From the NCBI GenBank assembly GCA_903944345.1, contig CAJARJ010000009.1, forward strand, positions 1,875 to 65,874: a stretch of 64,000 bases of DNA. Direction: 5' to 3'. The notes under the pieces are model-generated. The model did no database searches, had not been told where the DNA came from, and saw nothing but the letters and a program-made list of their open reading frames with translations. Made by a program: the position numbers and the translations under genes. Source of the DNA: Candidatus Omnitrophota bacterium (GTDB lineage: Bacteria; Omnitrophota; Gorgyraeia; Zapsychrales; Fredricksoniimonadaceae). Positions 1 through 64,000 of this stretch are shown one piece after another (the stretch's first letter is position 1; each line of letters begins with the position of its first letter).

Positions 1-1717
1 CCATAACCTCAGACCCGGTTGAAAGCTTGAGAGCCTGCCGGGCATGATCCTGAACATCCGCATACCGCAAAGATCGCACCGCACGCTTAATAAGAGGAAT
101 GCTGGATGGCGACATGCTAAAAGAATCAACCCCCAACCCCAGAAGTATCGCGGCAAGTGTTGGATCAGAAGCCATTTCCCCGCACACACTAACCTTTATG
201 CCGGCATCATGAGCGGCACTGACAGTCCGCCTGATCAAACGCAAGACAGCCGGATGAGCAGGTTCATAAAAATGAGCCATCTTTTCATTCGCGCGGTCAA
301 CTGCCAAAGTATATTGAATCAAGTCATTGGTTCCAATAGAAAAGAAGTCAACTTCATGTGCCAGAACATCGGCAGTCATCGCCGCCGCCGGAACTTCAAT
401 CATAACCCCTACAGGCATGGCCTCGTTAAAAGGGATATTCTTATCGCGCAGGCGCTGCTTGACTCCCTTAAGAATCCCGTTAGCCGCGCGCAGTTCACCG
501 GCTCCCGCAATCATTGGATACATCATCATAATATTGCCGTGTGCCGATGCCCTCAGGATGGCACGAAGCTGGGTACGAAATATTTCCTGTTCTTCAAGGC
601 ACAACCGTATAGCCCGGGAACCAAGAAAAGGCATCATTTCCTTAGGTAACTGGATGCTGGAAATAAACTTGTCTCCTCCCAAGTCCAGAGTCCTTATGAC
701 CACTGGATGCGGGGCCATAGCAACAGCAATCTGGCGATAAGCATTGTACTGTTCTTCTTCGGATGGCAAATCCAGCCGGTTCATATAAAAAAATTCAGTT
801 CGATAAAGACCAATCCCCTGTGCGCCGTACTTCTGAACAGCCGGCAACTCGCCATAAAGCTCAAAATTGGCCAACAACTTGACTTCATGCAAATCGGTCG
901 TCTCGGCAGGAGAATTGACAATATTATGGAACAGCCCCTCGAGCTTGGAGATTTTTTCTTTTTCTCTCTGGTAAAGACGCTTCGTTTCCTCGGTGGGATT
1001 GACGATAACCACACCTTTGCGGCCGTCGATGATCACCTCATCCTGATTGCTGATGCGCAAAGTTGCATCCTTGAGCCCAAGCACAGCAGGAACCCCTAAT
1101 GACTTGGCGATAATCGCGGTATGTGCCGTCTGGCCACCAATATCAGTCAGAAAAGCCAGGACTTTTTTGTTGTACATGCTGACCGCATCAGAGGGGGAAA
1201 TATCATGGGCCACAACAACAATATCCCCTGCCAGAACATCCAGATCATGCAGATGCGATTCACCCATAAGATGCTTGAGAACGCGGCGACCTATATCAGA
1301 AACATCAGCAGAACGTTCCTTGATATAATTATCCTGAATCTTTTCGAAAATTTCGATATAGCGCTTGAGGATACGCGAAAAAGCGTACTCAACACAAATC
1401 TTGTCCTGGCGGATGCTTTTCTTGACTTCATCAATAAGCATACAGTCTTCAAGAACCAGCAAATGGGCATCAAAAATCTGGGCATCGGTACCACCGACTT
1501 CCCGGGAAATCTTTTCCTTGATGTTCTGGATCTCCAACTTGGTATGCATGATCGCCTCATCGAAACGGGCAATCTCGACCACAATCTCCTCGTTAAGAAT
1601 AGTTCGTTCGGGAACAATAAAGTCCTGATGATCCAACAAAAACGCAGGCCCCTGAGCTATACCAGGAGCCGCCGCAATCCCTTTAAGAACCCATTCTGAC
1701 TTATTCTTCTTTGCCAA
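1..1717 (-). CDS. ptsI: phosphoenolpyruvate-protein phosphotransferase (PTS enzyme I); N-terminal ~570 codons only, C-terminus lies beyond the window start
   Basis: The minus strand is open across 1..1717 with no in-window stop, and the plus-strand ORFs here are antisense artefacts. My own translation gives [49 protein letters not shown] and [16 protein letters not shown], which are EI hallmark blocks. The probable start is TTG at 1717, preceded by GGAGG, overlapping the last codons of ptsH. Confidence 0.85.
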
Positions 1718-1970
1718 GAAAAGCCTCCAGTTCCATGAACGCCTGATCAGCATCCGGCCCCTCAACTCGCAAAACAATCTCACAACCGTTATCAGCCCCA
1801 AGCATTAATATACCCATGATTGACTTGCCATTAATGTCTTCATTATCCTTTGTAACCGTAACCGTCGACTGGTAACGATTGGCAATCTGCACAAACATGG
1901 CCGCTGGACGAGCATGCAGGCCTTGACGACTTTTAACAATCACTTTTTGCTCAAGTATGGGCATAAACAC
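1701..1970 (-). CDS. ptsH: phosphocarrier protein HPr
   Basis: 89-aa ORF with the HPr active-site region [14 protein letters not shown]. It lies immediately upstream of ptsI and is translationally coupled to it. Confidence 0.9.
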
Positions 1971-1973
1971 ACC

Positions 1974-3218
1974 TTATCGACGGATAACCGGTCGTTTTTC
2001 AATAACCTTGATCAAAGCCTGTGTCAGCTTATGCGCGTCATGACGCACATAATCAAAAATCCCGACCACATCTTCAGAGAAAACAAGATACCCCAAAGAA
2101 CGAATCGCGTCAACATCAGCCGCAACCGGGAATGAATTCTCATTCTTATAACGCTCCAGTGCCTCAGGAACACTAATCGTTGTTGAATTGAGCAAAACCG
2201 CATCAAGGATGTCCGGACGAGTGTGCTTGACAATCGCACGAACATGGTCAGCCGCTGATAACCCTTCGGTCTCCCCGGGCTGCGTCATGACATTACATAT
2301 ATAAATCTTGAAAGCCTTTGATGCGGCAAGAGCTTCCGATATCCCTTTGATAACAAGATTCGGAATAACACTTGTATAGAGACTTCCTGGACCCAAAATG
2401 ATGACATCGGCCTCTTCCAGAGCTTTTAACGCCTCGGCAGTGGGTGCAACATCCAGCGGCTTGAGAAATAGCTGGTCTATTTTTACGCCGGGACGAGGAA
2501 TTGAAGCCTCTCCTTCGGTAATACGTCCGTCACAATAACGAGCTACCAGGTGCACATTGTCCACGGTTGAAGGGACAACTTTACCTCTTATCGCCAGGAC
2601 ATGACTGGTCAGTTCAACAGCACGCTGAAAATCTCTGCCGGCAACCTCATAAAGCGCAGTCAGAAAAAGATTACCAAAATTATGTCCTTTAAGCTCGGAG
2701 CGTTCAGGAAAACGATACTGAAAAAGGTCTCCCATCAACGCCGGGGCATCCGCCAGGGCAACCAGACAATTACGAATATCTCCAGGGGCGACAATATTAA
2801 ACTGCTCTCGCAAACGCCCCGAAGAACCACCGCTGTCGGCGACCGTAACAATCGCCGTGATATTGGCAGAATATTCTTTCAATGCCAGCAACAAATTGGA
2901 AAGCCCGTGGCCTCCTCCGATAGCAACAATCTTCGGGCCACGCTCAAGAAAACGCTTCTGATACAAAATATCGACAAGATCCTTGTCTTTCTGAGGCATC
3001 AAAAGAGAAACAAGGGACACCGCCATTTTGACAATGCCGATAACAATAAAAACAAGACCGCATGAAATAATAATGAAACCAAAGAGGCTAACGAAACGAT
3101 AGGGGCTGGCGACAAAATACGAACCGGCAGAAACAACAAGAACACCAAGCAATGCCGCCAAAAGCCAACGCTTGACTTGCATCCCAGGATAAAACCACTT
3201 TAAAAATTTTTTGGACAT
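1974..3218 (-). CDS. YvcK/UPF0052 (CofD-like) gluconeogenesis-factor family protein with an N-terminal membrane anchor
   Basis: 414 aa. Two predicted TM helices are followed by IVAIGGGHGLSNLL...TAIVTVADSGGSSGRLR, typical of the YvcK/CofD fold. Stop is 4 nt from the ptsH start. Confidence 0.7.
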   Translation of the reverse strand: MSKKFLKWFYPGMQVKRWLLAALLGVLVVSAGSYFVASPYRFVSLFGFIIISCGLVFIVIGIVKMAVSLVSLLMPQKDKDLVDILYQKRFLERGPKIVAIGGGHGLSNLLLALKEYSANITAIVTVADSGGSSGRLREQFNIVAPGDIRNCLVALADAPALMGDLFQYRFPERSELKGHNFGNLFLTALYEVAGRDFQRAVELTSHVLAIRGKVVPSTVDNVHLVARYCDGRITEGEASIPRPGVKIDQLFLKPLDVAPTAEALKALEEADVIILGPGSLYTSVIPNLVIKGISEALAASKAFKIYICNVMTQPGETEGLSAADHVRAIVKHTRPDILDAVLLNSTTISVPEALERYKNENSFPVAADVDAIRSLGYLVFSEDVVGIFDYVRHDAHKLTQALIKVIEKRPVIRR

Positions 3219-3282
3219 TTAGCTCTTCAAACCCGGACCAGAAAAGATAAAAACGGCAAGGGCAATGAAACGCATGCTATGA

Positions 3283-3753
3283 CTAATTTAAACGGGCGTC
3301 CTCACGAGAAATAAGATCGAGAATGTCCTTCCTGTCTTTGACAGCACGCAAGCTATCACGGAAATACTTGTCTTTCAAAAGACGGGAAACTCTGGCCAAA
3401 GCCTTCAAGTGGGGACCAGCAGAGTCTACGGGGGCAGCCAGGATAAAGAAAATATGAGCAGGCTCACCATCTAAAGCATCAAAATCAATCCCCTTTTTGC
3501 TGATACCCAGACCAGCTATTAATTTATCAACACAATCGGTCTTGCCATGAGGGATAGCAATCCCCTGTCCAATAGCTGTGGAACCAAGGGCTTCTCTGGC
3601 CATAAAAACATCAATGATCTTGTTCTTGTTCTTTTTTTCGAAAGCTCCTGCCTCTACCATCATCGAAGTCATCTCTTCAATCAACTCTTTTTTAGTAGTA
3701 GCTTTCAGATCCGCAGTGACTGCATCAGCACAAAGAAAATCAAGAATCTTCAT
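3283..3753 (-). CDS. ptsN: PTS EIIA-Ntr-like nitrogen regulatory protein (fructose/mannitol-type IIA domain)
   Basis: 156 aa with the GIAIPHGK phosphorylatable His loop of PTS EIIA-2 domains. It heads the ptsN / yvcK-like / ptsH / ptsI string. No EIIB/C is present, so this is a regulatory PTS. Confidence 0.75.
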   Translation of the reverse strand: MKILDFLCADAVTADLKATTKKELIEEMTSMMVEAGAFEKKNKNKIIDVFMAREALGSTAIGQGIAIPHGKTDCVDKLIAGLGISKKGIDFDALDGEPAHIFFILAAPVDSAGPHLKALARVSRLLKDKYFRDSLRAVKDRKDILDLISREDARLN

Positions 3754-3785
3754 ATATCTGAACTTCTCCTTTAAATTAAAATAAA

Positions 3786-3859
3786 AGCGGCGGAAGGGGC
3801 TCGAACCCTCGACATCGACCTTGGCAAGGTCGCATTCTAGCCAACTGAATTACCGCCGC
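3786..3859 (-). tRNA. tRNA-Gly (anticodon GCC)
   Basis: Hand-folded cloverleaf. Acceptor GCGGCGG/CCGCCGC, anticodon stem CGACC/GGTCG with loop TTGCCAA, T-arm GAGGG-TTCGAGC-CCCTT, discriminator T. CCA is not encoded. The six-frame ORF 3914..4099 over this area is spurious. Confidence 0.85.
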
Positions 3860-3954
3860 ATAAAAGACTAAATGAATAATGAAATTAGAAATTTATTCTA
3901 GCATCAACATCAATCATGTCAACATAAAGAAAGAATAAGCTTTGTTACTGATAA

Positions 3955-4036
3955 TGGGCGAGAGAGGACTTGAACCTCCATGAGTTGCCTCACCAGATCC
4001 TAAGTCTGGCGCGTCTGCCAGTTTCGCCACTCGCCC
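3955..4036 (-). tRNA. tRNA-Leu (anticodon TAG), long variable arm
   Basis: Acceptor GGGCGAG/CTCGCCC, anticodon loop CTTAGGA (TAG), variable arm GAGGCAACTCATGG, T-arm GGAGG-TTCAAGT-CCTCT, discriminator A. Confidence 0.85.
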
Positions 4037-4069
4037 GCAGCAATACTTGAACGGCCAGAAAAAAAAGAG

Positions 4070-4142
4070 TGACCCACCCGCGACTCGAACGCGGCACACC
4101 AGCCTTAAAAGGGCTGTGCTCTACCAGATGAGCTAGTGGGTC
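4070..4142 (-). tRNA. tRNA-Lys (anticodon TTT)
   Basis: Acceptor GACCCAC/GTGGGTC, D-arm GCTC..GAGC, anticodon stem CAGCC/GGCTG with loop CTTTTAA, T-arm CCGCG-TTCGAGT-CGCGG, discriminator A. Confidence 0.85.
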
Positions 4143-4166
4143 TAATATTTAAAAGAACAAACAAAA

Positions 4167-4727
4167 TCAAAGAGTCAGCAATTCCTTATTTTTCCGTTCA
4201 AGCATCACGTCAACATCTTTAATAAAACGATCCGTCAACTTCTGAATATCTTCCTGGGCCTTGAAGCTCAAATCCTCGGAAACGGCACTGTCTTTATGCA
4301 GTTTAACAATACGCTCGTTGGCCTCGCGCCTGATTGTTCGCAAAGTGATCCTGCCCTTCTCGGCCATATCTTTCACAACCTTGGCCATTTCCTTGCGCCT
4401 TTCTTCAGAAAGAGGCGGGATGGACAAACGAATAACTTTGCCGTCATTGTTGGGGGTGATCCCCAGCTTTGAACCCAAAATAGCTTTTTCTATCTCAGCA
4501 AGAGCTGAAGGATCCCAAGCCTGAATAAGTAAAGTCGAAGGATCCGGAGACACCACACTGGCCACCTGTTTGACCGGAGTCATGGTGCCATAGTAGTCAA
4601 TATGCATATCCTCAACTAACGAAGGCTGGGCCCGTCCAGTCCGGACTTCGGCAAATTCGCGTGACAAAGCCTCTTCGGCTTTTTTCATTAAACTTTCAGT
4701 CTGCGAAATAACACCTTTTACCGGCAT
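4167..4727 (-). CDS. frr: ribosome recycling factor
   Basis: 186 aa with typical Frr sequence throughout, lying in the frr-pyrH-tsf-rpsB cluster. Confidence 0.9.
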   Translation of the reverse strand: MPVKGVISQTESLMKKAEEALSREFAEVRTGRAQPSLVEDMHIDYYGTMTPVKQVASVVSPDPSTLLIQAWDPSALAEIEKAILGSKLGITPNNDGKVIRLSIPPLSEERRKEMAKVVKDMAEKGRITLRTIRREANERIVKLHKDSAVSEDLSFKAQEDIQKLTDRFIKDVDVMLERKNKELLTL

Positions 4728-4739
4728 AATCTCCCCCCC

Positions 4740-5462
4740 TTAACTGACAATCGTACCAATCGCTTCGCCGAGAGCAGCCTTTTTAATATTGCCTGTCTGA
4801 TTCAAATTAAAAACCAATATGGGCAAATTATTATCCATGCACATGCTGATAGCAGTTGAATCCATGACCTTCAAATCCTGATTTAGAACTTCGATAAATT
4901 TAAGTTTATCGTATTTCCTGGCATTCTTGTCTTTAAACGGATCTGCCGAATAAACACCGTCAACCTTCGTGGCCTTCATAATAATCTCGGCCTTAATTTC
5001 ACTTGCCCGCAAAGCCGCAGCAGTATCTGTCGTAAAAAATGGATTCCCGGTGCCCGCAACAAAAATAACGACCCGGCCTTTTTCCAGATGACGCATGGCC
5101 CGTCTGACAATATAAGGCTCAGCGACTTCCTTGATCTCAATTGCCGTCATGACTCTGGTGGGAACCCCCAACTGTTCCAGAGCATTCTGCAAGGCCAAAC
5201 CGTTGAGAACAGTAGCCAGCATCCCCATATAATCTGCAACAGACCGATCTAAACCGAATCTTTTTGTCTCAATGCCACCACGAAAAATATTGCCACCGCC
5301 TACGACAAGAGCAAGCTGAACCCCCATCTGCCAGACATCTCTTATCTGTGTAGCAAAAGAAACACAAGTATCAACATCAATGCCGTGTTCACTGGAACCC
5401 TGCAGAGCTTCACCGCTCAGTTTCAAGAGTATTCTTTTGTATGCAGGCGTTTCTTTAACCAC
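4740..5462 (-). CDS. pyrH: UMP kinase
   Basis: Carries the UMP-kinase blocks [13 protein letters not shown] and [10 protein letters not shown]. The ORF track extends it to 5519 via a TTG, which would overlap tsf. A GTG at 5462 ([18 protein letters not shown]) gives a normal ~240-aa protein lying 19 nt after the tsf stop. Confidence 0.88.
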
Positions 5463-5481
5463 TTTACAGACCTTGTCTGGC

Positions 5482-6000
5482 TTATTCGCCGATCTTGAAA
5501 CGGATAAAACGTCCGACAACTATATTTTCACCCATCTTAGCAACCAATTCATTAAGCAAATCCTGAATGGTCTTTGACGGTTCCTTGACAAACGGCTGCT
5601 CAAGAAGAACAACCGTCTTGAAAAAGGCTTCTTTATCTTCCTCGGCAGATACCAGAGCCTCCGGGACATCTTCTCTGCGCACAAACTTGGGGGTCATGGC
5701 GGCAACGTGCATGGCCACTTCCTTAGCGAAAGCTGCAAACGCATCGTTACGAGCAACAAAATCAGTTTCGCAATTAACTTCGAGCAAAACACCTAACTTG
5801 TTACCGTTATGGATATAGGTTTCGATGCGACCTTCGTTGGCAACACGCGATGACTTCTTAAGCGCCATCTGTAAACCACGCTCACGTAAAATAGCTTTGG
5901 CCTTCTGCAAGTCACCGTTGGCTTCCGACAAAGCTTTTTTGCAATCAATAATACCGCAATTAGTTAATTCTCTGAGCTCTTTAATAGCATCCAACGACAT
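5482..6000 (-). CDS. tsf: elongation factor Ts (short form, 172 aa)
   Basis: N-terminal UBA-like block [22 protein letters not shown] and C-terminal ...[28 protein letters not shown] 8 nt upstream. Confidence 0.8.
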
Positions 6001-6004
6001 CGTA

Positions 6005-6913
6005 TTACTCCCTTTCAGATCCCTTTTTAACCGGCTTCTTCAAATCTTTTGGCTTGGAAGCTGTAACTGACTCCACATAAACATCAAGATCAGGAGAAAG
6101 GCTCTCTTTGATAACCTCAGGAATCACGGTGTCTACGGCCACAACAGCAGCAGGATCTGCAGCAACGGCAACGCCCTCCGCCACAGTCTCCTGGGCAGGT
6201 TGGGATGCCTTTCCTTTGTCAGCACCAGAGAATTCTTTACGCCCTTCGATAATGCCATCAACAATGAATGATGTGATCAAACGGATCGACTTAACAGCAT
6301 CATCATTGGCCGGAACAGGGAAATTGATCAAATCCGGGTCACTGTTAGTGTCAATCATGGCAACAATCGGTATGCCTAAACGATTAGCTTCACGAACAGC
6401 AATCTCTTCTTTCTTGACATCGACAACAAACATAATATCCGGAGCACCGTTAAGATCACGAATACCACCCAGATCATTGACAAGACGCGACTTCTCTTTG
6501 TTAAGCAAAGAAACTTCTTTCTTGGTCAAACGAGAAAATGTCCCGTCCTTCTCCATACGCTCAATATCCTGAAGCTTGCGAATAGATTTCTTGACCGTGT
6601 CGAAATTTGTAAGCAATCCACCCATCCAACGGCTGTTCACATAAAACATACCCGCCCGAACCGCTTCATCGCGAACCACTTCCTGAGCCTGCTTTTTGGT
6701 GCCGACAAACAAGAACTTGGCCCCCTTGGCAGCAGCTCCGCGAACAAAGTCGCGGGCAAGATTAAGACAGTCGGCGGTCTGCTCGAGATCGATAATATAA
6801 ATCCCTCCGCGATCACCAAAAATGAACTTTTTCATCTTCGGATTCCAGCGACGGGTCTGGTGACCAAAATGCACTCCGGCTTCCAAAAGTTTCTTTACTA
6901 ATTCGGTAGTCAT
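6005..6913 (-). CDS. rpsB: 30S ribosomal protein S2 with an ~70-aa Ala/Val/Asp/Lys-rich C-terminal extension
   Basis: Conserved S2 blocks include [15 protein letters not shown] and [30 protein letters not shown]. The ORF track starts at 7012, but the ATG at 6913 (MTTELVKK) has AAGGAG 6 nt upstream and matches canonical S2 N-termini. Confidence 0.9.
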
Positions 6914-7070
6914 AAACATCTCCTTTTTTGCGTTACTGCCGTATCTGTTACAGAAGTGAAGGCAGTACGGTATTACCGATCGAGGATCGGCTGAAACACA
7001 GATTAACCTCACTTCGTTACGCTGAGCTGTGCTTCATTATTATGAAAAGCTCCGCACCTTGCGGAACAAA
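6914..7070 (-). promoter_or_regulatory. rpsB-tsf 5' leader with three small hairpins
   Basis: Inverted repeats at about 6934-6967 (TACTGCC..GGCAGTA), 6976-6990 (CCGATCGAGGATCGG) and 7051-7065 (TCCGCA-CCT-TGCGGA), inside the 430-bp divergent rpsB/lpxB spacer. S2 operon leaders are commonly autoregulated (established for gammaproteobacteria); here this is structure only. Confidence 0.3.
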
Positions 7071-7255
7071 ATTGTTGCCTAGTATAACCACATCTTTCAA
7101 AAAAAGCAATATTTTAATGTTTATTTGATTTAGATTACCTCGAACAGTTTTCGCCCGTTTCGTTAATCCCGGGAACCCACTTCGAGTTCTACCCACACGC
7201 TTCATGCAAGAACCATAAAATTATCAAAAATACTGCAAAACTTAATTCCATTCTT

Positions 7256-7284
7256 TTGACTTTAAGCAGCAGCTCTGATATTGT
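7256..7284 (+). promoter_or_regulatory. candidate sigma70-type promoter for lpxB
   Basis: TTGACT, then 17 nt, then TATTGT, about 55 nt upstream of the lpxB ATG. Confidence 0.4.
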
Positions 7285-7340
7285 ATCAATCAAATTTACC
7301 CGGACATATCGTTTCATACAGAACATCGCGGAAAGCTCCA

Positions 7341-8495
7341 ATGACGAATCGATCAACCCCACGATTTCTTGTTGTCGCCGGAGAAGAGTCCGGCGATATG
7401 CGCGCCGCCCCCCTGCTTAATGCCATCAAATCCGATTTCCCCAACGCCAGTTTCTTTGGAATCGCAGGAGAGCGCTGCCGAACAGAGGGCGTCGATCTCA
7501 TCGCTGACATCTCCACGCTTTCGGTCATGGGTTTTGTCGAAGTGCTCTACAATCTGCCGCGTATCAAGAACACGTTCGATCTTGTCCTGCGCGCCGCCAA
7601 GGAACGCAAACCGGATGCCGCCATACTGGTCGACTATCCGGGTTTCAATCTCCGTCTGGCGGCTGAACTGCATAAGCTCGGTATTAAAGTATTCTACTAT
7701 GTCAGCCCCCAGGTCTGGGCGTGGAAAGCTTCTCGAATCAAAATCATCAAAAAAGTAGTCGACCGCATGCTGGTTTTGTTCCCTTTTGAAAAAGAACTTT
7801 ACGCCCGCCACAATTATCAGGCCGACTTCGTCGGCCACCCGCTGATCGATGAAGTCCACGCCAGCAAAAACCGTGAAACCTTCCTTAAGGAATTAAAACT
7901 TGACCCGTCCACAAAGGTCGTTGGCCTTCTGCCTGGCTCTCGGCCGAAAGAACTGCATCGCCATCTGCCGGTCATGCTCAAAGCCGCTGCCATTATCAGA
8001 AATGAATTCCCCGAAAGCCAATTTCTCATCCTTAGAGCCAAAAACCTTCCCGAGGCTGCATTCGCAGAATTCATTGCTTCCTCGCCAACGCCAGTAAAGG
8101 TATCGACCGACTATTATAATGCGCTCAACGCCTGTGATGTAACCATGACTGCTTCCGGAACAGCAACCCTGGAAACAGCCCTTATGGAAAAACCTATGGT
8201 AGTTATTTATCAAACCGCATGGTTAACCAGTGTCATTGTCCGATTACTAATCAAAATCCCCTATATCTCTCTTGTCAATATCGTGGCCGGGAAGAAAATA
8301 GTCACTGAACTCCTGCAGGAAAAAGCCTCCCCGGAAAATATCGCCAGCATATTGCTGGACTACCTGCGCGATAATCAGAAAGCAAAAGAAATCAGCCGGG
8401 AAATGCAAATCATTCGGGGAAAACTCGGAGAAAGCGGCGCCAGTAAACGAGCGGCCCGTGTAATATTCGAAGAAATGACAAAAACCAGAGCCTGA
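7341..8495 (+). CDS. lpxB: lipid-A-disaccharide synthase
   Basis: N-terminus RFLVVAGEESGDMRAAPLLNAIK...FFGIAGERC plus GT-B fold blocks. The ORF track starts at a TTG at 7281; the ATG at 7341 (MTNRSTPRFLVVAGE) matches LpxB N-termini. Confidence 0.85.
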   Translation: MTNRSTPRFLVVAGEESGDMRAAPLLNAIKSDFPNASFFGIAGERCRTEGVDLIADISTLSVMGFVEVLYNLPRIKNTFDLVLRAAKERKPDAAILVDYPGFNLRLAAELHKLGIKVFYYVSPQVWAWKASRIKIIKKVVDRMLVLFPFEKELYARHNYQADFVGHPLIDEVHASKNRETFLKELKLDPSTKVVGLLPGSRPKELHRHLPVMLKAAAIIRNEFPESQFLILRAKNLPEAAFAEFIASSPTPVKVSTDYYNALNACDVTMTASGTATLETALMEKPMVVIYQTAWLTSVIVRLLIKIPYISLVNIVAGKKIVTELLQEKASPENIASILLDYLRDNQKAKEISREMQIIRGKLGESGASKRAARVIFEEMTKTRA

Positions 8496-8513
8496 AACCC
8501 GACCACCAGAACG

Positions 8514-8846
8514 CTACTGCCTGAAAAACGCTTCCAGACGAGTCTGGTGTGTATCATCCATCTTGGTAAAATAAATCGCAATTCCCTCACCAGGGGCAAT
8601 ACGTGAAACCCGGGCATGTCCCTGAATGAAATCCCTTGGATCACGCGGAGCAAGCCGGATAACAAAACCCACCAAATCGTTTAATTCCAGATACACACTG
8701 TTCTTGATTGTGATAAAAGCACTTTTAGGAGAAATATCTTTCAACTGCCCCTGCAGGGTCAGTTGCGAACCGATTGTGATCTGCACAGGATAATCCGCAT
8801 TGACACGAGAATCTCCTCGCTGCTCATTAAAAGAAGACGGATTCAT
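8514..8846 (-). CDS. PilZ-domain (c-di-GMP-binding) protein
   Basis: 110 aa with the RxxxR motif (QRGDSR) and a D-x-S-x-x-G-like motif (DISPKS) about 25 residues later, which is the PilZ signature arrangement. Confidence 0.6.
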   Translation of the reverse strand: MNPSSFNEQRGDSRVNADYPVQITIGSQLTLQGQLKDISPKSAFITIKNSVYLELNDLVGFVIRLAPRDPRDFIQGHARVSRIAPGEGIAIYFTKMDDTHQTRLEAFFRQ

Positions 8847-8975
8847 CAGTTGCTCCCTGCTTTTATAAGCTTTATTTCGGGTTCGCTTAAACCCGAATTG
8901 TGCAATAGCCGCTCAATAACGAAAGTGACTTTGGAAGTATAACATTTCAAAAGCATCGCTGCATAAAAATCGCTT

Positions 8976-10067
8976 TTATGTACTCACCTCGCGCAAGAAC
9001 CGCGACTTCCACTGACTCTCGGCCCATTCCCCTTCAGGCGTGGAGTCCCACACAATGCCACCGCCTACGCCCATCTCCCCGTGCCCGTCTTTGACCAGTA
9101 AAGTTCGTATCGGAACATTAAACATCATATCCCTCTGCGGCGATATCCATCCTATTGCCCCGGTATACACTTTTCTTGGGCCAGGCTCGATTCGACGAAT
9201 AATCTTCATGGCCTCGACCTTGGGAGCCCCGGTTACAGATCCCGATGGGAAAAGGGCGCGCAGAAGTTCACTCAGCGGGATATTTTGGGGAACCTGCGCA
9301 TCAACTGTCGAAGTCATCTGAAAAATCGTACGATAGCCGGAAACTTCAAAAAGACGCGGAACATTAACCCCCCGGCCGATACGCCCAAGATCATTACGCA
9401 ATAAATCTGTGATCATCAGGTTCTCCGCACGATTCTTGGCATCAAAGTGCAGCCTTATTCCCCCCAATAAGGCGGAGATTAGCCCTTCGCGCGGCCAGGA
9501 TCCTTTCATTGGCCTAGTGCGCAAATGACTGCCTTTTTTACATACAAACAACTCGGGGGAAAGGGAAAGAACGGTTCCAAACGCAGTCTCCAGATAAGCT
9601 GCATAGGGAACCGGCTGACGCCGCAACAAGCTTCGATAAAGCGCGTAATGTGATCCCCGGACATCAAACAGATATTTCAGACAAAATGTAACCTGGTACA
9701 CATCCCCATCGAGTATATGCCCCCGAATAAGTCCAATATCCCGAAAATACTGTTCTTTGGAAATATCCGGACGCAATCCGGTTACATCAAATAAAGCAGA
9801 CTTTGACACAGCTGGAAGCCAGGACGGTGCAGAAAAGACTCCAAGCGACAAAAGAGGGAAGTCTCCGTGACAAAGGCTGGTAAGACACGGTTCGAGAGCA
9901 TAACCGGCTTCATAGGAAAGAAAGCCGGCAAGAAAATACCCTTTCTGCAAAGCCTGTTCGGCAGAGGCCAGACACAACGGCAACTGCTGCGGCGAATCGC
10001 AGGTAATAATCCTATGCGGCCGCTCAAACAAAAGAGAAGAACCTTCAAACTCTGTAATAATCCGCAC
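8976..10067 (-). CDS. chorismate-binding enzyme, aminodeoxychorismate/anthranilate synthase component I family (short PabB-like form)
   Basis: 363 aa with C-terminal catalytic blocks PSGSVTGAPKVEAMKII, VYTGAIGWIS and GGGIVWDS.E.EW.ES.WK. Confidence 0.7.
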   Translation of the reverse strand: MRIITEFEGSSLLFERPHRIITCDSPQQLPLCLASAEQALQKGYFLAGFLSYEAGYALEPCLTSLCHGDFPLLSLGVFSAPSWLPAVSKSALFDVTGLRPDISKEQYFRDIGLIRGHILDGDVYQVTFCLKYLFDVRGSHYALYRSLLRRQPVPYAAYLETAFGTVLSLSPELFVCKKGSHLRTRPMKGSWPREGLISALLGGIRLHFDAKNRAENLMITDLLRNDLGRIGRGVNVPRLFEVSGYRTIFQMTSTVDAQVPQNIPLSELLRALFPSGSVTGAPKVEAMKIIRRIEPGPRKVYTGAIGWISPQRDMMFNVPIRTLLVKDGHGEMGVGGGIVWDSTPEGEWAESQWKSRFLREVST

Positions 10068-10174
10068 AAAAGAACACCCCTTCCCTTATCAGGGTCTGGA
10101 TGCCTGCCCGTGCAGCACAGGAAAGCTGGACATAACCCGAGCCAGTCAAAACCTTCCTGCAGGAAGCAGGAAAA

Positions 10175-12217
10175 TTACATATAGTAGTCCACTTCCTGCT
10201 CTCGATGAATATCCTGACGGACACGAATAACATGCGCAGGGATATGCTGCGGATCAAGCTGTATCATAATCCGCTCCCCCTGCCAAAGATATTTCTGACC
10301 ACTAACCAGATCTTCAGCCGTATAGGGATGATCGGTCTTGATTCCCAATTCCGCCATTGGAACAGTGAGCCAGCCCGACTGAACGTGGTAAGGATCAAGA
10401 TTAACGATCACAATGATAATGTTCCCGTAATCTCCGGTGGCCTTGTAATACGCCAGCAGATTTTCATTCTCGACACGACAAAAACGGATATTGCGCGTCA
10501 ATTGTAATGCCGGGTTCTCCCTGCGAATAGTATTAAGCCTGGACAGAAGATCTTTAATATTCCCGGGCCGATCCCAATCCCAACGCCTAAGCTCGTACTT
10601 CTCGGAATCGAGGTACTCTTCCCTACCGGGCAAAGCCTCTTTGAGGCACAGCTCAAACGCCGGCCCGTAAATCCCGTAATTAGAGGACATCGTTGCCGCC
10701 AGAACAGCCCGCATAGCATAGGCAGGACGCCCTCCATATTGCAGTTGTTCAGGAAAGATATCCGGGGTATTCGGCCAGAAATTGGGACGGAAGAACTCTG
10801 CCACCTCGGTTCTGGCCAGCTCACCCAGATACTCTTCGAACTCTTTTTTTGTATTCCGCCAGGTAAAGTAAGTATATGACTGATTAAATCCTCCCTTGGC
10901 AAGCCGATACATGATCTTGGGTCGGGTAAAAGCCTCAGCAAGAAACACCGCCTGGGGATACTTCTTTCTGACCTCGGCAATCACCCAATCCCAGAATTCA
11001 AAAGGCTTCGTATGGGGATTGTCCACCCGGAATATGGTCACTCCCTGCTCGGCCCAGAACAGGAAAATACTCTTAAGTTCTGTCCAGAGGCCCATGCGGT
11101 CGGCTGTATCAAAGTTAAAAGGAAGAACATCTTCATATTTTTTAGGCGGATTCTCGGCGTACTGCACCGTGCCGTCAGGACGCCACTTGAACCATTCAGG
11201 ATGCTCGGCAACATAAGGATGATCCGGAGAACACTGAAAAGCGATATCCAGCGCCACCAACATTCCCTGTTTACCGGCACTGGCAACCAAAGTGCGAAAA
11301 TCCGCCAAGGTTCCCAGATCAGGATGAACTGATTTGTGCCCACCGTCCTTGTTGCCAATAGCCCAGGGGCAGCCGACATCATCGGCCTGACAGGAAGTCG
11401 CATTGTTTTTGCCCTTGCGAAATTTGATCCCTATAGGATGAATCGGAGGAAAATAGACAACATCAAAGCCCATTGCCGCGATCTCGGGGAGAATTCGTTC
11501 ACAATCCTTGAAAGTTCCGTGTTTACCGGCAGCCAAACCCCATGAACGGGGAAAGAATTCATACCATGCGCTGAAGCGGGCACGGGGATCGTCGGCCTGG
11601 GCACGCAGCTCTCTCGGATATGTATAGCTTTTGGCAGGATCCAGATTCGCCTCCATAATATCCAGTAATTCCCGGCTCAAGGCAGCCTCCAGAGCCTTCG
11701 AATGATCTTTGTGTTGCAAACTCTTAAGCAAAGAAGCCAGCTCTTTGGCGGAAACACCGGAAAGACGTTGTGCTGTTTGCGTAACAATGCCAATCCCGAT
11801 CTTAAGATCCACAGCGACATCCTGTGCCGCCTCGACACGTTTCTCAAAATCCTTGCGCCAGGAGAGAAAGTCATTGATATAGCCACGAACTGTATATAAA
11901 TAATCACACTTCTGCGTTATAGTAAATGAAGCCATCCACAAATCATTCCCCAGATCCTTCATACGGATCTCTTTCCACTCTGTGGCGATAACAGGCCGAT
12001 ATAACAGCGTTGCGGCAACCTGATCGTGCCCGTCTGCAAAAACATCCGCACGAACAACCACCGCTTCGCCAACAACCCGTTTGACCGGAAATCTCCCCTC
12101 ATCTATCTGCGGAGAAACCCGTTCAATCATAATTCGCGGTACAAGAGTTAACTCAGCGACAGACCCTGCGTTCTTTCTGGAAGACGTTTTCGACTGCATA
12201 AAAACGAAACCTTTCAT
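10175..12217 (-). CDS. glgE: alpha-1,4-glucan:maltose-1-phosphate maltosyltransferase
   Basis: 680 aa, GH13_3 with the FRVDNPHTKPFEFWDW block and GlgE-type N-terminus (RIMIERVSPQIDEGRFPVK). Confidence 0.8.
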   Translation of the reverse strand: MKGFVFMQSKTSSRKNAGSVAELTLVPRIMIERVSPQIDEGRFPVKRVVGEAVVVRADVFADGHDQVAATLLYRPVIATEWKEIRMKDLGNDLWMASFTITQKCDYLYTVRGYINDFLSWRKDFEKRVEAAQDVAVDLKIGIGIVTQTAQRLSGVSAKELASLLKSLQHKDHSKALEAALSRELLDIMEANLDPAKSYTYPRELRAQADDPRARFSAWYEFFPRSWGLAAGKHGTFKDCERILPEIAAMGFDVVYFPPIHPIGIKFRKGKNNATSCQADDVGCPWAIGNKDGGHKSVHPDLGTLADFRTLVASAGKQGMLVALDIAFQCSPDHPYVAEHPEWFKWRPDGTVQYAENPPKKYEDVLPFNFDTADRMGLWTELKSIFLFWAEQGVTIFRVDNPHTKPFEFWDWVIAEVRKKYPQAVFLAEAFTRPKIMYRLAKGGFNQSYTYFTWRNTKKEFEEYLGELARTEVAEFFRPNFWPNTPDIFPEQLQYGGRPAYAMRAVLAATMSSNYGIYGPAFELCLKEALPGREEYLDSEKYELRRWDWDRPGNIKDLLSRLNTIRRENPALQLTRNIRFCRVENENLLAYYKATGDYGNIIIVIVNLDPYHVQSGWLTVPMAELGIKTDHPYTAEDLVSGQKYLWQGERIMIQLDPQHIPAHVIRVRQDIHREQEVDYYM

Positions 12218-12311
12218 TTAACTGCTAATATGGCTTTGACCCATTTGTAATCTACAAGTTCTCTATTATAAATCTGACTGATAAATTGGGGAGAATTAAT
12301 TCAAGAAACTA

Positions 12312-13469
12312 TCAGCCACATGGCGGACTGACAAGCGGGATTGTAAAAAAGAAACAGCTGCCCTCTCCGGGGACGGAATGAAGCCATATGCGCCCGCCAT
12401 GACACCTGACAATTTCCCTGCAAATCGACAAACCGAGGCCGGTCCCACCCACTTTCCTGGCGGGACTTCCCACCTGACGGAACTTCTCAAAAAGTTTTGG
12501 CTGATCTTCCTGTTTTATCCCGATCCCGGTATCAGCCACCGAAAAAACGATACCTTCCTGGTTATCCAATACGGCACCTATCGTAACCGATCCATCAAGT
12601 GTAAATTTCATGGCATTATGGAGCAGATTGACAAAAACCTGGATCAAGCGATCCTTGTCTGCCCGCATAAGAGGCAGATCAGGGGTAACCTTTCTGATAA
12701 CGGCTAAATTCCTCTCCCGGAACAAAGGTGTATGCATATCAATGATATCTTCTACGATCTCCTTAGGGGAGATCATTGCAAAATCCAGATCCATCCTGCC
12801 TGACTCGAACTTGGCCAGATCCAGAATATCGTTGATCAGGCGGCCTAACCGCTCGACACCCGTCCTTGTCCGGCCGACAAAACATTTCTGGTCATCTGAA
12901 AGTCGCCCCAGCGCATCGGAATCAAGAATATCCAAAGACGATTTGATTAATGCTAACGGCGTGCGCAATTCATGAGAAACAGTATACGTAAGCTGTTGCT
13001 GCGATTCATACATATCCTTGAGCTTCGCACTTAGCTCTTCAAGCTCCGCATTTCGTTTCTGCAGACTCTCGAGCAAACTGCGATTCTGCCGAACCAGATC
13101 CACCCGCTCAATGGACTCGTGCACCAAAGCCCGCAATTCCTGAAGCTCGAATGGCTTACCGAGCAAACGGTAAACTTCCCCCTTATTGATGGCATCTTCT
13201 GCTACTTGCACATCGGCATAACCCGTAAAAAGAATCCGAACCGCTTCCGGTTTTATTTCTTTGGCCAACCGCAGAAAATCGACTCCAGATATCCCCGGCA
13301 TACGGTTATCGGAAAGGACTACCTTGACATCCGAAGTTTCAATAATATGCAGAGCTTCGCGATAGTCTTTTGTCACCGCCGCACCATAAGTCTCATTTCT
13401 GAACAATCGAACACACAAATCCAGAATGCTCTGCTCGTCATCGAGAATGAGGACATTTACTTCGGGCAT
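12312..13469 (-). CDS. hybrid two-component protein: N-terminal receiver domain plus histidine kinase (HisKA + HATPase_c)
   Basis: Receiver domain (LILDDE...D in LSDNRMPG), a coiled-coil linker, H-box VSHELRTPL, then N/G1/G2 boxes (LLHNAMKF, DTGIGI, GGTGLGLSI). Confidence 0.8.
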   Translation of the reverse strand: MPEVNVLILDDEQSILDLCVRLFRNETYGAAVTKDYREALHIIETSDVKVVLSDNRMPGISGVDFLRLAKEIKPEAVRILFTGYADVQVAEDAINKGEVYRLLGKPFELQELRALVHESIERVDLVRQNRSLLESLQKRNAELEELSAKLKDMYESQQQLTYTVSHELRTPLALIKSSLDILDSDALGRLSDDQKCFVGRTRTGVERLGRLINDILDLAKFESGRMDLDFAMISPKEIVEDIIDMHTPLFRERNLAVIRKVTPDLPLMRADKDRLIQVFVNLLHNAMKFTLDGSVTIGAVLDNQEGIVFSVADTGIGIKQEDQPKLFEKFRQVGSPARKVGGTGLGLSICREIVRCHGGRIWLHSVPGEGSCFFFTIPLVSPPCG

Positions 13470-13521
13470 AAATCAACTCCTGTCGGGCTATACTCCCGAT
13501 ATTAGAACAACACCAAGACTT

Positions 13522-15936
13522 TCAGCCAAGCAAGGGGTCATTGCCTGGAGTAACAATACCCGAATCAAGCGGAATAAAAAGACTGGCGATTGTACCCTTG
13601 CCGGGTTCACTCTCATAACGCAAGTCACCCCCGTGCGCCTTGAGAATGCCGTAACACACCGCCAGACCGATTCCAGTGCCAGTTTCTTTGGTAGTAAAGA
13701 AAGGTTCCATGATTCTCTTGCGAACTTCCGGCGTCATTCCCTTTCCAGTGTCCCGAAAATCAATATTCAAGAACCCACCTTCAAGTCTGGTGATAATCGT
13801 AATAGTCCCGCCCTCCGGCATCGCTTCTTTGGCATTGGTCAGAATATTCATAAAAACTTCATGTATCTGCTGCTCATCAACAACAAGGCAAACATCCCCG
13901 GCCTGATAATCACGGACAATAACAATCTTGTAGATTACGGCATACTGCTTTTCAAGAATACCCGCGACCGATTCAATACATTGCACCATATTGACCTGGG
14001 ACACCTGACCTTTGCTGGGCCTGGCAAAACGCAGAACCCGACGAATGACTTCCTTGGCTCTTTTGCATTCCTGGACAATGCTTTCAAAACATCTGCGTTC
14101 TTCCGCATCCACAGTCCGGGACAAAAGAGCCAGCTCAGCATTACCGGATATAATCATAAGAGGATTATTAATTTCATGCGAAATCTCGGCCACCAGGCGA
14201 CCAAGTGAGGCAAACTTCTCGGAATGAACCAGACGATCCTGGGAAAGTTTTAATGTCTCAAAACTTTGTTCCAGCTCACGACGAATCCTGTTATTCTCCT
14301 CCAGCATCTCCATCATTCGTAAACGTCCCTGACGCTCTTCTTCGAGCGCCAGCGAAAGGGAAAGCTCCGCCTGCTTGAGAGCTGTAATATCTATCTCGGA
14401 ACCTGCCATGCGCAGCAAACGCTGATCTTCCGCACGGACCGCCTTCCCCCTGTTAATAACATGACGCACGCTCCCGTCTTTATGCAAAAGACGGTATTCG
14501 GCTGAAAATATTGTCTCTGCCCCGCCCACAAAACAGGCAAGATTGTTTCTGAAACCCGTCATATCATCCGGATGAATGCCGTAATCGAGGGAATACCGCG
14601 AAGCAAGGTCTTCGTCCGGAAGACAACCTCGCAACAGTCTCCAGCGGGTTGAAACAGTAAGCTGCTTAAGTTCTGCATCCCAGTCCCAAACTGCACCTGA
14701 AGCTCCCTCCAAAACAAGCTCATACCTAGAAAGCAAGGATTCAATTCTGAACTGAGCCTTCTTGAACAACCCGATATCTTCTATAACCCAGATTACTCCC
14801 TGATCGAGGTCGTTCTTGTTCAAAGCCCGTCCGGAAAGCGAACACCATACAGGTTCACCATCCCTACGGCGCATCTCATATTCAATCTGCAAATGATCGC
14901 CCGAGGTCAATTGATAATAGTGCTCACGACCAAACTCTTCAAAACGCCGGTTATCAAGATGAAGATCCCTCATACTGATCCCATTCATGCTTTCAGGATC
15001 AGGATACCCAAACATGTCGGCCAGACGCTGGTTTCCTCTAAACAGTGTTCGCCCCCCCTTGAGAAACATAATGCCGACCTGGGAATTATTAAATATGCTT
15101 TCAAACTCGTTTTGGGCACGTTTTTTTTCGGTTATGTCCATCAGTACGCCCTGATAGAAAATGGGGCGCCCCTCCGGACTACGTTTGATCCTGGTCCGAT
15201 CATCAACCCAACGAACCTCACCGGAACCAGTCAATATGCGATACTCCTGAATAAATTCATCACAACCTCTGCCGGTGTTTTCCTCGACCTCCTGCGCAAC
15301 CCGTCGGGCGTCTTCAGGATGAATTATCGAGGCAAAGGATAACTTGCCACTCTGGAAGTCTTCTGGCTGATACCCGAGAGACAAAACATTCTGCGAAACA
15401 TATTTTACCGGCCAGCTGGCCTCGGCTTTCCAGATCCAGGCAATAACGGGAGACGACTCGATAATCGACTCCAGATCCTTGCGCAAACGGATCTCATCCT
15501 CAATCGGCCCCATATCCTGGATAACCCCCACCAAAGCGGTTACCCCTCCCCACATTGAAGGCAGAATGCTTTTATGAAAAATGACATCGCGTGGAATACC
15601 TGGCTGATCATAGACACGAGTCGTATAAACCAATGCCTGACGCTGATCCAGAAGTTCCTGATCGCGAAGACAATGTGCTTGCGCCGTTTCCTGGGGAAGA
15701 AAATCAAAAGGCGTACGACCAAGTATCTCGCTCTTTGATTTCCCTATAAAAGATTCAAAAGCACCATTACAAGCGAGATATTTCCCTGCACAATCCCTGA
15801 AAAAAAGAGGGGCAGGTATAGCATCCAGAAGAAAACTGAAGAACGGGGAGCGAATAAAAAAAGAACAAAAAATACGGCAGAAGGGAGTTCCGGAGAAATC
15901 TGCCTTAACGGCTGCAGGGAACGAAGGAACGTTCAT
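13522..15936 (-). CDS. multi-PAS sensor histidine kinase
   Basis: 804 aa with several PAS-like segments, H-box ISHEINNPL and HATPase blocks (NILTNAKEA, DTGKGM, GTGIGL). Lies 53 nt upstream of the hybrid kinase on the same strand. Confidence 0.8.
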   Translation of the reverse strand: MNVPSFPAAVKADFSGTPFCRIFCSFFIRSPFFSFLLDAIPAPLFFRDCAGKYLACNGAFESFIGKSKSEILGRTPFDFLPQETAQAHCLRDQELLDQRQALVYTTRVYDQPGIPRDVIFHKSILPSMWGGVTALVGVIQDMGPIEDEIRLRKDLESIIESSPVIAWIWKAEASWPVKYVSQNVLSLGYQPEDFQSGKLSFASIIHPEDARRVAQEVEENTGRGCDEFIQEYRILTGSGEVRWVDDRTRIKRSPEGRPIFYQGVLMDITEKKRAQNEFESIFNNSQVGIMFLKGGRTLFRGNQRLADMFGYPDPESMNGISMRDLHLDNRRFEEFGREHYYQLTSGDHLQIEYEMRRRDGEPVWCSLSGRALNKNDLDQGVIWVIEDIGLFKKAQFRIESLLSRYELVLEGASGAVWDWDAELKQLTVSTRWRLLRGCLPDEDLASRYSLDYGIHPDDMTGFRNNLACFVGGAETIFSAEYRLLHKDGSVRHVINRGKAVRAEDQRLLRMAGSEIDITALKQAELSLSLALEEERQGRLRMMEMLEENNRIRRELEQSFETLKLSQDRLVHSEKFASLGRLVAEISHEINNPLMIISGNAELALLSRTVDAEERRCFESIVQECKRAKEVIRRVLRFARPSKGQVSQVNMVQCIESVAGILEKQYAVIYKIVIVRDYQAGDVCLVVDEQQIHEVFMNILTNAKEAMPEGGTITIITRLEGGFLNIDFRDTGKGMTPEVRKRIMEPFFTTKETGTGIGLAVCYGILKAHGGDLRYESEPGKGTIASLFIPLDSGIVTPGNDPLLG

Positions 15937-16101
15937 TCTTTCATCTCCGGAATGACTTTGTCAAAAAAATAAGTCCGAACTTCCTGTTGCAAAAGAAATC
16001 CAGCTTCAAACCCTATGAAAATAATAACATCTGCAACATCTTTTAGAAACACTTTCCTTGGTAGTTTTGTTATATAAACTTCGGCTCTACGGGCGTCTGC
16101 A

Positions 16102-16400
16102 GCTCAAAAACTCGCTTGGTGGCAGACATCCTCTCCGCACACGGGTAAGCACTTTTCGCACTTGACTCACACGCTTCTTAGAAAAACCTAAAGTCGAACC
16201 TTTCGCGGGGGGCTTCAAAAACAGGCCTGCTTTGGCGTTGCCCTTTTCTGCGGTTCGGGGACGTCTGCCAGTCGCTCAGACAGTTTTCGCACGCTTCGTT
16301 TCTCCCGGAAGCAAAAAACACGATGCTTTGAAGAAAACTCAGCGGCTCAAAAACTCGCTTGGTGGCAGACATCCTCCCCGCATACGGGCAACTACTTTCG
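16102..16400. repeat. degenerate ~55-bp direct repeat pair (about 90% identical) 243 bp apart, in a tRNA-proximal non-coding tract
   Basis: GCTCAAAAACTCGCTTGGTGGCAGACATCCT(C/T)CCCGCA(C/T)ACGGG...TTTCG occurs at about 16102-16158 and 16345-16400. The segments that follow are further diverged copies (TTTTCGCAC/TTTCGAG motifs recur). The six-frame ORFs here (16178-16372, 16232-16663) are not credible genes. Confidence 0.55.
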
Positions 16401-16477
16401 AGTCCTGCTTCCTAATCTGCAAAAAAGCCTTATCCTTTCGGATAAGGCTTTATATTTGGTGGGCCTTGCAGGACTCG
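16395..16477. repeat. 83-bp exact direct repeat, copy 1: terminator hairpin plus the 3'-terminal 21 nt of tRNA-Lys(CTT), with no tRNA body (att-core-like remnant)
   Basis: Identical to 16564-16646. Past the repeat it diverges from the tRNA (GTGCCCTTCTCTCG versus AACCTGCCACCC). Confidence 0.8.
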
Positions 16478-16563
16478 GTGCCCTTCTCTCGCTTCGCTCG
16501 TTCGGGTCATCCCTCCGCCCCGCCTCAAGGAAGCTCCCTTTTCGGTCGCTTCCAGCGGGGCTC

Positions 16564-16646
16564 CTTTCGAGTCCTGCTTCCTAATCTGCAAAAAAGCCTT
16601 ATCCTTTCGGATAAGGCTTTATATTTGGTGGGCCTTGCAGGACTCG
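16564..16646. repeat. 83-bp exact direct repeat, copy 2: overlaps the genuine tRNA-Lys(CTT) 3' end and its terminator
   Basis: Identical to 16395-16477. The spacer between the copies is 86 bp of unrelated GC-rich sequence. Confidence 0.8.
16591..16621 (-). terminator. rho-independent terminator of tRNA-Lys(CTT)
   Basis: On the minus strand: AAGCCTTATCC-GAAA-GGATAAGGCTT followed by TTTTTT. It is present again in the duplicated copy (16422-16452). Confidence 0.65.
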
Positions 16647-16701
16647 AACCTGCCACCCAGTGATTAAGAGTCACTTGCTCTACCAGATGAGCTAAAGGCC
16701 C
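16626..16701 (-). tRNA. tRNA-Lys (anticodon CTT), CCA encoded
   Basis: Acceptor GGGCCTT/AAGGCCC, D-arm GCTC..GAGC, anticodon stem AGTGA/TCACT with loop CTCTTAA, T-arm GCAGG-TTCGAGT-CCTGC, 3' ACCA. Confidence 0.85.
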
Positions 16702-16785
16702 GGAAAACGAATTTAGATTTGCGCTTCCAGAAGCGATATTATACAAATCGACTTGGAATTGTCTATCGTTTTTTTCTATAACATA

Positions 16786-19185
16786 TTATTTTATATCGAC
16801 AATAATCGGACGCATACCAGATAAACTCCCCGGATACACATTATCTGTTTGAAAAAAGACCCCCTCCCCGACAGAAAAAGTATCTATCCCCATGGAAGAA
16901 GGATTCATATCGATACCACCCACCGGGTCAGAATTAACAGTTTCAGCAAACTCCTGGGAACGCATTTTGATATACACATCTCTTTCCTCGGAAAGAGCTA
17001 TCTGATCCTGGGCCACAAAAGTTTCCGGAAGCGGCATCCCCAGCGCCAAACGTGCCACAACCGAAAACGCCGTACCTAAAGCCGCCCCCCCTCTCATAAG
17101 AGGATTAATCTGGTAAAACAACCATTCAAAATCTGCCAGCGCGCGATTACGCTCATCAATAGACAAATTATTCATCAAAAGCCCGCTCCAAACTTTCTCT
17201 AGTTCCTGCATTATGGCAAGAATATCCGGTTTAAGCCCAGAGTAAATAAGATAGAAATAATCTTCATATTTGTCGAATATAATAATTTGCTCAAAATCAG
17301 TATGTCCTAGAAATGACTTCTGCCGGAAAACACCAAATTGCTTAAACCGGTTAAGAAGCTGCAACACCTCATCCGGGGTCTTATCCGTATTAATATATCG
17401 AGCCTCATGCTTGATTGCATAAAACTCCTCCAAAGATCCTTCCTTAACAAGTTGCTGAATTTGTTCTGATGAAAATACTTTCCTAAGATTTGAGGCATAA
17501 GTACCAATTCGAAAATCCGACTCTCTCTGATTATTCCCCTCCCAAAATTGATAAAAACCTTTCCGGGCAAAGAAATTGTTCAACTTCCAATATAGATCGC
17601 TATATCTTCCTTCCGTAGAAACAGAAGAATACGGCTCGCCACCCTTGCCTTGTATGTACGCCAAACCAAATTGGCGCATCGTTCTGGACTGCTCACTATT
17701 CCACCGCCTCTCCAGCCATTCAATCCGCAGGCGCGCTGTCAACAAACCTTGAAAGATTGTCCAGAAATTCATCTTGCGAGCATCAACCGCCAGAATCGCC
17801 GCCGTCATTTCATTGCGATAAACATCAGATGCCTTACCCTGTCGTGCAATCATCTGCGCCACCGAGCGCCATCGGGAGCTTCCCATCTGCAAAGTCAGTT
17901 CTTTCTCAATCCAACGGATGCCAGACCACTTGCTCCCCTGGAAAAGATGCATTGTTCTGGCCCACAAAGAGCGCCGCAACCAGACCGATACTGAAGAAGC
18001 CCGTATCCCTTCAATGTCTATTGAAAGCTCCTGCGGACCGTTGATTGGCCTGAATGAACTCAAGACTTTTGCAGAAACAGATTCATTGTTGGCCTGCATC
18101 GAAGCGTCAACCTCTACCTGAGCAGACAAAAAACCAGGGGCAACCGCAGATGCAACAAGAGCCTGCGGCCAAGCCGCAGGAGACCATCCTCCGGAAAAAT
18201 ATTTACGCGGCAAAACATCCCCGGTCAACAGATCATACCCCTCATAAACGCGATCGAACGCTCCGCTTGAGAAATGGCGGACATAGCGCTGGAACACCTT
18301 CTCTGGAACAAAAGGATCCGGAGCCGCAATGCCTTCCGTAATACTTCTGTCACGATAACGCCGGGTGAGATCCCCGTTTTTGACCGCACGTTTGTACCAG
18401 GCCGCCAGGGCCATTGACTGGTAAATCCGGCGCAACTCCACGAAACTTGCTCCGATGTTAACTTCCCGCTCGATAAATGGCAGAACTATTTCTCGAAAGA
18501 GCTCGCAAAAGATTTCTCTGACCCGGTCTTGTGTCTCCGAAAGAAGCCTACCCGACTCCAACGAATAGTCGCTGTCCAGCAGGACTTTCATGTGTGCATC
18601 TGTAAGATAAACCTCAGATCCTCGGCTATAGAACACAGCCCGGTCTGGCACAATCCAGACCTTGTGGGCAAAATCCATCGGAATATCTGTTGTGCCATAC
18701 TCCTGCCTGAGGCGATCATCCAGAGCTTTCCAGAACCTTTTCCCCGTACCCGAAGAAGGGTTTAAAAGAAAGGAACTCAACAGTTTTAATCGCCGGTCTT
18801 GTTCAAGAAGAGCCTGCCCCATATGTGTCTGACCGAACTCTTCGGTAATAATGCGGTTTTTCTCCAACGGGGAAAGGTTAACCCATTGATGTGACTCCGG
18901 AACAGTCAAAGCCGTCAGAAAGTATTCGATTTGCCGTGTTATACGGACTTTAGAGAGACTCTGTCTTGCAACCTGTGCCGGAGGGTTAAGGTAAAATTTG
19001 ATCCTTAACGGATTGGATAAATCTAACTTCATGCCAGTCAATGACATCGATTCAGGAAAAGATGCCGGAACAGCAACAGGGTTCTCAGGACAAACTTGTG
19101 CAGAAACAAATGAAGCCCAGACCGGAAAACAACACATCTGGATCAGCAAAACAAGCACCATCGCCAGCTCTTTGCTTACAATCAT
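16786..19185 (-). CDS. large secreted hypothetical protein (799 aa), no domain recognised
   Basis: Long uninterrupted ORF whose N-terminal h-region (LAMVLVLLIQMCCFPVWASFVSAQ) looks like a signal peptide. No motif I can assign. Lies just 5' of tRNA-Lys(CTT). Confidence 0.7.
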   Translation of the reverse strand: MIVSKELAMVLVLLIQMCCFPVWASFVSAQVCPENPVAVPASFPESMSLTGMKLDLSNPLRIKFYLNPPAQVARQSLSKVRITRQIEYFLTALTVPESHQWVNLSPLEKNRIITEEFGQTHMGQALLEQDRRLKLLSSFLLNPSSGTGKRFWKALDDRLRQEYGTTDIPMDFAHKVWIVPDRAVFYSRGSEVYLTDAHMKVLLDSDYSLESGRLLSETQDRVREIFCELFREIVLPFIEREVNIGASFVELRRIYQSMALAAWYKRAVKNGDLTRRYRDRSITEGIAAPDPFVPEKVFQRYVRHFSSGAFDRVYEGYDLLTGDVLPRKYFSGGWSPAAWPQALVASAVAPGFLSAQVEVDASMQANNESVSAKVLSSFRPINGPQELSIDIEGIRASSVSVWLRRSLWARTMHLFQGSKWSGIRWIEKELTLQMGSSRWRSVAQMIARQGKASDVYRNEMTAAILAVDARKMNFWTIFQGLLTARLRIEWLERRWNSEQSRTMRQFGLAYIQGKGGEPYSSVSTEGRYSDLYWKLNNFFARKGFYQFWEGNNQRESDFRIGTYASNLRKVFSSEQIQQLVKEGSLEEFYAIKHEARYINTDKTPDEVLQLLNRFKQFGVFRQKSFLGHTDFEQIIIFDKYEDYFYLIYSGLKPDILAIMQELEKVWSGLLMNNLSIDERNRALADFEWLFYQINPLMRGGAALGTAFSVVARLALGMPLPETFVAQDQIALSEERDVYIKMRSQEFAETVNSDPVGGIDMNPSSMGIDTFSVGEGVFFQTDNVYPGSLSGMRPIIVDIK

Positions 19186-19312
19186 AAGGGAAAGATAACA
19201 TATAGCAACTTACAGAAACAATACGAATGTAGTTCCTGAACTGAAGAATCCAAAGAACAAAAAAAGTCATTGAAACCAGATCATGAACGAATCGCAGAAT
19301 AGCGCAAAAGAG

Positions 19313-19975
19313 TTACCACGACTCAGCAAAACCTTCACTGGCAGAGAACGTAATCAATCTGCCTGCCAGTTCCATGAAAGAAAAGCCACATGCCGTCTGA
19401 ATCCATTCCAATGTTCTGCAATGATAGAAAATAACATGCGTCGGGTCGTTCTTGTAATACCAGCTTTTGAAATCAACTTCCTCACTATAAATATGCGTCA
19501 TACATATAAGCGAGCCTCCCGGCTTCAAAAGTGACCTCAAGAGGGCAAATTCACGATAAGGATAATAAAAATGTTCCATCACTTCGCAACAAACAATAAA
19601 GTCATAGGTTCTCTGCAACTTCTCCGGATGGTTACAGAAAATAGGGTCGTAAAGCTCAATCTTATACCCCTTCTCGCCTAACAATTTGGCAATAACCGGA
19701 CCTGTCCCACACCCGAAATCCAGCCCTTGATGGCGGCCGGGAATAAATTTCTTCTCAACCTCCATCACGACCGGGGAAACAAAGTTCTGATAGGCAATAT
19801 CATCAACATCATTGTTATGGAGCAGGTAACGGCGTTTTTCATCGTCTATCGAAAGACGTGCGGAAGGATGCAAAAATACTGCAAGACAACAACAACATTT
19901 ATAATACTTGCTATCCTCTGCCCCAAAAAGAGCTGACTGCCCCTGGCATAAAGGACAAAGGATCACATTTGTCAT
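19313..19975 (-). CDS. class I SAM-dependent methyltransferase with an N-terminal Cys4 zinc-ribbon
   Basis: CPLC...CCCC ribbon, then motif I LDFGCGTGP, a post-I acidic residue (ELYD) and motif II-like DFIVCCEV. Confidence 0.7.
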   Translation of the reverse strand: MTNVILCPLCQGQSALFGAEDSKYYKCCCCLAVFLHPSARLSIDDEKRRYLLHNNDVDDIAYQNFVSPVVMEVEKKFIPGRHQGLDFGCGTGPVIAKLLGEKGYKIELYDPIFCNHPEKLQRTYDFIVCCEVMEHFYYPYREFALLRSLLKPGGSLICMTHIYSEEVDFKSWYYKNDPTHVIFYHCRTLEWIQTACGFSFMELAGRLITFSASEGFAESW

Positions 19976-19987
19976 AGGAATTCTTCT

Positions 19988-21580
19988 TTAAACCGAAGGT
20001 GTATCCAGCAGCTTAACCAAAGGATTTCGGTCCACAAAATACCGAAAAGCCCAATCGGACTCAAACAACACCACCCGTCGCCTCTGATCATCCATTGCCA
20101 GGGCTGCCTCCCGCGGCAAACGCTCCGGTAGACCGGCTTCTTCTACAGACGAGTCCACCCATCGCAGAATCTTCCAAGGCTGAACCTCAAGCCTCGACTC
20201 GGCCCCGTATTCGTCCCGAAGCCTGTACTGCAAAACCTCAAACTGTAACGGCCCGACCGCTCCAAGTAACGGCGTCGCATGATGCGAACGATCAACCAGA
20301 AAAGATTGAACAATATCCTCAGCCAGAAGATGCTCAATCCCTTTACGAAAAGACTTGTAGCTGGAGGCCGTTGTGTTTTGCAAATAGGCAAAACACTCGG
20401 GCGCAAAACGGGGGATCTCCGAAAGAGTCAATTCCGGATCCGTACTGATCGTATCTCCTATACGAAAATCAAGCTTGGTCACAAACCCCATCACATCACC
20501 CGGATAGGCTTCAACCATGGCTTCCCGGCTGCGGCCAAAAAGGTTATACGAATCCGACAAACGAATTTCACGTTTTGAACGGGCATGATAGACCTTCATA
20601 TCCCGAAAGAAACGCCCGGAACAAACCCTCGCAAAAACCACCCGGTCTCTGTGCATCGGGTTCATATTGGTCTGAACTTTAAAAACAAATGCCGCAAAAT
20701 GTTCCCCATCAAGGGGAATCGTCTTGTCTTTTGTCCTGCGGGGCATCGGTGGCGGAGAAAACTGCAAAAACCCCTGCAAAAGAAATTCCACTCCGAAATT
20801 ATTGGCCGCACTTCCAAAGAAAACCGGAGTCGTCTTCCCCTGCAGAACAGCCTGACTGTCAAAACCGTCATGAGCACCATCCAGCATCTGCAATTCTTCG
20901 ACGACTTCATGATAACTGTCTTTGTTCAGCAAGTCTTTTACCATCGAATCGGAAAGATCATGGACAGAAACCGGAGCTCTGTAGGTGCCTCCCGGAACCC
21001 GTTCAAACAGGTGAACTTCTTTTTTGATACGGTCATAAATGCCCTTGAAATCTGGTCCGTTTCCCAAAGGCCAGTTCATGGGAAAGGCATGAATCTGAAG
21101 AACTTTTTCCAGCTGATCAATAAGTTCCAAAGAGGATTTCGCAAACCGATCAAGCTTGTTCATGAAGGTAAAAATCGGAATGCCCCTTTTCCGGCAGATC
21201 TGGAAAAGCTTGAGAGTCTGGCTCTCAATCCCTTTACCGGCATCGATGACCATGACCACCGCGTCAACTGCCATCAAAACCCTGTATGTATCCTCTGAAA
21301 AGTCCTTGTGTCCCGGCGTATCCAGCAAATTTAGACGATAATCCCCATAATCAAATTGCAAGAGTGTCGAAGATATCGAGATACCCCGCTGTTTCTCCAG
21401 TTCCATCCAGTCGGAAGCAGTCTCCCTCTGCCGCTTTTTAGCCGTAACTGAACCGGCCTGGTCCAAAGCACCGCCGTATAACAACAATTTCTCAGTCAGC
21501 GTTGTTTTCCCGGCATCCGGATGCGAAATGATCGCAAACGTTCTGCGCCGGGCAGCTTCTTTATTTATCTGATCTTTCAT
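19988..21580 (-). CDS. prfC: peptide chain release factor 3
   Basis: 530 aa, translational GTPase with AIISHPDAGKTTLTEKLL, DTPGHKDF and NKLDR; the full length matches RF3. Confidence 0.9.
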   Translation of the reverse strand: MKDQINKEAARRRTFAIISHPDAGKTTLTEKLLLYGGALDQAGSVTAKKRQRETASDWMELEKQRGISISSTLLQFDYGDYRLNLLDTPGHKDFSEDTYRVLMAVDAVVMVIDAGKGIESQTLKLFQICRKRGIPIFTFMNKLDRFAKSSLELIDQLEKVLQIHAFPMNWPLGNGPDFKGIYDRIKKEVHLFERVPGGTYRAPVSVHDLSDSMVKDLLNKDSYHEVVEELQMLDGAHDGFDSQAVLQGKTTPVFFGSAANNFGVEFLLQGFLQFSPPPMPRRTKDKTIPLDGEHFAAFVFKVQTNMNPMHRDRVVFARVCSGRFFRDMKVYHARSKREIRLSDSYNLFGRSREAMVEAYPGDVMGFVTKLDFRIGDTISTDPELTLSEIPRFAPECFAYLQNTTASSYKSFRKGIEHLLAEDIVQSFLVDRSHHATPLLGAVGPLQFEVLQYRLRDEYGAESRLEVQPWKILRWVDSSVEEAGLPERLPREAALAMDDQRRRVVLFESDWAFRYFVDRNPLVKLLDTPSV

Positions 21581-21938
21581 TTATACCACCGCCATAAATT
21601 CGTTACAAAATGACCACCTGCTATCCGAGCACGCAAGCTGCCCATTACCGAACTACACCACACAACGTTATCTAAAGAAGAATGGAAACCGGGAATGGGA
21701 AAAAAGATCTACAAAGCCGCTTACGGTGGAGTAAGAAAGCAAAACAAAAAAGTTCTTCGGCGGTTTTGCAAAGAAATACTTGCTGCAGAAGTAAGCACTG
21801 CGCTTTTGATAAATTTCATAGGGGCAATATTATAGCAACCAGGCCGTTTTGTCAAACTCAAGACTGCCAGGCCCTGGGGATTAACGCGCAAAAATGAATT
21901 CCTCCAATAGTGGCTATCAGAAATCAGAGCAGGAAGCT

Positions 21939-22394
21939 TCAATTCATCCTGATCTTGAAAACCAGCTTGCGCACTTTGGTGGACTGCGACATATACTGAC
22001 AACACGGGCGATGGGCTTCACCTGGATACAAAAACACAAAAAAACCTTGTTTGACCACCAGGTCAGTGGGCTGACCCGCAGCAGAGAAAAACCTGATATC
22101 CTTTTGCGAATCGTATTCGGTCAAAGGAGCAAGCACTTCACTTGAAACCAACTGTATCACCTCTACCCCGTCAACAACGTACTGAAGGTCGGCATAAACC
22201 TGATGCGTTTCAAAATTAGCTTGTGTTGCAGGCCGGGTCGTATAGACCGAGGGCCGAACAAACAGACGACGACCGTCTATAACAATCTCTTCTTGATCCA
22301 AGGCCAACAGATCGGTCGCTTGCAGGTACGCCGATATCTCTGCAGCCATCGGGATATTGTAACGAGACAAATTCCGGATATCATCCAGGATCAT
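21939..22394 (-). CDS. YhcH/YjgK/YiaL (DUF386) family protein
   Basis: 151 aa with FETHQVYADLQYVVDGVEVI and GEAHRP blocks typical of this cupin-like family. Its start overlaps the upstream gene's stop by 4 nt. Confidence 0.6.
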   Translation of the reverse strand: MILDDIRNLSRYNIPMAAEISAYLQATDLLALDQEEIVIDGRRLFVRPSVYTTRPATQANFETHQVYADLQYVVDGVEVIQLVSSEVLAPLTEYDSQKDIRFFSAAGQPTDLVVKQGFFVFLYPGEAHRPCCQYMSQSTKVRKLVFKIRMN

Positions 22395-23275
22395 AACTCC
22401 TCTTCCCTGGGCGCAGCTGCTTTGTTTTGCAATCGCACCCTGGCTCGCAACAGTTCAAAATGCTCCGGACGACAAAGAATATAGAAATCCCTGAACCGCC
22501 ACGGACTCTCACCAGTTTCAAAAAGTTCAACAGAAAGCTGATCCAGCGGACGGCCTGTCCGGAATGAAAACATCTTAAGCCCGGCTTTTTCAAAGATCGG
22601 CCATGATCCTGCCATATCCCACAGATAAACACGTGACAACGAGCCGCAGCCACGGCCTATGGCCGGCCAGCAAAACTCGCAAACCGCCGCACTAAAAATC
22701 ATGACGCGGCAGTCCGGGGAGTCCCAGACAAACTCCTTCAAGAGCTCATCCGTACAAATAAAGACGGACACACTGGAAATATCCTGCCGGCTTCCGACCA
22801 CAGGACGGGCAATGGCCTTATCAGTAAAAGGATGCCTGACAAAATAGGCATTTTTTCCGTCACAATAGAAAAGCTCATCCAGAGACGGAAAAAGCACCGC
22901 TCCCATCCATGGCCGTCCGTTCTTGACCAGCCCGAGAGAAATTCCATAATGCGGCATACGATTGGCATAGGCCCGGGTGGCATCAATAGGATCGATGGCC
23001 CAAAGATAAGGAATGTGCTCGAGCTTGCCCTTGTGCAACATGCTTCCGCGCAAAGGATCTTCTTCATCAACCAAAAAATGTTCTCCGGTTGCAAGCAAAG
23101 GGTCCAGAACCCGATGCGCCAAAGCAGAGATACTGCGATCCGCGATGGTAATAACAGACGCATCTGCCTTCAGGTCCGGAGAACTTTCGTCTATAAGCCC
23201 CAAAGCCACCTTGCCGGCTTCGTGAACAAGATCCAGCATTATTTGACATAAATACGATTGATCTGATGAACTCAT
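22391..23275 (-). CDS. inositol monophosphatase family protein (IMPase/CysQ/SuhB-like)
   Basis: 294 aa with metal-binding motifs FLVDEEDP, WAIDPIDATRAY and WDMAGSWPIFEKAGLKM. Overlaps the batE stop by 4 nt. Confidence 0.7.
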   Translation of the reverse strand: MSSSDQSYLCQIMLDLVHEAGKVALGLIDESSPDLKADASVITIADRSISALAHRVLDPLLATGEHFLVDEEDPLRGSMLHKGKLEHIPYLWAIDPIDATRAYANRMPHYGISLGLVKNGRPWMGAVLFPSLDELFYCDGKNAYFVRHPFTDKAIARPVVGSRQDISSVSVFICTDELLKEFVWDSPDCRVMIFSAAVCEFCWPAIGRGCGSLSRVYLWDMAGSWPIFEKAGLKMFSFRTGRPLDQLSVELFETGESPWRFRDFYILCRPEHFELLRARVRLQNKAAAPREEEL

Positions 23276-24003
23276 AACCGCTCAACTTTCCCGGCCGGAA
23301 TCCAGCCTGTTTTCCCGTCAAAACGTTCAATTTTAGCCCACCCCTCCTGTTGACGAAGAATCCTGACTTCACCTCCAGCCAGGACATTAAAATAAACCGT
23401 GGCCTTATTAGATGGTTCAAAACGGGCCTCAGCCGCGGCAATCACAACGCCTTCATTTTTTTCCAACACAATTCGATAGGCTGTACTCATCGCGAGCACG
23501 CACCAGAAAGCCGCTCCCAACGCCGTCAGAATGATCAATCTGCGACGCGCCACATGAAAAAAAACAACATAAAGACCACTCACACCCAGCAACATAAACA
23601 AAGCAACTAAAAGCCATTCAAGTTCTTCGGTCGTCAGACGTTCCAGAAACAAATCCAGGCGAGATAGAATTCCGTGGCGCGGTGCATGAGCGTCATTGAC
23701 AAAGCCCCTGGCCAGATACAGATTGGCCCGGATATCCGCATCCCGAGGGTCAAGTCTGAAAGCTCGACGATACGATAGAATCGCCTCCCCAATATTCCCT
23801 ACCCGAAAATAACTGTTTCCCAAATTAAAGTATACCGGAGCACTGATCTGACAATCCTCAAGCAATTCTCTGTAAATCACAATAGCTTGCTGATAATCTG
23901 CCTTTTTATATGCCTCTCCTGCAGCCTGAAAATTTGCGGCCCAGGAGCATGATACAGCAAAGAAAAAAATACCTGCCAGAAAAAAAAGCGCCGCTTTTCT
24001 CAT
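23272..24003 (-). CDS. batE: BatE-type protein (TPR repeats + TM + SH3b-like C-terminus)
   Basis: 243 aa: signal/TM, TPR region (YFNLGNSYFRVGNIGEAILSYRRAF), internal TM helices, C-terminal SH3-like GWAKIERFDGKTGWIP. Last gene of the Bat operon. Confidence 0.7.
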   Translation of the reverse strand: MRKAALFFLAGIFFFAVSCSWAANFQAAGEAYKKADYQQAIVIYRELLEDCQISAPVYFNLGNSYFRVGNIGEAILSYRRAFRLDPRDADIRANLYLARGFVNDAHAPRHGILSRLDLFLERLTTEELEWLLVALFMLLGVSGLYVVFFHVARRRLIILTALGAAFWCVLAMSTAYRIVLEKNEGVVIAAAEARFEPSNKATVYFNVLAGGEVRILRQQEGWAKIERFDGKTGWIPAGKVERL

Positions 24004-25799
24004 TTCAAACGCCTTTCCAGTAAACGAAGCACCTCTTTTACAACTGCCAAATCCCTGTCCATCTTTTCTTCAGAGAATCCCGCTCCGGCAAAACGCACCA
24101 GATCTGCAGCCTCTCCGATTGCTTTCACCTCAGCTATACTCTTTGCATCAATACCGGCCTTTGCAAGCATCTGCTCAACTGATAAATCTTTCTCCCCCGG
24201 CCCCAGCGGAACGCTTTCCAACAAGAAATTATGTAAAGTTCCCGATAACAAACCATAAAATGCGGAAGAATTCCCTGCATCTTTCGCCTTTTGCGCTTCT
24301 TCCAGTTTCTTTCTGGCGCGCCCCGGAGCCCGGACACGCATCGCAAAAGACCTGTCTTTGTGCAGTCTCCGGCGATAAAAGAGAAAACCATAAACCCCTA
24401 CCCATAAAAACACATAGGTAAGCAGGACAACCAGGATCGGCCGGCCAACCCAAGAAGAAGAACATTGACGCTGTTTACCAGGATAGTCTTTGATAAAAAC
24501 AATATCCTTCCCAAGAACGTCCATACTCGCTCCCCGCTCAGGCTGCGGCAAAGCCGTCACCTGGAACTCTTCCGCGGCAGAAACCGCCGTTACCTTTAAA
24601 GGAAATGGTCCGCGCGTTTGGATAAGATATTCGCCCCGGACGGGATCAAAACTTGAAAATGACAAAGCCGGAATCTGCCCGATATCGTCCCGCGTCGGCA
24701 TAATAACCTGTTCGAGATATTTAACTCGGTTCTGTTCGCGGATCACCGGATCATAAACCTTAAACCCGTCTGCCTTGAAAACCGGAAATCTTAAATTCTG
24801 ATAAGACCCTGTACCCGATAACGACATCTTGATGGTCACTGGATCTCCAACCTTGACTTCAAGGGGGGAAACATCCACAGTAAACTCGAAATCTCCGACC
24901 GCCCCTGAAAAATCCTGGGGCTGCCCCGTCTGGGGCAAATCCAGGACTTCAAGTTCAAACAGAGCCGAGCTGAAAGATACCGGACGTCTCTGGTAAGCAC
25001 CGAACATCCCGCCAAAAAAAGCATCATCAAACATCCCGCCTCTGTTTTGAGGTGCCTTGTAAAGATGATTGGCATTAACCCGCAACGGACCAGCCTGGAT
25101 GTGTCCCGAACGCAAAGGCGTTAGCGCCGAACGAAACTCGACTACCTGATAACGAACTCCATCGAGAAGCTCTTCACCTTGACGAGGCTGAACAAAATCG
25201 CCAAGTTCAATTCCGGGAGTCTCAATCTGCGGCAAAGAAATGTTGTCAAGTGGAACATTTCGCACATAAAGTCTGGCCATAAAGGGAATCTGCTCCCCCA
25301 GATAAAACTTCTTTTGCGGCAAAAAGACCAGCAATTTGACCATTTCAGCAAGATTTTCCGGTGAAGAAGAAACCTCTGACGAACTTCCGTTCCCGGAAGA
25401 AGCAGGAACGACCTCCAGCACAAGAGGCTCTGTCCGGTACGTCTCCCCCTTGAGCGTAACTTCCAGAACAGGAATCACAACCTTGCCTTCTTTCAGTGGC
25501 AGGAGCTCGTAATTAAAAATTTCTGTCGTTGAGTACTCCCCGTTAACCACTACAATACGGTTGGATGTTCCCAGGAAACGCACCTCAACACCGTCTAGAG
25601 CCGGCAAAGATACCGGATTGACCTCCTGAGTGCCATGAACCGATAACGACAAATCAACAGCCGATCCAACCGCAGTTCGGGACGACGAAAGCTCGGCCTG
25701 AAAAGACACATCCTCCGCCCGACAGATGTAAAAAGGCACAATAAGGATCAGTATTGTCAACAGACAACTATTAAAAAAACCTGAAACCATGCTTTTCAT
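24000..25799 (-). CDS. batD: BatD-type oxygen-tolerance protein
   Basis: 599 aa: signal peptide, long beta-rich periplasmic region, one TM near residue 450 and a cytoplasmic tail. Position and size match BatD. Confidence 0.65.
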   Translation of the reverse strand: MKSMVSGFFNSCLLTILILIVPFYICRAEDVSFQAELSSSRTAVGSAVDLSLSVHGTQEVNPVSLPALDGVEVRFLGTSNRIVVVNGEYSTTEIFNYELLPLKEGKVVIPVLEVTLKGETYRTEPLVLEVVPASSGNGSSSEVSSSPENLAEMVKLLVFLPQKKFYLGEQIPFMARLYVRNVPLDNISLPQIETPGIELGDFVQPRQGEELLDGVRYQVVEFRSALTPLRSGHIQAGPLRVNANHLYKAPQNRGGMFDDAFFGGMFGAYQRRPVSFSSALFELEVLDLPQTGQPQDFSGAVGDFEFTVDVSPLEVKVGDPVTIKMSLSGTGSYQNLRFPVFKADGFKVYDPVIREQNRVKYLEQVIMPTRDDIGQIPALSFSSFDPVRGEYLIQTRGPFPLKVTAVSAAEEFQVTALPQPERGASMDVLGKDIVFIKDYPGKQRQCSSSWVGRPILVVLLTYVFLWVGVYGFLFYRRRLHKDRSFAMRVRAPGRARKKLEEAQKAKDAGNSSAFYGLLSGTLHNFLLESVPLGPGEKDLSVEQMLAKAGIDAKSIAEVKAIGEAADLVRFAGAGFSEEKMDRDLAVVKEVLRLLERRLK

Positions 25800-26737
25800 T
25801 ACCAGTCTTTCTGTACAGTTGCGTGGTCACGACTTTTACGAATAAAATTCAGCATCCCGCGGGGGAGCTCGCTTTGCTCAAGATCCTCCAGCATCCCTTC
25901 CGCCTCTTGCCGGGATAGTTGCTGGGCATCCTCTGCATTTTGCTCGCCAGAAGGTTTATCCGAGTCCCCGGACATATGAGTCGCTTTCTGTTGCTCGCCT
26001 GAAGTCTGATTACCAGAGGAAGCCTGTTTTTGTTCTTGTTCCTCGTCCCGGGAACCGTCAGCCCTGAACTCGTCATTGCCCGGCTGCTCACCCGGCTGCT
26101 GATTTTTTTCGGAAGATTTCTCCTCTGGCGGAGAATTCTGCCCGGATCCTGATTGCCCCCGAGATTCTTGCGACTGTTCCTTCTGCGAAGAATTCTTGTC
26201 TTGTCTACTGCCACTCTGCTGCTGTTGCTGTTTCTGGCGAACACGCTCGATCTCTTTACGTACAAACTCCATATTGGTTCTAGCCTGGATATCTTCACTA
26301 TCGATAGCCAAGGCACTTTCATATGAAGAAACCGCCTGTTCAAAACCGTTTAATGCAACTTTCGGATCGGTCTGCTCCGAAGTCAAAGCGGAACGATAAA
26401 GAGCATTGCCCAGATTAAAATGAACACTCTGCCGGAAGTCATCATCATCAGTCAAAAGAGCTTTTTCAAAATACCCGATAGCCTGATCATACTCACTACT
26501 CTTGTAGAGCGCAGCACCTGTATTATAGGCCACTTCTGCTGAAGACGGCGATTTCAAAGCAGCCTTCGCATAATGATCGACCGCTTCCTTGTAACGCCCT
26601 GAGGCAAATTTCCTGTTACCTGCTAAAACCTCTCCCCTTGCAGGAACATAAAAGTCTGCCCGTGCCTTCAGACAATGCAACGTACCCGCTAGCGCCAGAA
26701 CAACGAAAATCATCCCAATCCTGAAAAAATATGACAT
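25799..26737 (-). CDS. batC: BatC-type TPR protein with Q/E/S-rich low-complexity C-terminal tail
   Basis: TPR repeats then QQQQQSGSRQDK...EEQEQKQ. The ATG at 26737 overlaps the batB stop (TAATG); the ORF track's longer N-terminus (to 26809) is unlikely. Confidence 0.65.
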   Translation of the reverse strand: MSYFFRIGMIFVVLALAGTLHCLKARADFYVPARGEVLAGNRKFASGRYKEAVDHYAKAALKSPSSAEVAYNTGAALYKSSEYDQAIGYFEKALLTDDDDFRQSVHFNLGNALYRSALTSEQTDPKVALNGFEQAVSSYESALAIDSEDIQARTNMEFVRKEIERVRQKQQQQQSGSRQDKNSSQKEQSQESRGQSGSGQNSPPEEKSSEKNQQPGEQPGNDEFRADGSRDEEQEQKQASSGNQTSGEQQKATHMSGDSDKPSGEQNAEDAQQLSRQEAEGMLEDLEQSELPRGMLNFIRKSRDHATVQKDW

Positions 26738-27744
26738 TATCCGGTCATCCTTTTGGTGGACAGAAGCGTTTCCAGAACAATCAGAAGCAACGCACCTGAA
26801 AGAAACCACTGGAATCTTTCATGATATTTACGCTCCACATCACTGTCAATATCCCTGCGCTCCAGAAGAGCCAAATGCTGATCGTAAAGATACTCCAGTC
26901 CAGACTCCGCCCCTCCGGCCCGAATATAAACACCTCCGCTGACAGCAGCGATTTCCTTCAAAAGATTTTCATTTAACCTGGATTTGACCGCATTCCCGTC
27001 TTTGTCCTTAAGATACTCTGGCTGGCCCTGATCATTGATCAACCTGATCAGCTCGCCCTCTTTGGTTCCCATGCCTACGGTATAAATTCTGATCCCTTTC
27101 TCCGCTGCCGCTCTGGCCGCCTTCAAAGGATCACCTTCGAGGCTCTCTCCGTCTGTAATAACAATAACAACCTTGAAGCGGGAGGGAATATCCGAATAGC
27201 CCTTAATCGCTTCCTGAATCGCCCGTTCAAGGCTTGTCCCACCACGCGGTATGGTGCCTGCCGAGAGGCTGTCCAGGGTAATCTGAACTCCGCTGTAATC
27301 TGTAGTCAGCGGACAAACAGGAAAGGCTTCTCCTGAAAAAGCGACCAGGCCAATCCGGTCCCCTTTGAGCTTCCGGATCAAATCCTTGACCGCGAACTTT
27401 GTTCGTTCCAGACGGCTTGGACGTATATCTTCGGTGAGCATGCTACGGGATGTGTCTATAGCAACCACGATGTCCAGCCCCTGACGTTGATTCTTTTGCC
27501 ATTCAAACCCCCACTGGGGACGCGCCAGAGCAGAAAAAATCAGGACAAAAGCCGCAACCAGCATAATATTTTTCAAAACAAAAAGCTGTTCGCTATACCC
27601 TTGCAGCAGCTCTCCCAACAAGTGGTCATGCGTAAGACGTTTAAGAATTTTTCGTCTGTATCTGGCCAAAAACAAAACCAGAAAAACGAAAACCGGAACT
27701 AGAATCAACATCCAAACAAAAAGATCAGGCCTGGCAAAACGCAT
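26737..27744 (-). CDS. batB: BatB-type vWA-domain membrane protein
   Basis: N-terminal TM, vWA domain with MIDAS DTSRSM..S..T..D, C-terminal TM. Confidence 0.75.
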   Translation of the reverse strand: MRFARPDLFVWMLILVPVFVFLVLFLARYRRKILKRLTHDHLLGELLQGYSEQLFVLKNIMLVAAFVLIFSALARPQWGFEWQKNQRQGLDIVVAIDTSRSMLTEDIRPSRLERTKFAVKDLIRKLKGDRIGLVAFSGEAFPVCPLTTDYSGVQITLDSLSAGTIPRGGTSLERAIQEAIKGYSDIPSRFKVVIVITDGESLEGDPLKAARAAAEKGIRIYTVGMGTKEGELIRLINDQGQPEYLKDKDGNAVKSRLNENLLKEIAAVSGGVYIRAGGAESGLEYLYDQHLALLERRDIDSDVERKYHERFQWFLSGALLLIVLETLLSTKRMTG

Positions 27745-27755
27745 AGTCTTAAACC

Positions 27756-28754
27756 TCAGGGAATCTGCAGTAACAAAGTCCGCCCCACTACAAGCTCTAC
27801 TAACAACAGGCAGAGCACTCCCAGCAACAGCATCCAGAAATACTCGTCATACTGCCTGAAACCGGTTTCGTCAAACCGGGCTTTCTCCAAACGATCAATC
27901 TGCTGGTAGACTGCCGACAGGGATTCCGCGTCCGTTGCACGGAAATACTGCCCCCCGGTCATGTTGGCAATCTGCTCCAGTGACGTTTCATCAATATCGA
28001 TCTTGACGTTTTGATAGGACTTACGCCCGAAAACATCAACCACAGGGTACGGCGCCATGCCGCGCGTCCCCGCACCAATCGTATAAACCTTGATGCCAAA
28101 AGCCTTGGCCATCCTGGCCGCGGCCAACGGGGTAACCCGTCCGGCATTATTAATTCCGTCCGTCAATAAAACAATAATCCGGGCGCCATCCTTAACATCC
28201 CTTAACCGGCTTACCCCGGCCGCAATAGCCGAACCGATTGCCGTTCCATCTTCCATAAGACCAAAATCTATCCGTTCCAGATTCAGTTCAAGCCACGAAT
28301 GATCCAAAGTTAAGGGAGAAACAGGATACGGTCTTGCGGCAAACGCCACTAACCCGATCCGGTCGTCTGTGCGCTGATTAATAAATGTTTTGACAACTGT
28401 CTTGACCACACTCAACCGGCTCTGGCGTTTGCCGGCAAGAACGAAATCTTCTGCCGCCATACTGGTAGAAACATCCAGGGCCAGAAGGATATTGATCCCC
28501 TCAGAAACCGACTTGCTGTCAGCCGTAAGCGCACGCGGGCCGGCAATCGCCACCATAAGCAGAACCACTGCACATAAACGCAAAATAAAAGGCAAGAACG
28601 CAAGTCTCATCCGCCAGGTGACTGGCGATCCGGCAAAAAAAGTTTCCTGCGGCAGAGTAAAAGCCGGAAGAAGACGCCGACGATAAAAATAAACAAGAAC
28701 AAAAATCATCAACGGGATAAAAAAAAGAACCTCCGGATTGCGAAAAACAATCAT
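27756..28754 (-). CDS. batA: BatA-type vWA-domain membrane protein
   Basis: Two N-terminal TM helices, vWA with MIDAS DVSTSM, C-terminal TM. Confidence 0.75.
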   Translation of the reverse strand: MIVFRNPEVLFFIPLMIFVLVYFYRRRLLPAFTLPQETFFAGSPVTWRMRLAFLPFILRLCAVVLLMVAIAGPRALTADSKSVSEGINILLALDVSTSMAAEDFVLAGKRQSRLSVVKTVVKTFINQRTDDRIGLVAFAARPYPVSPLTLDHSWLELNLERIDFGLMEDGTAIGSAIAAGVSRLRDVKDGARIIVLLTDGINNAGRVTPLAAARMAKAFGIKVYTIGAGTRGMAPYPVVDVFGRKSYQNVKIDIDETSLEQIANMTGGQYFRATDAESLSAVYQQIDRLEKARFDETGFRQYDEYFWMLLLGVLCLLLVELVVGRTLLLQIP

Positions 28755-29293
28755 GCATCCCCCTCCCCGGCTGGCGGAAAACTGCCGGAAGAATTTACAG
28801 GGATAGTGCGCTCAATATACTTTCTGGCCAGCGCAAGAGCCCGGGACATTTCTTCCGTGGAAGTTCCATAACGGGCAAATTTGACCAGATCGCTAAGTGT
28901 CAACAAATCACGCAATAAATTACGATCCTCCTGGGGGAAAGAATCCTCCCTGGACACATACTCAAGAAATTCTTCGGTTGTACGCTCCGGAGCCGGCAGA
29001 TCAAAACGTAATTCAATATAAAATCGAACCACCTCTGAAAGATAAGAATAAAACTGTTTCATTTCATCGGTAGCATTCCAATGCCCTGCTTCAAGCTGAT
29101 CCAAAGACTCCAGCGCAGCCTGCCAGCAGGTCTTGCCCCCCAGCGGAGCAGTAAAAACTTGTGCTACTGACCGACGCCGACGGCTGAAAAAGAAGGCCAC
29201 CCCGACAAAAAAAACCAGAAAAAGCAGCAGAAAAGGCCACCACCCTAAAGGCAAGTCGACCGGGCCTCGAACATCATAAAATTCGGTATTCAT
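28751..29293 (-). CDS. DUF4381-family small membrane protein of the MoxR/Bat operon
   Basis: 180 aa with a single TM (WWPFLLLFLVFFVGVAFFF) then a helical domain. Sits in the canonical DUF58-to-BatA position. Confidence 0.55.
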   Translation of the reverse strand: MNTEFYDVRGPVDLPLGWWPFLLLFLVFFVGVAFFFSRRRRSVAQVFTAPLGGKTCWQAALESLDQLEAGHWNATDEMKQFYSYLSEVVRFYIELRFDLPAPERTTEEFLEYVSREDSFPQEDRNLLRDLLTLSDLVKFARYGTSTEEMSRALALARKYIERTIPVNSSGSFPPAGEGDA

Positions 29294-30192
29294 CTTACCC
29301 TCTTTCGCCGCGCAGAAAAGAAACGAATAAGACTGTCTGTATAAGGCTTGTCGGTTGAAATATGAATATGATCCACCCCTGCCGCACTAAAAAGCTTCCT
29401 GCGGGCCTCAAGCCGCCGGACAGCTTTCAGCCGGTAATGCTCCCGCACCTGAGGCGCAGAAGTATCAACCATTACCCTGCGGCCATTCTCGGCGTCCTCA
29501 AACAAAACCATCCCGCAATCGGGCAGTTCAACCTCCAGCGGATCATTAAGACTGATCGCAATCATATCGTGCCGCCGTGAAGCCACGGTCAGAGAACGGG
29601 ACAACAGTTTCTCTGCATCCTTCTGACGGGTGTTCTCCAGGAAGTCCGAGAGTACAAAACAAACCGTACGGCGGGGATAAACCTTGCAAATAAAGTCCAT
29701 CGCCCCGGAAATATCAGTGCCCTTACCTCTGGGTTGATAAAAAAGAACTTCCCGGATAATGCGAAGAACATGCGCGCGGCCTTTTCGGGGAGGAATAAAC
29801 TTCTCAACCGTATCGGTAAAGATAAGCAATCCGGTTTTATCATTGTTACGTATCGCGGAAAATGCAATAACTGCGGCGATCTCGGCTGCAAGTTTGCTTT
29901 TTAAGTCACGAACCGTCGCGAAACGACAGGAAGCAGACACGTCGACCATAATCATTACGGTCAATTCTCTTTCTTCCACAAATTTCTTGACGTGGGCCAC
30001 TCCCGTCCGCGCGGTCACATTCCAGTCAATGGAACGGATATCGTCGCCAGGCTGGTACTCGCGGACTTCGTCGAATTCCATCCCCCGGCCTTTAAAAACG
30101 CTATGATACTGTCCGGCAAAAGTATCTGTTACCAGACGGCTGGTTGTTATTTCAATCCGGCGGATCCTGTCGAGAATCTCTTTAGGGATCAT
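29290..30192 (-). CDS. DUF58-family protein (vWA-like, MoxR partner)
   Basis: GRGMEFDEVREYQPGDDIRSIDWNVTAR is the DUF58 signature. Confidence 0.8.
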   Translation of the reverse strand: MIPKEILDRIRRIEITTSRLVTDTFAGQYHSVFKGRGMEFDEVREYQPGDDIRSIDWNVTARTGVAHVKKFVEERELTVMIMVDVSASCRFATVRDLKSKLAAEIAAVIAFSAIRNNDKTGLLIFTDTVEKFIPPRKGRAHVLRIIREVLFYQPRGKGTDISGAMDFICKVYPRRTVCFVLSDFLENTRQKDAEKLLSRSLTVASRRHDMIAISLNDPLEVELPDCGMVLFEDAENGRRVMVDTSAPQVREHYRLKAVRRLEARRKLFSAAGVDHIHISTDKPYTDSLIRFFSARRKRVR

Positions 30193-30198
30193 TTTGCT

Positions 30199-31194
30199 TC
30201 AGGGAACCTGGACTTCATCGAGGATCCGACGAACCAGGTCCTCCGAAGTCTTGTTCTCTGCCTCCGCTTCGTAACTGGGGACGACACGATGGCGCAAGAC
30301 ATCCATTCCTATGGATTTGACGTCCTGCGGAGTAACATAACCGCGACCTCTTATAAAGGCATGCGCTTTGGCCGCAAGCGCCAGATTAATTGTCGCCCGC
30401 GGACTTGCTCCATATGAGATCAGAACACGTAAATCCGCCATCCCATACTTTTCCGGGGAACGAGTGGCATCAACAATATCCACAATATATTGCTGGATCT
30501 TTTCATCAATATAAATCTCATCCACCACATTGCGCACGCGCAAGATGTCCTGCGGGGTCACAATCCGGTTGACTTGAAGGTTGCGTCCGGTATATGCCAT
30601 CCGTTTGAGGATAAGAAGCTCATCCTCCTTGCCCGGATAATCAACCTTGACCTTAAGCATAAAGCGGTCAACCTGGGCCTCGGGCAAAGGATATGTTCCC
30701 TCCTGCTCAATCGGATTCTGCGTGGCCAGTACAAGAAAAGGCGACTCCAATTTGAGCGTCTCGTCCCCTATAGTCACCTGCCGCTCCTGCATGGCTTCCA
30801 GCAGGGCACTCTGAACCTTGGCCGGAGCACGATTAATTTCGTCGGCCAAAATAATATTGGCAAAAACAGGTCCTTTACGAACCGAGAAGCCTCCCGAGCG
30901 CTGGTCATAAACCAGCGTTCCTATCAGATCCGCGGGCAACATATCGGGCGTAAACTGAAGACGATGAAAACTTGTTTGCAAGGTATCAGAAAGAGTCTTG
31001 ACCGTGCGCGTCTTGGCCAGGCCCGGAACGCCTTCAACCAGAACATGACCATCCGCCAAAAGCCCGATCAAAAGCCTTTCAATCAGGTACTTCTGGCCCA
31101 CAATAACCTTGCCTATCTCCAGCATCAGGGTTTCTAAAAAAGCACTCTCTTTACGAACCAGCTCGTTGATTGCAGAAACACCTTGTTCAGACAT
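30199..31194 (-). CDS. moxR: MoxR-family AAA+ ATPase
   Basis: 331 aa, Walker A GVPGLAKT, Walker B ILADEINRA, MoxR-type C-terminal lid. Confidence 0.85.
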   Translation of the reverse strand: MSEQGVSAINELVRKESAFLETLMLEIGKVIVGQKYLIERLLIGLLADGHVLVEGVPGLAKTRTVKTLSDTLQTSFHRLQFTPDMLPADLIGTLVYDQRSGGFSVRKGPVFANIILADEINRAPAKVQSALLEAMQERQVTIGDETLKLESPFLVLATQNPIEQEGTYPLPEAQVDRFMLKVKVDYPGKEDELLILKRMAYTGRNLQVNRIVTPQDILRVRNVVDEIYIDEKIQQYIVDIVDATRSPEKYGMADLRVLISYGASPRATINLALAAKAHAFIRGRGYVTPQDVKSIGMDVLRHRVVPSYEAEAENKTSEDLVRRILDEVQVP

Positions 31195-31261
31195 AACCCC
31201 CTCCTGTAAAAAGAAAACAATTTGTCCCGGTTTTTGCTCTGGGAAAGGAAAAAAGCACTCA

Positions 31262-32443
31262 TCAAAAAATATTTTGTTTGTAAATCACAATCAGGGCATC
31301 GACGGGATTGGGATGAAACCATGAACCTTTCAGGCGGACAATTTCTTCAACCGCAAAATCCCGCGATCTGCCTTTACGATAAGGCCGATCGGTGGTCATG
31401 GCATCAAAAGTGTCCGCTACCGCAATAATCGCGGCAATCATCGGAATAGCCTCGCCCTTGATCCCGTCTGGATACCCGCTGCCATCATAACGCTCATGAT
31501 GACTCCGGACACCCTGAATACAGCCATCAAATTCTTTGATCGGAGCAAGAATATCCGCTCCCCGGGTTACATGTGTTTTCATGATTTCAAATTCTTCAGG
31601 CGTCAAGTGGTCATTCTTCATCAGAATCGATTCGGGAATACCTATCTTACCGATATCGTGCAGAAGTCCGGCGATATACAAATTATCAAAAAACTTGGGC
31701 GGAGCTTCAAAGAGCCCCATGGCAACCATCTGACGCGCGATCACCAGGCTGTAACGTGTCACCCTTTCCGTATGGCCGTGAGTATAGGAATCCTTGGCCT
31801 CGATCGCACTGCCCAAAGCAATCGCTGTCTGAATAAACATATTCCGGCTGCGATCTACTTCATATTTCAAATTTTCAAAAAGCCTGGCATTCCGGATAGC
31901 CATGGCCACATCTGAAGCCAAGGCGGCAAAAAAGTCCAATTCCTCCTGCTCCATCCTGGCCGCGTCCTTTTTGGGACCCAGCAATAAAACAGCCAACAAC
32001 TCCCTGCGATAAAAAGCCGGAACGCAGGCAATAGAATTGAGCGTAACCATCTGGTCGCTCACCTGATGCAGGAGCTCCCGCATCCCACTAACACATTCGA
32101 TAACACTCTCTTGCCAGATCAGTCTGTTTAAATCCTCAGCCAGCAGAGCCCCGCGGCCTACAATAATCGAATGATACTCCCGCTGTAAAAAAATCCTGAT
32201 CAGCGGATGATCCTTACTAAAACTGACAAAATTCTCGGGTATTCGTTCGCCGTGACCACCACGAGAGACCGACAAAACATACGTGTCCGACGCCGGCTCG
32301 TAAACAATCATACCGGCGTGTGTCAAATGAACCTTGCGCACAAGCATCCGGATCAAAAGCCGGATCAACAACACATGATCATGAATCATGATCATCCCGC
32401 GACTGGCAGTCTCAAGTTCTTTCTTGTAGTCAATCTTGGTCAT
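31262..32443 (-). CDS. HD-GYP domain phosphodiesterase with N-terminal GAF-like sensor region
   Basis: HDIGKIGIP ... HHERYDGSGYPDG (HD-GYP hallmark). Confidence 0.8.
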   Translation of the reverse strand: MTKIDYKKELETASRGMIMIHDHVLLIRLLIRMLVRKVHLTHAGMIVYEPASDTYVLSVSRGGHGERIPENFVSFSKDHPLIRIFLQREYHSIIVGRGALLAEDLNRLIWQESVIECVSGMRELLHQVSDQMVTLNSIACVPAFYRRELLAVLLLGPKKDAARMEQEELDFFAALASDVAMAIRNARLFENLKYEVDRSRNMFIQTAIALGSAIEAKDSYTHGHTERVTRYSLVIARQMVAMGLFEAPPKFFDNLYIAGLLHDIGKIGIPESILMKNDHLTPEEFEIMKTHVTRGADILAPIKEFDGCIQGVRSHHERYDGSGYPDGIKGEAIPMIAAIIAVADTFDAMTTDRPYRKGRSRDFAVEEIVRLKGSWFHPNPVDALIVIYKQNIF

Positions 32444-32811
32444 ACTGTTCCACTATCCGCGATCTGGGCCAGCACGGTCTTCTCGAGTTCTTCCAGAGCT
32501 ACAGGTTTTCGAAGAAAAGCCGACACTCCCAAAACATTCAATTCTTTGGTGATTTCGTCATTATCGACTCCGGAAAGAATAATAACCGGAGTAAACAGAC
32601 GTCGCTGACGAATCTCCCTGAGAACCTCAACTCCACTAATATCCTTCATACGGATATCCAGAAGGATCAGATCAAAAACCTCGACCTTGAGAATCTCCAA
32701 AGCCTGGGCTCCACTCCCGACCGCAAACACGTCTATCCCTCGTTTACGAAAAAAAACGGAAGAAAAACCGCAAACATCAGGTTCATCATCAACAATCAGC
32801 AGTCTAGGCAT
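32440..32811 (-). CDS. single-domain response regulator (CheY-like receiver)
   Basis: MPRLLIVDDEPD...DLILLDIRMKD...; the ATG at 32811 is preferred over the extended ORF-track start at 32889. Stop overlaps the HD-GYP start by 4 nt. Confidence 0.75.
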   Translation of the reverse strand: MPRLLIVDDEPDVCGFSSVFFRKRGIDVFAVGSGAQALEILKVEVFDLILLDIRMKDISGVEVLREIRQRRLFTPVIILSGVDNDEITKELNVLGVSAFLRKPVALEELEKTVLAQIADSGTV

Positions 32812-32916
32812 ATATAAAGCTCTGGGGTGTGAAGCATGAGCCAAACGAGAGATACAACGTTTAATTATAAGAACAAGTGCACTGTACAAACAAGAAAAAA
32901 CTGAAAAAAGAAGTCG

Positions 32917-33840
32917 TTACGCAGATCCAGTTCCTGTCGCAGGGAGCAAAAGGACGACCTTCGTCCCCTCACCGAAAACAGATTGAATTTCAACACTCCC
33001 GTTATGATTCTCCTCAATTATCTTTCGAATCACACAAAGCCCCAGACCGGTACCTTTACCATCATCCTGCTTGGTTGTAAAAAAAGGAGTAAATAACGCC
33101 GACTGATGCTCCGGACTGATGCCGGCACCATTATCGCAAAAAGACAACTCAAGATTATCTCCGAGAAGTTCCCCTCTGACCCGAAGCTGAGGAATATACC
33201 CTGTCGAAAGACGGCTCTTTTCTTTTTGCAGCAAAGCCGCGAAAGCATTATCAATAATGTTGAAGAAAACTTCCTGCAACTGCGTAAAAAAACCGTTGAT
33301 TCTTATCGTTTCGCCACAAGGCCATTCGCGAACAATCCTGATTTTGCCAGCTGCATGTTTATACCCCGCCAACTCTATCGCCGCTGACAAAACTTCCGAA
33401 ACAGAACACAGTTCAGGAGAAGGCCCTTCCTCACGGACATAGCGCATTAATCCATGAACAGTATCTTTGCCATGAGCCACATGAAGTGCAAGCCGGGAAA
33501 GACCGGCGGACAATTGTTCGAAAAAAGCTTTCATCCCGGGCTGAATACACAGCTCACTTCGAGTAGAAAGAAGATCCTGCAAATCATCTGCCAACAACCC
33601 GATCACATGCAAACGGTTATTGATCTGATGGGTAAGCCCCCCGGCCATAATCCCGATCGAGGCAAGCTTCTCCAGCCTTAACAAATATCCAACCGGCTGA
33701 TCTGTCTTTTCAGAAACAGCCTCGAAAGAAAGAACGTATTGCAAAAAGAAACATCGCATTCTTTGCGTCAGCTCAAGCCTGAACCGCAAAAAAAATAAAA
33801 CGATCAAAAGCAAAACAATAGAAACAACGAGCAACGGCAA
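32917..33840 (-). CDS. sensor histidine kinase (TM + HisKA-like + HATPase_c)
   Basis: N-terminal TM, H-box GGLTHQINNRL, N box IIDNAFAAL, G boxes DNGAGI and GTGLGL. Confidence 0.75.
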   Translation of the reverse strand: MPLLVVSIVLLLIVLFFLRFRLELTQRMRCFFLQYVLSFEAVSEKTDQPVGYLLRLEKLASIGIMAGGLTHQINNRLHVIGLLADDLQDLLSTRSELCIQPGMKAFFEQLSAGLSRLALHVAHGKDTVHGLMRYVREEGPSPELCSVSEVLSAAIELAGYKHAAGKIRIVREWPCGETIRINGFFTQLQEVFFNIIDNAFAALLQKEKSRLSTGYIPQLRVRGELLGDNLELSFCDNGAGISPEHQSALFTPFFTTKQDDGKGTGLGLCVIRKIIEENHNGSVEIQSVFGEGTKVVLLLPATGTGSA

Positions 33841-33922
33841 ACTCCTGTCCTATTTCCGAATTCATGACACCTGTCTTGAGCACTCTAACTTCTGCCCAGG
33901 GAACAGGGACAGGTTCGAAGAA

Positions 33923-35209
33923 TCAGAATTTGTAAGTCATTGTCATATACATCAGATTTGTCCACTGCTTGTAAGTTCCGTTATTGTCACCATTGTTGAC
34001 CGAATTATCGATATCGCGAGGCATATAATATATCCCCGACCAGGCCAGATCCAGAGTCAGGCTTTTGGACAAGTCATAGCCAAATCCAGTCGTCAATCCA
34101 TGACTCACGGCATCAGGAAGATTAGGTTCCCAGGTGTCATTCGGAACCGGACTCTGATGATGGTAATAACCGCCACGCACCCGAAAGCGTTCGCTGACAG
34201 AGTACTGCACACCAAAAGCTCCGGAAAAAACACTGATCCAGTCCCGGGAAACAGGATTCCCGGTATTCAGCAAAGCCAGGCGAGAAAGGTCTGTCTCTGT
34301 GGGATAGGCCAACTCTTCCTTGTTGACAAGCGACCAGTTCATCCACTCAATATCCAGATTGAACGTCCATTTTGAGTCCGGTTTGTAGCTATACCCGAGG
34401 ACGATGCTATCCGGAAGAGTCGACTTGGATATCACATCGGTCTGATAAGAATCCGGAATATTAAAAGCCGCGCCAAGCCCCGCCGCAACGCCTTCATCAA
34501 TATAAACTTTTCCTTTGTACTTATGTTCAATAGGACTGCGATACATCAACCCAAACTGATGACGATCATTCAGCTTATACAGACCCGCCACTCTGAAGCC
34601 TGCGGAAACGTCATCGCCTTTCAGTTTAAAATTGGCATCTGGACCACCCAAACCAAGATTAAGTTTTTTCTGCTTGTTAACCAGCGAATCATCAACATCC
34701 ACCCCCGCCGCCAATGACCAGTGATCATTAACCTCATAAGCAACCGTAAACATGTAATCCTTATTGCTGACTTCCGCGCGAGTTGTGCTGTATTTGGCAA
34801 AACTTTCCTGTGACCAATCGGTCACCAAACCCCAGGAAGATGTGACCCCAAGCCCGAACGCGAACTTTTCTGTTCCAAGATCCGTCACAAAATAACCATG
34901 CGGGATCATATGCGTATCGCGCTGCATCTTGGTCTTTATATCACCCTCATTACTTTCGTAACTACCTTTGGGCTGAATCAAGGAAAGCCCCAAAGACATG
35001 CTGCTGCCACCTAACTGAGTCATTCCGGCTGGATTGTAATAAACAGAAGAAGGATTGTTGGCCTCACCCGCAAAGGCTGACCCTTTGCCTACTGCCGCCG
35101 CATCGGGAACCTCCAGGCGGTAAGCTCCTGAACCAGCAGCAAATACGCTGGAAACAGTCAAAAAAGTCCAGCTGAAGAATAAAGAAAACTTTATAAATGA
35201 AAAAGACAT
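33923..35209 (-). CDS. FadL/TodX/OmpP1-family outer-membrane hydrophobic-compound transporter
   Basis: 428 aa with a signal peptide, an N-terminal hatch motif region (AAVGKGSAFAGEANNPSSVYYNPAGM) and a C-terminal aromatic residue (YKF). Confidence 0.75.
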   Translation of the reverse strand: MSFSFIKFSLFFSWTFLTVSSVFAAGSGAYRLEVPDAAAVGKGSAFAGEANNPSSVYYNPAGMTQLGGSSMSLGLSLIQPKGSYESNEGDIKTKMQRDTHMIPHGYFVTDLGTEKFAFGLGVTSSWGLVTDWSQESFAKYSTTRAEVSNKDYMFTVAYEVNDHWSLAAGVDVDDSLVNKQKKLNLGLGGPDANFKLKGDDVSAGFRVAGLYKLNDRHQFGLMYRSPIEHKYKGKVYIDEGVAAGLGAAFNIPDSYQTDVISKSTLPDSIVLGYSYKPDSKWTFNLDIEWMNWSLVNKEELAYPTETDLSRLALLNTGNPVSRDWISVFSGAFGVQYSVSERFRVRGGYYHHQSPVPNDTWEPNLPDAVSHGLTTGFGYDLSKSLTLDLAWSGIYYMPRDIDNSVNNGDNNGTYKQWTNLMYMTMTYKF

Positions 35210-35295
35210 ATGACCGCCCTCCTATATAGGTTCCACAAATCTGTGGTTATATATTAGGCTGTCCGGACAGGAAAAAGAATCTTTTTTCGATTTTT

Positions 35296-36240
35296 TTAAC
35301 TGGCAAATACAAGTGCATCAATATCCGCAGGCTGCTGAATATTTTGCACATTAATAGACGGATCAATCTTGCGTATCAAGCCTTTAAGCACTCTGCCTGG
35401 TCCAATCTCGACCATGTCTGAAATGCCCTGCGCTGCAATAAACCTGACAGTATCAACCCACTGGACAGAAGAACAAATTTGTTTGGGAAGATTGGCAAGA
35501 ATTTCGTTAACCGCCGTCTGCGGGCGCGCATTCACATTGGTGATAACCGGAATATCGGTGATACGAAAAGCCTCCGGTTTAAGAATCGCCGCAAACTTCT
35601 CGGCAGCGGGGCGCATAAGGGAAGAATGAAACGCTCCGCTCACCTCCAGCGGAATAACTTTTCGGCAGCCTTCGGCTGTTAACATTTCAACAGCCTTCGC
35701 GACTTTGAGGGCCTGTCCGGTTATGACAGTCTGATCCGGAGCATTGTAATTGGCCACCTCACAATCAGCTTCCAGACAGATTGCCTGCAAGCGATCATTA
35801 TCAAAACCGATCACCGCAGCCATCTTTCCCGGAGCAGCCTGGGCAGCCTCTTCCATGAAAGAAGAACGTTGACGTATAAGATCCAGTCCATCTTCAAAGG
35901 CAATAACACCAGCCGCACATAAGGCTCCGTATTCTCCCAGACTCAAGCCGGCGGCATAACGCACCCTAACTCCCGAACACTTGAGCGAAGACCGGAAAGC
36001 TTCAAACGCCGCTATACTCACAGTAAAAATCGCCGGCTGACAAAAAGCCGTCGACATCAGCTTTTCTTCTGGCCCGTTAAAAATAACATCCGTCAAATCA
36101 AACCCGAGACGTGTGTTAGCCCGTTCAAAAATCGCTCTCGCGGCAGAAGACTGCTCAAACAACTCTTTTCCCATCCCTGTTTTCTGCGCACCCTGTCCGG
36201 GAAAGATCAAAGCAATGTCTTTCATTTTCAATAACTCCAT
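35296..36240 (-). CDS. fabD: malonyl CoA-ACP transacylase
   Basis: ALIFPGQGAQKTGMG..., active-site GLSLGEY. Confidence 0.9.
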   Translation of the reverse strand: MELLKMKDIALIFPGQGAQKTGMGKELFEQSSAARAIFERANTRLGFDLTDVIFNGPEEKLMSTAFCQPAIFTVSIAAFEAFRSSLKCSGVRVRYAAGLSLGEYGALCAAGVIAFEDGLDLIRQRSSFMEEAAQAAPGKMAAVIGFDNDRLQAICLEADCEVANYNAPDQTVITGQALKVAKAVEMLTAEGCRKVIPLEVSGAFHSSLMRPAAEKFAAILKPEAFRITDIPVITNVNARPQTAVNEILANLPKQICSSVQWVDTVRFIAAQGISDMVEIGPGRVLKGLIRKIDPSINVQNIQQPADIDALVFAS

Positions 36241-37217
36241 TCGACAATATTAGCGGCAGCAACCAATCCTGCACCAAAAACAACCAGGGCAACCTTGTCC
36301 CCTTTTTTTATCCGGCCGGACTCAACAGCCTCACACAGAGCGACTACAACCGAAGCCGCCGAAATATTCCCATATTTATGAATATTGACAAAAAACTTCT
36401 CTTTATCGATGCCAGCTCTTTTAGCAACACTTGCAATGATACGATCATTAGCTTGATGTGGAACAACACAGGAAATCAGATCAAGTGACACTCCGGCCTT
36501 CCTGGCGGCACAGGCCACAGCATCAGCCATGCCCGGGACAGCTTTCTTGAACAAATCCTGCCCGTTCATAACGACATAAGGCAGATTCCCGCTTGCGACC
36601 TTCGGATCAGACGGAAGTCGAATATTACCTGGCTCGACTCCCATCAATTCGGCATTCGACCCGTCAGAAATCATGTAATCTGAAAGAATTCCGCCCGAGC
36701 TGACGGGCCCAAGAACCGCGGCACCGGCCCCGTCACCAAAAAGCACACAGGTATTGCGATCCTTCCAGTCAATAATCGTAGAAAACCGATCCGCCGCAAT
36801 GACCAGTGCGTTCTTGACCATTCCTGAAGCAATAAAATGCTTGGCTGTGGTCAGCGCATAAAGGAACCCTGAACAGGCCGCGCTCACATCGAAAGCAAAA
36901 GCTTTCTCTGCACCAATCGCTTTCTGAACAAGACAGGCAACTGAAGGAAACGCGCTATCCGGGGTAACAGTAGCTACGATGATGGCTTCAATATTTTCTG
37001 CTAAAACCGGAGACGACCTTAGTGCATCGCGTGCCGCCATAATCGCCAGATCACTTGTCTTTTCGTTGAGATCCGCAATACGGCGTTCTTTGATGCCGGT
37101 GCGTGTAGTTATCCAATCATCGGAAGTCTCAACAATCTTTTCCAGATCGGAGTTGGTCAATACTTGCGAAGGAAGATAACGACCCAGAGCCAGAATGCCG
37201 ATCTTGTTCATAACCAT
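36228..37217 (-). CDS. fabH: 3-oxoacyl-ACP synthase III
   Basis: KIGILALGRYLP..., active-site Cys in FDVSAACSGF, and the His/Asn region. The ORF track extends to 37313; an ATG at 37217 or 37211 fits FabH N-termini and leaves a 22-nt gap after plsX. Confidence 0.88.
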   Translation of the reverse strand: MVMNKIGILALGRYLPSQVLTNSDLEKIVETSDDWITTRTGIKERRIADLNEKTSDLAIMAARDALRSSPVLAENIEAIIVATVTPDSAFPSVACLVQKAIGAEKAFAFDVSAACSGFLYALTTAKHFIASGMVKNALVIAADRFSTIIDWKDRNTCVLFGDGAGAAVLGPVSSGGILSDYMISDGSNAELMGVEPGNIRLPSDPKVASGNLPYVVMNGQDLFKKAVPGMADAVACAARKAGVSLDLISCVVPHQANDRIIASVAKRAGIDKEKFFVNIHKYGNISAASVVVALCEAVESGRIKKGDKVALVVFGAGLVAAANIVEWSY

Positions 37218-37239
37218 CCCAGTATTAGAAAAGCGGATC

Positions 37240-38226
37240 TCAGGCGATGACTGCCGCTTTAAGTTTATCAATAATATTATGCTCGACTTCACGCATAGCC
37301 GCACGAATCGCATTCTTGATGGCTTTTGGGGAGGAACGACCGTGACTGATCATAACTATCCCGTTGACCCCCAGTAAAGGAGCCCCGCCATATTCAGAAT
37401 AATCGACATGCTTTTTAACTTTTCTAAGAGCCCCCTTGAGAAAAAGCGTCCCGAACATGGCGAAAGGATCTTTGAAGATTTCGCGTTTGAGCACCTGGCC
37501 AGCGGCTTCCATAAGACCTTCGGAAGTCTTGATAATGACATTTCCTACAAAACCCGTGCAAACAATACAATCCGCCTTGTTGGCAAACATTTCATTAGGC
37601 TCAACATTGCCTATGAAACGGGGCATTTTTTCCTGCAAAATTTGATAAGTCTGCTTTTCAAATACAGACCCCTTGCCCTCCTCTTCGCCAATATTGACCA
37701 AACCGACAGAAGGCTCCGGCCTGGCCATAACGGTCTGGGCATAAACACTGGCCATCTGGGCATACTGATACAAATGCTCCGGCTTGGGTTCGGTATTAGC
37801 TCCGACATCGACCAGAAAAGAAAAACCGTTAACCTGAGGAATGACCAGACCAATCCCGGGGCGGTCGACCCCTTCGATCATGCGCAAATAAAATGTCGCC
37901 GCAGCCACACAGGCTCCGGTATTCCCAGCGGAAATAAAAGCATCATAGCCAGGGCGTTTGAGCAGATTAATTCCAACCGTAATCGAGCAGTCTTTCTTCT
38001 TGCGAATAACTTCCGTCGGCTGATCCTCCATACCAACAACTTCGGAGGCATGAACGATCTCCATCTGCTCTTTAGGATAAGAATAACGGGCAAGCTGCTC
38101 TTTGATACGCGACTCGATCCCGACCAAGGTAACGGTAACCGGGAATTCCTTGACCGCATCTACTACGCCGGCAATAACATTCTCCGGCGCATAATCTCCA
38201 CCCATCGCATCAACGACTATCTTCAA
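37240..38226 (-). CDS. plsX: phosphate acyltransferase PlsX
   Basis: 328 aa, MKIVVDAMGGDYAPE... is typical PlsX. Confidence 0.9.
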   Translation of the reverse strand: MKIVVDAMGGDYAPENVIAGVVDAVKEFPVTVTLVGIESRIKEQLARYSYPKEQMEIVHASEVVGMEDQPTEVIRKKKDCSITVGINLLKRPGYDAFISAGNTGACVAAATFYLRMIEGVDRPGIGLVIPQVNGFSFLVDVGANTEPKPEHLYQYAQMASVYAQTVMARPEPSVGLVNIGEEEGKGSVFEKQTYQILQEKMPRFIGNVEPNEMFANKADCIVCTGFVGNVIIKTSEGLMEAAGQVLKREIFKDPFAMFGTLFLKGALRKVKKHVDYSEYGGAPLLGVNGIVMISHGRSSPKAIKNAIRAAMREVEHNIIDKLKAAVIA

Positions 38227-38292
38227 TGTCTGCCGCCTTCCGCAATACTGCTATCGTATCAAACCAGCCTGGATATTGAGATGCCGGACGAG

Positions 38293-38490
38293 TTACTTGG
38301 CCTTGGGAGCCTTGGTCTTGATCTCGATGACCTGGCGACCTTTATAGCATCCGGTAACAGGACATATGCTGTGCAAATATCCGGCTTTAGAAACGACTGC
38401 GCTTTCAGCAGAAGAGCTTACCTCAAGCTTCTGATGAGTGCGACGGCGGCGTGAGCGCCCTTTGGAATGCTGACGTTTTGGATTCGGCAT
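38293..38490 (-). CDS. rpmF: 50S ribosomal protein L32
   Basis: 65 aa, MPNPKRQHSKGRSRRRR...CPVTGCYKGRQV. Confidence 0.8.
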   Translation of the reverse strand: MPNPKRQHSKGRSRRRRTHQKLEVSSSAESAVVSKAGYLHSICPVTGCYKGRQVIEIKTKAPKAK

Positions 38491-38507
38491 GTGATCTGTA
38501 CTCCTCT

Positions 38508-38927
38508 TTAACTATTTTTGTTTTTGCACTGACATTTATCTTTATTCAAATCGGCCCCACAACCACAACAGAGGCCAAGACAATCTTCTTTACAAAGAAT
38601 CCTGGAACTATAACCCAATACAATTTCTTCACAGATCCTCTGTCCGAGATCAATAAATTCATCTCCCGGAGAGGGTTCAAAATCAAACTGATATTTCATC
38701 ACAAAACGCTGCCTGAGAGGTGCCAAGCAACGGGCGCATTCGTTTTGCGAACAGGCTGTCAGCTCTACATTCGCCAGAATAATCTCGCCGGCACGATCAA
38801 TAATGGCAGTAACAATAACCGGCTCTGTCGAAATCAGAAAACCTTCTTCTACCCCTATCTCATGCGGTAAGACTGATTGCTCTAACGTCAAACCAGAGCT
38901 GCCGATATCCCGAATGCGTACCTTCAT
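38508..38927 (-). CDS. yceD: YceD/DUF177 family protein
   Basis: 139 aa with a C-terminal Cys cluster, in the conserved position upstream of rpmF-plsX. Confidence 0.7.
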   Translation of the reverse strand: MKVRIRDIGSSGLTLEQSVLPHEIGVEEGFLISTEPVIVTAIIDRAGEIILANVELTACSQNECARCLAPLRQRFVMKYQFDFEPSPGDEFIDLGQRICEEIVLGYSSRILCKEDCLGLCCGCGADLNKDKCQCKNKNS

Positions 38928-39406
38928 TTCTGCAAACGCTCCAACAGGCGCTTTTCAACGCAAGGAGGAACGAAAGATGAAAGATCTCCCCCCAATCGAG
39001 CAATTTCCTTGATCAGGGTTGAAGATAAAAAAGAATATTTTTCCGATGGCATCAAGAATACCGTTTCAACCGATTCGGCCATTCTGCGATTCGTCAAAGC
39101 CATCTGAAACTCATACTCAAAATCCGAAGTCATTCTCAGACCGCGGATCAGAACATTCGTGCCCTTCTTTTGAGCAAAATCGGTGACCAGCCCCTTGAAA
39201 GCATCGACCTCAACGCCATTAATACCATCCGTGGCCTCACGCAACATTAAGACCCTCTCTTCAAAAGAGAAAAGGGATGTTTTGTTCGAATTCTCGGCCA
39301 GAGCAACAATCACCCGGCTGTAAATACGCACAGCTCGACTGATAACGTCCAAATGACCATAGGTCAAAGGATCAAAGCTCCCGGGATAAATCGCCAGAGT
39401 TGTCAT
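38924..39406 (-). CDS. coaD: phosphopantetheine adenylyltransferase
   Basis: LAIYPGSFDPLTYGHLDVI (T/HxGH motif). ATG at 39406 preferred over ORF-track 39421. Confidence 0.88.
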   Translation of the reverse strand: MTTLAIYPGSFDPLTYGHLDVISRAVRIYSRVIVALAENSNKTSLFSFEERVLMLREATDGINGVEVDAFKGLVTDFAQKKGTNVLIRGLRMTSDFEYEFQMALTNRRMAESVETVFLMPSEKYSFLSSTLIKEIARLGGDLSSFVPPCVEKRLLERLQK

Positions 39407-39962
39407 CTTTGATCCTTTCATAAACCAGCAAACGGGATGAACCGTAAAGTTTGTTTTTTACAAGTTCGAGCCGATTATCGACTTCCGGCATACGTTCTTC
39501 ATCACCGAACTGGGCTAAAACCAAAGAATGAGCGGTCAATATATCATGTGCCACCAGGGTATTCAAGGTTTTTCTGGCCAGCTTCAAGCCATATGGAGGA
39601 TCAAAAAAAACAACATCAAAGGTTTCATGACGCCGGGCAAACTCCTTGACCGCAAAAAACGCATCCTGCTTGAGAACAGTCCCTTTTAATCCGCGATCCA
39701 CCGGCCGGATCCGGCTCAGATTTTCCTCTATAACGGCGACATTCTTCGGGTCATGCTCCACAAAAACAACTTCCGCCGCACCACAGGAAAGTGCCTCGAT
39801 CCCCACCGCCCCGCTGCCAGCATAAAGCTCCAGAAAACGCAAACCCGACAAATCATGCCCAATAATGTCAAAAATCGCCTTGCGAATAACATTCTGGGTC
39901 GGCCTGATCCCTTCCGGCATATAAATATTCCGCCCGGAGTATTCACCTGTAATTATCTTCAT
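39372..39962 (-). CDS. rsmD: 16S rRNA (guanine966-N2)-methyltransferase
   Basis: 196 aa, RPTQNVIRKAIFDII...LELYAGSGAVGIEALS...DPPY. Confidence 0.85.
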   Translation of the reverse strand: MKIITGEYSGRNIYMPEGIRPTQNVIRKAIFDIIGHDLSGLRFLELYAGSGAVGIEALSCGAAEVVFVEHDPKNVAVIEENLSRIRPVDRGLKGTVLKQDAFFAVKEFARRHETFDVVFFDPPYGLKLARKTLNTLVAHDILTAHSLVLAQFGDEERMPEVDNRLELVKNKLYGSSRLLVYERIKDDNSGDLSREL

Positions 39963-40014
39963 GCTGACTCCTGCAATGTTAGAAAGGTAATTTTAACACG
40001 ATTTAGGCCAGGTA

Positions 40015-42090
40015 TCAACCCGCTAGAATACGTTCCAAATATTCGGGATAACGCCTTCGGATAGTCTGCAGGATCAAAGAATGTTTTTTAAGTCCCGCAT
40101 CCGTCTTTAAAAGATCCCCGGCCTCGGTCCTGGCAGTCTCAAGCAAGTCCAACTGAGTTAGCGGACTAACTACCTTCAAATCGTTAAGGCCATGCTGCTG
40201 ACGGCCAAAATACTGTCCCGGACCACGAATGGCCAAATCTTCACGGGCAATCTCAAACCCGTCGTGAGTATTGACAAAAGCATCGAGTCGGCGTACCGCA
40301 TCGACGCTCGAAGCCGAAGATAAAAGAATACACACCGCATTTTTCTCACCGCGACCAATACGTCCGCGCAGCTGATGCAACTGGGACAGCCCGAAACGAT
40401 GAGCATTCTCAATCACCATAACATTGGCATTGGGCACATCTATCCCGACCTCAAGTACCGTTGTTGTCACCAGTACATCCAGCTCCTGGCTCTTGAAACG
40501 ATTCATGACCTCTTTCGCCTCATCCCGCTTGAGGCGACCATGAATAAGCCCGACTCGCAATTGTGAGAAATCGCTGCTGACAAAACGCTGGTACATGTCT
40601 GTCGCCGCTTTGAGGTCTTCGGTTTCACTTTCTTCAATAATAGGATAAACGATGTACGCCTGGGTTCCTTTTACCACCCACTCCGCCACTCGCTGGTAAA
40701 CAGAATCGGACTGATCATCGGCAAAACGGTACGTCTTTGTCTGACCTCGCCCCTGGGGCCTGTGTGTAATCACAGAAACATCCAGATCCCCGTAAAGCGT
40801 CAAACAAAGAGACCTAGGAATAGGGGTTGCCGTCATCACCAGCACATCCGGCGGCATCCCTTTTGCAGTCAATACCGCCCGCTGTTTAACACCAAACTTG
40901 TGCTGTTCGTCCACACAAACAAAGCTAAGGGATTTGAACTGCACGTCTTGCGCAATCAGAGCATGGGTGCCAACCACAACATCCACCTTACCCTCAACGA
41001 TAGCTTTCAATAACTCGCCGCGCTCTTTCTTGGGCCGTGAGCTGCTCAGAAAAACAACCCGGAGATCTCCAAAAAGGCCCCCCGAGAAGTACCGAGAGAA
41101 ATTTGTAAAATGCTGTTCAGCAAGAATCTCGGTCGGCGCCATAATCGCCGCCTGAAAACCGTTAGTAACTGCCGCCAGACAGCCAAAAAAAGATACGATT
41201 GTCTTCCCGCTGCCGACATCACCCTGAAGCAATCGCAACATAGGGCGCGGACGGATCATGTCGGCACTGATATCCCGGATGGCCGCCAGCTGTCCGTCTG
41301 TTAGTGAAAAGGGAAGCGACCGCCTGAAACGCTCCAGAAGCTGAGCCGGCAAAACATGAGGACACCCCTTTCTTCCCGACAAGACCGACCGGCGCAAAAT
41401 GACGGAAATCTGGAAAAGAAAAAATTCCTCAAATGAAACCCGGCGTTCAGCTGCCTCCCGGGCCTTGTCGTCCTCCGGAAAATGAATACTCCGGATACAA
41501 AATGATAACGGCTCAAGCGACTGACGACTCCGGATGTCATCAGGGATCACATCAAGCAGCTGACCTGCACACTCCTCCAGACAGGAATGAACAAGCCTGC
41601 GCAAATATCTCTGGGAAACCCCCCGGGTCAAAGGATAAACCGGAACAATGCGGCCTGTGCTAAGAACAGCATCCTGTTTGTCAATAACCTCATATTCCGG
41701 ACTGACCATCTGCAAATGACCTTTAAACACTTCAACCCGACCATAAAGAACCAACTGCATCCCGACATGCAAATATTTCTCGAGATAAGACTGATTAAAC
41801 CAGATACATTTAATCCTCCCGGAATCATCCTCAATGACAGCTTCAAATAGATGCCTGGAGCGATGAAAGCCTTTGCGCGCTCCCACCGCCCGGACAAAGC
41901 CGGAAACAGTCTGCGCCCCATCAGAAATCAACCGGCTAATCGGCGTAATCTTTCTTCGATCTTCATAGCGACGGGGAAAAAGATATAGCAAATCCTCGAC
42001 AGAGGTGACGCCAAGATTAGCAAGAAGCCTTGCACGGGCAGGGCCCACCCCTTTGAGATACTGGACAGGAATCGATGATAGATCTTTCAT
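40015..42090 (-). CDS. recG: ATP-dependent DNA helicase RecG
   Basis: 691 aa: wedge domain then SF2 helicase motifs (GDVGSGKT, DEQHKFG, TATPIPR). Confidence 0.9.
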   Translation of the reverse strand: MKDLSSIPVQYLKGVGPARARLLANLGVTSVEDLLYLFPRRYEDRRKITPISRLISDGAQTVSGFVRAVGARKGFHRSRHLFEAVIEDDSGRIKCIWFNQSYLEKYLHVGMQLVLYGRVEVFKGHLQMVSPEYEVIDKQDAVLSTGRIVPVYPLTRGVSQRYLRRLVHSCLEECAGQLLDVIPDDIRSRQSLEPLSFCIRSIHFPEDDKAREAAERRVSFEEFFLFQISVILRRSVLSGRKGCPHVLPAQLLERFRRSLPFSLTDGQLAAIRDISADMIRPRPMLRLLQGDVGSGKTIVSFFGCLAAVTNGFQAAIMAPTEILAEQHFTNFSRYFSGGLFGDLRVVFLSSSRPKKERGELLKAIVEGKVDVVVGTHALIAQDVQFKSLSFVCVDEQHKFGVKQRAVLTAKGMPPDVLVMTATPIPRSLCLTLYGDLDVSVITHRPQGRGQTKTYRFADDQSDSVYQRVAEWVVKGTQAYIVYPIIEESETEDLKAATDMYQRFVSSDFSQLRVGLIHGRLKRDEAKEVMNRFKSQELDVLVTTTVLEVGIDVPNANVMVIENAHRFGLSQLHQLRGRIGRGEKNAVCILLSSASSVDAVRRLDAFVNTHDGFEIAREDLAIRGPGQYFGRQQHGLNDLKVVSPLTQLDLLETARTEAGDLLKTDAGLKKHSLILQTIRRRYPEYLERILAG

Positions 42091-42117
42091 GCGAGTAACA
42101 TAATTCCCGACGGCAAA

Positions 42118-43635
42118 CTATGCCGGCACAGAATGATCCTGCTCATAAAGACACTGTAGAAGTTCAAGCTCGTCCCGGTCAAACCATACCTGTCCACAGG
42201 TGCGACACCTGTCAATTTCGACAGTATACCTTGGATTAACAAAACGCCGCACCATCCTGGGGGCCGCATCTGCACAAGATGGACAAGGGATACTTTGCTC
42301 ATCAAACCCCGTATACCCGCCCCATGGCCGCGCCGGTAAAGGTTGATGCAGAATGGTTCTGGCCCGATCCTGAATGACTGAAGAAAATACCCGCTCACGT
42401 CTTTCCAGAATACGCAGGACATCCGGTTCTTTTATCAGAAACCCCTGACATTGAACACAAACAAGAACAGAAATGCCTTCGTAAGACGATTCTGTCAGTG
42501 TGGCGTGACAGCGGGGACAAGCATTCCGCAGGTTCCTCCCGGATGAAACTGCAAAAACGCCAGTATCCACGTTACCAGTTACTGAAAATGGCGGGGCTTC
42601 AGTCAAAGGCTGCTGCATACTCTGCTCCAACTCTTTCTCGGTCATATGCACCATATCCAGAAGTATAGCGATCCTTTTTCTGACCGGAGGATGAGTAGAA
42701 AAAAGTTCAGAGAAAAGGCTGTCCTGATCATCCATTGCCTGTCTGACAGGATTCTGGATGAAAATAGCCTCCATCCCCTGCCCGGGCAAACCAGCCCCTT
42801 TCCAGCGATGACTAATAATAAACAATGCCTCGGCCAATGCCAGAGGATTGCGCGTCAGGCGAACAGCCAGAGCATCAGCCCTGTACTCCCTTTCCCGGGA
42901 AATAAACAATGAGCCAAGAAAACCAAGAAATCGCAACACATTAACCAGCAAAAAAACAATAGCCAGCAGAAGAAAATACCCGTCGGCATCCCGCTTTCCC
43001 CTGCCCAGCCTGGTCCCACGCAGCATTAATCCGACAGCATCACAAATATTATCGAAAACCCTGAAAATGACCGAAGTGACAGTAGTCGAAAGGCAATCAC
43101 CGGAAGCGATATGCCCGGCTTCGTGCGCAACAACCGCCTCAATCTGCTCCCGTGAGAGCCGGCTGAGCAGTCCTCTGGTAATCCCGATCACACTGCGGCC
43201 TTCGAAGTCCTGCAAGGCGAAAGCATTAAGTGCCGCTGTCGGAATAATAAACGGTTCAATCCTGAATTTCCCGCCAGTCGCAACCTGAGCCTCCTCGACC
43301 ATATTACGAAGCATCTTTTCCTGAGCATCATCCGTCGAGGCTGGAGCGGCTTGCATCAACCCCAGAGCTTGATTAATCAAATTCCGGATTGACAGCTGCC
43401 AGTGAAACGTCCCCGCTAATCCGGCGCCGATAAAAGTCCACGCCACTAGCGGCCAATCAAATAGAGCTGCGGACGGCAAGGGATCCGTATAACTAATATA
43501 GGAACGAAACAGGAAATATTTACAGACAAGGACAATGATCAGCAGAGAAATAAAATAAAAAAAAACAAGACCCAGAAAGGAAAAAAAGATTGTCCTGGAT
43601 TTGTCTTTCTCGATCTGAACAAAAGAATACGCCAT
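42118..43635 (-). CDS. M48-family Zn metallopeptidase (HtpX-like) with two C-terminal zf-TFIIB-type zinc ribbons
   Basis: N-terminal TM pair, HEAGH Zn motif (VVAHEAGHIASGD), more TM helices, then CPRCH...CVQCQGFLIKEPDVLRIL and CPSC...CRTCGQVWFDRDELELL (CxxC...CxxCxGxWxDxxEL). Confidence 0.75.
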   Translation of the reverse strand: MAYSFVQIEKDKSRTIFFSFLGLVFFYFISLLIIVLVCKYFLFRSYISYTDPLPSAALFDWPLVAWTFIGAGLAGTFHWQLSIRNLINQALGLMQAAPASTDDAQEKMLRNMVEEAQVATGGKFRIEPFIIPTAALNAFALQDFEGRSVIGITRGLLSRLSREQIEAVVAHEAGHIASGDCLSTTVTSVIFRVFDNICDAVGLMLRGTRLGRGKRDADGYFLLLAIVFLLVNVLRFLGFLGSLFISREREYRADALAVRLTRNPLALAEALFIISHRWKGAGLPGQGMEAIFIQNPVRQAMDDQDSLFSELFSTHPPVRKRIAILLDMVHMTEKELEQSMQQPLTEAPPFSVTGNVDTGVFAVSSGRNLRNACPRCHATLTESSYEGISVLVCVQCQGFLIKEPDVLRILERRERVFSSVIQDRARTILHQPLPARPWGGYTGFDEQSIPCPSCADAAPRMVRRFVNPRYTVEIDRCRTCGQVWFDRDELELLQCLYEQDHSVPA

Positions 43636-43693
43636 TGAACCCCGGATTATTCTATAAATTCGAAACTATTACAGAACAATTGATCGAGAATCA

Positions 43694-44248
43694 TCAAAAC
43701 TTGACCTGAGGCACCACTCTTTCAGCAGGAGCATCCAGCTGAAAGAATTCTGCGGCTTTGAACGAAAACTGCCCCGCAATAATATTATTAGGAAAAATCT
43801 GAAGAGCGGCATTATAACGATTAACTTCATCATTATAAAACTGCCTGGCAAACCCGATCTTGTTCTCTGCGGTGGTCAGTTCCTCCATCACCCGGGACAT
43901 GGTCTGATCGGCTTTAAGCTGGGGATAATTTTCGGAAACAGCCAGCAGACTCCGCAAAGTCGAAGTAAGCATATTCTCCGCCGCGAGCTTGTCTTTTACT
44001 GTGCTGGCATCTACCGCCATCTGCCGTGCTTTAGTGACACTCTCCAGAGTCCCGCGCTCGTGAGCCATATAACCCTTGGCGGTTTCAACAAGATTGGGAA
44101 TCAAATCGTGCCTGCGCTTAAGCTGAACATCAATCTGCGCCCAGGCATTCTGCACCGACACTTTCATCTGCACGAGGGAGTTATAAATCCCGACAAAAGA
44201 CATGACAAGCAAAACAGCCAGACCAAGAAGAACCAAAATCGGCATCAT
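43694..44248 (-). CDS. lemA: LemA-family protein
   Basis: N-terminal TM then a LemA domain (NAWAQIDVQLKRRHDLIPNLVETAKGY). ATG at 44248/44245 with GGAGGAG upstream; the ORF-track extension to 44341 is unlikely. Confidence 0.8.
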   Translation of the reverse strand: MMPILVLLGLAVLLVMSFVGIYNSLVQMKVSVQNAWAQIDVQLKRRHDLIPNLVETAKGYMAHERGTLESVTKARQMAVDASTVKDKLAAENMLTSTLRSLLAVSENYPQLKADQTMSRVMEELTTAENKIGFARQFYNDEVNRYNAALQIFPNNIIAGQFSFKAAEFFQLDAPAERVVPQVKF

Positions 44249-44286
44249 AACTCCTCCATTCCATTGTCGACCTGTTTGATCCGGAC

Positions 44287-44679
44287 TCAGTGCAACCGCC
44301 GCACCACACGCTTGACCTGCAACTGATACGCACGCTGGCATTCTTTCTGTAAATCAAAATCCAGCATAAAATCCTGCAAAGTATCCTCATCCCTGCGGCT
44401 TAAAAGGCCATGCTCGATCATGATAAAAACAATCCTGCCAATATCCAGCGGAGTCTGGATCCCCCAGGTCTGCAGGACATAGAACGCCAGCGAACCAAAC
44501 TTTCTGACGGCCAGAGACTTGACCCCCTCAACCAGCTCCTGACCGGAAACATGCGAAGTCCGGCGGAAACACTTTTGAGTAAAGGACAACCCTTCCAGAA
44601 CAAACTCGTAAGCATCCAACGCGTAACGACTGTCGGCATGTACGATTTTGACGAAGTATTCATTTATGTCTGTACTCAT
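44287..44679 (-). CDS. hypothetical protein (130 aa, family not recognised)
   Basis: ORF MSTDINEYFVKIVHADSRYALDAYEFVLEGL...; the start is placed at the ATG (44679) 7 nt downstream of an extended -10. Confidence 0.5.
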   Translation of the reverse strand: MSTDINEYFVKIVHADSRYALDAYEFVLEGLSFTQKCFRRTSHVSGQELVEGVKSLAVRKFGSLAFYVLQTWGIQTPLDIGRIVFIMIEHGLLSRRDEDTLQDFMLDFDLQKECQRAYQLQVKRVVRRLH

Positions 44680-44686
44680 AAAGCGG

Positions 44687-44695
44687 ATTATAACA
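44687..44695 (-). promoter_or_regulatory. extended -10 element (TGTTATAAT) 7 nt upstream of the ATG, implying a leaderless or near-leaderless transcript
   Basis: Minus-strand reading ...CCCGTTATGTTATAATCCGCTTTATGAGTACAGAC, with no RBS between the -10 and the ATG. Confidence 0.4.
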
Positions 44696-44761
44696 TAACG
44701 GGAATCAAGAAAGAAAAATTTGCTGCTGAAAAGAAAATAATCCGTGAGATAATTCATTTCT

Positions 44762-45208
44762 ATGCCCTGGTTCCTGCGTCTGACATGGTTCGGATATTGC
44801 CTGCTTTTTGCCAGCTCCTCTTCAGGTACGCTGGCCTCTCTATTAAATGAGCAGGGTCAACTGTTCTGCTACTATCAAATGCTGCTGGCGCTCTCCCCCG
44901 GGGCAATCTTTGCCTACTGCTGTGCCATATGCGCCAGTATTATGAACATCATCAGTCTCTGGCCGCTCTTGTGCCATACTCTTGATATCCCCTCTTCTGG
45001 CAAGAACGCCCTGAAACTTCTGCTCTTGCTGAGAATCGTTCTGGAAATCCCGGCGCACAACTTTGAATGGCAGGAATTCAAAGCTCTCCAACACACAAAT
45101 CCGGGTGTTGCCACAGGCATTCTTTTCTTTAGTCTGCTCTTATTGTTGCCCTCTTACAGCGCCTTCCTGCAACAAGCCATGGGAAAACGCACAAGAAATG
45201 ACCAATGA
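44762..45208 (+). CDS. possible small hydrophobic membrane protein (148 aa), doubtful
   Basis: Uninterrupted plus-strand ORF rich in Leu/Cys/Trp in an otherwise gene-free stretch, upstream of the DUF3307 gene. No RBS or promoter identified. Confidence 0.3.
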   Translation: MPWFLRLTWFGYCLLFASSSSGTLASLLNEQGQLFCYYQMLLALSPGAIFAYCCAICASIMNIISLWPLLCHTLDIPSSGKNALKLLLLLRIVLEIPAHNFEWQEFKALQHTNPGVATGILFFSLLLLLPSYSAFLQQAMGKRTRNDQ

Positions 45209-45222
45209 ATGAGTAAAATTCC

Positions 45223-45250
45223 TTGCAGTCACAACGGATTAGGTTAGAAT
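45223..45250 (+). promoter_or_regulatory. candidate sigma70-type promoter for the DUF3307 gene
   Basis: TTGCAG, then 16 nt, then TAGAAT, about 33 nt upstream of AGGGGA-N7-ATG at 45284. Confidence 0.45.
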
Positions 45251-45283
45251 AATAACAAAATTCCGTCGAAAGGGGACGCCTGC

Positions 45284-46021
45284 ATGTTTATATATATCCG
45301 TTTGCTCCTGGCGCATCTTATAGGAGACTTCCCCCTGCAATTAAATCCTGTTTTCAATCTCAAACAAAAAAGCCTTCTGGGGGGCATCCCGCACGCTCTC
45401 ATTATTGTAATCTGCTCGCTGCTACTGATGTGGCCTTACCTCAATCATCCGGCAACCTGGCATTTTGCTTTCTTTATTGGTTCCGTTCACCTCTTGCAAG
45501 ATTGGATCAAACTGCGTTGTACCGTTCCCCGGCTCAGCTTCTGGACCTATATTGCTGACCAGCTTTCGCATGCCGGAGTGCTCGCATTAATCTTTTTTAC
45601 CGACCTGCCCGTGTTCGCTCTTCCGACAGACTCAGGGAACCCGCTTCTTCAACTTTACTGTAACGACCACGTTATTGTTTATTGTATTGCCCTTATCCTG
45701 GCAACTTATAACGGCTTTTACATGATCAGAAACTTCAAAGATTCATTCTTCCTTAAGCCGGAACAACACACAGCGTTTGAAAAATGGTATGGAATAGTGG
45801 AGCGGGCTCTGATTGTAACTTGCTTTTATCTGGCTGGATCAACACTCTACTTGCTTCCGGCCATGCTGCTGATCAGACCCCTGCTGATTCTATGGCCAAA
45901 GAATCCCTTAAAACTTGCAGCAACCTTTGCTTCTTTAACAGAAATTTCCCTGAGCTGGCTGATTGGATTGTTGTGCGGCTATATTCTATTCCTGTTTCAG
46001 GCCGGTTACCCGATAAATTGA
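45284..46021 (+). CDS. polytopic membrane protein, DUF3307-like
   Basis: 245 aa with 6-7 hydrophobic helices and an N-terminal LLLAHLIGDFPLQ motif that I recall as the DUF3307 signature (from memory, unverified). Its 3' end overlaps the convergent cyclase gene by 36 bp. Confidence 0.55.
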   Translation: MFIYIRLLLAHLIGDFPLQLNPVFNLKQKSLLGGIPHALIIVICSLLLMWPYLNHPATWHFAFFIGSVHLLQDWIKLRCTVPRLSFWTYIADQLSHAGVLALIFFTDLPVFALPTDSGNPLLQLYCNDHVIVYCIALILATYNGFYMIRNFKDSFFLKPEQHTAFEKWYGIVERALIVTCFYLAGSTLYLLPAMLLIRPLLILWPKNPLKLAATFASLTEISLSWLIGLLCGYILFLFQAGYPIN

Positions 46022-48247
46022 AATCGGCTTGACCTTGCCCTTGACGGCAATCGGCTCCAGTTTTTCCACCTGAATGTGGTCTGCCACCGAAAAATATGTG
46101 GTTTCACTGATAATAATCTCGTCTTTGCCCGCAGCAGAGCACAGCCGGGCTCCGAGATTCACATTATCACCAATAACTGTATAATCCATTCGCTCGACCG
46201 ACCCCATATTCCCAACAACCATATCACCCGTATTAATACCAATACCGATATGTAAAACCGGTTTGTTCTGCTGAATCCAGAGAGACTGCAGTTCCCGCAT
46301 CCGGGTCTGAATATCAATCGCCATCCTCACCGTCATCAGAGCATGATTACTCAAATGCCGATTCCCTGGCGCACCAAAGAAAGCCATAAGTTCATCACCC
46401 ACAAACTTGTCCAGTGTGCCGTTATATTTAAATACAATCTTGACCTGTTCCGAAAGAATTTCATTAAGCATGGCCACAACTTCTTCGGGCTGACGCGTTT
46501 CAGAAAAAGCTGTAAAACCACGGACATCCGAAAAGAAAACAGTTAACATCCGTCTTTCTCCCCCCAGCTTCAGGCGGGAAGGATCATTCATAAGTTCCGT
46601 AATAACATCGGAAGACAGATAGTGACTGAAAGCTTTCTTGATCCACAGCTTCTCTCTTTCTTCAGTCAGAAAACGAAAACAGGTAATAGCCGAGAACCCG
46701 AAAACAACAATCCCGAAAGGCCCTACCAGATCCACCCACCATCCGAAACGAACAAAAAGATACAAGGAAAGAAAGAAGTATAAAACAGCATACCCCATCG
46801 TCAGGACGAACCCAAGGGGAAGACTTAAAAGCGAGCTAAGGGCAACAACCAGGGCAGTAAGAATAAAAACAGCGAAAAGCAAAGGCCCGTCCACCCTGCG
46901 GATAAAGTCTTCGTTTAAAATAGTATTAATCAGGTTGGCATGCAGCCCCACCATCGGATACTTTTCCTGCAAAGGAATCGGACTCAGGTCATTTGTTCCG
47001 GTAGCGGTCAAGCCAATAACACAAATCTTGCCACTGACTACTGACCGGAGCTGCTGCAAAAGCTCTGCTTCCGTCTTGCGCAAATAGGCGATAGCCGAAG
47101 CGTCAGATAAAGAAGCCTCCAGTTCCCCGCGCAAATGCTCTCTAAGCTGTGCAAGACGAAGAATCGCATAGTAAGGAAGATGGGCAAACGACTCTCCCCA
47201 ACGGCCAGCCCAATTAATCAGCATCTTGCCCTGGGCATCGACCGGAATAACTATGTCCTTGTTCTTCCCTTGGATTGCGGCGTTCTTGAGCACAATAGCC
47301 CCACGCCTGGCCTCAACTTTCTCCACTGACAGATAATCCATAATAGCGGACACCGATAATTGCGCGTAAAGCCGGTCTTCGTGCTTTTGGAAAAGCGAAA
47401 CTCTGCGATTAACACCATCAATATCCGGTCCGGCATTTATGTACCCTCCGCCACGGATTGCGCGCACATATTCGAGAATAGGCACAGACTGATCCGCGGG
47501 CTCTTCAGCAAAAGGCCAGATGGCTTGGCCGGCATCCCTGGCAAACCTGGAGAAATAAAGACGTGCCGCTTTCTGCACCTTAAAATGATCCTGAATATAG
47601 AGCTCGTCTTCAGGAAATAAAAACCAACCGCGGGTTTCTTCAACTTTCTCGAACAAATGATCAATAGAAATCTCCGGTTCCAGACGTAGAACGTCATGCA
47701 CCGTCTCATCTAGCAGCATCTTTCTGCTTTGTGTCAACTTTTCCCTGGCGGAAACAATATCAATGCCCAGTTTTTCTGCGACCATCTCGGGAGTTGCGGA
47801 GATATCCTTGAGCAGAAGTTCTTTAAGCCCGGGAGGAGGTGGCAAAGAGGGCTCAACAAAATAGAATGGAAGATACGTTAACCCGCCTTTGGCCATAGCC
47901 TCGGCAAAGGCAATGTCCTGTTCGGGGAACTCCTTGTGCTCCTCGGAAAATATAATATCCATCAGGATCTGCCTTGCCTGGCATTCCTTGAGAATACTGG
48001 TCATCTGGGCATGATAGGTTCTTGGCCACGGCCAACGACCCAAGGCAGCCAGACTCTGGTCATCCATATCGATATGGACCACAGAACTGGTGCCGGCACG
48101 TGCTCCCTTGAAAACAAAACGAAGATCCAGTGCTTTAAGTTCGAGGATTTGATAGGGCTTGCTTTCTATGGAACAAAAAACAAGCAGAGCAAGAAAAAGC
48201 GTGACCCCGAAACAGACAAGAAACTTGAACAGGGTCTTATTATTCAC
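45986..48247 (-). CDS. CHASE2-sensor membrane adenylate/guanylate cyclase (class III)
   Basis: 753 aa: N-terminal TM, periplasmic CHASE2 region (WPWPRTYHAQM...), TM cluster, then the cyclase domain with metal-binding Asp in LTVFFSDVRGFT and KFVGDELMAFFGAP. Confidence 0.8.
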   Translation of the reverse strand: MNNKTLFKFLVCFGVTLFLALLVFCSIESKPYQILELKALDLRFVFKGARAGTSSVVHIDMDDQSLAALGRWPWPRTYHAQMTSILKECQARQILMDIIFSEEHKEFPEQDIAFAEAMAKGGLTYLPFYFVEPSLPPPPGLKELLLKDISATPEMVAEKLGIDIVSAREKLTQSRKMLLDETVHDVLRLEPEISIDHLFEKVEETRGWFLFPEDELYIQDHFKVQKAARLYFSRFARDAGQAIWPFAEEPADQSVPILEYVRAIRGGGYINAGPDIDGVNRRVSLFQKHEDRLYAQLSVSAIMDYLSVEKVEARRGAIVLKNAAIQGKNKDIVIPVDAQGKMLINWAGRWGESFAHLPYYAILRLAQLREHLRGELEASLSDASAIAYLRKTEAELLQQLRSVVSGKICVIGLTATGTNDLSPIPLQEKYPMVGLHANLINTILNEDFIRRVDGPLLFAVFILTALVVALSSLLSLPLGFVLTMGYAVLYFFLSLYLFVRFGWWVDLVGPFGIVVFGFSAITCFRFLTEEREKLWIKKAFSHYLSSDVITELMNDPSRLKLGGERRMLTVFFSDVRGFTAFSETRQPEEVVAMLNEILSEQVKIVFKYNGTLDKFVGDELMAFFGAPGNRHLSNHALMTVRMAIDIQTRMRELQSLWIQQNKPVLHIGIGINTGDMVVGNMGSVERMDYTVIGDNVNLGARLCSAAGKDEIIISETTYFSVADHIQVEKLEPIAVKGKVKPISIYRVTGLKQE

Positions 48248-48272
48248 GGCACAGCCATTTCAGAATTACAAA

Positions 48273-49292
48273 CTAGAATTTATAATACGTCGACAAAGAA
48301 ATCAGTGAACCTGAATAGCGGTCGACCGGTTCGTTGGATGAATTCTGTCGATAAGTATAATTCAATCCAAAAGACAAAGACTTGCTCATTGTATAAAACA
48401 ACGCAGCTGTAGCTAACGAGGCTTTGTCGGACTGAGTTCGGGTGTCGTCATCCAGCAGTGTGCGGCTTCTATAATCACGAAACTGCCAACTATAGGAAAG
48501 AAAACCCGACCAAGTCTTGTTAAAAAGATGGGTCAGTGAACCCCCCAGTTTATAAGCATCGTAATCATAATAATTAAGATAAGTATCATTCGCGTTATTA
48601 TTGGTGTACTGGGCATTCACTCTGAGCAAATCTTTCTGAAAGTACCTTCCAATCTCATAACCCAAAACATTGCGCCAATCCGCTCTTTCTTTGTCTGTGT
48701 TGGCAGCGAAATCTGTACGCGTGTAGCGATCCAGATAGTTGCGCAACATGATGTTGTAAGAAACCGCATGAAACAACTTGCTGGATAATTGCTGGCGCAA
48801 CTTGAAATCCAGAGCGTTTTCAAGATAGTCATCGTGTGGATCGGAGTTCTTGGCATGCCAATAAGCGACACTGTCCAGGCTGTATCCAGCAGAAAGTGTA
48901 AATTCCTTGGAAAGCTTATGTTCACCGCCAAGCCTGATGCCATTGCGAGTCAGGTCCAGATCTCTTTCCCCGGCATATGCCAGATTCATCATTTCATAAT
49001 CAACCAGCACATCAGTTTTGACTGACAAGGGAGAACGGAATGAAGCCTTCATAAATGTTTGGCCGAAACCGTCAGCATCTCTAGTACTGTTAAGATGCGT
49101 ATTGTTATCGTACCCGCCGGTCAATGCCGTAAGAAAACTGAATTTACCTTTGTCCAGAATTGTTTTCTGCGGTTCGAGATAAATCTTTTTTGTTTTCAAC
49201 TGAAACTTTTCGGCGGCATCTACCGAAGCCAGACCAGAACAACAAAAAACAGCCAGAATCCCAACGGCAAACAATATCTTATTTGTCTTCAT
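48273..49292 (-). CDS. outer-membrane beta-barrel protein, family not assigned
   Basis: Signal peptide MKTNKILFAVGILAVFCCSGLASVDAA (start at ATG about 49292; ORF track extends to 49370), alternating amphipathic beta-strand pattern, C-terminal STYYKF. Confidence 0.6.
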   Translation of the reverse strand: MKTNKILFAVGILAVFCCSGLASVDAAEKFQLKTKKIYLEPQKTILDKGKFSFLTALTGGYDNNTHLNSTRDADGFGQTFMKASFRSPLSVKTDVLVDYEMMNLAYAGERDLDLTRNGIRLGGEHKLSKEFTLSAGYSLDSVAYWHAKNSDPHDDYLENALDFKLRQQLSSKLFHAVSYNIMLRNYLDRYTRTDFAANTDKERADWRNVLGYEIGRYFQKDLLRVNAQYTNNNANDTYLNYYDYDAYKLGGSLTHLFNKTWSGFLSYSWQFRDYRSRTLLDDDTRTQSDKASLATAALFYTMSKSLSFGLNYTYRQNSSNEPVDRYSGSLISLSTYYKF

Positions 49293-49363
49293 CGCTTCTC
49301 CCTTATCGCATTCAGGATCATCCAGCATCCAGTTCAATCTTCTAAATGCAAAACTCATATCTG

Positions 49364-50296
49364 CTAACATTCTTCGCCTTCACATTCCCCCTGGTACTCG
49401 TTCTCCGGCTGATAGAAAGGCGGTTCATAATCCTCATATGAATTCTGAAAAGAATCGTCATAGGAGTCATGTGTATCTCTGATTTCATCCAGAGTTTCCA
49501 TCGCCTTGATCTCATCCACAAACTCCTTGGTCTCCGCAACAATTTCTGTTGTCTGTAACTCTTCGGAGATTTGTTCTATCTCTTCAACAATCTCCTGCTC
49601 ACCCGGGAGGTCGTCCTGCGGCTCCTGTTGATCAGGGAGTTCGCGGGTTTCTCTACCTTCACTATGCTCAAATACTCGCTCGAAAACCCTGTCCGAACGC
49701 CGGAAATCCCTGTCGGTAATCTGAGAGAACGACCCCGGCTCCGAAAAACGTTCAATCAGGGTCTTGAAACCTTCCGGCAACATCAGTTCCGCAAGCTGCT
49801 GGTTATCCTCATCAAATGTTTTAATAAATACCGTATCCTTAATAGCCATGACTTCATCGGTGTCTTTCTCAACATAAACAGACAAACTGCTGCCTCTTAC
49901 CCCGGCGATAGCCGAAGGAGTATTAATTTCAAAACTTAAACCAGACTTGATGTTTTCAAGATTCGCATAAACACGGCCTTTGGAAAGATCCAGCCGATCA
50001 ATGATTCCTGGAGCAGAAGAATTCAGCACAACCTGAGTCTTTTGCTCGATTCTGATCGTATTTTTCTTGTCAGTATCCAGGGCAATATCAACCAGAGAAT
50101 TCCTTGCGGTACGAACAACGTCGCCTATCCCCAGCTGCATGCCAGTTTCGACTTTCTTCCAATCGCTTGCCTGCGCAGACATGGTCTGGACACTCCCCTG
50201 CACAAAGACAACTTCTGCCGCGAAAGAAATCATCTGGAATATGGCAACAAGCACAAGCGCCAGAATTCCCGAAAGAAAAGTTTGCTGTTTTTTCAT
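49364..50296 (-). CDS. FecR-domain secreted protein with acidic C-terminal tail ending in CEGEEC
   Basis: Signal peptide, then FecR-like region (VQGSVQ...ETGMQLGIGDVVRTARNSLVDIAL...RVYANLE), then a D/E-rich tail. Confidence 0.65.
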   Translation of the reverse strand: MKKQQTFLSGILALVLVAIFQMISFAAEVVFVQGSVQTMSAQASDWKKVETGMQLGIGDVVRTARNSLVDIALDTDKKNTIRIEQKTQVVLNSSAPGIIDRLDLSKGRVYANLENIKSGLSFEINTPSAIAGVRGSSLSVYVEKDTDEVMAIKDTVFIKTFDEDNQQLAELMLPEGFKTLIERFSEPGSFSQITDRDFRRSDRVFERVFEHSEGRETRELPDQQEPQDDLPGEQEIVEEIEQISEELQTTEIVAETKEFVDEIKAMETLDEIRDTHDSYDDSFQNSYEDYEPPFYQPENEYQGECEGEEC

Positions 50297-50352
50297 ACCA
50301 GAGGCTCCCTTTTATTCAAGATATCAAATCCATTCTACCGCTCTTCGTATCG

Positions 50353-52155
50353 TTAGAAACCCTTTGTGACCGAGAACCAGGTATGGGTATGATCCCCATC
50401 AACCGACTGAATCTCCGGAACCAACGGGAACCCGCAATCCACACGAACAGAGACATTCTGTTCAGGTACGTTGTATTTAAACCCTACTCCAGCTGATGTC
50501 AGCGTATTAGCCTTATCATCACCCTCTTTAGGACTCTTCAATGCGCCATAACTCCAATCAACAAAAGTGAACAATCTTAAGGAATCATATATCTTGGTCT
50601 TTGTAGAAAACGGCACATACGCAGAACGGGAGAGAAAGTACGGAGGAAATTCCAGACCGACATTCATGGCATGACCGTTATCAGCCGGGAACTGGGTTCG
50701 CGGATAGCCGCGATTGTCGATAACTCCGTTAAATCCGCCCATACTGAATGAATTGACACCGGTAAGGGTCGCCGATGTTATCTGCCAACGGGCTTTAGCT
50801 GTAAGATCTACACCTGGTATCAATTTCTGTCGCCTGGCAACAGTTAAAAGATTCTTAACAAAATCTCCCTTGGCTCCCGCGACAGAAGCAGTATCTGATT
50901 TGCGCGGAGTTCCGGCCAGAAAATCCGGGATGCCTTGCTGAAGATCGTTTGTAATAACCCAACGTCCATACTTATCCGCACGATTCAAGGCCAGATCCCA
51001 CTTGGCAACACGATACTCATCCCTTTTAGCGGGACTATCGTAATCCTGATAAGGCTTATACCACCAGATATCAAAATATGTAAACCCATAGCTGGAAACC
51101 AGCTCAACATCAGGTTCATTAATCAACGATTGATAGAACCAGAAATAAAACTTTCTGGCACGTTTCTCAAAGTCAGTTTCCTGATTGTCCCTGGCGTAAT
51201 AATCTTCAGATTTATAAGGCAGCAGATAAAACTGAAAACGCCAGATATCGTTGAGCGGAATACTATAGTCAAAATCAACAATTTTATGCGCATCGGCTTC
51301 GGCCCACTCAACTTTGGCGGTTAACGTATCATCATGGCCGGAGATGTTATTATGCGATACAAAAGTTTTGTAACGATAATACAGGATAGTATCGGCACCG
51401 TAATTGTCTGCCTGGAGAGTAACATGCACCGGCGAACGCTCTTTGATGTTCAGGACAATATTAGTATCCCCGGTAGATGTATCTGGTTCCAGAGAGATGC
51501 TGGCTTTGCGGTCCTGCGCCTTGTTCATTCTAAAAACATCCAAATTCAAATGCTTGAAATTGAAAATTGCTCCTTCTTCCTGAGAAATTTTTTTTCTAAG
51601 AAGCTCGGTTGAAAAAACCTTGTTACCCCTGATTTCAATCTTTCCAACCCGCCCCTCAACAACCACAATCTCCAGAACGCCATCAGGAAGCCGGTCAGGT
51701 TTGATATAAGCATAAGAGGTAATATAACCTTCCCGACTATAAGCGCGGTTAACCAGATCGGCACAACGGCGCATGTCGCGGGCAGAAATTTCTTTTCCTT
51801 CGTAATCGGCTTTCAGGCTGGCCAAGGCTTCATCTGCCAGCAAAGTAGAACCGGTCACAACAACCTCGCGGATTTTCGTTTTTCCTTCAGGAAGCTCATA
51901 ACGGGGAATCATGGATTCCCTGGTCTTGAGAATGGTCACTGCAGGAGACTTGGCAGCCTTCTCGGAAAGCATGGTCGAAACCTGAAACGATTGAGGATCA
52001 TCCTCACCAGCACCCTCATCATACGCGCTAGCACAGGGAGCTAGCAATAAAATACAGGACAGAAAAACAACCGGAACAGCTAGAAATCGGCAAAGTTTGT
52101 TCCGCACGCACATATCTGTCATAAATACTTCCTCCTGGCGTTTCTTACCCAACAA
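50353..52155 (-). CDS. ShlB/FhaC/HecB-family two-partner-secretion outer-membrane transporter (TpsB; POTRA + 16-strand barrel)
   Basis: 600 aa: signal peptide, POTRA-like regions (EVVVTGSTLL..., VLEIVVVEGRVGKIEIRGNKVFSTELL), ShlB-type barrel, terminal Phe. No TpsA-like partner in the window. Confidence 0.75.
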   Translation of the reverse strand: MLGKKRQEEVFMTDMCVRNKLCRFLAVPVVFLSCILLLAPCASAYDEGAGEDDPQSFQVSTMLSEKAAKSPAVTILKTRESMIPRYELPEGKTKIREVVVTGSTLLADEALASLKADYEGKEISARDMRRCADLVNRAYSREGYITSYAYIKPDRLPDGVLEIVVVEGRVGKIEIRGNKVFSTELLRKKISQEEGAIFNFKHLNLDVFRMNKAQDRKASISLEPDTSTGDTNIVLNIKERSPVHVTLQADNYGADTILYYRYKTFVSHNNISGHDDTLTAKVEWAEADAHKIVDFDYSIPLNDIWRFQFYLLPYKSEDYYARDNQETDFEKRARKFYFWFYQSLINEPDVELVSSYGFTYFDIWWYKPYQDYDSPAKRDEYRVAKWDLALNRADKYGRWVITNDLQQGIPDFLAGTPRKSDTASVAGAKGDFVKNLLTVARRQKLIPGVDLTAKARWQITSATLTGVNSFSMGGFNGVIDNRGYPRTQFPADNGHAMNVGLEFPPYFLSRSAYVPFSTKTKIYDSLRLFTFVDWSYGALKSPKEGDDKANTLTSAGVGFKYNVPEQNVSVRVDCGFPLVPEIQSVDGDHTHTWFSVTKGF

Positions 52156-52365
52156 AAAAATTAGTAATGTGCACTAGATGCCTTATATCAATAAAACCGC
52201 ACACATAAAAACACGGCCTTAAGTCAAGACAACCTTTTTAAAGAAGAAATCAAACTGCTATGTGGAGTTGCTATATAATACCTGATATGTTACAGGTGTT
52301 ATCCTAAATTTTCTTTTCATTTATGTCCAGAAATATTATTAAATTCCTGTTTTCCTGAAACCGAT

Positions 52366-53226
52366 CTATGATTCACTGCCCACTCCGAACTCGAAAATAA
52401 CATAATACTGCATCTGGTCATCATCGGTAAACCACTCCCCGTCCGGGCCAACAGATATATATTTATGATCTTCAGCCTTGTTCGCGTCAGCGCCATAAAG
52501 AGTTTCTTTCGCCGAAGAAGCAACGTCGTCGGCTGTAAACCATTCCCCGTCCGTACCCTTACCATCATGATCAACATGATACTCAAGCATTTTAGTCATT
52601 TGCCCCGAAGCAGAATATTCGAACCGATGGTACTTTTCCAGCTCATCCCCCGTGTAATCCTCGGCCCGAACCTGCTGTCCATACTCATCATAGGAGTACA
52701 AAATCTTGCAGGTTTTCCTTTTATCAGAATAGATTGTTGTCTTGCTGGACTTGCGTCCTTGCTGATCGTATTCGTAAGTAGTTGTTGAAAGAAGCTCATA
52801 TTTCTTTCTTCTGGATTGTCCATCAAAAGACTTTTCTTTTATCAACTGGCCATCAAAACCGTATTCCATAACCTGAAACTCTTTTAACTTGTCATCATAA
52901 GTAAACGGAATACGATCCTCACCTGGTAAATAACGAAAACTGCGCAGAAGTCTTCCGGTTTTGGCATCACGTTCAATCTGGTAATGCTCGTAAACCATGT
53001 CGTCGTCGGAAAACCACACCTTGTCCGGACCAGCCACATATTTGATCTCTTTGTCCACAACAATATCTACGGTCTTCTCGGCGGGAATTTCCAGTTTCTC
53101 CTCCATGCCGATTTTTCCCACTTCCACCAAAAGATCGTCTATCCCGCGTTCCTGTGAGAACGCCGCCCCAGTAGATAACATAACTGCAAAAACAAGTGCT
53201 GAAATAGAAAAAGCAGTCCGCCTCAT
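52366..53226 (-). CDS. small secreted YD/RHS-repeat-like protein
   Basis: Signal peptide. YD-type repeats FTYDDKLKEF, YEYDQQGRKSS, YSYDEYGQQVR, FEYSASGQMTK. Three copies of a G-x-D-x-(E/V)-W-F-(T/S)-DDD motif. Confidence 0.55.
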   Translation of the reverse strand: MRRTAFSISALVFAVMLSTGAAFSQERGIDDLLVEVGKIGMEEKLEIPAEKTVDIVVDKEIKYVAGPDKVWFSDDDMVYEHYQIERDAKTGRLLRSFRYLPGEDRIPFTYDDKLKEFQVMEYGFDGQLIKEKSFDGQSRRKKYELLSTTTYEYDQQGRKSSKTTIYSDKRKTCKILYSYDEYGQQVRAEDYTGDELEKYHRFEYSASGQMTKMLEYHVDHDGKGTDGEWFTADDVASSAKETLYGADANKAEDHKYISVGPDGEWFTDDDQMQYYVIFEFGVGSES

Positions 53227-54314
53227 TTGCCGCTCCCCTCCGGTTCTGTAATACGGCTCAAGGTTGAGGCATCCGCGGTGACTTTAACCACACGAAAACC
53301 AATAACCTGCCGACTTAAGAAATCGTAACTGCGAAAACTGTTGTCATAGATTTCCGGATGCATAACCGTATCCATAATGAACGGGCGACCCATTTCCTTG
53401 CGATATTCGGTATCCAGAAGAAAACTTCCCCCGCGCAAAACCCTTGCAGCCTGAAACTTCTTGAAAACAGGCAGGTTAAAATAAAGTTTCTGACCAGGCC
53501 CAATCGGGTCTGTCTCATTCTCGGAACCAGTATAGGAATCCAGATACCAGTCATTGCACCATTCGGCTACATTCCCAACAAGATCCGTGATCCCAAGAGT
53601 ATTATCCCCCTCAGGCGAGAAAGCCCCAACCGGAAGAGTATCAACATCCACCGGATTCTTGACCTTGTGTCCGGCATTGGCCTTCTTTTCAAAACCTTTG
53701 CCTTCCCCCCAGGGAAACGGACGACGATCAGAGAAACTGGCGGCGTACTCCCACTCGGCCTCAGTAGGAAGACGATAACCTGTCGCACCATAAACCTGAG
53801 CGGACCAGTCATCCAGATTATAAAGAGGGGTTAAACCTTCACTCTCACTTAACATATTACAATAGAAGGCTGCGCCATACCAGCTGACCTCGACCACGGG
53901 ATAATCTTCTTTCCCGGAATGCGCCCGAAAACGGCCATTTTCATATGTGATCTGGGAATGTTCGTCAAAAATATCCTGATATTTCTGTGGCGACCGGGAA
54001 ACCCCTTTTGCCTCTCTTTTCTTTGAACTTTCGGACAAAACTGTTTTGTCCAGATAACCTTTCGACAAGGCATAGTTAAGTGCATCCGCATACTGCTGGT
54101 TGGTTATCTCGTATTTTCCCATATGGAAATCCTTGCTGATATGGACAGTATGCACGGGACGAGCATTTGAGAAACGCGCATTGCCCATCTGAAATGAACC
54201 GGCAGGCACCCGGACAAGTTCCGGAGCCTGCAGCTGAGCTTGTGAAATTCTGCTATAAAACAAGAGGCCGAAAAATAGCATGAGAACGGCAAAAGCAAAA
54301 GACATCTTTTTCAT
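53223..54314 (-). CDS. secreted FGE-sulfatase (SUMF1/formylglycine-generating enzyme) domain protein
   Basis: Signal peptide plus family blocks RVPAGSFQMG, YRLPTEAEWEYAA, GNVAEWCNDWY, RVLRGGSF. Confidence 0.8.
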   Translation of the reverse strand: MKKMSFAFAVLMLFFGLLFYSRISQAQLQAPELVRVPAGSFQMGNARFSNARPVHTVHISKDFHMGKYEITNQQYADALNYALSKGYLDKTVLSESSKKREAKGVSRSPQKYQDIFDEHSQITYENGRFRAHSGKEDYPVVEVSWYGAAFYCNMLSESEGLTPLYNLDDWSAQVYGATGYRLPTEAEWEYAASFSDRRPFPWGEGKGFEKKANAGHKVKNPVDVDTLPVGAFSPEGDNTLGITDLVGNVAEWCNDWYLDSYTGSENETDPIGPGQKLYFNLPVFKKFQAARVLRGGSFLLDTEYRKEMGRPFIMDTVMHPEIYDNSFRSYDFLSRQVIGFRVVKVTADASTLSRITEPEGSGK

Positions 54315-54375
54315 ATAACTCCTCTTGATTGAAAGGTCATGCCTCGATCACAACAAATCTACCCTGCCCAAGAAA

Positions 54376-55995
54376 CTAGAATCCCAGACGGCAACCACTA
54401 TTCTTGCCATCCTCGCTCTTGGGAAAGTTCGCGGCAAAACGCAGCGACACCCTTAAATATTTAGGTTCCGGACTGGACCAGACTCCTCCGCGATTACCTG
54501 CACCTGCCCCGTCTTTTCCGGGCCAGTTGGATACATTCGCAAAACCGTCCTGAGTCAAGGCACCATCTCCTCTTTGAGCAACAAAGCTCCGGCCCAAAGT
54601 ATGTCCAATGGTCACGCAACGCTCCCAAAGGTTTCCGCTCAAATTCCGAACTCCATAATAAGACGCCCCGGTGTTGATCCTCTCGCTCACATCCCCCTGA
54701 AGCGTATTCTCAAAAATCTCTCCGCTCACCGGCCCCTCGAAACCCGGATTATCAGGAGCAGTTTTCTTGCCGACATCAAAAGGAGCAATCCCGCCACCAA
54801 AACAGGCATTAACCACCCCTTTCTGGGGCACCTTCTTTTCATATCCGCTGCCATCCGCCCCGTCAAACGTATCGACACGACCAATCTTTTCGATATCTTC
54901 CATCGCAACCCCCCAGGACAATTCGTTAACCAGAGGCTTGCCGGGACCGCGTGCGGCCTTTTCGTATTCCAATTCGGTAATCGGACGAAGACCGGCCCAG
55001 TCGGCTATAGCCGCAATATTCGACCAGGACATAAAATTGACCGCACGTGCCGGCGCATACGTATAAAATTTGACCGGATCAATTGTGCCATTCCCTTTTT
55101 TGGCAGTCACAATGGCATTACGCAGATGCTCTTCTGCGCTGTTGGTTTTGACATAATAGTTCTTGATCTCGTCCTGGCTGATGTCAGCCTCGACCATGCT
55201 TTGCTGCTGCTTGCGATCCAAAGTATTGAGGAAGTCCACAAATTGCTGGGAGCTCAGCTCATACTTCATAATCCAGAAAGGATCAAAACCCTTGGGGAAA
55301 GCTGCCGGAATTGTGAACGGAACATCTTCCCGGCTGCGCGGATTATCCTGGTCGCAGTAAAGGGCCCCGTCAACCTTATCGACAAGAATAGAATCTTCGG
55401 ATTTAATCTGATAAGAGCCTTTATCAGGATATGAATAGAAACTGTTATCGGGGCCATTGGGGCCTTTGGGATCTCCTACATAGAATTCCCCGCGCGGCAC
55501 ATGGACCATTTCCAGTCCCATCACCTGAACCGGGGACTGCATTAACTGGGCATCAGAGATGCCTTCTTTAGAATAGTCCCACAATATCCGAACATTTTTT
55601 GAAAGGGAGTTTCCATTACCTTTGGTTCTAAAAAGAAACCCTCCGGTTTTCTCCTCAGGAATCCACATCCCCATATCTGCACCATCCCCCCTGGAAAACA
55701 TGTCCGGCGTATGATCAAGATAATCAAAAGAACCCGCGCTGGCTGTCTTGAGACTCACATGCTTCCAAAGCCCCTCCGGGGTCTTATACTTGGCGAAAAA
55801 CCAGACCCCGTCAGAATTGGTCTCGTTCTTCCAGGAATTCTCCCAGACGATATTAAATTGCAGCGTGGCAATCTTGTCCTGGGTATTGACCTCACTGATC
55901 ATCACCTTGTCAATCTTCAGATGACTGGCAAATGCCTGCCCCGAAAGAGCTAAAAAAACCGCCGAAACAATCAGGAACAAAAACAATTTCTTCAT
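54376..55995 (-). CDS. secreted FGE-sulfatase-domain protein with a ~200-aa N-terminal extra domain
   Basis: Signal peptide MKKLFLFLIVSAVFLALSGQAFA (ATG about 55995; ORF track extends to 56127). C-terminal FGE blocks RPITELEYEKAARG, GNLWERC, NRGGVWSS. Confidence 0.75.
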   Translation of the reverse strand: MKKLFLFLIVSAVFLALSGQAFASHLKIDKVMISEVNTQDKIATLQFNIVWENSWKNETNSDGVWFFAKYKTPEGLWKHVSLKTASAGSFDYLDHTPDMFSRGDGADMGMWIPEEKTGGFLFRTKGNGNSLSKNVRILWDYSKEGISDAQLMQSPVQVMGLEMVHVPRGEFYVGDPKGPNGPDNSFYSYPDKGSYQIKSEDSILVDKVDGALYCDQDNPRSREDVPFTIPAAFPKGFDPFWIMKYELSSQQFVDFLNTLDRKQQQSMVEADISQDEIKNYYVKTNSAEEHLRNAIVTAKKGNGTIDPVKFYTYAPARAVNFMSWSNIAAIADWAGLRPITELEYEKAARGPGKPLVNELSWGVAMEDIEKIGRVDTFDGADGSGYEKKVPQKGVVNACFGGGIAPFDVGKKTAPDNPGFEGPVSGEIFENTLQGDVSERINTGASYYGVRNLSGNLWERCVTIGHTLGRSFVAQRGDGALTQDGFANVSNWPGKDGAGAGNRGGVWSSPEPKYLRVSLRFAANFPKSEDGKNSGCRLGF

Positions 55996-56020
55996 AACGT
56001 CTCCTTCTAAAGAACAAATT

Positions 56021-57448
56021 TTAATGATGACCCGGGACTTTGACTGCCGCATACTCCTTAAACCCTCCCTGACGCACAGATTTGATCGCACTGACAAGCG
56101 AAAAAACAGAAGCAACCGCCAGCGCAAAAGCCAGAAAATTGAATTGTGCCCGAAAAAGATCCTGTCCCGGGAAAGAAGAAGCCATTTTCAGGATAACCGG
56201 AGACAAAAATTGTCCCAGGTAAATTCCTACGCTTACAACCGCCATGGAAAAAGCACGGGCAGAATCCGGTGTGACTTTGGCCGCGCGCAAAAGAAGAAGC
56301 GGCATCAGCACCCCGGAACTAAAACCTATACATAACATGGAAATGAAAACTCCTGGCAAAGAAGCTGTCGAACCCAGAAGCATATACCCGACGGCCATGG
56401 AAGCGATCCCTATTACCCCGCAAAAAGGACCCAGAACGCGCAAAAGAGTCGCCAACACCACTCCGGCCACAACCCCAACAATGGTCATCGTGGAAAGAAA
56501 GAAACCCGCAATCCCGGGACGGCCTATTCTTTCTGCCGAAATAACCAAGCCTTCCGGTGTTTTCTTGACTATATAACTGCGGTTGTGATCGGTTATTTTC
56601 CATCTCTTGCCGTCTTCTTCCACCAAAAATACCGCCTCCCCGGAAATATTGATACCGTTCTCCCGGAAAGAAGCAACGGTTGTTGACGAGATTGTTCCAG
56701 AAACCAGATGTGCCTCAAGCTCCGCTCTATCTTTAAACAGAGGGTTGCTGCTTGTATACATCCGGGGTTCATTCTCGATGAACATGGCCAGACTGGTTGG
56801 CGCTGCATAAAAAGCCACCATCATCAACGCCCCCAGCAATGCGCACCAGAAAACCTCCAGCGGCAACTTTGCCTTGGCTGCGCCCGTAACCGGCTTGATC
56901 TCGGGTTCAGGCAGCCAAACCATAACCATAACCATAATCACAAGGGATAAAGCATAAACACCAAAAGAGTACCGCCAGCTCATGCACGCCAGCCAACCGG
57001 AAAGCAAAAGAAAAACAACTCCGCCAAAATGCGAAACCGATCCGGACAACCCCATCATCCGTGCCCGCTCTTCTTTCTGGCAGAAATCGGCAATCAGGCT
57101 GATCGAAAGTGGAATAATAAGTCCTACCCCAACGCCAAAAAGAGCCCGGATCACCAACAACTGAGGTACAGAATTTGCCAGTCCGCCACCTACCCCTCCC
57201 AGAAAATAAATAACCAGCCCAATCAAAAGAATCTGCTTTTTCTTCATTCGTGTGGCCAGCCATCCTCCCAGCAAACTAAAAGGGACAATCAACAAAGACG
57301 GCAAGGTCAAAATCAATTTAATAAGAGTCGGATCCGTACCCGGAAAAGCCTGACTGATTTTGGCCAGAGCAGGCGAAATTGCGGCCGAGGCCATAACTGT
57401 CAAAAGAGATATCGACAAAATACTGGTTTTAACAAGAAGATCGTTCAT
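56021..57448 (-). CDS. MFS transporter with an ~95-aa soluble insertion between the two six-helix halves
   Basis: 12 hydrophobic segments. The central loop is RMYTSSNPLFKDRAELEAHLVSGTISSTTVASFRENGINISGEAVFLVEEDGKRWKITDHNRSYIVKKTPEGLVISAERIGRPG. Confidence 0.75.
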   Translation of the reverse strand: MNDLLVKTSILSISLLTVMASAAISPALAKISQAFPGTDPTLIKLILTLPSLLIVPFSLLGGWLATRMKKKQILLIGLVIYFLGGVGGGLANSVPQLLVIRALFGVGVGLIIPLSISLIADFCQKEERARMMGLSGSVSHFGGVVFLLLSGWLACMSWRYSFGVYALSLVIMVMVMVWLPEPEIKPVTGAAKAKLPLEVFWCALLGALMMVAFYAAPTSLAMFIENEPRMYTSSNPLFKDRAELEAHLVSGTISSTTVASFRENGINISGEAVFLVEEDGKRWKITDHNRSYIVKKTPEGLVISAERIGRPGIAGFFLSTMTIVGVVAGVVLATLLRVLGPFCGVIGIASMAVGYMLLGSTASLPGVFISMLCIGFSSGVLMPLLLLRAAKVTPDSARAFSMAVVSVGIYLGQFLSPVILKMASSFPGQDLFRAQFNFLAFALAVASVFSLVSAIKSVRQGGFKEYAAVKVPGHH

Positions 57449-58038
57449 TTCCCTCTCCCCTTAAGCTGTTGAAGCAGGGCCAAACCAAAAGCATCCGCCG
57501 AATCCGGACCGTCTGCGGTAATGATCTTTTCATCTTGTTCGACAGGTTGGGCTGTATACAGCGCCCCGGACTGTTTTAATACCTCCCCTTCCGAGGGATA
57601 CACAGTCGCTCTCTTGTCTTTAAGAACTCCGGCACTGGCCAGAACCCTTGGAGCAAGACAGATCGCACCAATAACTTTGTCTTTTTCAACAGCCTCTTTG
57701 GCCAGACGGTGAGCAACAGGATCATTGATATACTGCATTGCCCCTGAACCCCCGATAAAAACAACCGCATCGTAATTCTCGACATTGACTTCCGTATAAA
57801 GAAGCTCGGGGACAGTCTTCATTCCATTCATTCCGGTCACCTCATCAAGAGTAGAAGATGCGACCGTCACCTCAACCCCCTCGGCTTCAAGGATGGCCAG
57901 TGGGCGGGCGAATTCATCATCCTGAAAGTCTTTCTCGGCTATCAGAAAAACTGCTTTCTGGGGAATCTCCTGGGCACAAACCACACCCGTCCCCATCATC
58001 AGAACAACCATAAAAACAGCAGTTAAAAACTTTTTCAT
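57445..58038 (-). CDS. secreted DJ-1/PfpI-family protein
   Basis: Signal peptide, then the nucleophile elbow GAICLAPRVL. Overlaps the MFS start by 4 nt. Confidence 0.75.
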   Translation of the reverse strand: MKKFLTAVFMVVLMMGTGVVCAQEIPQKAVFLIAEKDFQDDEFARPLAILEAEGVEVTVASSTLDEVTGMNGMKTVPELLYTEVNVENYDAVVFIGGSGAMQYINDPVAHRLAKEAVEKDKVIGAICLAPRVLASAGVLKDKRATVYPSEGEVLKQSGALYTAQPVEQDEKIITADGPDSADAFGLALLQQLKGRGK

Positions 58039-60050
58039 GAATTGGCTCCCGCTTTGCTGATTAACCGTACCGGACGAAAAGGATATTTACCTTCTTTTTT
58101 ACCAGCATAATATCCATCGTAACCAAACTGAAAATTGACCCCCCAGCCAAAGGTATCCCCATAAGTTGTACTGGACCAATAAAAACCCAGCGGCGCGATC
58201 TTTGTCTCCGGAAAGAAAGCTTGATGAAACCAGCTGCCGTTTTTATAAGAAAGATCGATTAATGAACCAATCTCCCTGATAGACGGCAGATGCCAGTCTG
58301 TATGCCCGGCCAGCTCGAGATCCTGACAATAACGCAAGGCATCTGCCCAGTTCAACTCGGGGCCTTCATCTTTCTTCCACATCAAGCCTGTGTTCAAATC
58401 ACTCACCGTGCCGTCGTTATTATCCAGCAATGAGCAACGCTCTGCATCGGCAGAAATTTTCTTGTACCCGCCTCGTACTGCTCGTACAGGATAATAAAAG
58501 CTTTTCAGATAACAAATCGCACAACCATAAGCAAAATAAATACCCCAGGCAAAAAGCGGCTCCTTGTTATTGGATTCTTTTGACCAATAAAACGCCGGCA
58601 GGCAATCCGCAAAGAACTTCGGATCAGCCGCAGGAATTTGTCCATTATAATCAACCATCATCCGCAACTCTTCCCGGGCAGGCAAGCGCCAATCACGAAA
58701 TCCGCCGTATCCCCGGCGGTTGATCTCACGAATATAATCGTGGGCATCCTCCCAGGTGTACGCTAACCCCTGAAAATTGAAATCATTCGGTGCAGGAGAT
58801 TTGCTCTCCCAGACAAGCCCGGTGTTATTATCCCGAATCATGCGCAATCCCTGTTCCCAGCCGGTGCTATCCTCTGTTTCGCGTCCGCCCTCGGTAAGCT
58901 TGGTAAAAGATAAAGGATTAAAACTGCGGGATCCGTCCTGTCCGTAATAAAGTTCTCCCTTCAGGGGCTTTTGAATAATGCTGCCGCTATCGTCATAACA
59001 AACCTTCTGTCCTGAATCAGGAAACGTCATTCCGGTCGTAACACTAAACTGCGCAGGAACGCTGTTACGTACCGCACGAAAAAGCAGTCTGGCATTCTTG
59101 CTGGCATAATAACCGTCATAACCAAAACAAAAATTGGTCACCCATACATAAATCCCTTCATAGGGTGTCGAAGAAAAATAATGCAACAAGGGCGGCTTGA
59201 GTCCATCAGCCGGAAAAAAATTCTTGAAGTACCACCAGCCGTTATCGTGATCAAGATTCAGAATAGAGTTAAGCTCTTTCAAATTCGGCAAACGCCAGTC
59301 AGAATGCCCGGCCAAACGCATCTCCCGGCAGTTCTTCAGGGCAGAATACCAGTCCATGCGTTCATTTTCGCCTTTCTGCCACATAAGACCTGTGAGCGAA
59401 TCAGTAACCGTACCATCGGCATTATCCTGAAATCTGGTCTGATCCGCCTGACCGAATCTGCGATCATAACCGCCTCTGACCGCGATCACAAAACGCTCGC
59501 TGACCGGGCTATAACAAATTCCACTGCCCAGTCCAAGAAAAATTCCCCAAACGAAGGGTTTCTGCATGTTATACGGCACAGAAGTCCAATAGAAATCACT
59601 CTGACAGCCAGGGAAATAGCGCGGATCCAGTGCCGGCCCTGTTCGGCCATAATCTATGATCGAGCGTAATTCATCCTTATTAGGCAGACGCCAATCAGAA
59701 AAACCGCCATATTTGTTTTTGTTAAGCTTGTCTATATAAGCCGTACCCGCCTGCTCCCAGGTGTAACGATCCGCAGTATAATTAACATCGCCCTTTTGGG
59801 GAGATTTAACTTCCCACACCAAACCGGTATTATTGTCCAGAACAGCACGGTAACCATCTGCCCACGAACAATCATCAGCGATGCTTTTGCCATTCTTGCC
59901 CAGTTTGGCAAATGACATGGGATTAACCTGAAAACAGCCGTTTTGACCCCAAAGCTCATCTTGAGGAGATACACTAGTCTCGCGCCCTTCCCGATCAAAA
60001 CACCTGATCGTGCCGGCATCCGGCAGTCGGAATAACTTTGTCTGTTTCAT
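58035..60050 (-). CDS. protein built of four tandem DUF1566 (Lcl C-terminal domain) repeats, no signal peptide
   Basis: Four ~150-aa repeats, each with DNNTGL(V/M)W(E/Q)xKS...W..A..Y(I/C).......(Y/W)GG(F/R)(S/R)DWRLP(N/S/A)..EL.S(I/L/M)(I/V)D. Confidence 0.65.
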   Translation of the reverse strand: MKQTKLFRLPDAGTIRCFDREGRETSVSPQDELWGQNGCFQVNPMSFAKLGKNGKSIADDCSWADGYRAVLDNNTGLVWEVKSPQKGDVNYTADRYTWEQAGTAYIDKLNKNKYGGFSDWRLPNKDELRSIIDYGRTGPALDPRYFPGCQSDFYWTSVPYNMQKPFVWGIFLGLGSGICYSPVSERFVIAVRGGYDRRFGQADQTRFQDNADGTVTDSLTGLMWQKGENERMDWYSALKNCREMRLAGHSDWRLPNLKELNSILNLDHDNGWWYFKNFFPADGLKPPLLHYFSSTPYEGIYVWVTNFCFGYDGYYASKNARLLFRAVRNSVPAQFSVTTGMTFPDSGQKVCYDDSGSIIQKPLKGELYYGQDGSRSFNPLSFTKLTEGGRETEDSTGWEQGLRMIRDNNTGLVWESKSPAPNDFNFQGLAYTWEDAHDYIREINRRGYGGFRDWRLPAREELRMMVDYNGQIPAADPKFFADCLPAFYWSKESNNKEPLFAWGIYFAYGCAICYLKSFYYPVRAVRGGYKKISADAERCSLLDNNDGTVSDLNTGLMWKKDEGPELNWADALRYCQDLELAGHTDWHLPSIREIGSLIDLSYKNGSWFHQAFFPETKIAPLGFYWSSTTYGDTFGWGVNFQFGYDGYYAGKKEGKYPFRPVRLISKAGANS

Positions 60051-60445
60051 AATGCCTCCATAATCTCAATCAGGATCCCATCCGGGTCTTTAATAAAAAA
60101 ATAGCGGGCGCCATTGTCAAACGAGCGAAGAGGCGTAGCCATTGCAACGCCGGCTTTAAGAAATTTGCTGTATACAGGGCGAATCCGATCCACTTCGACC
60201 GAGAAATGCTTGACCCCAAGAGTTCGCAAATCCCGATCCAGTTCCCGCCGGTAAGCTGGAAGGGGTTTGTGTTTCCGGAACTCAAAAAGTTCAAGAACCA
60301 GACCCTCTTTACGCATCATCACAATCGAAAAACCACGATCGGGATACGCATAGGTATTCGTCGTTCTAAGACCAAAGAAGCGCCGATAGAACTGAACCGA
60401 CTGCGACAGATCAGAAACACTCAGTGCGATATGACCCAGCCTCAC
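60047..60445 (-). CDS. VOC-family (glyoxalase/bleomycin-resistance/dioxygenase fold) protein
   Basis: 132 aa, MRLGHIALSVSDLSQSVQFYRRFFGL... is a typical VOC N-terminus. Confidence 0.7.
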   Translation of the reverse strand: MRLGHIALSVSDLSQSVQFYRRFFGLRTTNTYAYPDRGFSIVMMRKEGLVLELFEFRKHKPLPAYRRELDRDLRTLGVKHFSVEVDRIRPVYSKFLKAGVAMATPLRSFDNGARYFFIKDPDGILIEIMEAL

Positions 60446-62094
60446 ACCCGCCCCAATCCGAATGGCGGATAGACCTCGGATTCAACCACAACATCGATCA
60501 GAGCAGATTTCCCGCAGGCCAGCGCCTTCTGGAAAGTCGCGTCAAAATCTTCCAGTTTCTCAACCCGGGCACCAAAAGCCTTGCAGGCATCAGCATACTT
60601 GACGAAATCAGGGTTATCAAACTGCATAAAAGCCTGGTCACCAAACATGTTGAGCAAAAACTTTTTGATCACATTAAATTCGCCATTATTGAAAATAACC
60701 CAGACAACCGGAATATTGTACTGAATAGCTGTCATCAGCTCGAATCCGGCCATCTGATAAGCTCCATCCCCGCAGCCACAAACTACCGTTCGCTCCGGAT
60801 GAGCGCACTTGACGCCAATAACACCATTAACATGACTGGCCATAGGCCCGAAACTTCCGGGATTCTGATAAAGCTGATAACGCTCCAGTTTCAGATAACA
60901 GTTCAGCCAGAGCATATGCGAACCGGCATCTCCCATAATGATTGCATTTTCCGGCAGATTGCGCGATATCGCCCGGACCAGATCGGCGGGATGAATCTTC
61001 TTCCCCGGAGACTGCACCGGAAGGTCGTACCATTTTTCTGTCGTCACCTTCTTGGGTTCGATTGTCCCGACCAAAGAAGCGAGCGCGGCATTCAGGGCCA
61101 GAATGGCAGGTTTTGCATCACTCAAAACCGCAAAATCGGGTTTGTAAACCTTTCCGATCTCATGCGGATCAATATTCACATGGATTAAGGTTTTGTCTTT
61201 AAAAAGATCGGCTTTGAAAGCAAAGGTAGCGTTCTGCGCAAACGAATTACCAATGGCCAGAACAATCTTGCTGGTATCAAAATATTTGTTCGCCCCCGGA
61301 TCTCCGGAGGTGCCATAGACTCCAAGACATAGCGGATGATTCTCCGGAATAATCCCCTTGGCATCCATCGTCGCAGTGAAGGGAATCTGGTAACGTTCAA
61401 GAAAGGCCAGGATCTCTTTTTCTCCATGACTTCTGATAATCCCGTAACCCAGAATCGCCATAACCTGATCACGATTGTTGATGCCTGCGGCCAGAGCGGA
61501 AACAGCCGAACGAATCTGGGATTCCTGCGGCTGAACCTGTTTAATATCCAGACGAATCTTCCTGAAATTATTGACCTTGGCAATCGTTATATCTTTGGGA
61601 ACATGAATATGCACCGGTCCGGGGCGACCCTCATAAGCCAGATTAATCGCCTCCTCGAGAATATCGCATACCGTATCGGCATCTTCAATAATAAATGATT
61701 TCTTGGTCGTTGCATTGAACATCTTTGGCGCATCGGGCGTACGGCTCAAACCGGTTGATTCGTTAAGGGCGCCTTTACCCCGATCCCTAGAAGAAGTAAA
61801 GCCGGATATAGCCAAAACCGGCAAAGAATCGGAATATGCAACCGCCAGACCGGAAAGCAGATTAAATTCTCCCGGGCCTCCGGTAGCAAAACAAACTCCC
61901 AGCTTGTCGGAAAACATGGCATATCCACAAGCCATAAAAGAAGCGGCCTGCTCATTACGGATAATCACGGTCTTGATCTGCGTTGACTTCTTGAGGGCCA
62001 GCAGCATCGAGCCATTAACTTGTCCGGATCCGCCAAACACATGATCAACCCCGATTTCTTCCAGTGCCGAAACGATCGCCTCATTGACGTCCAT
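60442..62094 (-). CDS. thiamine-pyrophosphate-dependent enzyme (acetolactate synthase / benzoylformate decarboxylase-like)
   Basis: N-terminal Pyr domain (GVDHVFGGSG, GGPGEFNLLSGLAVAYSDSLPVLAISG) and C-terminal TPP motif GCGDGAYQM...VIFNNGEFN. Confidence 0.75.
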   Translation of the reverse strand: MDVNEAIVSALEEIGVDHVFGGSGQVNGSMLLALKKSTQIKTVIIRNEQAASFMACGYAMFSDKLGVCFATGGPGEFNLLSGLAVAYSDSLPVLAISGFTSSRDRGKGALNESTGLSRTPDAPKMFNATTKKSFIIEDADTVCDILEEAINLAYEGRPGPVHIHVPKDITIAKVNNFRKIRLDIKQVQPQESQIRSAVSALAAGINNRDQVMAILGYGIIRSHGEKEILAFLERYQIPFTATMDAKGIIPENHPLCLGVYGTSGDPGANKYFDTSKIVLAIGNSFAQNATFAFKADLFKDKTLIHVNIDPHEIGKVYKPDFAVLSDAKPAILALNAALASLVGTIEPKKVTTEKWYDLPVQSPGKKIHPADLVRAISRNLPENAIIMGDAGSHMLWLNCYLKLERYQLYQNPGSFGPMASHVNGVIGVKCAHPERTVVCGCGDGAYQMAGFELMTAIQYNIPVVWVIFNNGEFNVIKKFLLNMFGDQAFMQFDNPDFVKYADACKAFGARVEKLEDFDATFQKALACGKSALIDVVVESEVYPPFGLGRV

Positions 62095-62105
62095 TGTTAC
62101 TCCCC

Positions 62106-62327
62106 TTACTTTGTCTGATTGAACTTCCCGACAGCCATCTTGGGCGGACGCTTGGAGAAAAGTACCCCGTCACAAGCCGCATTATCCAAAGTGTGCCCGT
62201 TAAAAAACAGATAAATACGATCCTTGGGAACCTTGGAAACTTCCGAAAAAATTGTTATATATTTATCGGCAAGAATCTCTTTTTGTTCATCGGTCAACTC
62301 TAAAGAATGAATCATGATTGCAGGCAT
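62106..62327 (-). CDS. 4-oxalocrotonate-tautomerase-family protein
   Basis: 73 aa beginning MP (the catalytic Pro1 arrangement) with tautomerase-size beta-alpha-beta. Confidence 0.55.
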   Translation of the reverse strand: MPAIMIHSLELTDEQKEILADKYITIFSEVSKVPKDRIYLFFNGHTLDNAACDGVLFSKRPPKMAVGKFNQTK

Positions 62328-62344
62328 ATGGCAAGCTCCCGGGA

Positions 62345-62390
62345 GTAAAAGTTCTCCCGCCTGCCTCCTGAGAACAGAGACAGACGGGAG
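62345..62390 (-). terminator. stem-loop with short U-tract between the DJ-1 paralog and the tautomerase gene (possible attenuator or partial terminator)
   Basis: An imperfect ~14-bp inverted repeat CTCCCGCCTGCCTC...GAGACAGACGGGAG with 9-nt loop. On the transcribed strand it is followed by AACUUUUAC. Confidence 0.3.
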
Positions 62391-62406
62391 AGCGGTTATG
62401 CTGGAA

Positions 62407-63183
62407 TTACTTCAATGTCGCAAGAACTTCAGCGATTTTCTTGCCATAGGCAATGGAAGACTCAACGGATGTTCCGGTCACAAAAGGCCAGTCAAAAGCC
62501 ACTTCAGGATTGTCGCGGTTAGCCTTGTAATTGGCCACACAAACGCCATTAGGGCCAACAGCATCACGCACCAGGTGCTCCAGCGGCCACAGGAAACCGG
62601 GAGTATGAACGTCAGTCCCCTTGTTATCGGCGGTTGTACCGTAGAGATCATAGGTAAAATCCCATTCCGGGCCATAGAAATCCCAGGAAGCCGGATGAGC
62701 GGCAACGCGCTTGCCGTAAATAACGCTCTTCATATCCTGCTGCGGATCGCGCAAGAAAACCAGAGCAGAAACGGAATAGCACAAAGCGCCTACCAGTTTA
62801 TTAGTGCGGATCGCGTCCAGAATAAGCTTATGCAAACTCCAGTTATTGGCCATGTCGATCATCGCGCCCAACCCGCCGGTCAGAACAATACAATCATAAT
62901 CAGCCATCTTGGCATCCTTGAACTTGATGGATTTGGCCCACTCGTTGCCATCGGTCAATTCCTTGATACGCTTGCAGACATCCGGAGGATTGGTCTTGGC
63001 GTTGATGACCGGATCGGTGAAATCAGGATTCATACTGACTGCCAGTGGCAGGGGTTTTTTACCCTGAGGAGTCGCCAGCGTCAACTCATGGCCGGCGGCT
63101 TTGAGAATATCCCAGGGAGCCTGAAGCTCTTCTCCCCATGTTCCGTAATTTGTCGCACAGATTAAAACTTTCTTCTTACCCAT
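62407..63183 (-). CDS. DJ-1/PfpI / class-I glutamine-amidotransferase-like family protein
   Basis: 258 aa; KKVLICATN..., conserved Cys in LVGALCYSVSAL and His further C-terminal. Confidence 0.65.
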   Translation of the reverse strand: MGKKKVLICATNYGTWGEELQAPWDILKAAGHELTLATPQGKKPLPLAVSMNPDFTDPVINAKTNPPDVCKRIKELTDGNEWAKSIKFKDAKMADYDCIVLTGGLGAMIDMANNWSLHKLILDAIRTNKLVGALCYSVSALVFLRDPQQDMKSVIYGKRVAAHPASWDFYGPEWDFTYDLYGTTADNKGTDVHTPGFLWPLEHLVRDAVGPNGVCVANYKANRDNPEVAFDWPFVTGTSVESSIAYGKKIAEVLATLK

Positions 63184-63221
63184 TCGATCCTCCTTGTATT
63201 AATTTAAACTACCCGCCTGAT

Positions 63222-63602
63222 TCAATACTTCCGAGATGGCTTTTTTGCTGCAGCCTTTTTGCCCGTCTGACTCTTTTCCATCCACGGGAAATCTTTCTTG
63301 ACCGGAGTAAAAAGGTCAATAGCTTCCGTCTGTCCGACCGCAATAAACTCATGCAAAACATTCGCAGGAATAAAATAGGCATCGCCCGCCTTGAGCACGG
63401 CCTTCTCTCCGCCAATATCCATCTTGAAACCACCCTTGATCACGTACCCGAACTGTTCCTGCTTGTGTTTGTGCATCTTGACCACACTCTTGTCAGCCAT
63501 ATCCCAGTGCTGGGCATTAAGCTTTTTGCTTTCCCCCAAATACTGACGGATCACCCCGCCGCCCATATCAAACTTCTCAAGCTTGCTCCTGAACACATAC
63601 AT
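63222..63602 (-). CDS. cupin-domain protein
   Basis: 126 aa with cupin motifs HKHKQEQFGYVIKG and GDAYFIPANVLHEF. Confidence 0.65.
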   Translation of the reverse strand: MYVFRSKLEKFDMGGGVIRQYLGESKKLNAQHWDMADKSVVKMHKHKQEQFGYVIKGGFKMDIGGEKAVLKAGDAYFIPANVLHEFIAVGQTEAIDLFTPVKKDFPWMEKSQTGKKAAAKKPSRKY

Positions 63603-63631
63603 TATATTGCCTCTTTCGTTTCAATTTATTT

Positions 63632-64000
63632 TCAGGCCGAAATCAAATCAATAATCTTTCGGGCAAATAAATTGCAATGCCCCCCGCTGCGGGCAGTCAC
63701 CAGATCTCCATCCACTACAACATCCTGATCACAATAAACTGCCCCCATATTTCTGGCATCACCCACAAGATTATTGTGCACAACCAGCTTTCGTCCTCTG
63801 ACCAGTTCCGGAGCAGAGGCTGCCAGCCACAAACCATGACAAATGATCCCTTTGATAATAGTCTTTTCAGCGAAAACTCTCTTGAGAAACTCCACCGCCG
63901 GAGGAAGAACATTGACATCCTGGGTATAACGCAAACGATCCGCAACCATTCCAGCCGGGACAATGATGGCCGAGTAACTTTTTAATTCCTCAGCCGACAT
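63632..64000 (-). CDS. DJ-1/PfpI-family protein, C-terminal part (gene likely continues upstream beyond the window end)
   Basis: Elbow motif GIICHGLWLAASA and ...GDLVTARSGGHCNLFARKII. The window ends exactly on an in-frame ATG, but the N-terminus is probably outside. Confidence 0.65.
   Translation of the reverse strand: MSAEELKSYSAIIVPAGMVADRLRYTQDVNVLPPAVEFLKRVFAEKTIIKGIICHGLWLAASAPELVRGRKLVVHNNLVGDARNMGAVYCDQDVVVDGDLVTARSGGHCNLFARKIIDLISA

Follow-up and report, generated by a model that had tools for sequence, protein, structure and literature searches.

A candidate TpsB-FecR-CHASE2 cyclase operon in an Omnitrophota bacterium: a proposed split variant of the NsrA-CyaK type of trans-envelope relay

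A relay from the outer membrane to a CHASE2 sensor, which controls secondary infection, has been established genetically for NsrA and CyaK in Sinorhizobium meliloti, the one species with such evidence, where signal perception through CyaK, CyaD1 and CyaD2 depends on NsrA (PMC7529298, PMC13001267), and a CyaD1 construct without its CHASE2 domain makes cAMP constitutively (PMC5498481). NsrA (positions 4217-7876 of locus L011) is a polypeptide of 1219 aa, with an N-terminal FecR domain, TPR and a large C-terminal outer-membrane barrel, and the stop codon of its gene overlaps the start of cyaK, which encodes CHASE2 and a cyclase. A look-alike of NsrA (L041) matches the TonB-dependent receptor barrel family. 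In addition, FecR and CHASE2 are found together in the LysM/FecR and CHASE2 histidine-kinase 'BiofilmReg' operon of Burkholderia (PMC5192318), and in clusters of Campylobacterota that encode a CHASE2-cyclase, a FecR outer-membrane protein, a TPR protein and a phosphodiesterase (PMC9239204).

The locus described here lies in a stretch of 64,000 nucleotides from an Omnitrophota bacterium (hereafter the window), and consists of four minus-strand genes between positions 45986 and 52122, all of whose ORFs were present at the coordinates noted earlier. In the direction of transcription, they encode a TpsB-like Omp85 outer-membrane protein of 589 aa (50353..52122), an exported FecR-domain protein of 310 aa (49364..50296), a 14-stranded outer-membrane beta-barrel of 339 aa (48273..49292) and an inner-membrane CHASE2 sensor with a class III (IIIb-like) adenylate cyclase, 753 aa in length (45986..48247). 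The gaps between them are 56, 71 and 25 nt, and the ORFs, Pfam domains and gap lengths thus bear out an earlier description, made from the letters of this DNA (the sequence-only reading), of four co-directional, closely spaced genes. As in NsrA-CyaK, the gene for a FecR-domain protein stands directly ahead of one for a CHASE2 class III cyclase; both systems have an outer-membrane beta-barrel component and, as predicted for the window, a cAMP output, and their FecR domains can be aligned (25% identity, E 2e-7). However, NsrA is a single polypeptide, whereas the FecR protein of the window is separate and lacks TPR, and the window barrels are a TpsB-type Omp85 and a 14-stranded channel, the latter without sequence similarity to the NsrA barrel. 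The earlier statement that such an arrangement has no characterised function was therefore too strong, as NsrA, which carries a FecR domain, has been characterised genetically together with CyaK (PMC7529298, PMC13001267). Taken together, we regard a split, TpsB-based variant of the NsrA-CyaK type of relay, running from the outer membrane through FecR to CHASE2 with cAMP as output, as a moderately probable reading of this locus.

The spacing of the four genes suggests that they form one operon with a single transcript. Its start probably lies in the 243-nt intergenic region upstream of the TpsB gene (52123..52365), the largest gap in the cluster and the probable start of the transcription unit. 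Promoter-like hexamers occur there on the minus strand (52329-52301 and 52302-52275), but such hexamers were not enriched over shuffled sequence (20 found versus 18 expected), and promoter and terminator scans of the cluster gave results at background level. At the other end, a DUF3307 membrane-protein gene (45284..46021, plus strand; Pfam DUF3307) is convergent with the cyclase gene, whose 3' end it overlaps by 36 nt; this neighbour is conserved, lying in the same convergent position in L004, L005, L007 and L018-L019. The 286-aa protein encoded upstream had been called a YD-repeat protein, and this label is marginal: TIGR01643 scores above its cutoff (21.4 against 15.8), while Pfam RHS_repeat falls below (18.4 against 22).

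The product of the first gene of the cluster combines two POTRA domains with a ShlB-type barrel and carries a signal peptide. In Pfam searches, the ORF (50353-52155) matched POTRA_2, POTRA and ShlB with 62.3, 50.6 and 43.1 bits, respectively, each above its cutoff, and its nearest PDB sequences are CdiB and FhaC. The Omp85 motifs 'GVIDxRG(Y/F)PR' of loop L6 and 'FxFxD' are conserved in 50 members of this TpsB family and read 'GVIDNRGYPR' and 'FTFVDWSYG' in the window protein, whose C-terminal residue is Phe. The assignment to the ShlB/FhaC type thus stood, and the protein belongs to ShlB/POTRA_2 rather than to the Pfam classes Omp85 or Bac_surface_Ag; the start of the gene, which had been placed at 52155 (a TTG), probably lies elsewhere. 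The most likely start is the ATG at 52122, judging from the AGGAGG that precedes it and from the 589-aa product on record in public assemblies (12 contigs); an exact look-up of the 600-aa product of the TTG start gave no match. Among more distant relatives, P0056 and P0061 are orphans that lack FecR and CHASE2 in their vicinity, and P0058 is a canonical TpsB with a TpsA. Of two plasmid-borne relatives, the TpsB of Mesorhizobium adjoins a serine hydrolase and that of Thalassospira a TpsA, and a CHASE2 neighbour is absent at both loci.

The window TpsB shares POTRA_2, POTRA, the ShlB barrel and the L6 RG(Y/F) with the type Vb systems FhaC/FhaB, ShlB/ShlA and CdiB/CdiA. These systems differ in that they include a TpsA with a TPS domain; none was found among the window ORFs tested, the partner protein has a FecR fold instead of a beta-helix, and the operon ends in a signalling enzyme. 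Specifically, 20 ORFs (the module, its neighbours and ORFs of at least 500 aa) gave no match to the TPS domain (PF05860), and a custom TPS HMM gave no match either. It might be argued that the window TpsB is of the ordinary kind and works with a TpsA from another part of the genome, with the FecR/CHASE2 neighbourhood reflecting co-regulation or lineage synteny, since the window represents 64 kb of a metagenome-assembled genome and close relatives do have a TpsA within 3 kb of the module. However, the TpsA of these relatives has its own adjacent second TpsB, only 29% identical to the module TpsB, in agreement with the earlier claim that the module has no TpsA cargo. In L035, an upstream repeat ORF of 556 aa, a possible cargo, belongs to no Pfam family and does not resemble the Omnitrophota TpsA.

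The order TpsB-FecR-barrel-CHASE2 cyclase is kept in Omnitrophota relatives down to 45% TpsB identity, and analogous triads occur in unrelated lineages; on this comparative evidence the arrangement is more than a chance one, and the gene cluster can be considered a conserved unit, as had been proposed. In the Omnitrophota relatives the flanking genes are syntenic as well, so that conservation within this phylum alone could reflect inheritance, which would also suit an ordinary TpsB with a distant TpsA. Outside Omnitrophota, a divergent ShlB-type TpsB was found at 26 of the 38 metagenome CHASE2 loci whose contigs reach far enough upstream, and its distance from FecR is typically about 130 bp; these 26 loci fall into 13 clusters at 70% identity, and their flanks vary. 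The outputs of these triads are GGDEF-EAL, a histidine kinase or PP2C, and no large TpsA-like ORF lay beyond the TpsB in the seven metagenome loci inspected. Among cultured bacteria, Bosea sp. Tri-49 has the order TpsB, FecR and CHASE2-PAS-GGDEF-EAL; in Azospirillum lipoferum 4B a CHASE2 cyclase is followed by TpsB, and a neighbouring 235-aa protein is not FecR by Pfam or profile comparison. As the triads of Proteobacteria differ in gene order, outputs and flanks, and no TpsA-like ORF was seen where checked, we consider it very unlikely that the window TpsB simply serves a TpsA located elsewhere.

In a rough NJ tree, the TpsBs of the modules join the canonical TpsBs from the same phylum, both groups having 100% bootstrap. 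This grouping suggests that TpsB was recruited independently into the modules of different phyla, which would argue for a functional reason behind the pairing of TpsB, FecR and CHASE2. The module TpsB of the window is sister to the canonical, TpsA-linked TpsB of the same phylum, a position that an ordinary TpsB might equally be expected to take.

The association of FecR with CHASE2 extends well beyond the loci with TpsB. In a genome survey, a FecR ORF was located within 1.5 kb of CHASE2 at 44 of 79 loci, including those of Bacillota, Nitrospirota and Proteobacteria, with just one FecR match farther away in 1.24 Mb, and Pfam confirmed 14 of these FecR assignments; in a metagenome survey, FecR adjoined CHASE2 at 60 of 80 loci. 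These counts come from samples biased towards the query and from custom HMMs, and the metagenome contigs are short. The metagenome scan was conducted with a CHASE2 alignment led by L087, a mixed TpsB alignment being too divergent for pattern search; the L087 TpsB by itself had retrieved no relatives. A LysM-FecR type beside CHASE2 was confirmed in L059, L067, L079 and L083, and short FecR proteins stand beside CHASE2 without TpsB in L022, L026 and L027. The neighbourhood survey of CHASE2, FecR and ShlB that had been suggested beforehand thus revealed triads that recur across phyla. The Burkholderia and Campylobacterota clusters share with the window a FecR-domain protein encoded beside a CHASE2 sensor, and have a histidine kinase or a cyclase as output; they are without TpsB, and their FecR is tethered by LysM or lies inside an outer-membrane protein.

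The FecR protein of the window (Pfam FecR, PF04773, 35.5 bits, cutoff 24) comprises a Sec signal peptide without a lipobox, an all-beta FecR fold (about aa 27-192), a helix (195-212) and an acidic tail. Its model has a fold like the periplasmic domain of the anti-sigma factor PupR, with no helix-containing STN-like subdomain and no likeness to the TPS beta-helix. The tail is 95 aa long and disordered, with 34 D/E versus 4 K/R. While the acidic tail reported earlier is a conserved feature of the family, its CEGEEC ending is not: at least two tail Cys occur in only 8 of 72 members, and the Cys pair was rejected as a functional motif. Most TpsB-linked FecR proteins have long low-complexity tails; these are acidic in the window, and in the metagenome and Bosea loci they are rich in Gly and Asn. 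Several FecR proteins without TpsB end in a TM helix instead; from these endings, the C-terminus appears to be the anchoring end. Tail threading cannot be universal, however, because in L035 the TpsB adjoins a tail-less FecR protein of 154 aa. Best NCBIfam matches of the window FecR protein were to the FecR-domain proteins Lsa33, LipL45 and Lsa19 of Leptospira, at the domain level and far below the family cutoffs; these proteins are named as surface adhesin or lipoprotein. There was also a sub-threshold match to retention_LapA. In giant adhesins of the LapA/MpIBP type, a folded retention module in the TolC-like pore LapE anchors the polypeptide (bioRxiv 10.1101/198937). The likeness to this retention is structural only and below the family threshold; unlike LapA, the window FecR protein lacks RTX repeats and is no substrate of type 1 secretion, and the pore type is different.

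One alternative is that the FecR protein is a non-canonical cargo of the TpsA type, exported whole by the TpsB to the surface or medium as a receptor or adhesin, the cyclase sensing its state. TpsB proteins are dedicated exporters, the window TpsB keeps its L6 and barrel motifs, no other cargo is encoded nearby among the ORFs tested, low-complexity tails are typical of exported passengers, and the sub-cutoff Leptospira matches point the same way. We nevertheless find export of this kind unlikely, as the FecR protein has the PupR periplasmic fold in place of a TPS domain or beta-helix, and full export would part FecR from CHASE2. Moreover, the FecR domain of NsrA is N-terminal to the barrel and hence, by the usual topology, presumably periplasmic, and in Bacillota FecR accompanies CHASE2 where no outer membrane is expected. 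From the latter two observations, the conserved job of FecR is probably performed next to CHASE2 at the cytoplasmic membrane.

A related logic is found in FecA-FecR-FecI and PupB-PupR-PupI, in which an outer-membrane barrel acts through a periplasmic FecR domain on an inner-membrane transducer. Unlike FecR and PupR, the window FecR protein lacks both a cytoplasmic anti-sigma domain and a TM helix, there being no hydrophobic segment beyond the cleavable-type signal peptide. No sigma-factor or TonB-dependent receptor domain was detected among the ten proteins scanned from 42118 to 56127, and the output is a CHASE2 enzyme, where that of FecA-FecR-FecI is a sigma factor.

The third gene had been described as encoding a second outer-membrane barrel at 48273-49292. 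Although Pfam gave only sub-threshold barrel matches for the ORF (48273-49370), the AlphaFold2 model has 14 strands (pLDDT 89.4), and the protein has a signal peptide and a C-terminal motif, ...YYKF, ending in an aromatic residue, all of which agrees with that description. Two observations support the start at 49292: a AAGGGAGAA Shine-Dalgarno sequence, and homologues that measure 336-340 aa. The barrel resembles the substrate channels CymA and OmpG, and its homologues match Pfam BBP2_2; the idea that it is a cut-off NsrA barrel was rejected for want of BLASTP similarity. Barrel insertion is a function of Omp85 relatives such as BamA and TamA, and the best NCBIfam match of the TpsB is BamA, across the POTRA region. 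As the TpsB and the second barrel are encoded in one putative operon, the TpsB might not be the partner of FecR at all, acting instead as an Omp85-type insertase or chaperone for this barrel, or the two barrels, one of them CymA/OmpG-like, might form a solute route to CHASE2/FecR. Both versions are improbable in our view, because the second barrel is missing from L019, L035, L087, Bosea and all metagenome triads but one, while TpsB and FecR persist, and because the Pfam class of the TpsB is ShlB/POTRA_2.

The last gene agrees with its earlier description as a CHASE2-sensor class III cyclase (Pfam CHASE2 158 bits, Guanylate_cyc 88.5 bits). Hydropathy places TM1 at about aa 4-30 and a hydrophobic block, likely three TM helices, at about aa 449-527, leaving a periplasmic CHASE2 domain of about 420 aa, which carries a WPWPR motif, and a cytoplasmic cyclase domain at aa 568-745. 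The latter matches the P. aeruginosa adenylate cyclase CyaB (PDB 3r5g; E 3e-45), with FFSDVRGFT, DKFVGD, MDYTVIG and GDNVNLGARL conserved in the alignment. The catalytic residues are intact, including the metal-binding Asp, the Lys of DKFVGD, the Thr of MDYTVIG and the Asn/Arg of 'GDNVNLGARL'. A guanylate-cyclase-type Glu in place of the substrate Lys, a feature of Cya2, is absent from the window cyclase in the CyaB alignment; the aligned 2w01 chain reads DEFMGD at the DKFVGD position. As the substrate-specifying Lys and Thr match those of CyaB, the predicted output, given previously as cAMP/cGMP, remains a cyclic nucleotide as the best reading and can be narrowed to cAMP.

The view of the module as envelope-spanning and signalling is the best reading of the repeated co-occurrence of FecR, TpsB and a CHASE2 sensor across phyla; within it, the handling of the FecR protein by the TpsB, as suggested earlier, is conjectural, and the TpsB may export, thread or simply dock this protein. 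In the preferred relay, the large periplasmic CHASE2 domain would hold the inner-membrane cyclase in check. The FecR protein would be exported by Sec, its folded N-terminal domain serving as the periplasmic partner of CHASE2, and the TpsB-like Omp85 would tie its disordered acidic tail to the outer membrane: the POTRA domains would hold the tail, which would probably enter or pass through the TpsB pore. Either this tail or loops of the TpsB would then face the outside, where an event would alter the FecR-CHASE2 contact and turn on cAMP production, and the CymA/OmpG-like barrel may be a lineage-specific accessory channel. The physical FecR-CHASE2 contact, the threading of the tail, the direction of regulation and the nature of the signal are all inferred here. 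FecR-CHASE2 clusters were already known; a literature search found no earlier description of the TpsB variant, and among the papers searched none treated FecR domains or CHASE2 together with TpsB, POTRA or ShlB.

What CHASE2 senses is still listed as unknown (PMC5192318), and the position of FecR beside CHASE2 in over half of the loci sampled across phyla points to a protein partner. We therefore propose, tentatively and as a possibility somewhat short of even, that CHASE2 generally reads a FecR partner protein instead of a small molecule, and that TpsB was taken up as the outer-membrane end of this relay on two or more occasions (in Omnitrophota and in Proteobacteria), to hold or thread the FecR tail rather than to secrete a TpsA. 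The module is known in the culturable Bosea sp. Tri-49 and Azospirillum lipoferum 4B, and S. meliloti has its NsrA form, so that genetic and biochemical work is possible although the organism of the window is uncultured. A TpsB conserved without a TpsA, and paired here with a small FecR protein with a disordered tail and a signalling enzyme, would break the rule of one transporter and one large exoprotein. If the proposal is true, TpsB proteins would gain a role in signalling, and there would be a widespread trans-envelope pathway, parallel to FecA-FecR-FecI, that feeds cAMP, c-di-GMP, histidine-kinase and PP2C outputs.

The four minus-strand genes of the module were recovered as same-strand ORFs with the expected Pfam domains, and their intergenic gaps of 56, 71 and 25 nt agree with the spacing given in the sequence-only reading. 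The TpsB ORF (50353-52155) matched POTRA_2, POTRA and ShlB, each above the curated cutoff, which upholds its ShlB class; the start at 52155 did not hold equally well, as the most likely start is the ATG at 52122, which lies downstream of AGGAGG and gives a 589-aa product. This form, and not the TTG-start form, is recorded in public assemblies. The other genes encode a 310-aa FecR protein (49364-50296; Pfam FecR), a second barrel termed barrel 2 (ORF 48273-49370; DUF2490 and Omp85 in Pfam below threshold only) and a 753-aa protein with CHASE2 and Guanylate_cyc domains in Pfam (45986-48247). The barrel 2 start was placed at the ATG at 49292, preceded by AAGGGAGAA, and the resulting length agrees with that of its homologues (336-340 aa).

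The TpsB keeps both Omp85 signature motifs, each conserved over 50 relatives, and has CdiB and FhaC as its closest solved structures by sequence. The FecR protein carries a predicted Sec-type signal peptide, and its model comprises an all-beta domain (aa 27-192, mostly pLDDT >90) with the fold of the PupR periplasmic domain, followed by one helix and a 95-aa disordered C-terminal tail, in which 34 residues are acidic and 4 basic. Part of the model resembles the LapA retention module, and no TPS-domain beta-helix was found among the best 60 matches listed. The tail is acidic in all 72 of the FecR homologues compared and variable in sequence, and the ending CEGEEC is limited to close relatives. 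Barrel 2 was modeled with 14 strands (pLDDT 89.4); most versions of the module can dispense with it, and we regard it as an accessory specific to the lineage. In L113, a metagenome contig outside the window family, an ORF of 395 aa (307-1494, plus strand) weakly matches the barrel 2 HMM (E 1e-6) and is located just upstream of FecR and CHASE2.

The predicted topology of the cyclase begins with a single TM helix at the N-terminus; the CHASE2 region follows in the periplasm, and a hydrophobic stretch occupies approximately aa 449-527. Its catalytic domain can be aligned to the Pseudomonas aeruginosa adenylate cyclase CyaB (3r5g; E 3e-45), and retains the metal-binding Asp residues, Lys (in DKFVGD) for the substrate, Thr (in MDYTVIG) and Asn/Arg, and from the presence of these catalytic and substrate residues we infer that its output is cAMP. 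The periplasmic CHASE2 region (46838-48247, minus strand) spans approximately 420 aa in the window family, compared with approximately 280 aa in CyaK, the CHASE2 cyclase of Sinorhizobium meliloti, and contains two large insertions relative to both CyaK and the Pfam model. At its 3' end, the cyclase gene overlaps by 36 nt with a convergent gene for a DUF3307 membrane protein (45284-46021, plus strand). The same arrangement was observed in five other loci (L004, L005, L007, L018 and L019); the DUF3307 gene could be an extra member of the module or mere synteny.

That no TpsA, the exoprotein with an N-terminal TPS domain (PF05860), stands beside this TpsB was confirmed among the window ORFs scanned: Pfam found no TPS domain in the module ORFs, their neighbors or the other scanned window ORFs of at least 500 aa, a custom TPS HMM gave no match either, and the longest ORF of the window does not exceed 804 aa. 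An ORF of 799 aa (16786-19185, minus strand) had no Pfam family at E <= 0.001. In the relatives L005, L006, L014 and L021, a TPS-domain TpsA is located approximately 3 kb downstream of the module, and the TpsA/TpsB region lies just past the DUF3307 gene (14874-17740 in L005, 13153-21404 in L021 and 13663-15761 in L014); the TpsA of L005 has 2596 aa with TPS and Laminin_G_3 domains. As this TpsA has its own neighboring canonical TpsB (567 aa), only 29% identical to that of the module, sequence comparison indicates that the module TpsB is a paralogue of the TpsA-linked TpsB and not the transporter of that TpsA. The equivalent site in the window holds small ORFs and a LemA/M48 pair (42118-44341, minus strand), in which the LemA gene precedes that of an M48 peptidase carrying zinc-ribbon domains at its C-terminus. 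This pair is also found downstream of the module in public contigs with the same TpsB.

Two surveys were performed with CHASE2 alignments, each limited to the 80 candidates closest to its query among the pattern matches listed; ORFs were called mechanically and assigned to families with custom HMMs and Pfam spot-checks. In species-representative genomes (pattern WPWPRx[YL]HA), a FecR-domain ORF was found within 1.5 kb of the CHASE2 ORF in 44 of 79 loci (best 80 among the matches listed), almost always in the same orientation and in many cases only tens of bases away, and in 33 of 51 loci when at least 2.5 kb was present on each side of CHASE2. Elsewhere in the 1.24 Mb there was only one more FecR match, parted from CHASE2 by just a TpsB gene. 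Pfam confirmed 14 of these FecR calls and revealed that the domain is fused to LysM in beta- and gammaproteobacteria, to TPR with or without a TonB-receptor-like barrel in the NsrA-like proteins of L041 and L045, and to LPP20 in L036, that it stands alone in two Bacillota loci (L037 and L072), and that in a Clostridia MAG (L052) it belongs to a Big_2/fn3/RCC1 surface protein of 2700 aa. The outputs linked to CHASE2 were cyclase, GGDEF-EAL and SpoIIE/PP2C. In this survey, a TpsB beside FecR and CHASE2 was confined to the window family, the Omnitrophota locus L035 with a PP2C output and the Porticoccaceae locus L087 with a GGDEF-EAL output. In L035, a partial ORF of at least 556 aa (3-1673, plus strand) with many repeats of the NxTxxG type stops 27 nt short of the FecR gene in the FecR-TpsB-CHASE2-PP2C module; Pfam assigned it to no family, it did not resemble the Omnitrophota TpsA, and it may be a cargo.

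In the second survey, of short metagenome contigs with an alignment led by the L087 sensor, the FecR gene adjoins CHASE2 in 60 of 80 loci (best 80 among the matches listed), and a ShlB-type TpsB, divergent from FecR and typically approximately 130 bp away, was present in 26 of the 38 loci whose upstream sequence was long enough to judge. These TpsBs formed 13 clusters at 70% identity. Pfam identified POTRA_2 and ShlB in the TpsB, FecR in the middle gene of the triads, and CHASE2-PAS-GGDEF-EAL or CHASE2-PAS-histidine kinase in the sensors. Past the TpsB, seven inspected loci contained varied ORFs, none large or TpsA-like. Among annotated replicons of cultured bacteria, the plasmid NZ_CP017947 of Bosea sp. 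Tri-49 encodes a TpsB, a FecR family protein and a CHASE2-PAS-GGDEF-EAL protein, and AZO_p3 of Azospirillum lipoferum 4B encodes a 235-aa hypothetical protein without detectable FecR, then a CHASE2 cyclase and then a TpsB.

In a neighbor-joining tree of 24 TpsBs (553 columns, 60 bootstraps), the TpsBs of the Omnitrophota modules fell into a single clade, whose sister was the canonical, TpsA-linked TpsB of that phylum (100% at both nodes). A second group (100%) united those of the metagenome, Bosea and Azospirillum modules with two further TpsBs, a canonical one from Thalassospira and one from Mesorhizobium. As the TpsBs group by lineage and not by partner, this simple tree of a small sample provisionally suggests more than one recruitment of TpsBs to FecR/CHASE2. 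The Mesorhizobium TpsB (L176, 2480-6467 of Mesorhizobium ciceri pMESCI01) is of the ShlB type, directly follows a 720-aa serine hydrolase and has no annotated TpsA; this may be another non-canonical TpsB partnership.

Three related cases have been described. In Burkholderia, a LysM/FecR protein gene adjoins a CHASE2 histidine kinase gene in a biofilm-regulating operon (PMC5192318). In Campylobacterota, every adenylate cyclase found has a CHASE2 domain, and most are clustered with a FecR-domain outer-membrane protein, a TPR protein and a phosphodiesterase (PMC9239204). In S. meliloti, CyaD1 without CHASE2 gives constitutive cAMP (PMC5498481). On S. meliloti pSymB, a 1219-aa ORF that ends at the cyaK start was identified as NsrA from its length and its position beside the cyclase; it has an N-terminal FecR domain (25% identity to the window FecR protein, E 2e-7) followed by TPR repeats, and the NsrA barrel occupies residues 600-1200 (PMC7529298). 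A relay built from FecR, an outer-membrane barrel and a CHASE2 cyclase has thus been characterized genetically before. The window has the same parts, although as separate proteins and with other barrels. The first interpretation is partly upheld: the module and its signaling nature have good comparative support, handling of the FecR protein by the TpsB is a hypothesis, and the view that there is no characterized function overlooked NsrA-CyaK. In the literature searched, we found no description of the version containing a TpsB, which is common in the loci sampled here.

The upstream run at 52366-60050 has the direction of the module and the same gene order in relatives; it encodes a 286-aa YD-like protein, two FGE-sulfatase-domain proteins (one with a GldK/PorK match below threshold), an MFS transporter, a DJ-1/PfpI protein and an Lcl_C-repeat protein, and might form a larger functional island. 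A small Ion_trans_2 (K+-channel-like) gene, absent from the window, lies directly upstream of TpsB in L004 (7175-7843), L005 (7221-7898) and L007 (7246-7911), two genes upstream in L009 (6007-6678) and between TpsB and FecR in L018 (7138-7812), and a similar ORF, a putative counterpart, occupies the latter position in L019 (3373-3897).

The N-terminal domain of outer-membrane proteins is normally periplasmic, and no outer membrane is expected in Bacillota. Because CHASE2 has a FecR partner even in Bacillota, because NsrA begins with a FecR domain and because the window FecR protein has the PupR fold, this domain probably works beside CHASE2 on the outer side of the cytoplasmic membrane. The C-terminus looks like the anchoring end: it is the barrel in NsrA, a TM helix followed by basic residues in several FecR proteins without TpsB (L125, L140, L163 and L168), and a long low-complexity tail in most TpsB-linked ones, acidic in the window and, in the Bosea and metagenome loci, built from Gly/Asn repeats that can reach several hundred residues. 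The median G/N/S/A/T/P fraction of the tail was 0.67 with TpsB and 0.48 without, a difference that is only suggestive because the groups are small, related and overlapping. Many FecR proteins of L094-L173, with or without a TpsB neighbor, end in hydrophobic and then basic residues (e.g., LLGGLLGRKRN, LLDGLVRRRGKK and LITKLLDYLRR), and others in a TM helix; such endings may act as signals for sorting or anchoring.

Unfolded tails are among the substrates that a TpsB pore can accept. In the reading we favor, the TpsB would bind the FecR tail and probably thread it, the FecR domain would contact CHASE2, and an event at the surface would alter this contact and release cyclase activity. A folded domain anchors a polypeptide in an outer-membrane pore in the case of the LapA retention module (bioRxiv 10.1101/198937). 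However, threading cannot be the full explanation, as L035 pairs its TpsB with a tail-less 154-aa FecR protein and as short FecR proteins stand beside CHASE2 without any TpsB in L022, L026 and L027; an arrangement in which the POTRA domains only dock the FecR protein, with no threading, would fit the data equally well. A basic ribosomal protein was proposed as the ligand of the acidic loops of NsrA (PMC7529298); by analogy, one may speculate that the acidic tail could bind cationic ligands. In the genome survey, FecR thus appears to be the shared partner of CHASE2, and a second part varies.

Follow-up and report, generated by a model that had tools for sequence, protein, structure and literature searches.

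A conserved gene block linking a partner-switch module, detox-like enzymes and sugar-binding-fold proteins in Omnitrophota and other phyla

At the right end of the window, the whole 64,000-nt stretch of a Candidatus Omnitrophota contig that was analysed, twelve genes follow one another on the same strand, raising the question of whether they form a unit, how far this unit extends and what it might do. The original prediction considered them the most plausible place in the window for an undescribed system, and in the searchable literature no description was found of this gene cluster, nor of what a combination of a carbon-status switch, detox-like enzymes and sugar-binding-fold proteins does.

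The array and the block around it

All twelve minus-strand ORFs were found where they had been predicted, and Pfam agrees with their domain labels, only marginally so for the YD repeats, which pass the TIGR01643 cutoff, stay below that of RHS_repeat and show no independent stretch. In order of transcription, the features are:

63632..64000, minus strand: DJ-1c, PfpI/YhbO-like DJ-1 family (Pfam DJ-1_PfpI; ICHG nucleophile motif)
63222..63602, minus strand: small cupin, 126 aa (Pfam Cupin_2, 3e-16; His/Glu metal motifs intact)
62407..63183, minus strand: DJ-1b, ThiJ_like/DJ-1 family, 258 aa (Pfam ThiJ_like, 49.7 bits)
62353..62391, minus strand: 16-bp GC-rich hairpin in the gap between DJ-1b and 4-OT (terminator scan)
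62106..62327, minus strand: 4-OT-family tautomerase, 73 aa (Pfam Tautomerase, 22.8 against a cutoff of 22; Pro1 retained)
60442..62094, minus strand: ThDP-dependent enzyme of the acetolactate-synthase (ALS)-like superfamily, 550 aa, here the TPP enzyme (all three Pfam TPP domains)
60047..60445, minus strand: VOC/glyoxalase-I-like protein, 132 aa, GTG start (Pfam Glyoxalase, 2.6e-17)
58035..60050, minus strand: 4xDUF1566/Lcl_C protein, 671 aa (four Lcl_C stretches, 1.7e-107)
57445..58038, minus strand: secreted DJ-1/PfpI paralogue, 197 aa (Pfam DJ-1_PfpI, 2.4e-41)
56021..57448, minus strand: MFS transporter, 475 aa (Pfam MFS_1 in two stretches)
54376..55995, minus strand: FGE2, 539 aa (Pfam FGE-sulfatase, 44.6 bits; start at the inner ATG at 55995)
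53223..54314, minus strand: FGE1, secreted FGE-fold protein, 363 aa (Pfam FGE-sulfatase, 158 bits)
52366..53226, minus strand: secreted fast-evolving YD-like protein, 286 aa (RHS_repeat 18.4, cutoff 22; TIGR01643 21.4, cutoff 15.8)

By itself this layout is unremarkable and not beyond chance, since the minus strand carries 54 of the 59 window genes and 4-nt overlaps are also frequent outside the array (5 of 11 junctions in the array, 7 of 40 in the rest; Fisher p = 0.10). The five predicted ATGA-type overlaps are all real, except that the VOC/TPP one reads GTGA, and with only these 5 of 11 junctions overlapping, describing the array as mostly translationally coupled was too strong. Furthermore, the largest gap is not the 61 nt between FGE1 and FGE2, as had been claimed, but the 79 nt between DJ-1b and 4-OT, in which the hairpin lies. 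This gap folds at -32.8 kcal/mol, and a hairpin of -15 kcal/mol or lower is present at the same place in 37 of 40 loci across phyla, where its sequence is not conserved and a T-run is often found 3' of it; such hairpins are much rarer at all the other junctions. The hairpin, for which Rfam gave no match, resembles a terminator, an attenuator or an mRNA-stabilising element. Conserved and terminator-like as it is 3' of DJ-1b, it appears to divide the array and argues against a single uniform 12-gene transcript.

The array is the 3' part of a conserved block of about 22 genes; its genes are real but its boundaries artificial, the block extending both ways, past position 64000 (the right window edge) upstream and to about 45.3 kb downstream. 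With the TPP enzyme as anchor for 79 genome loci, three modules were found to co-travel, even when their order is shuffled, in Omnitrophota as well as in no fewer than 12 further phylum-level lineages. The first, M1, lies outside the window and consists of an AGE-type sugar epimerase/isomerase, a STAS protein, an isoamylase, a second STAS protein, an RsbW-like kinase and a PP2C; M2 comprises DJ-1c, the cupin, DJ-1b, the hairpin, 4-OT and the TPP enzyme; M3 is formed by FGE2, the 4xDUF1566 protein, which is predicted to be cytoplasmic, and the MFS transporter with an inserted loop. To these, Omnitrophota add VOC, the secreted DJ-1, FGE1 and YD-like proteins, and the first four of the following genes, which are co-directional with the array:

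50353..52155, minus strand: ShlB/FhaC-type outer-membrane protein (Pfam POTRA_2, POTRA, ShlB)
49364..50296, minus strand: FecR-domain protein (Pfam FecR; syntenic)
48273..49370, minus strand: putative outer-membrane beta-barrel protein, OMP (weak DUF2490/Omp85 matches; syntenic)
45986..48247, minus strand: CHASE2-sensor adenylate/guanylate cyclase (Pfam CHASE2, Guanylate_cyc), last co-directional gene of the block
45284..46021, plus strand: DUF3307 protein, divergent, adjoining the cyclase and marking the downstream limit (Pfam DUF3307)

The ShlB-type gene and the cyclase each keep their synteny in 9 of 9 Omnitrophota loci long enough to include them and in one further locus, L104, in which DUF3307 is likewise placed after the cyclase. 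The icfG-type partner-switching/glycogen module discussed below could not be seen in the original prediction, lying just past the window edge, and the co-conserved ShlB–FecR–OMP–CHASE2 cyclase genes had been overlooked.

Synteny, whose loss in relatives had been set beforehand as the test, held in many Omnitrophota MAGs and metagenome contigs, which keep the complete gene order at 70-83% TPP identity. M1 and M2 occur together in Bacteroidota, Spirochaetota, Riflebacteria, Bacillota, Armatimonadota, Elusimicrobia, Hydrogenedentes, Balneolales, Deltaproteobacteria, Alphaproteobacteria, Actinoplanes and UASB270, while FGE2, DUF1566 and MFS co-occur in Omnitrophota, Armatimonadota, Wallbacteria, Bacteroidota, Bacillota and others. 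When FGE2 serves as the anchor instead (Armatimonadota, Wallbacteria and others), the loci again point to M1, M2 and M3, even with shuffled order. In other phyla, accessory genes encode ABM, CMD/AhpD-like, VOC and SDR proteins and extra cupins, all of the same small carbonyl/quinone enzyme type. Many carriers are likely anaerobic, as their record names point to digesters, sediments and groundwater. A GlgE alpha-glucan gene was also observed within the same window.

These data bear on whether the block might be two unrelated neighbours, a metabolic/stress operon (M1 and M2) and an envelope-signalling operon (FGE1, FGE2, YD-like, ShlB, FecR, OMP and CHASE2 cyclase), whose adjacency in Omnitrophota is simple collinearity. 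The co-directional, overlap-rich window would allow it, as would the conserved hairpin splitting the array, the 210-nt gap with promoter-like hexamers 5' of ShlB, and the fact that neither the secreted DJ-1 nor the YD-like protein nor the ShlB–CHASE2 set extends beyond Omnitrophota and their close relatives. However, several distant phyla have FGE2, DUF1566 and MFS alongside the TPP core, in differing orders, FGE1-type lipoproteins lie within M2 in Bacteroidota, Riflebacteria, Deltaproteobacteria and Balneolales, and synteny stops at either end of the block, upstream of the AGE-like gene and past the cyclase, beyond which come housekeeping genes (LemA, M48, RecG and others). Two separate units are an improbable account. 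The cluster itself is real; its function we infer.

Partner-switch and enzyme modules

The composition of M1 is based on Pfam content. Both of its STAS proteins keep the 'ISSAG' motif with the phosphorylatable Ser. The Omnitrophota version joins the kinase, a cNMP-binding domain and the PP2C in one fusion; the cNMP domain is present in those Omnitrophota PP2C genes that were seen, and also in Spirochaetota. The same six protein types are found in the icfG operon of Synechocystis PCC 6803 (slr1852-1862), which includes the AGE-type epimerase Slr1855, the STAS protein Slr1856, the isoamylase GlgX2 (Slr1857), the STAS protein Slr1859, the PP2C IcfG and the RsbW-like kinase/anti-SigC Slr1861 (PMC12329169, PMC8670252). 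The likeness is one of protein types and gene order, the first four (AGE-like, STAS, isoamylase, STAS) following each other identically in M1, and in cyanobacteria this switch ties inorganic-carbon and glucose status to sigma-factor use. CMD-family genes, among which we take slr1853 of the icfG operon to be annotated, recur in the non-Omnitrophota versions of the block. Unlike in the icfG operon, the kinase of the block precedes the PP2C, with the Omnitrophota fusion built around the cNMP-binding domain; M2 and M3 are present, which are unreported for the cyanobacterial operon; and the carriers belong to non-phototrophic, mostly anaerobic lineages.

A second precedent is the SigB/RsbU/V/W system of Bacillus subtilis, in which a PP2C, STAS and RsbW-kinase switch is likewise associated with DJ-1, cupin and ThDP proteins. 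The listed members of the partner-switch-controlled SigB regulon include ydaP, ydaE and yfkM, of which the first presumably encodes a pyruvate-oxidase-like TPP enzyme, the second a cupin sugar isomerase and the third a DJ-1/PfpI protein. That regulon is scattered and sigma-driven, whereas the genes of the block are physically linked, show no recognised sigma factor gene and include lectin-fold proteins and glycogen genes. The association of cyclase, FecR-domain and outer-membrane beta-barrel proteins recalls instead the CHASE2 cyclases CyaD1/D2/K of Sinorhizobium meliloti with the periplasmic FecR-domain protein SMc02177 and NsrA, which we take to be the outer-membrane protein of that system. 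Here, in contrast, the genes form a fixed four-gene cassette with a ShlB/POTRA protein, adjacent to a cNMP-binding PP2C, and no Clr-type regulator was seen.

The M2 enzymes and VOC had been described as a 2-oxo-acid/reactive-carbonyl set, which holds in generic terms: the catalytic motifs of the TPP enzyme, 4-OT (Pro1), cupin, VOC and DJ-1 proteins are intact by inspection, and none of the enzymes reaches a curated NCBIfam equivalog cutoff. The TPP enzyme is best matched by ALS (325 against 538) and shares the three-domain ThDP architecture of BbmA/CsmA and ALS-like enzymes (PDB 8x3x, 8xod, 8x3z; best E-values 3e-82 to 5e-63), the closest solved structures being BbmA/CsmA, followed by ALS, pyruvate oxidase and glyoxylate carboligase. 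Unlike ALS-like systems, it has neither a regulatory small subunit nor an acetolactate decarboxylase and is paired with the 4-OT-family tautomerase, in all 48 loci in which both were found (median gap 17.5 nt). The tautomerase scores 32 against the NCBIfam DmpI cutoff of 70, with identities of up to 94% across loci. The cupin is syntenic across phyla, and VOC is found mainly in Omnitrophota versions (42-66% identity).

Pfam DJ-1_PfpI is matched three times in the array, DJ-1b being best matched by ThiJ_like. For DJ-1c, the window holds the 3' 122 codons of a gene of 187 aa, seen in full in two loci (L001 and L002) at 100% identity; a 1-nt overlap joins its start to the end of the kinase-cNMP-PP2C gene, and its closest solved structures are PfpI, PH1704 and YhbO. 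DJ-1b, with a single weak PDB relative (4p5p), ranks among the best-conserved genes of M2: most Omnitrophota loci show 73-91% identity and three show 57-60%, and values of up to 80% are reached in other phyla.

FGE-fold, DUF1566 and transport proteins

The signal peptides predicted on FGE1, FGE2, the YD-like protein and one DJ-1 can be recognised, and their conservation within Omnitrophota was confirmed. A division into cytoplasmic and periplasmic halves nevertheless does not hold in detail, as FGE2 carries its signal peptide in Omnitrophota only, so that it appears cytoplasmic elsewhere, and the 4xDUF1566 protein has none in any of 29 orthologues. Neither are these genes, with the MFS, an add-on left unexplained by the enzymes, since the module accompanies the TPP core in many phyla. 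FGE1 has a signal peptide or lipobox in 21 of 21 orthologues, including those of Bacteroidota, Riflebacteria, Deltaproteobacteria, Elusimicrobia and Hydrogenedentes; the secreted DJ-1, inserted in Omnitrophota loci only, in 11 of 11; and the YD-like protein, with repeated G-x-D-G-x-W-F-T-x-D-D motifs, in all. The latter is 31-41% identical in Omnitrophota loci of the genome collection, reaches 53% in a metagenome contig and is duplicated in some cases. In the MFS transporter, whose best NCBIfam matches are efflux-type families below cutoff, a central-loop insertion of about 90 aa is occupied in 19 of 19 family members and has conserved residues.

Could one of the known FGE-fold systems, namely sulfatase maturation, ergothioneine/ovothiol synthesis, the T9SS PorK/GldK ring or diversity-generating-retroelement (DGR) targets, account for the FGE-fold and DUF1566 proteins? 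PF03781 and PF07603 are known from these contexts, the only papers found naming both families are on DGRs, and weak NCBIfam matches to GldK, EgtB, SenA and PvdO were obtained. However, all these matches are 4- to 9-fold under the curated cutoffs. FGE2, consisting of a signal peptide, an Ig/FnIII-like sandwich and a divergent FGE/C-type-lectin-like fold, lacks the catalytic Cys pair, and so does FGE1, far below cutoff for all NCBIfam equivalogs, in which Leu aligns to the first catalytic Cys of Streptomyces coelicolor FGE. As had been predicted, they are not sulfatase maturases or EgtB/OvoA, and neither is a PvdO, PorK/GldK or DGR target protein. Compared with FGE/SUMF1, SUMF2, EgtB/OvoA/SenA, PvdO, PorK/GldK, CalU17, ToxD and the DGR variable protein TvpA, FGE1 and FGE2 show no DinB/iron domain and no subfamily preference, and genes for a partner sulfatase, pyoverdine, T9SS or RT do not accompany them. 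FGE2 differs further by an additional Ig-like domain at its N-terminus and by being cytoplasmic outside Omnitrophota. Pfam annotation of the 59 called window ORFs, minus four in or next to the array, agrees with the prediction, giving no sulfatase, ergothioneine, T9SS or reverse-transcriptase gene (EgtD included). TR/VR-type repeats are absent and the proteins are highly conserved, not hypervariable. Membership of such a system is effectively refuted.

The Lcl_C domain, in four copies here, is shared with the adhesins Lcl of Legionella, Lsa25 of Leptospira and the FimD tip adhesin, with weak NCBIfam matches to Lsa25 and FimD. Unlike these, the strongly conserved 4xDUF1566 protein is without signal peptide, and since its gene is embedded between enzyme genes with 4-nt overlaps, a surface-adhesin role fits it poorly.

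Readings of the function

Our best guess, a weak one with a probability of about 0.4, is that the block could be a system, controlled by the partner switch, for handling carbon overflow and reactive carbonyls. This switch would report carbon/energy status by way of the RsbW kinase and PP2C, which would set how far the two STAS proteins are phosphorylated, and the kinase-cNMP-PP2C fusion of Omnitrophota could sense cAMP made by the co-conserved envelope-sensing CHASE2 cyclase, a link suggested by co-location only. While the alpha-glucan store is mobilised by GlgX and the AGE-like enzyme, the tautomerase and the ThDP carboligase/decarboxylase might divert 2-oxo acids, the DJ-1, VOC and cupin proteins might clear reactive 2-oxo-aldehydes or dicarbonyls, and the MFS might move a substrate or product. 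FGE2, FGE1 and DUF1566, as non-catalytic lectin-fold proteins, would be binding or scaffold parts rather than oxidases, and the hairpin might set different expression levels for the two halves. Counted in support of this are the conserved M1–M3 linkage, the intact motifs, the accessory carbonyl/quinone-type genes, GlgE in the window and the SigB precedent. Against it, the hairpin may terminate transcription completely, the 168 invariant positions of FGE2 would equally suit an enzyme, the binding role being a guess, the clustered gene families of the block yielded no recognised sigma factor or other switch output, the enzymes stay below curated cutoffs, and the nearness of the TPP enzyme to BbmA/CsmA may point to biosynthesis.

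The latter would fit a dedicated small-molecule pathway, in which ThDP carboligase, tautomerase, cupin and DJ-1-type hydrolases or amidotransferase-like proteins make a product in the cytoplasm, the MFS exports it and the switch only regulates; in Omnitrophota, FGE-fold proteins of the periplasm would then mature or bind the product, as PvdO does with pyoverdine. Such a pathway, which we consider doubtful, would suit the efflux-like MFS, a TPP enzyme closer to BbmA/CsmA than to metabolic ALS, ABM, CMD and SDR genes resembling tailoring enzymes, the weakly PvdO-like and always secreted FGE1, and the persistent linkage of M2 and M3 despite reshuffling. Nevertheless, the TPP protein is the sole scaffold-former recognised, with no NRPS, PKS, ligase, ATP-grasp or methyltransferase in the window part of the block or among its annotated recurrent neighbour families; FGE-type oxidases require O2 and many carriers are likely anaerobes; FGE2 and DUF1566 are cytoplasmic in most phyla; and the tight physical linkage to glycogen genes is left unexplained.

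The block could alternatively serve the uptake and catabolism of an external compound or glycan, captured by secreted lectin-fold and YD-like proteins, imported by the MFS and degraded by M2, the AGE-like enzyme and GlgX. Such an uptake system seems unlikely. The AGE-like enzyme and isoamylase are indeed carbohydrate enzymes and outer-membrane proteins recur in the variable tails, but GlgX is the only glycoside hydrolase and there are no SusC/D, TonB receptors or binding-protein ABC systems, and the 4xDUF1566 protein is never secreted, nor is FGE2 outside Omnitrophota. Moreover, GlgX is of the glycogen-debranching type by its CBM48, alpha-amylase and isoamylase C-terminal domains, and enzymes of this type normally act on internal stores.

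The twelve-gene array and its setting in the window

All twelve ORFs of the original prediction were found in place on the minus strand, and the domain labels assigned to them were borne out by a Pfam HMM search, the YD label only marginally. The features needed for the description of the array are the following.

52366-64000, minus strand: array of twelve genes
52366-53226, minus strand: YD-like gene, the last of the array
55995, minus strand: inner ATG that is the start of FGE2, one of the two FGE-fold proteins (FGE1, FGE2)
62391-62353, minus strand: 16-bp GC-rich stem in the gap between the DJ-1b gene and the tautomerase (4-OT) gene
23272-31194, minus strand: complete Bat/MoxR-type operon, outside the array

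In the Pfam search, FGE-sulfatase scored 158 bits for FGE1 and 44.6 bits for FGE2, MFS_1 matched the transporter in two stretches and DJ-1_PfpI was matched three times, the best match of DJ-1b being ThiJ_like; the array proteins further gave four Lcl_C/DUF1566 stretches, Glyoxalase/VOC, three TPP domains and Cupin_2, and a tautomerase domain barely over the threshold (PF01361, 22.8 vs a cutoff of 22). The YD-like protein, which at 286 aa is far shorter than typical RHS proteins, scored 18.4 against PF05593, under the cutoff of 22, and 21.4 against TIGR01643, over the cutoff of 15.8, with no single stretch significant alone.

The layout of the array is not unusual for this genome: the minus strand holds 54 of the 59 window genes, and 4-nt overlaps occur at 7 of 40 junctions outside the array (Fisher p = 0.10 for enrichment within it). 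Co-directionality and overlaps, both genome-wide features, were rejected as evidence. The five 4-nt overlaps claimed for the array do exist; four read ATGA and the fifth GTGA. The widest gap is the 79 nt between DJ-1b and 4-OT and not, as had been proposed, the 61 nt between FGE1 and FGE2, and the inner start of FGE2 leaves 25 nt to the MFS gene. A composition scan gave no GC anomaly over the array. The Bat/MoxR-type operon (MoxR AAA_3, DUF58, DUF4381, two VWA/BatA-like proteins, TPR, BatD and TPR-SH3) is also linked by ATGA overlaps, which makes such overlaps a general habit of the genome.

Other observations in the window concern the surroundings of tRNA-Lys(CTT) at 16626-16701. An 86-nt segment corresponding to the tRNA 3' end and its terminator hairpin recurs 169 nt downstream as a 99% identical copy (16392-16477 and 16561-16646), and a second, 60-nt repeat pair adjoins it (16096-16155 / 16339-16398); together they look like an att-site-type scar left by an integrative element, or like a local duplication. 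Directly upstream of the tRNA lies an ORF of 799 aa (16786-19185, minus strand) with no Pfam match even at E = 0.01. Three consecutive ORFs at 44-1699, of 201, 130 and 192 aa and also without a Pfam match, lie on the plus strand and belong to the five window genes that are not on the minus strand.

A larger block conserved across phyla

The boundaries proposed for the array turned out to be wrong, since the system is larger and is tied to a known regulatory module. Metagenome contigs as long as 171 kb carry an exact match to the TPP protein, whose closest genome relatives are Candidatus Omnitrophota MAGs (identity up to 83%). On the metagenome contigs, genes on the same strand continue past the window edge: a 606-aa AGE-family protein, a STAS protein, an isoamylase/GlgX, a second STAS protein and a fusion gene that joins an RsbW-type kinase, a cNMP-binding domain and a SpoIIE/PP2C phosphatase. 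The fusion gene is followed by DJ-1c, whose start overlaps it by 1 nt, and a divergent Rrf2 regulator lies upstream of the AGE-like gene. At the other end, 3' of the YD-like gene, are found a ShlB/POTRA outer-membrane protein, a FecR-domain protein, a putative beta-barrel protein and a CHASE2 adenylate/guanylate cyclase, past which come a divergent DUF3307 gene and the housekeeping genes LemA, M48, RecG, RsmD, CoaD, PlsX and FabH.

A divergent DUF3307 gene follows the cyclase both in the window (45284-48247) and in the distant relative L104 (16818-21323). In L104, the next gene codes for a ZIP metal transporter with a fused cNMP-binding domain, a possible further reader of the cyclase signal. 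Many relatives (L005, L011, L013, L015, L016, L025, L034 and L104) carry between the YD-like/FGE genes and ShlB a gene for a 224-aa Ion_trans_2 protein, K+-channel-like; in the window, its place is taken by a 210-nt gap with an AT-rich palindrome.

The upstream module, here M1, forms one co-directional unit, with two STAS genes, an isoamylase gene between them, PP2C, an RsbW-like kinase and an adjacent AGE-type gene, which is the content of an icfG-type cluster. The Synechocystis icfG operon comprises Slr1855 (AGE-type), Slr1856 (STAS), Slr1857 (isoamylase), Slr1859 (STAS), the PP2C IcfG and Slr1861 (kinase/anti-SigC), and has been implicated in the coordination of inorganic-carbon and glucose metabolism (PMC12329169, PMC8670252). 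Judged by gene content, M1 has the same composition, and the order is the same for the first four genes. In both STAS proteins the phosphorylatable-serine motif ISSAG is kept, and the cNMP-binding domain on PP2C is restricted to Omnitrophota and Spirochaetota, the other phyla using different sensor domains. To our knowledge, icfG partner-switching operons have been studied only in cyanobacteria; the best 120 matches of the AGE-like protein are all at least 66% identical and all non-cyanobacterial. These 120 span 66-89% identity across Omnitrophota, Elusimicrobiota, Bacteroidota, Latescibacterota, Gemmatimonadota, Desantisbacteria and Riflebacteria. The protein itself (606 aa; 1598-3418 in locus L002) is exceptionally well conserved; it has extra beta domains at either end of an (alpha/alpha)6 barrel and over 200 invariant columns in 25 sequences.

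The decisive evidence is comparative genomics, for which 79 TPP-anchored genome loci were searched with the window proteins and all their ORFs clustered. The complete order from the AGE-like to the YD-like gene is found again in many Omnitrophota, synteny breaking off upstream of the AGE-like gene. M1 co-occurs with M2 (DJ-1c, cupin, DJ-1b, hairpin, 4-OT and TPP enzyme) in Bacteroidota, Spirochaetota, Riflebacteria, Bacillota, Armatimonadota, Elusimicrobia, Hydrogenedentes, Balneolales, Deltaproteobacteria, one alphaproteobacterium, one Actinoplanes isolate, UASB270 and one contig binned as Methanotrichaceae. Streptomyces homologues of the TPP enzyme (~52% identity), without any partner genes, serve as the outgroup. 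Cross-phylum identities in these loci are very high (AGE-like 59-73%, TPP 52-69%, DJ-1b up to 80%) and point to strong constraint, horizontal spread, or both.

The copy binned as a Methanotrichaceae archaeon (locus L027; CAWJQJ010000010.1, a 175-kb contig) consists of M2, at 68% identity for TPP and 75% for DJ-1b, with AGE-like and GlgX genes, and represents either an inter-domain transfer or a binning error.

The same array is present in 17 metagenome loci anchored on FGE2, and the set ShlB–FecR–OMP–CHASE2 cyclase in all nine of those reaching far enough (9/9). The loci of more distant FGE2 homologues, at 50-56% identity, were examined one by one. In Armatimonadota the order is TPP–DJ-1b–4-OT–FGE2–FGE–DUF1566–MFS–AGE-like–STAS–GlgX–STAS–kinase–DJ-1c, in Wallbacteria it is kinase–DJ-1c–cupin–DJ-1b–4-OT–TPP–FGE–DUF1566–x–FGE2–MFS, and two more contigs have a similar arrangement; one T9SS-rich contig retains FGE2, DUF1566 and MFS only. 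The co-occurrence of FGE2, the 4xDUF1566 protein and MFS in distant loci defines a third module, M3, and its retention with M1 and M2 despite the shuffled order is a classical signature of functional linkage. This argues against the block being two unrelated units that happen to be adjacent, a reading that we consider improbable. On its gene content, we would rate the block, of ~22 genes from M1 to the CHASE2 cyclase, as an icfG-type cluster extended by undescribed modules. The original reading of an undescribed system is supported by this strong comparative evidence, and the literature search returned no description of M2, M3 or their link to an icfG-type module; a search for the gene combination gave nothing, and one for both PF names (FGE and DUF1566) together gave only DGR papers.

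In two Bacteroidales loci (L033 and L042), the region 3' of TPP encodes a 601-aa protein with two FGE domains and without an obvious signal peptide, two WG-repeat proteins, a 4xDUF1566 protein, an outer-membrane-like protein and an alpha/beta hydrolase; this variable tail content suggests that binding-fold proteins are interchangeable at that position.

The 79-nt gap within M2 carries a conserved structure. A hairpin of -15 kcal/mol or lower (median -27) is present between DJ-1b and 4-OT in 37 of 40 loci from many phyla, its sequences being unrelated between loci and often followed by a T-run, and none of the other array junctions comes near this frequency. An Rfam search of the gap and of all of 52-64 kb gave no riboswitch or known RNA, even at E = 1. 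The stem in the window ends just 25 nt before the 4-OT start codon, too close for much of a promoter to fit between them, and the element is therefore read as a partial terminator/attenuator or as an mRNA-stability element. It may set unequal levels for the genes from M1 through DJ-1c and cupin to DJ-1b and for those from 4-OT and TPP onward, and would not resemble a clean operon boundary.

Identity of the FGE-fold proteins and their partners

No array protein reaches any NCBIfam equivalog cutoff. In FGE1, the motif GGSFLLDTEY aligns with GGSYLCHDSY of the Streptomyces coelicolor FGE, so that the first catalytic Cys is replaced by Leu, the next motif position is Arg, and the two Cys of the whole protein are ~100 residues apart; the feature sought was the C-x4-C loop, whose Cys pair binds Cu(I). 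Alignment of the FGE2 C-terminus to solved FGEs gave only spurious matches, so the absence of the pair from FGE2 rests on inspection of its four cysteines (214, 398, 460 and 535), none of which is close to another. Pfam detected no sulfatase gene among the window ORFs (the 59 called, minus four in or next to the array) or the upstream genes. An FGE/SUMF1-type sulfatase maturase was thus rejected on the missing Cys pair and the missing sulfatase. EgtB, OvoA and SenA were likewise rejected: FGE1 consists only of a signal peptide and an FGE domain, the N-terminus of FGE2 is Ig-like, neither having a DinB-like domain, the scores lie far under the cutoffs (EgtB 61.7/360, SenA 60.8/420, OvoA 32/400), and the block has no EgtD-type methyltransferase. 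By catalytic residues, NCBIfam cutoffs and gene context, the FGE proteins belong to neither class.

Further families fared no better. PorK/GldK and GldJ were dismissed on their cutoffs (GldK 91 vs 350, GldJ 39 vs 458) and on the lack of T9SS genes in the window by Pfam; the dihydropyoverdine dehydrogenase PvdO was dismissed on a score of 57.4 vs 500 and the lack of NRPS or pvd genes. DGR variable proteins were rejected because no repeats of at least 40 nt (TR/VR) involve the array region, Pfam found no reverse transcriptase in the window, and the C-termini are conserved among orthologues. Sulfatase maturation, EgtB/OvoA/SenA, PvdO, PorK/GldK and DGR targets being excluded by the tested features, it is most improbable that the block is one of the known FGE-fold systems.

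Two-partner secretion and anti-phage defence were also considered. The TpsB-type ShlB protein is present, and Pfam found no TPS (haemagglutination-activity) domain in the YD-like protein or any ShlB neighbour, so that none of these has the mark of a TpsA cargo. PADLOC defence models matched none of 10 proteins (nine array proteins and ShlB), and a defence system was rejected for these.

The proposed division into a cytoplasmic and a periplasmic half is not reproduced by the signal peptides of relatives. FGE1 is secreted or a lipoprotein in 21/21 orthologues, while FGE2, with 168 invariant positions among 19 orthologues, has a signal peptide in Omnitrophota only, its homologues elsewhere being ~25 residues shorter and beginning right at the mature LKI motif; the 4xDUF1566 protein has a signal peptide in 0/29 orthologues.

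The TPP enzyme is ALS-like (best NCBIfam score 325.5 vs a cutoff of 538), with BbmA and CsmA as closest solved relatives, followed by ALS, pyruvate oxidase and glyoxylate carboligase; a literature search on BbmA/CsmA gave nothing relevant to their function. Acetolactate/acetohydroxyacid synthase was not retained as its identity, the score being under the cutoff and neither an ALS small subunit nor acetolactate decarboxylase (alsD) being found among the conserved neighbours. Its gene directly follows that of the tautomerase in 48 loci, all those where both were found. The 73-aa tautomerase (MPAIMIH...) keeps Pro1 and has the features of the 4-oxalocrotonate tautomerase family, and is not a DmpI equivalog (32 vs a cutoff of 70). 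DJ-1c resembles PfpI/YhbO, DJ-1b is almost without solved relative, and the central-loop insertion of the MFS transporter is conserved throughout its family.

A putative carbon-status and stress system

We favour, at a probability of roughly 40%, the reading of the block as a carbon-status and stress system. A signal would be sensed by the partner switch; in Omnitrophota, the co-conserved, envelope-sensing CHASE2 cyclase could supply it as cAMP, to be read through the cNMP domain that is fused to the kinase and PP2C. Stored alpha-glucan would be mobilised or remodelled by GlgX together with the AGE-like enzyme. A GlgE-type maltosyltransferase gene, for alpha-glucan synthesis from maltose-1-phosphate, lies in the window at 10175-12217 on the minus strand, indicating that the organism itself synthesises the polymer on which the isoamylase encoded upstream of the array would act as a debranching enzyme. 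The tautomerase and the ThDP enzyme would divert 2-oxo acids, the DJ-1, VOC and cupin proteins would remove reactive 2-oxo-aldehydes, and the MFS transporter would move a substrate or product. The lectin-fold proteins may bind glycans or metabolites rather than catalyse oxidation, and Omnitrophota may have duplicated part of the system into the periplasm (secreted DJ-1, FGE1, FGE2 with its signal peptide and the YD-like protein).

The same enzymes and transporter could be seen as a dedicated biosynthesis-and-export pathway, which we regard as rather unlikely, or, with the transport reversed, as an uptake and catabolic system, for which we see still less of a case. Two precedents are relevant to the block. 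The Bacillus subtilis SigB regulon, governed by a PP2C/STAS/RsbW switch, lists ydaP, ydaE and yfkM; ydaP codes for a ThDP enzyme similar to pyruvate oxidase, ydaE for a cupin sugar isomerase and yfkM for a member of the DJ-1/PfpI family. The parallel with the block is functional, the organisation not being homologous. Furthermore, in Sinorhizobium meliloti a CHASE2 cyclase goes with a FecR-domain periplasmic protein, as in the block.

A bolder proposal, which we hold less likely than not, is that M2 and M3 form an undescribed, horizontally spread biochemical system, in which cytoplasmic proteins of C-type-lectin fold (a divergent FGE-fold protein and the 4xDUF1566 protein) work with the tautomerase/ThDP pair, two unusual DJ-1 proteins and the loop-modified MFS transporter. 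Such a system could be a new route by which sugars from glycogen, or 2-oxo acids, are converted to a specific metabolite or signal under the control of the icfG-type switch, and would, if true, give FGE-fold and DUF1566 domains their first intracellular, non-oxidative role. Elsewhere the two domains are known from oxidases, envelope proteins, adhesins or hypervariable receptors; a conserved partnership with enzymes in the cytoplasm would be a novel setting for both. More generally, an icfG-type module occurs in a dozen non-photosynthetic phyla, always with the DJ-1/cupin/tautomerase/ThDP set and often with FGE-fold and DUF1566 proteins; this conserved linkage gives the partner switch a concrete candidate output and makes several 'domain of unknown function' families a testable unit. 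Two carrier records are without a MAG label, Actinoplanes sp. NPDC023936 and Balneolaceae bacterium ANBcel3, so that experiments may be possible.
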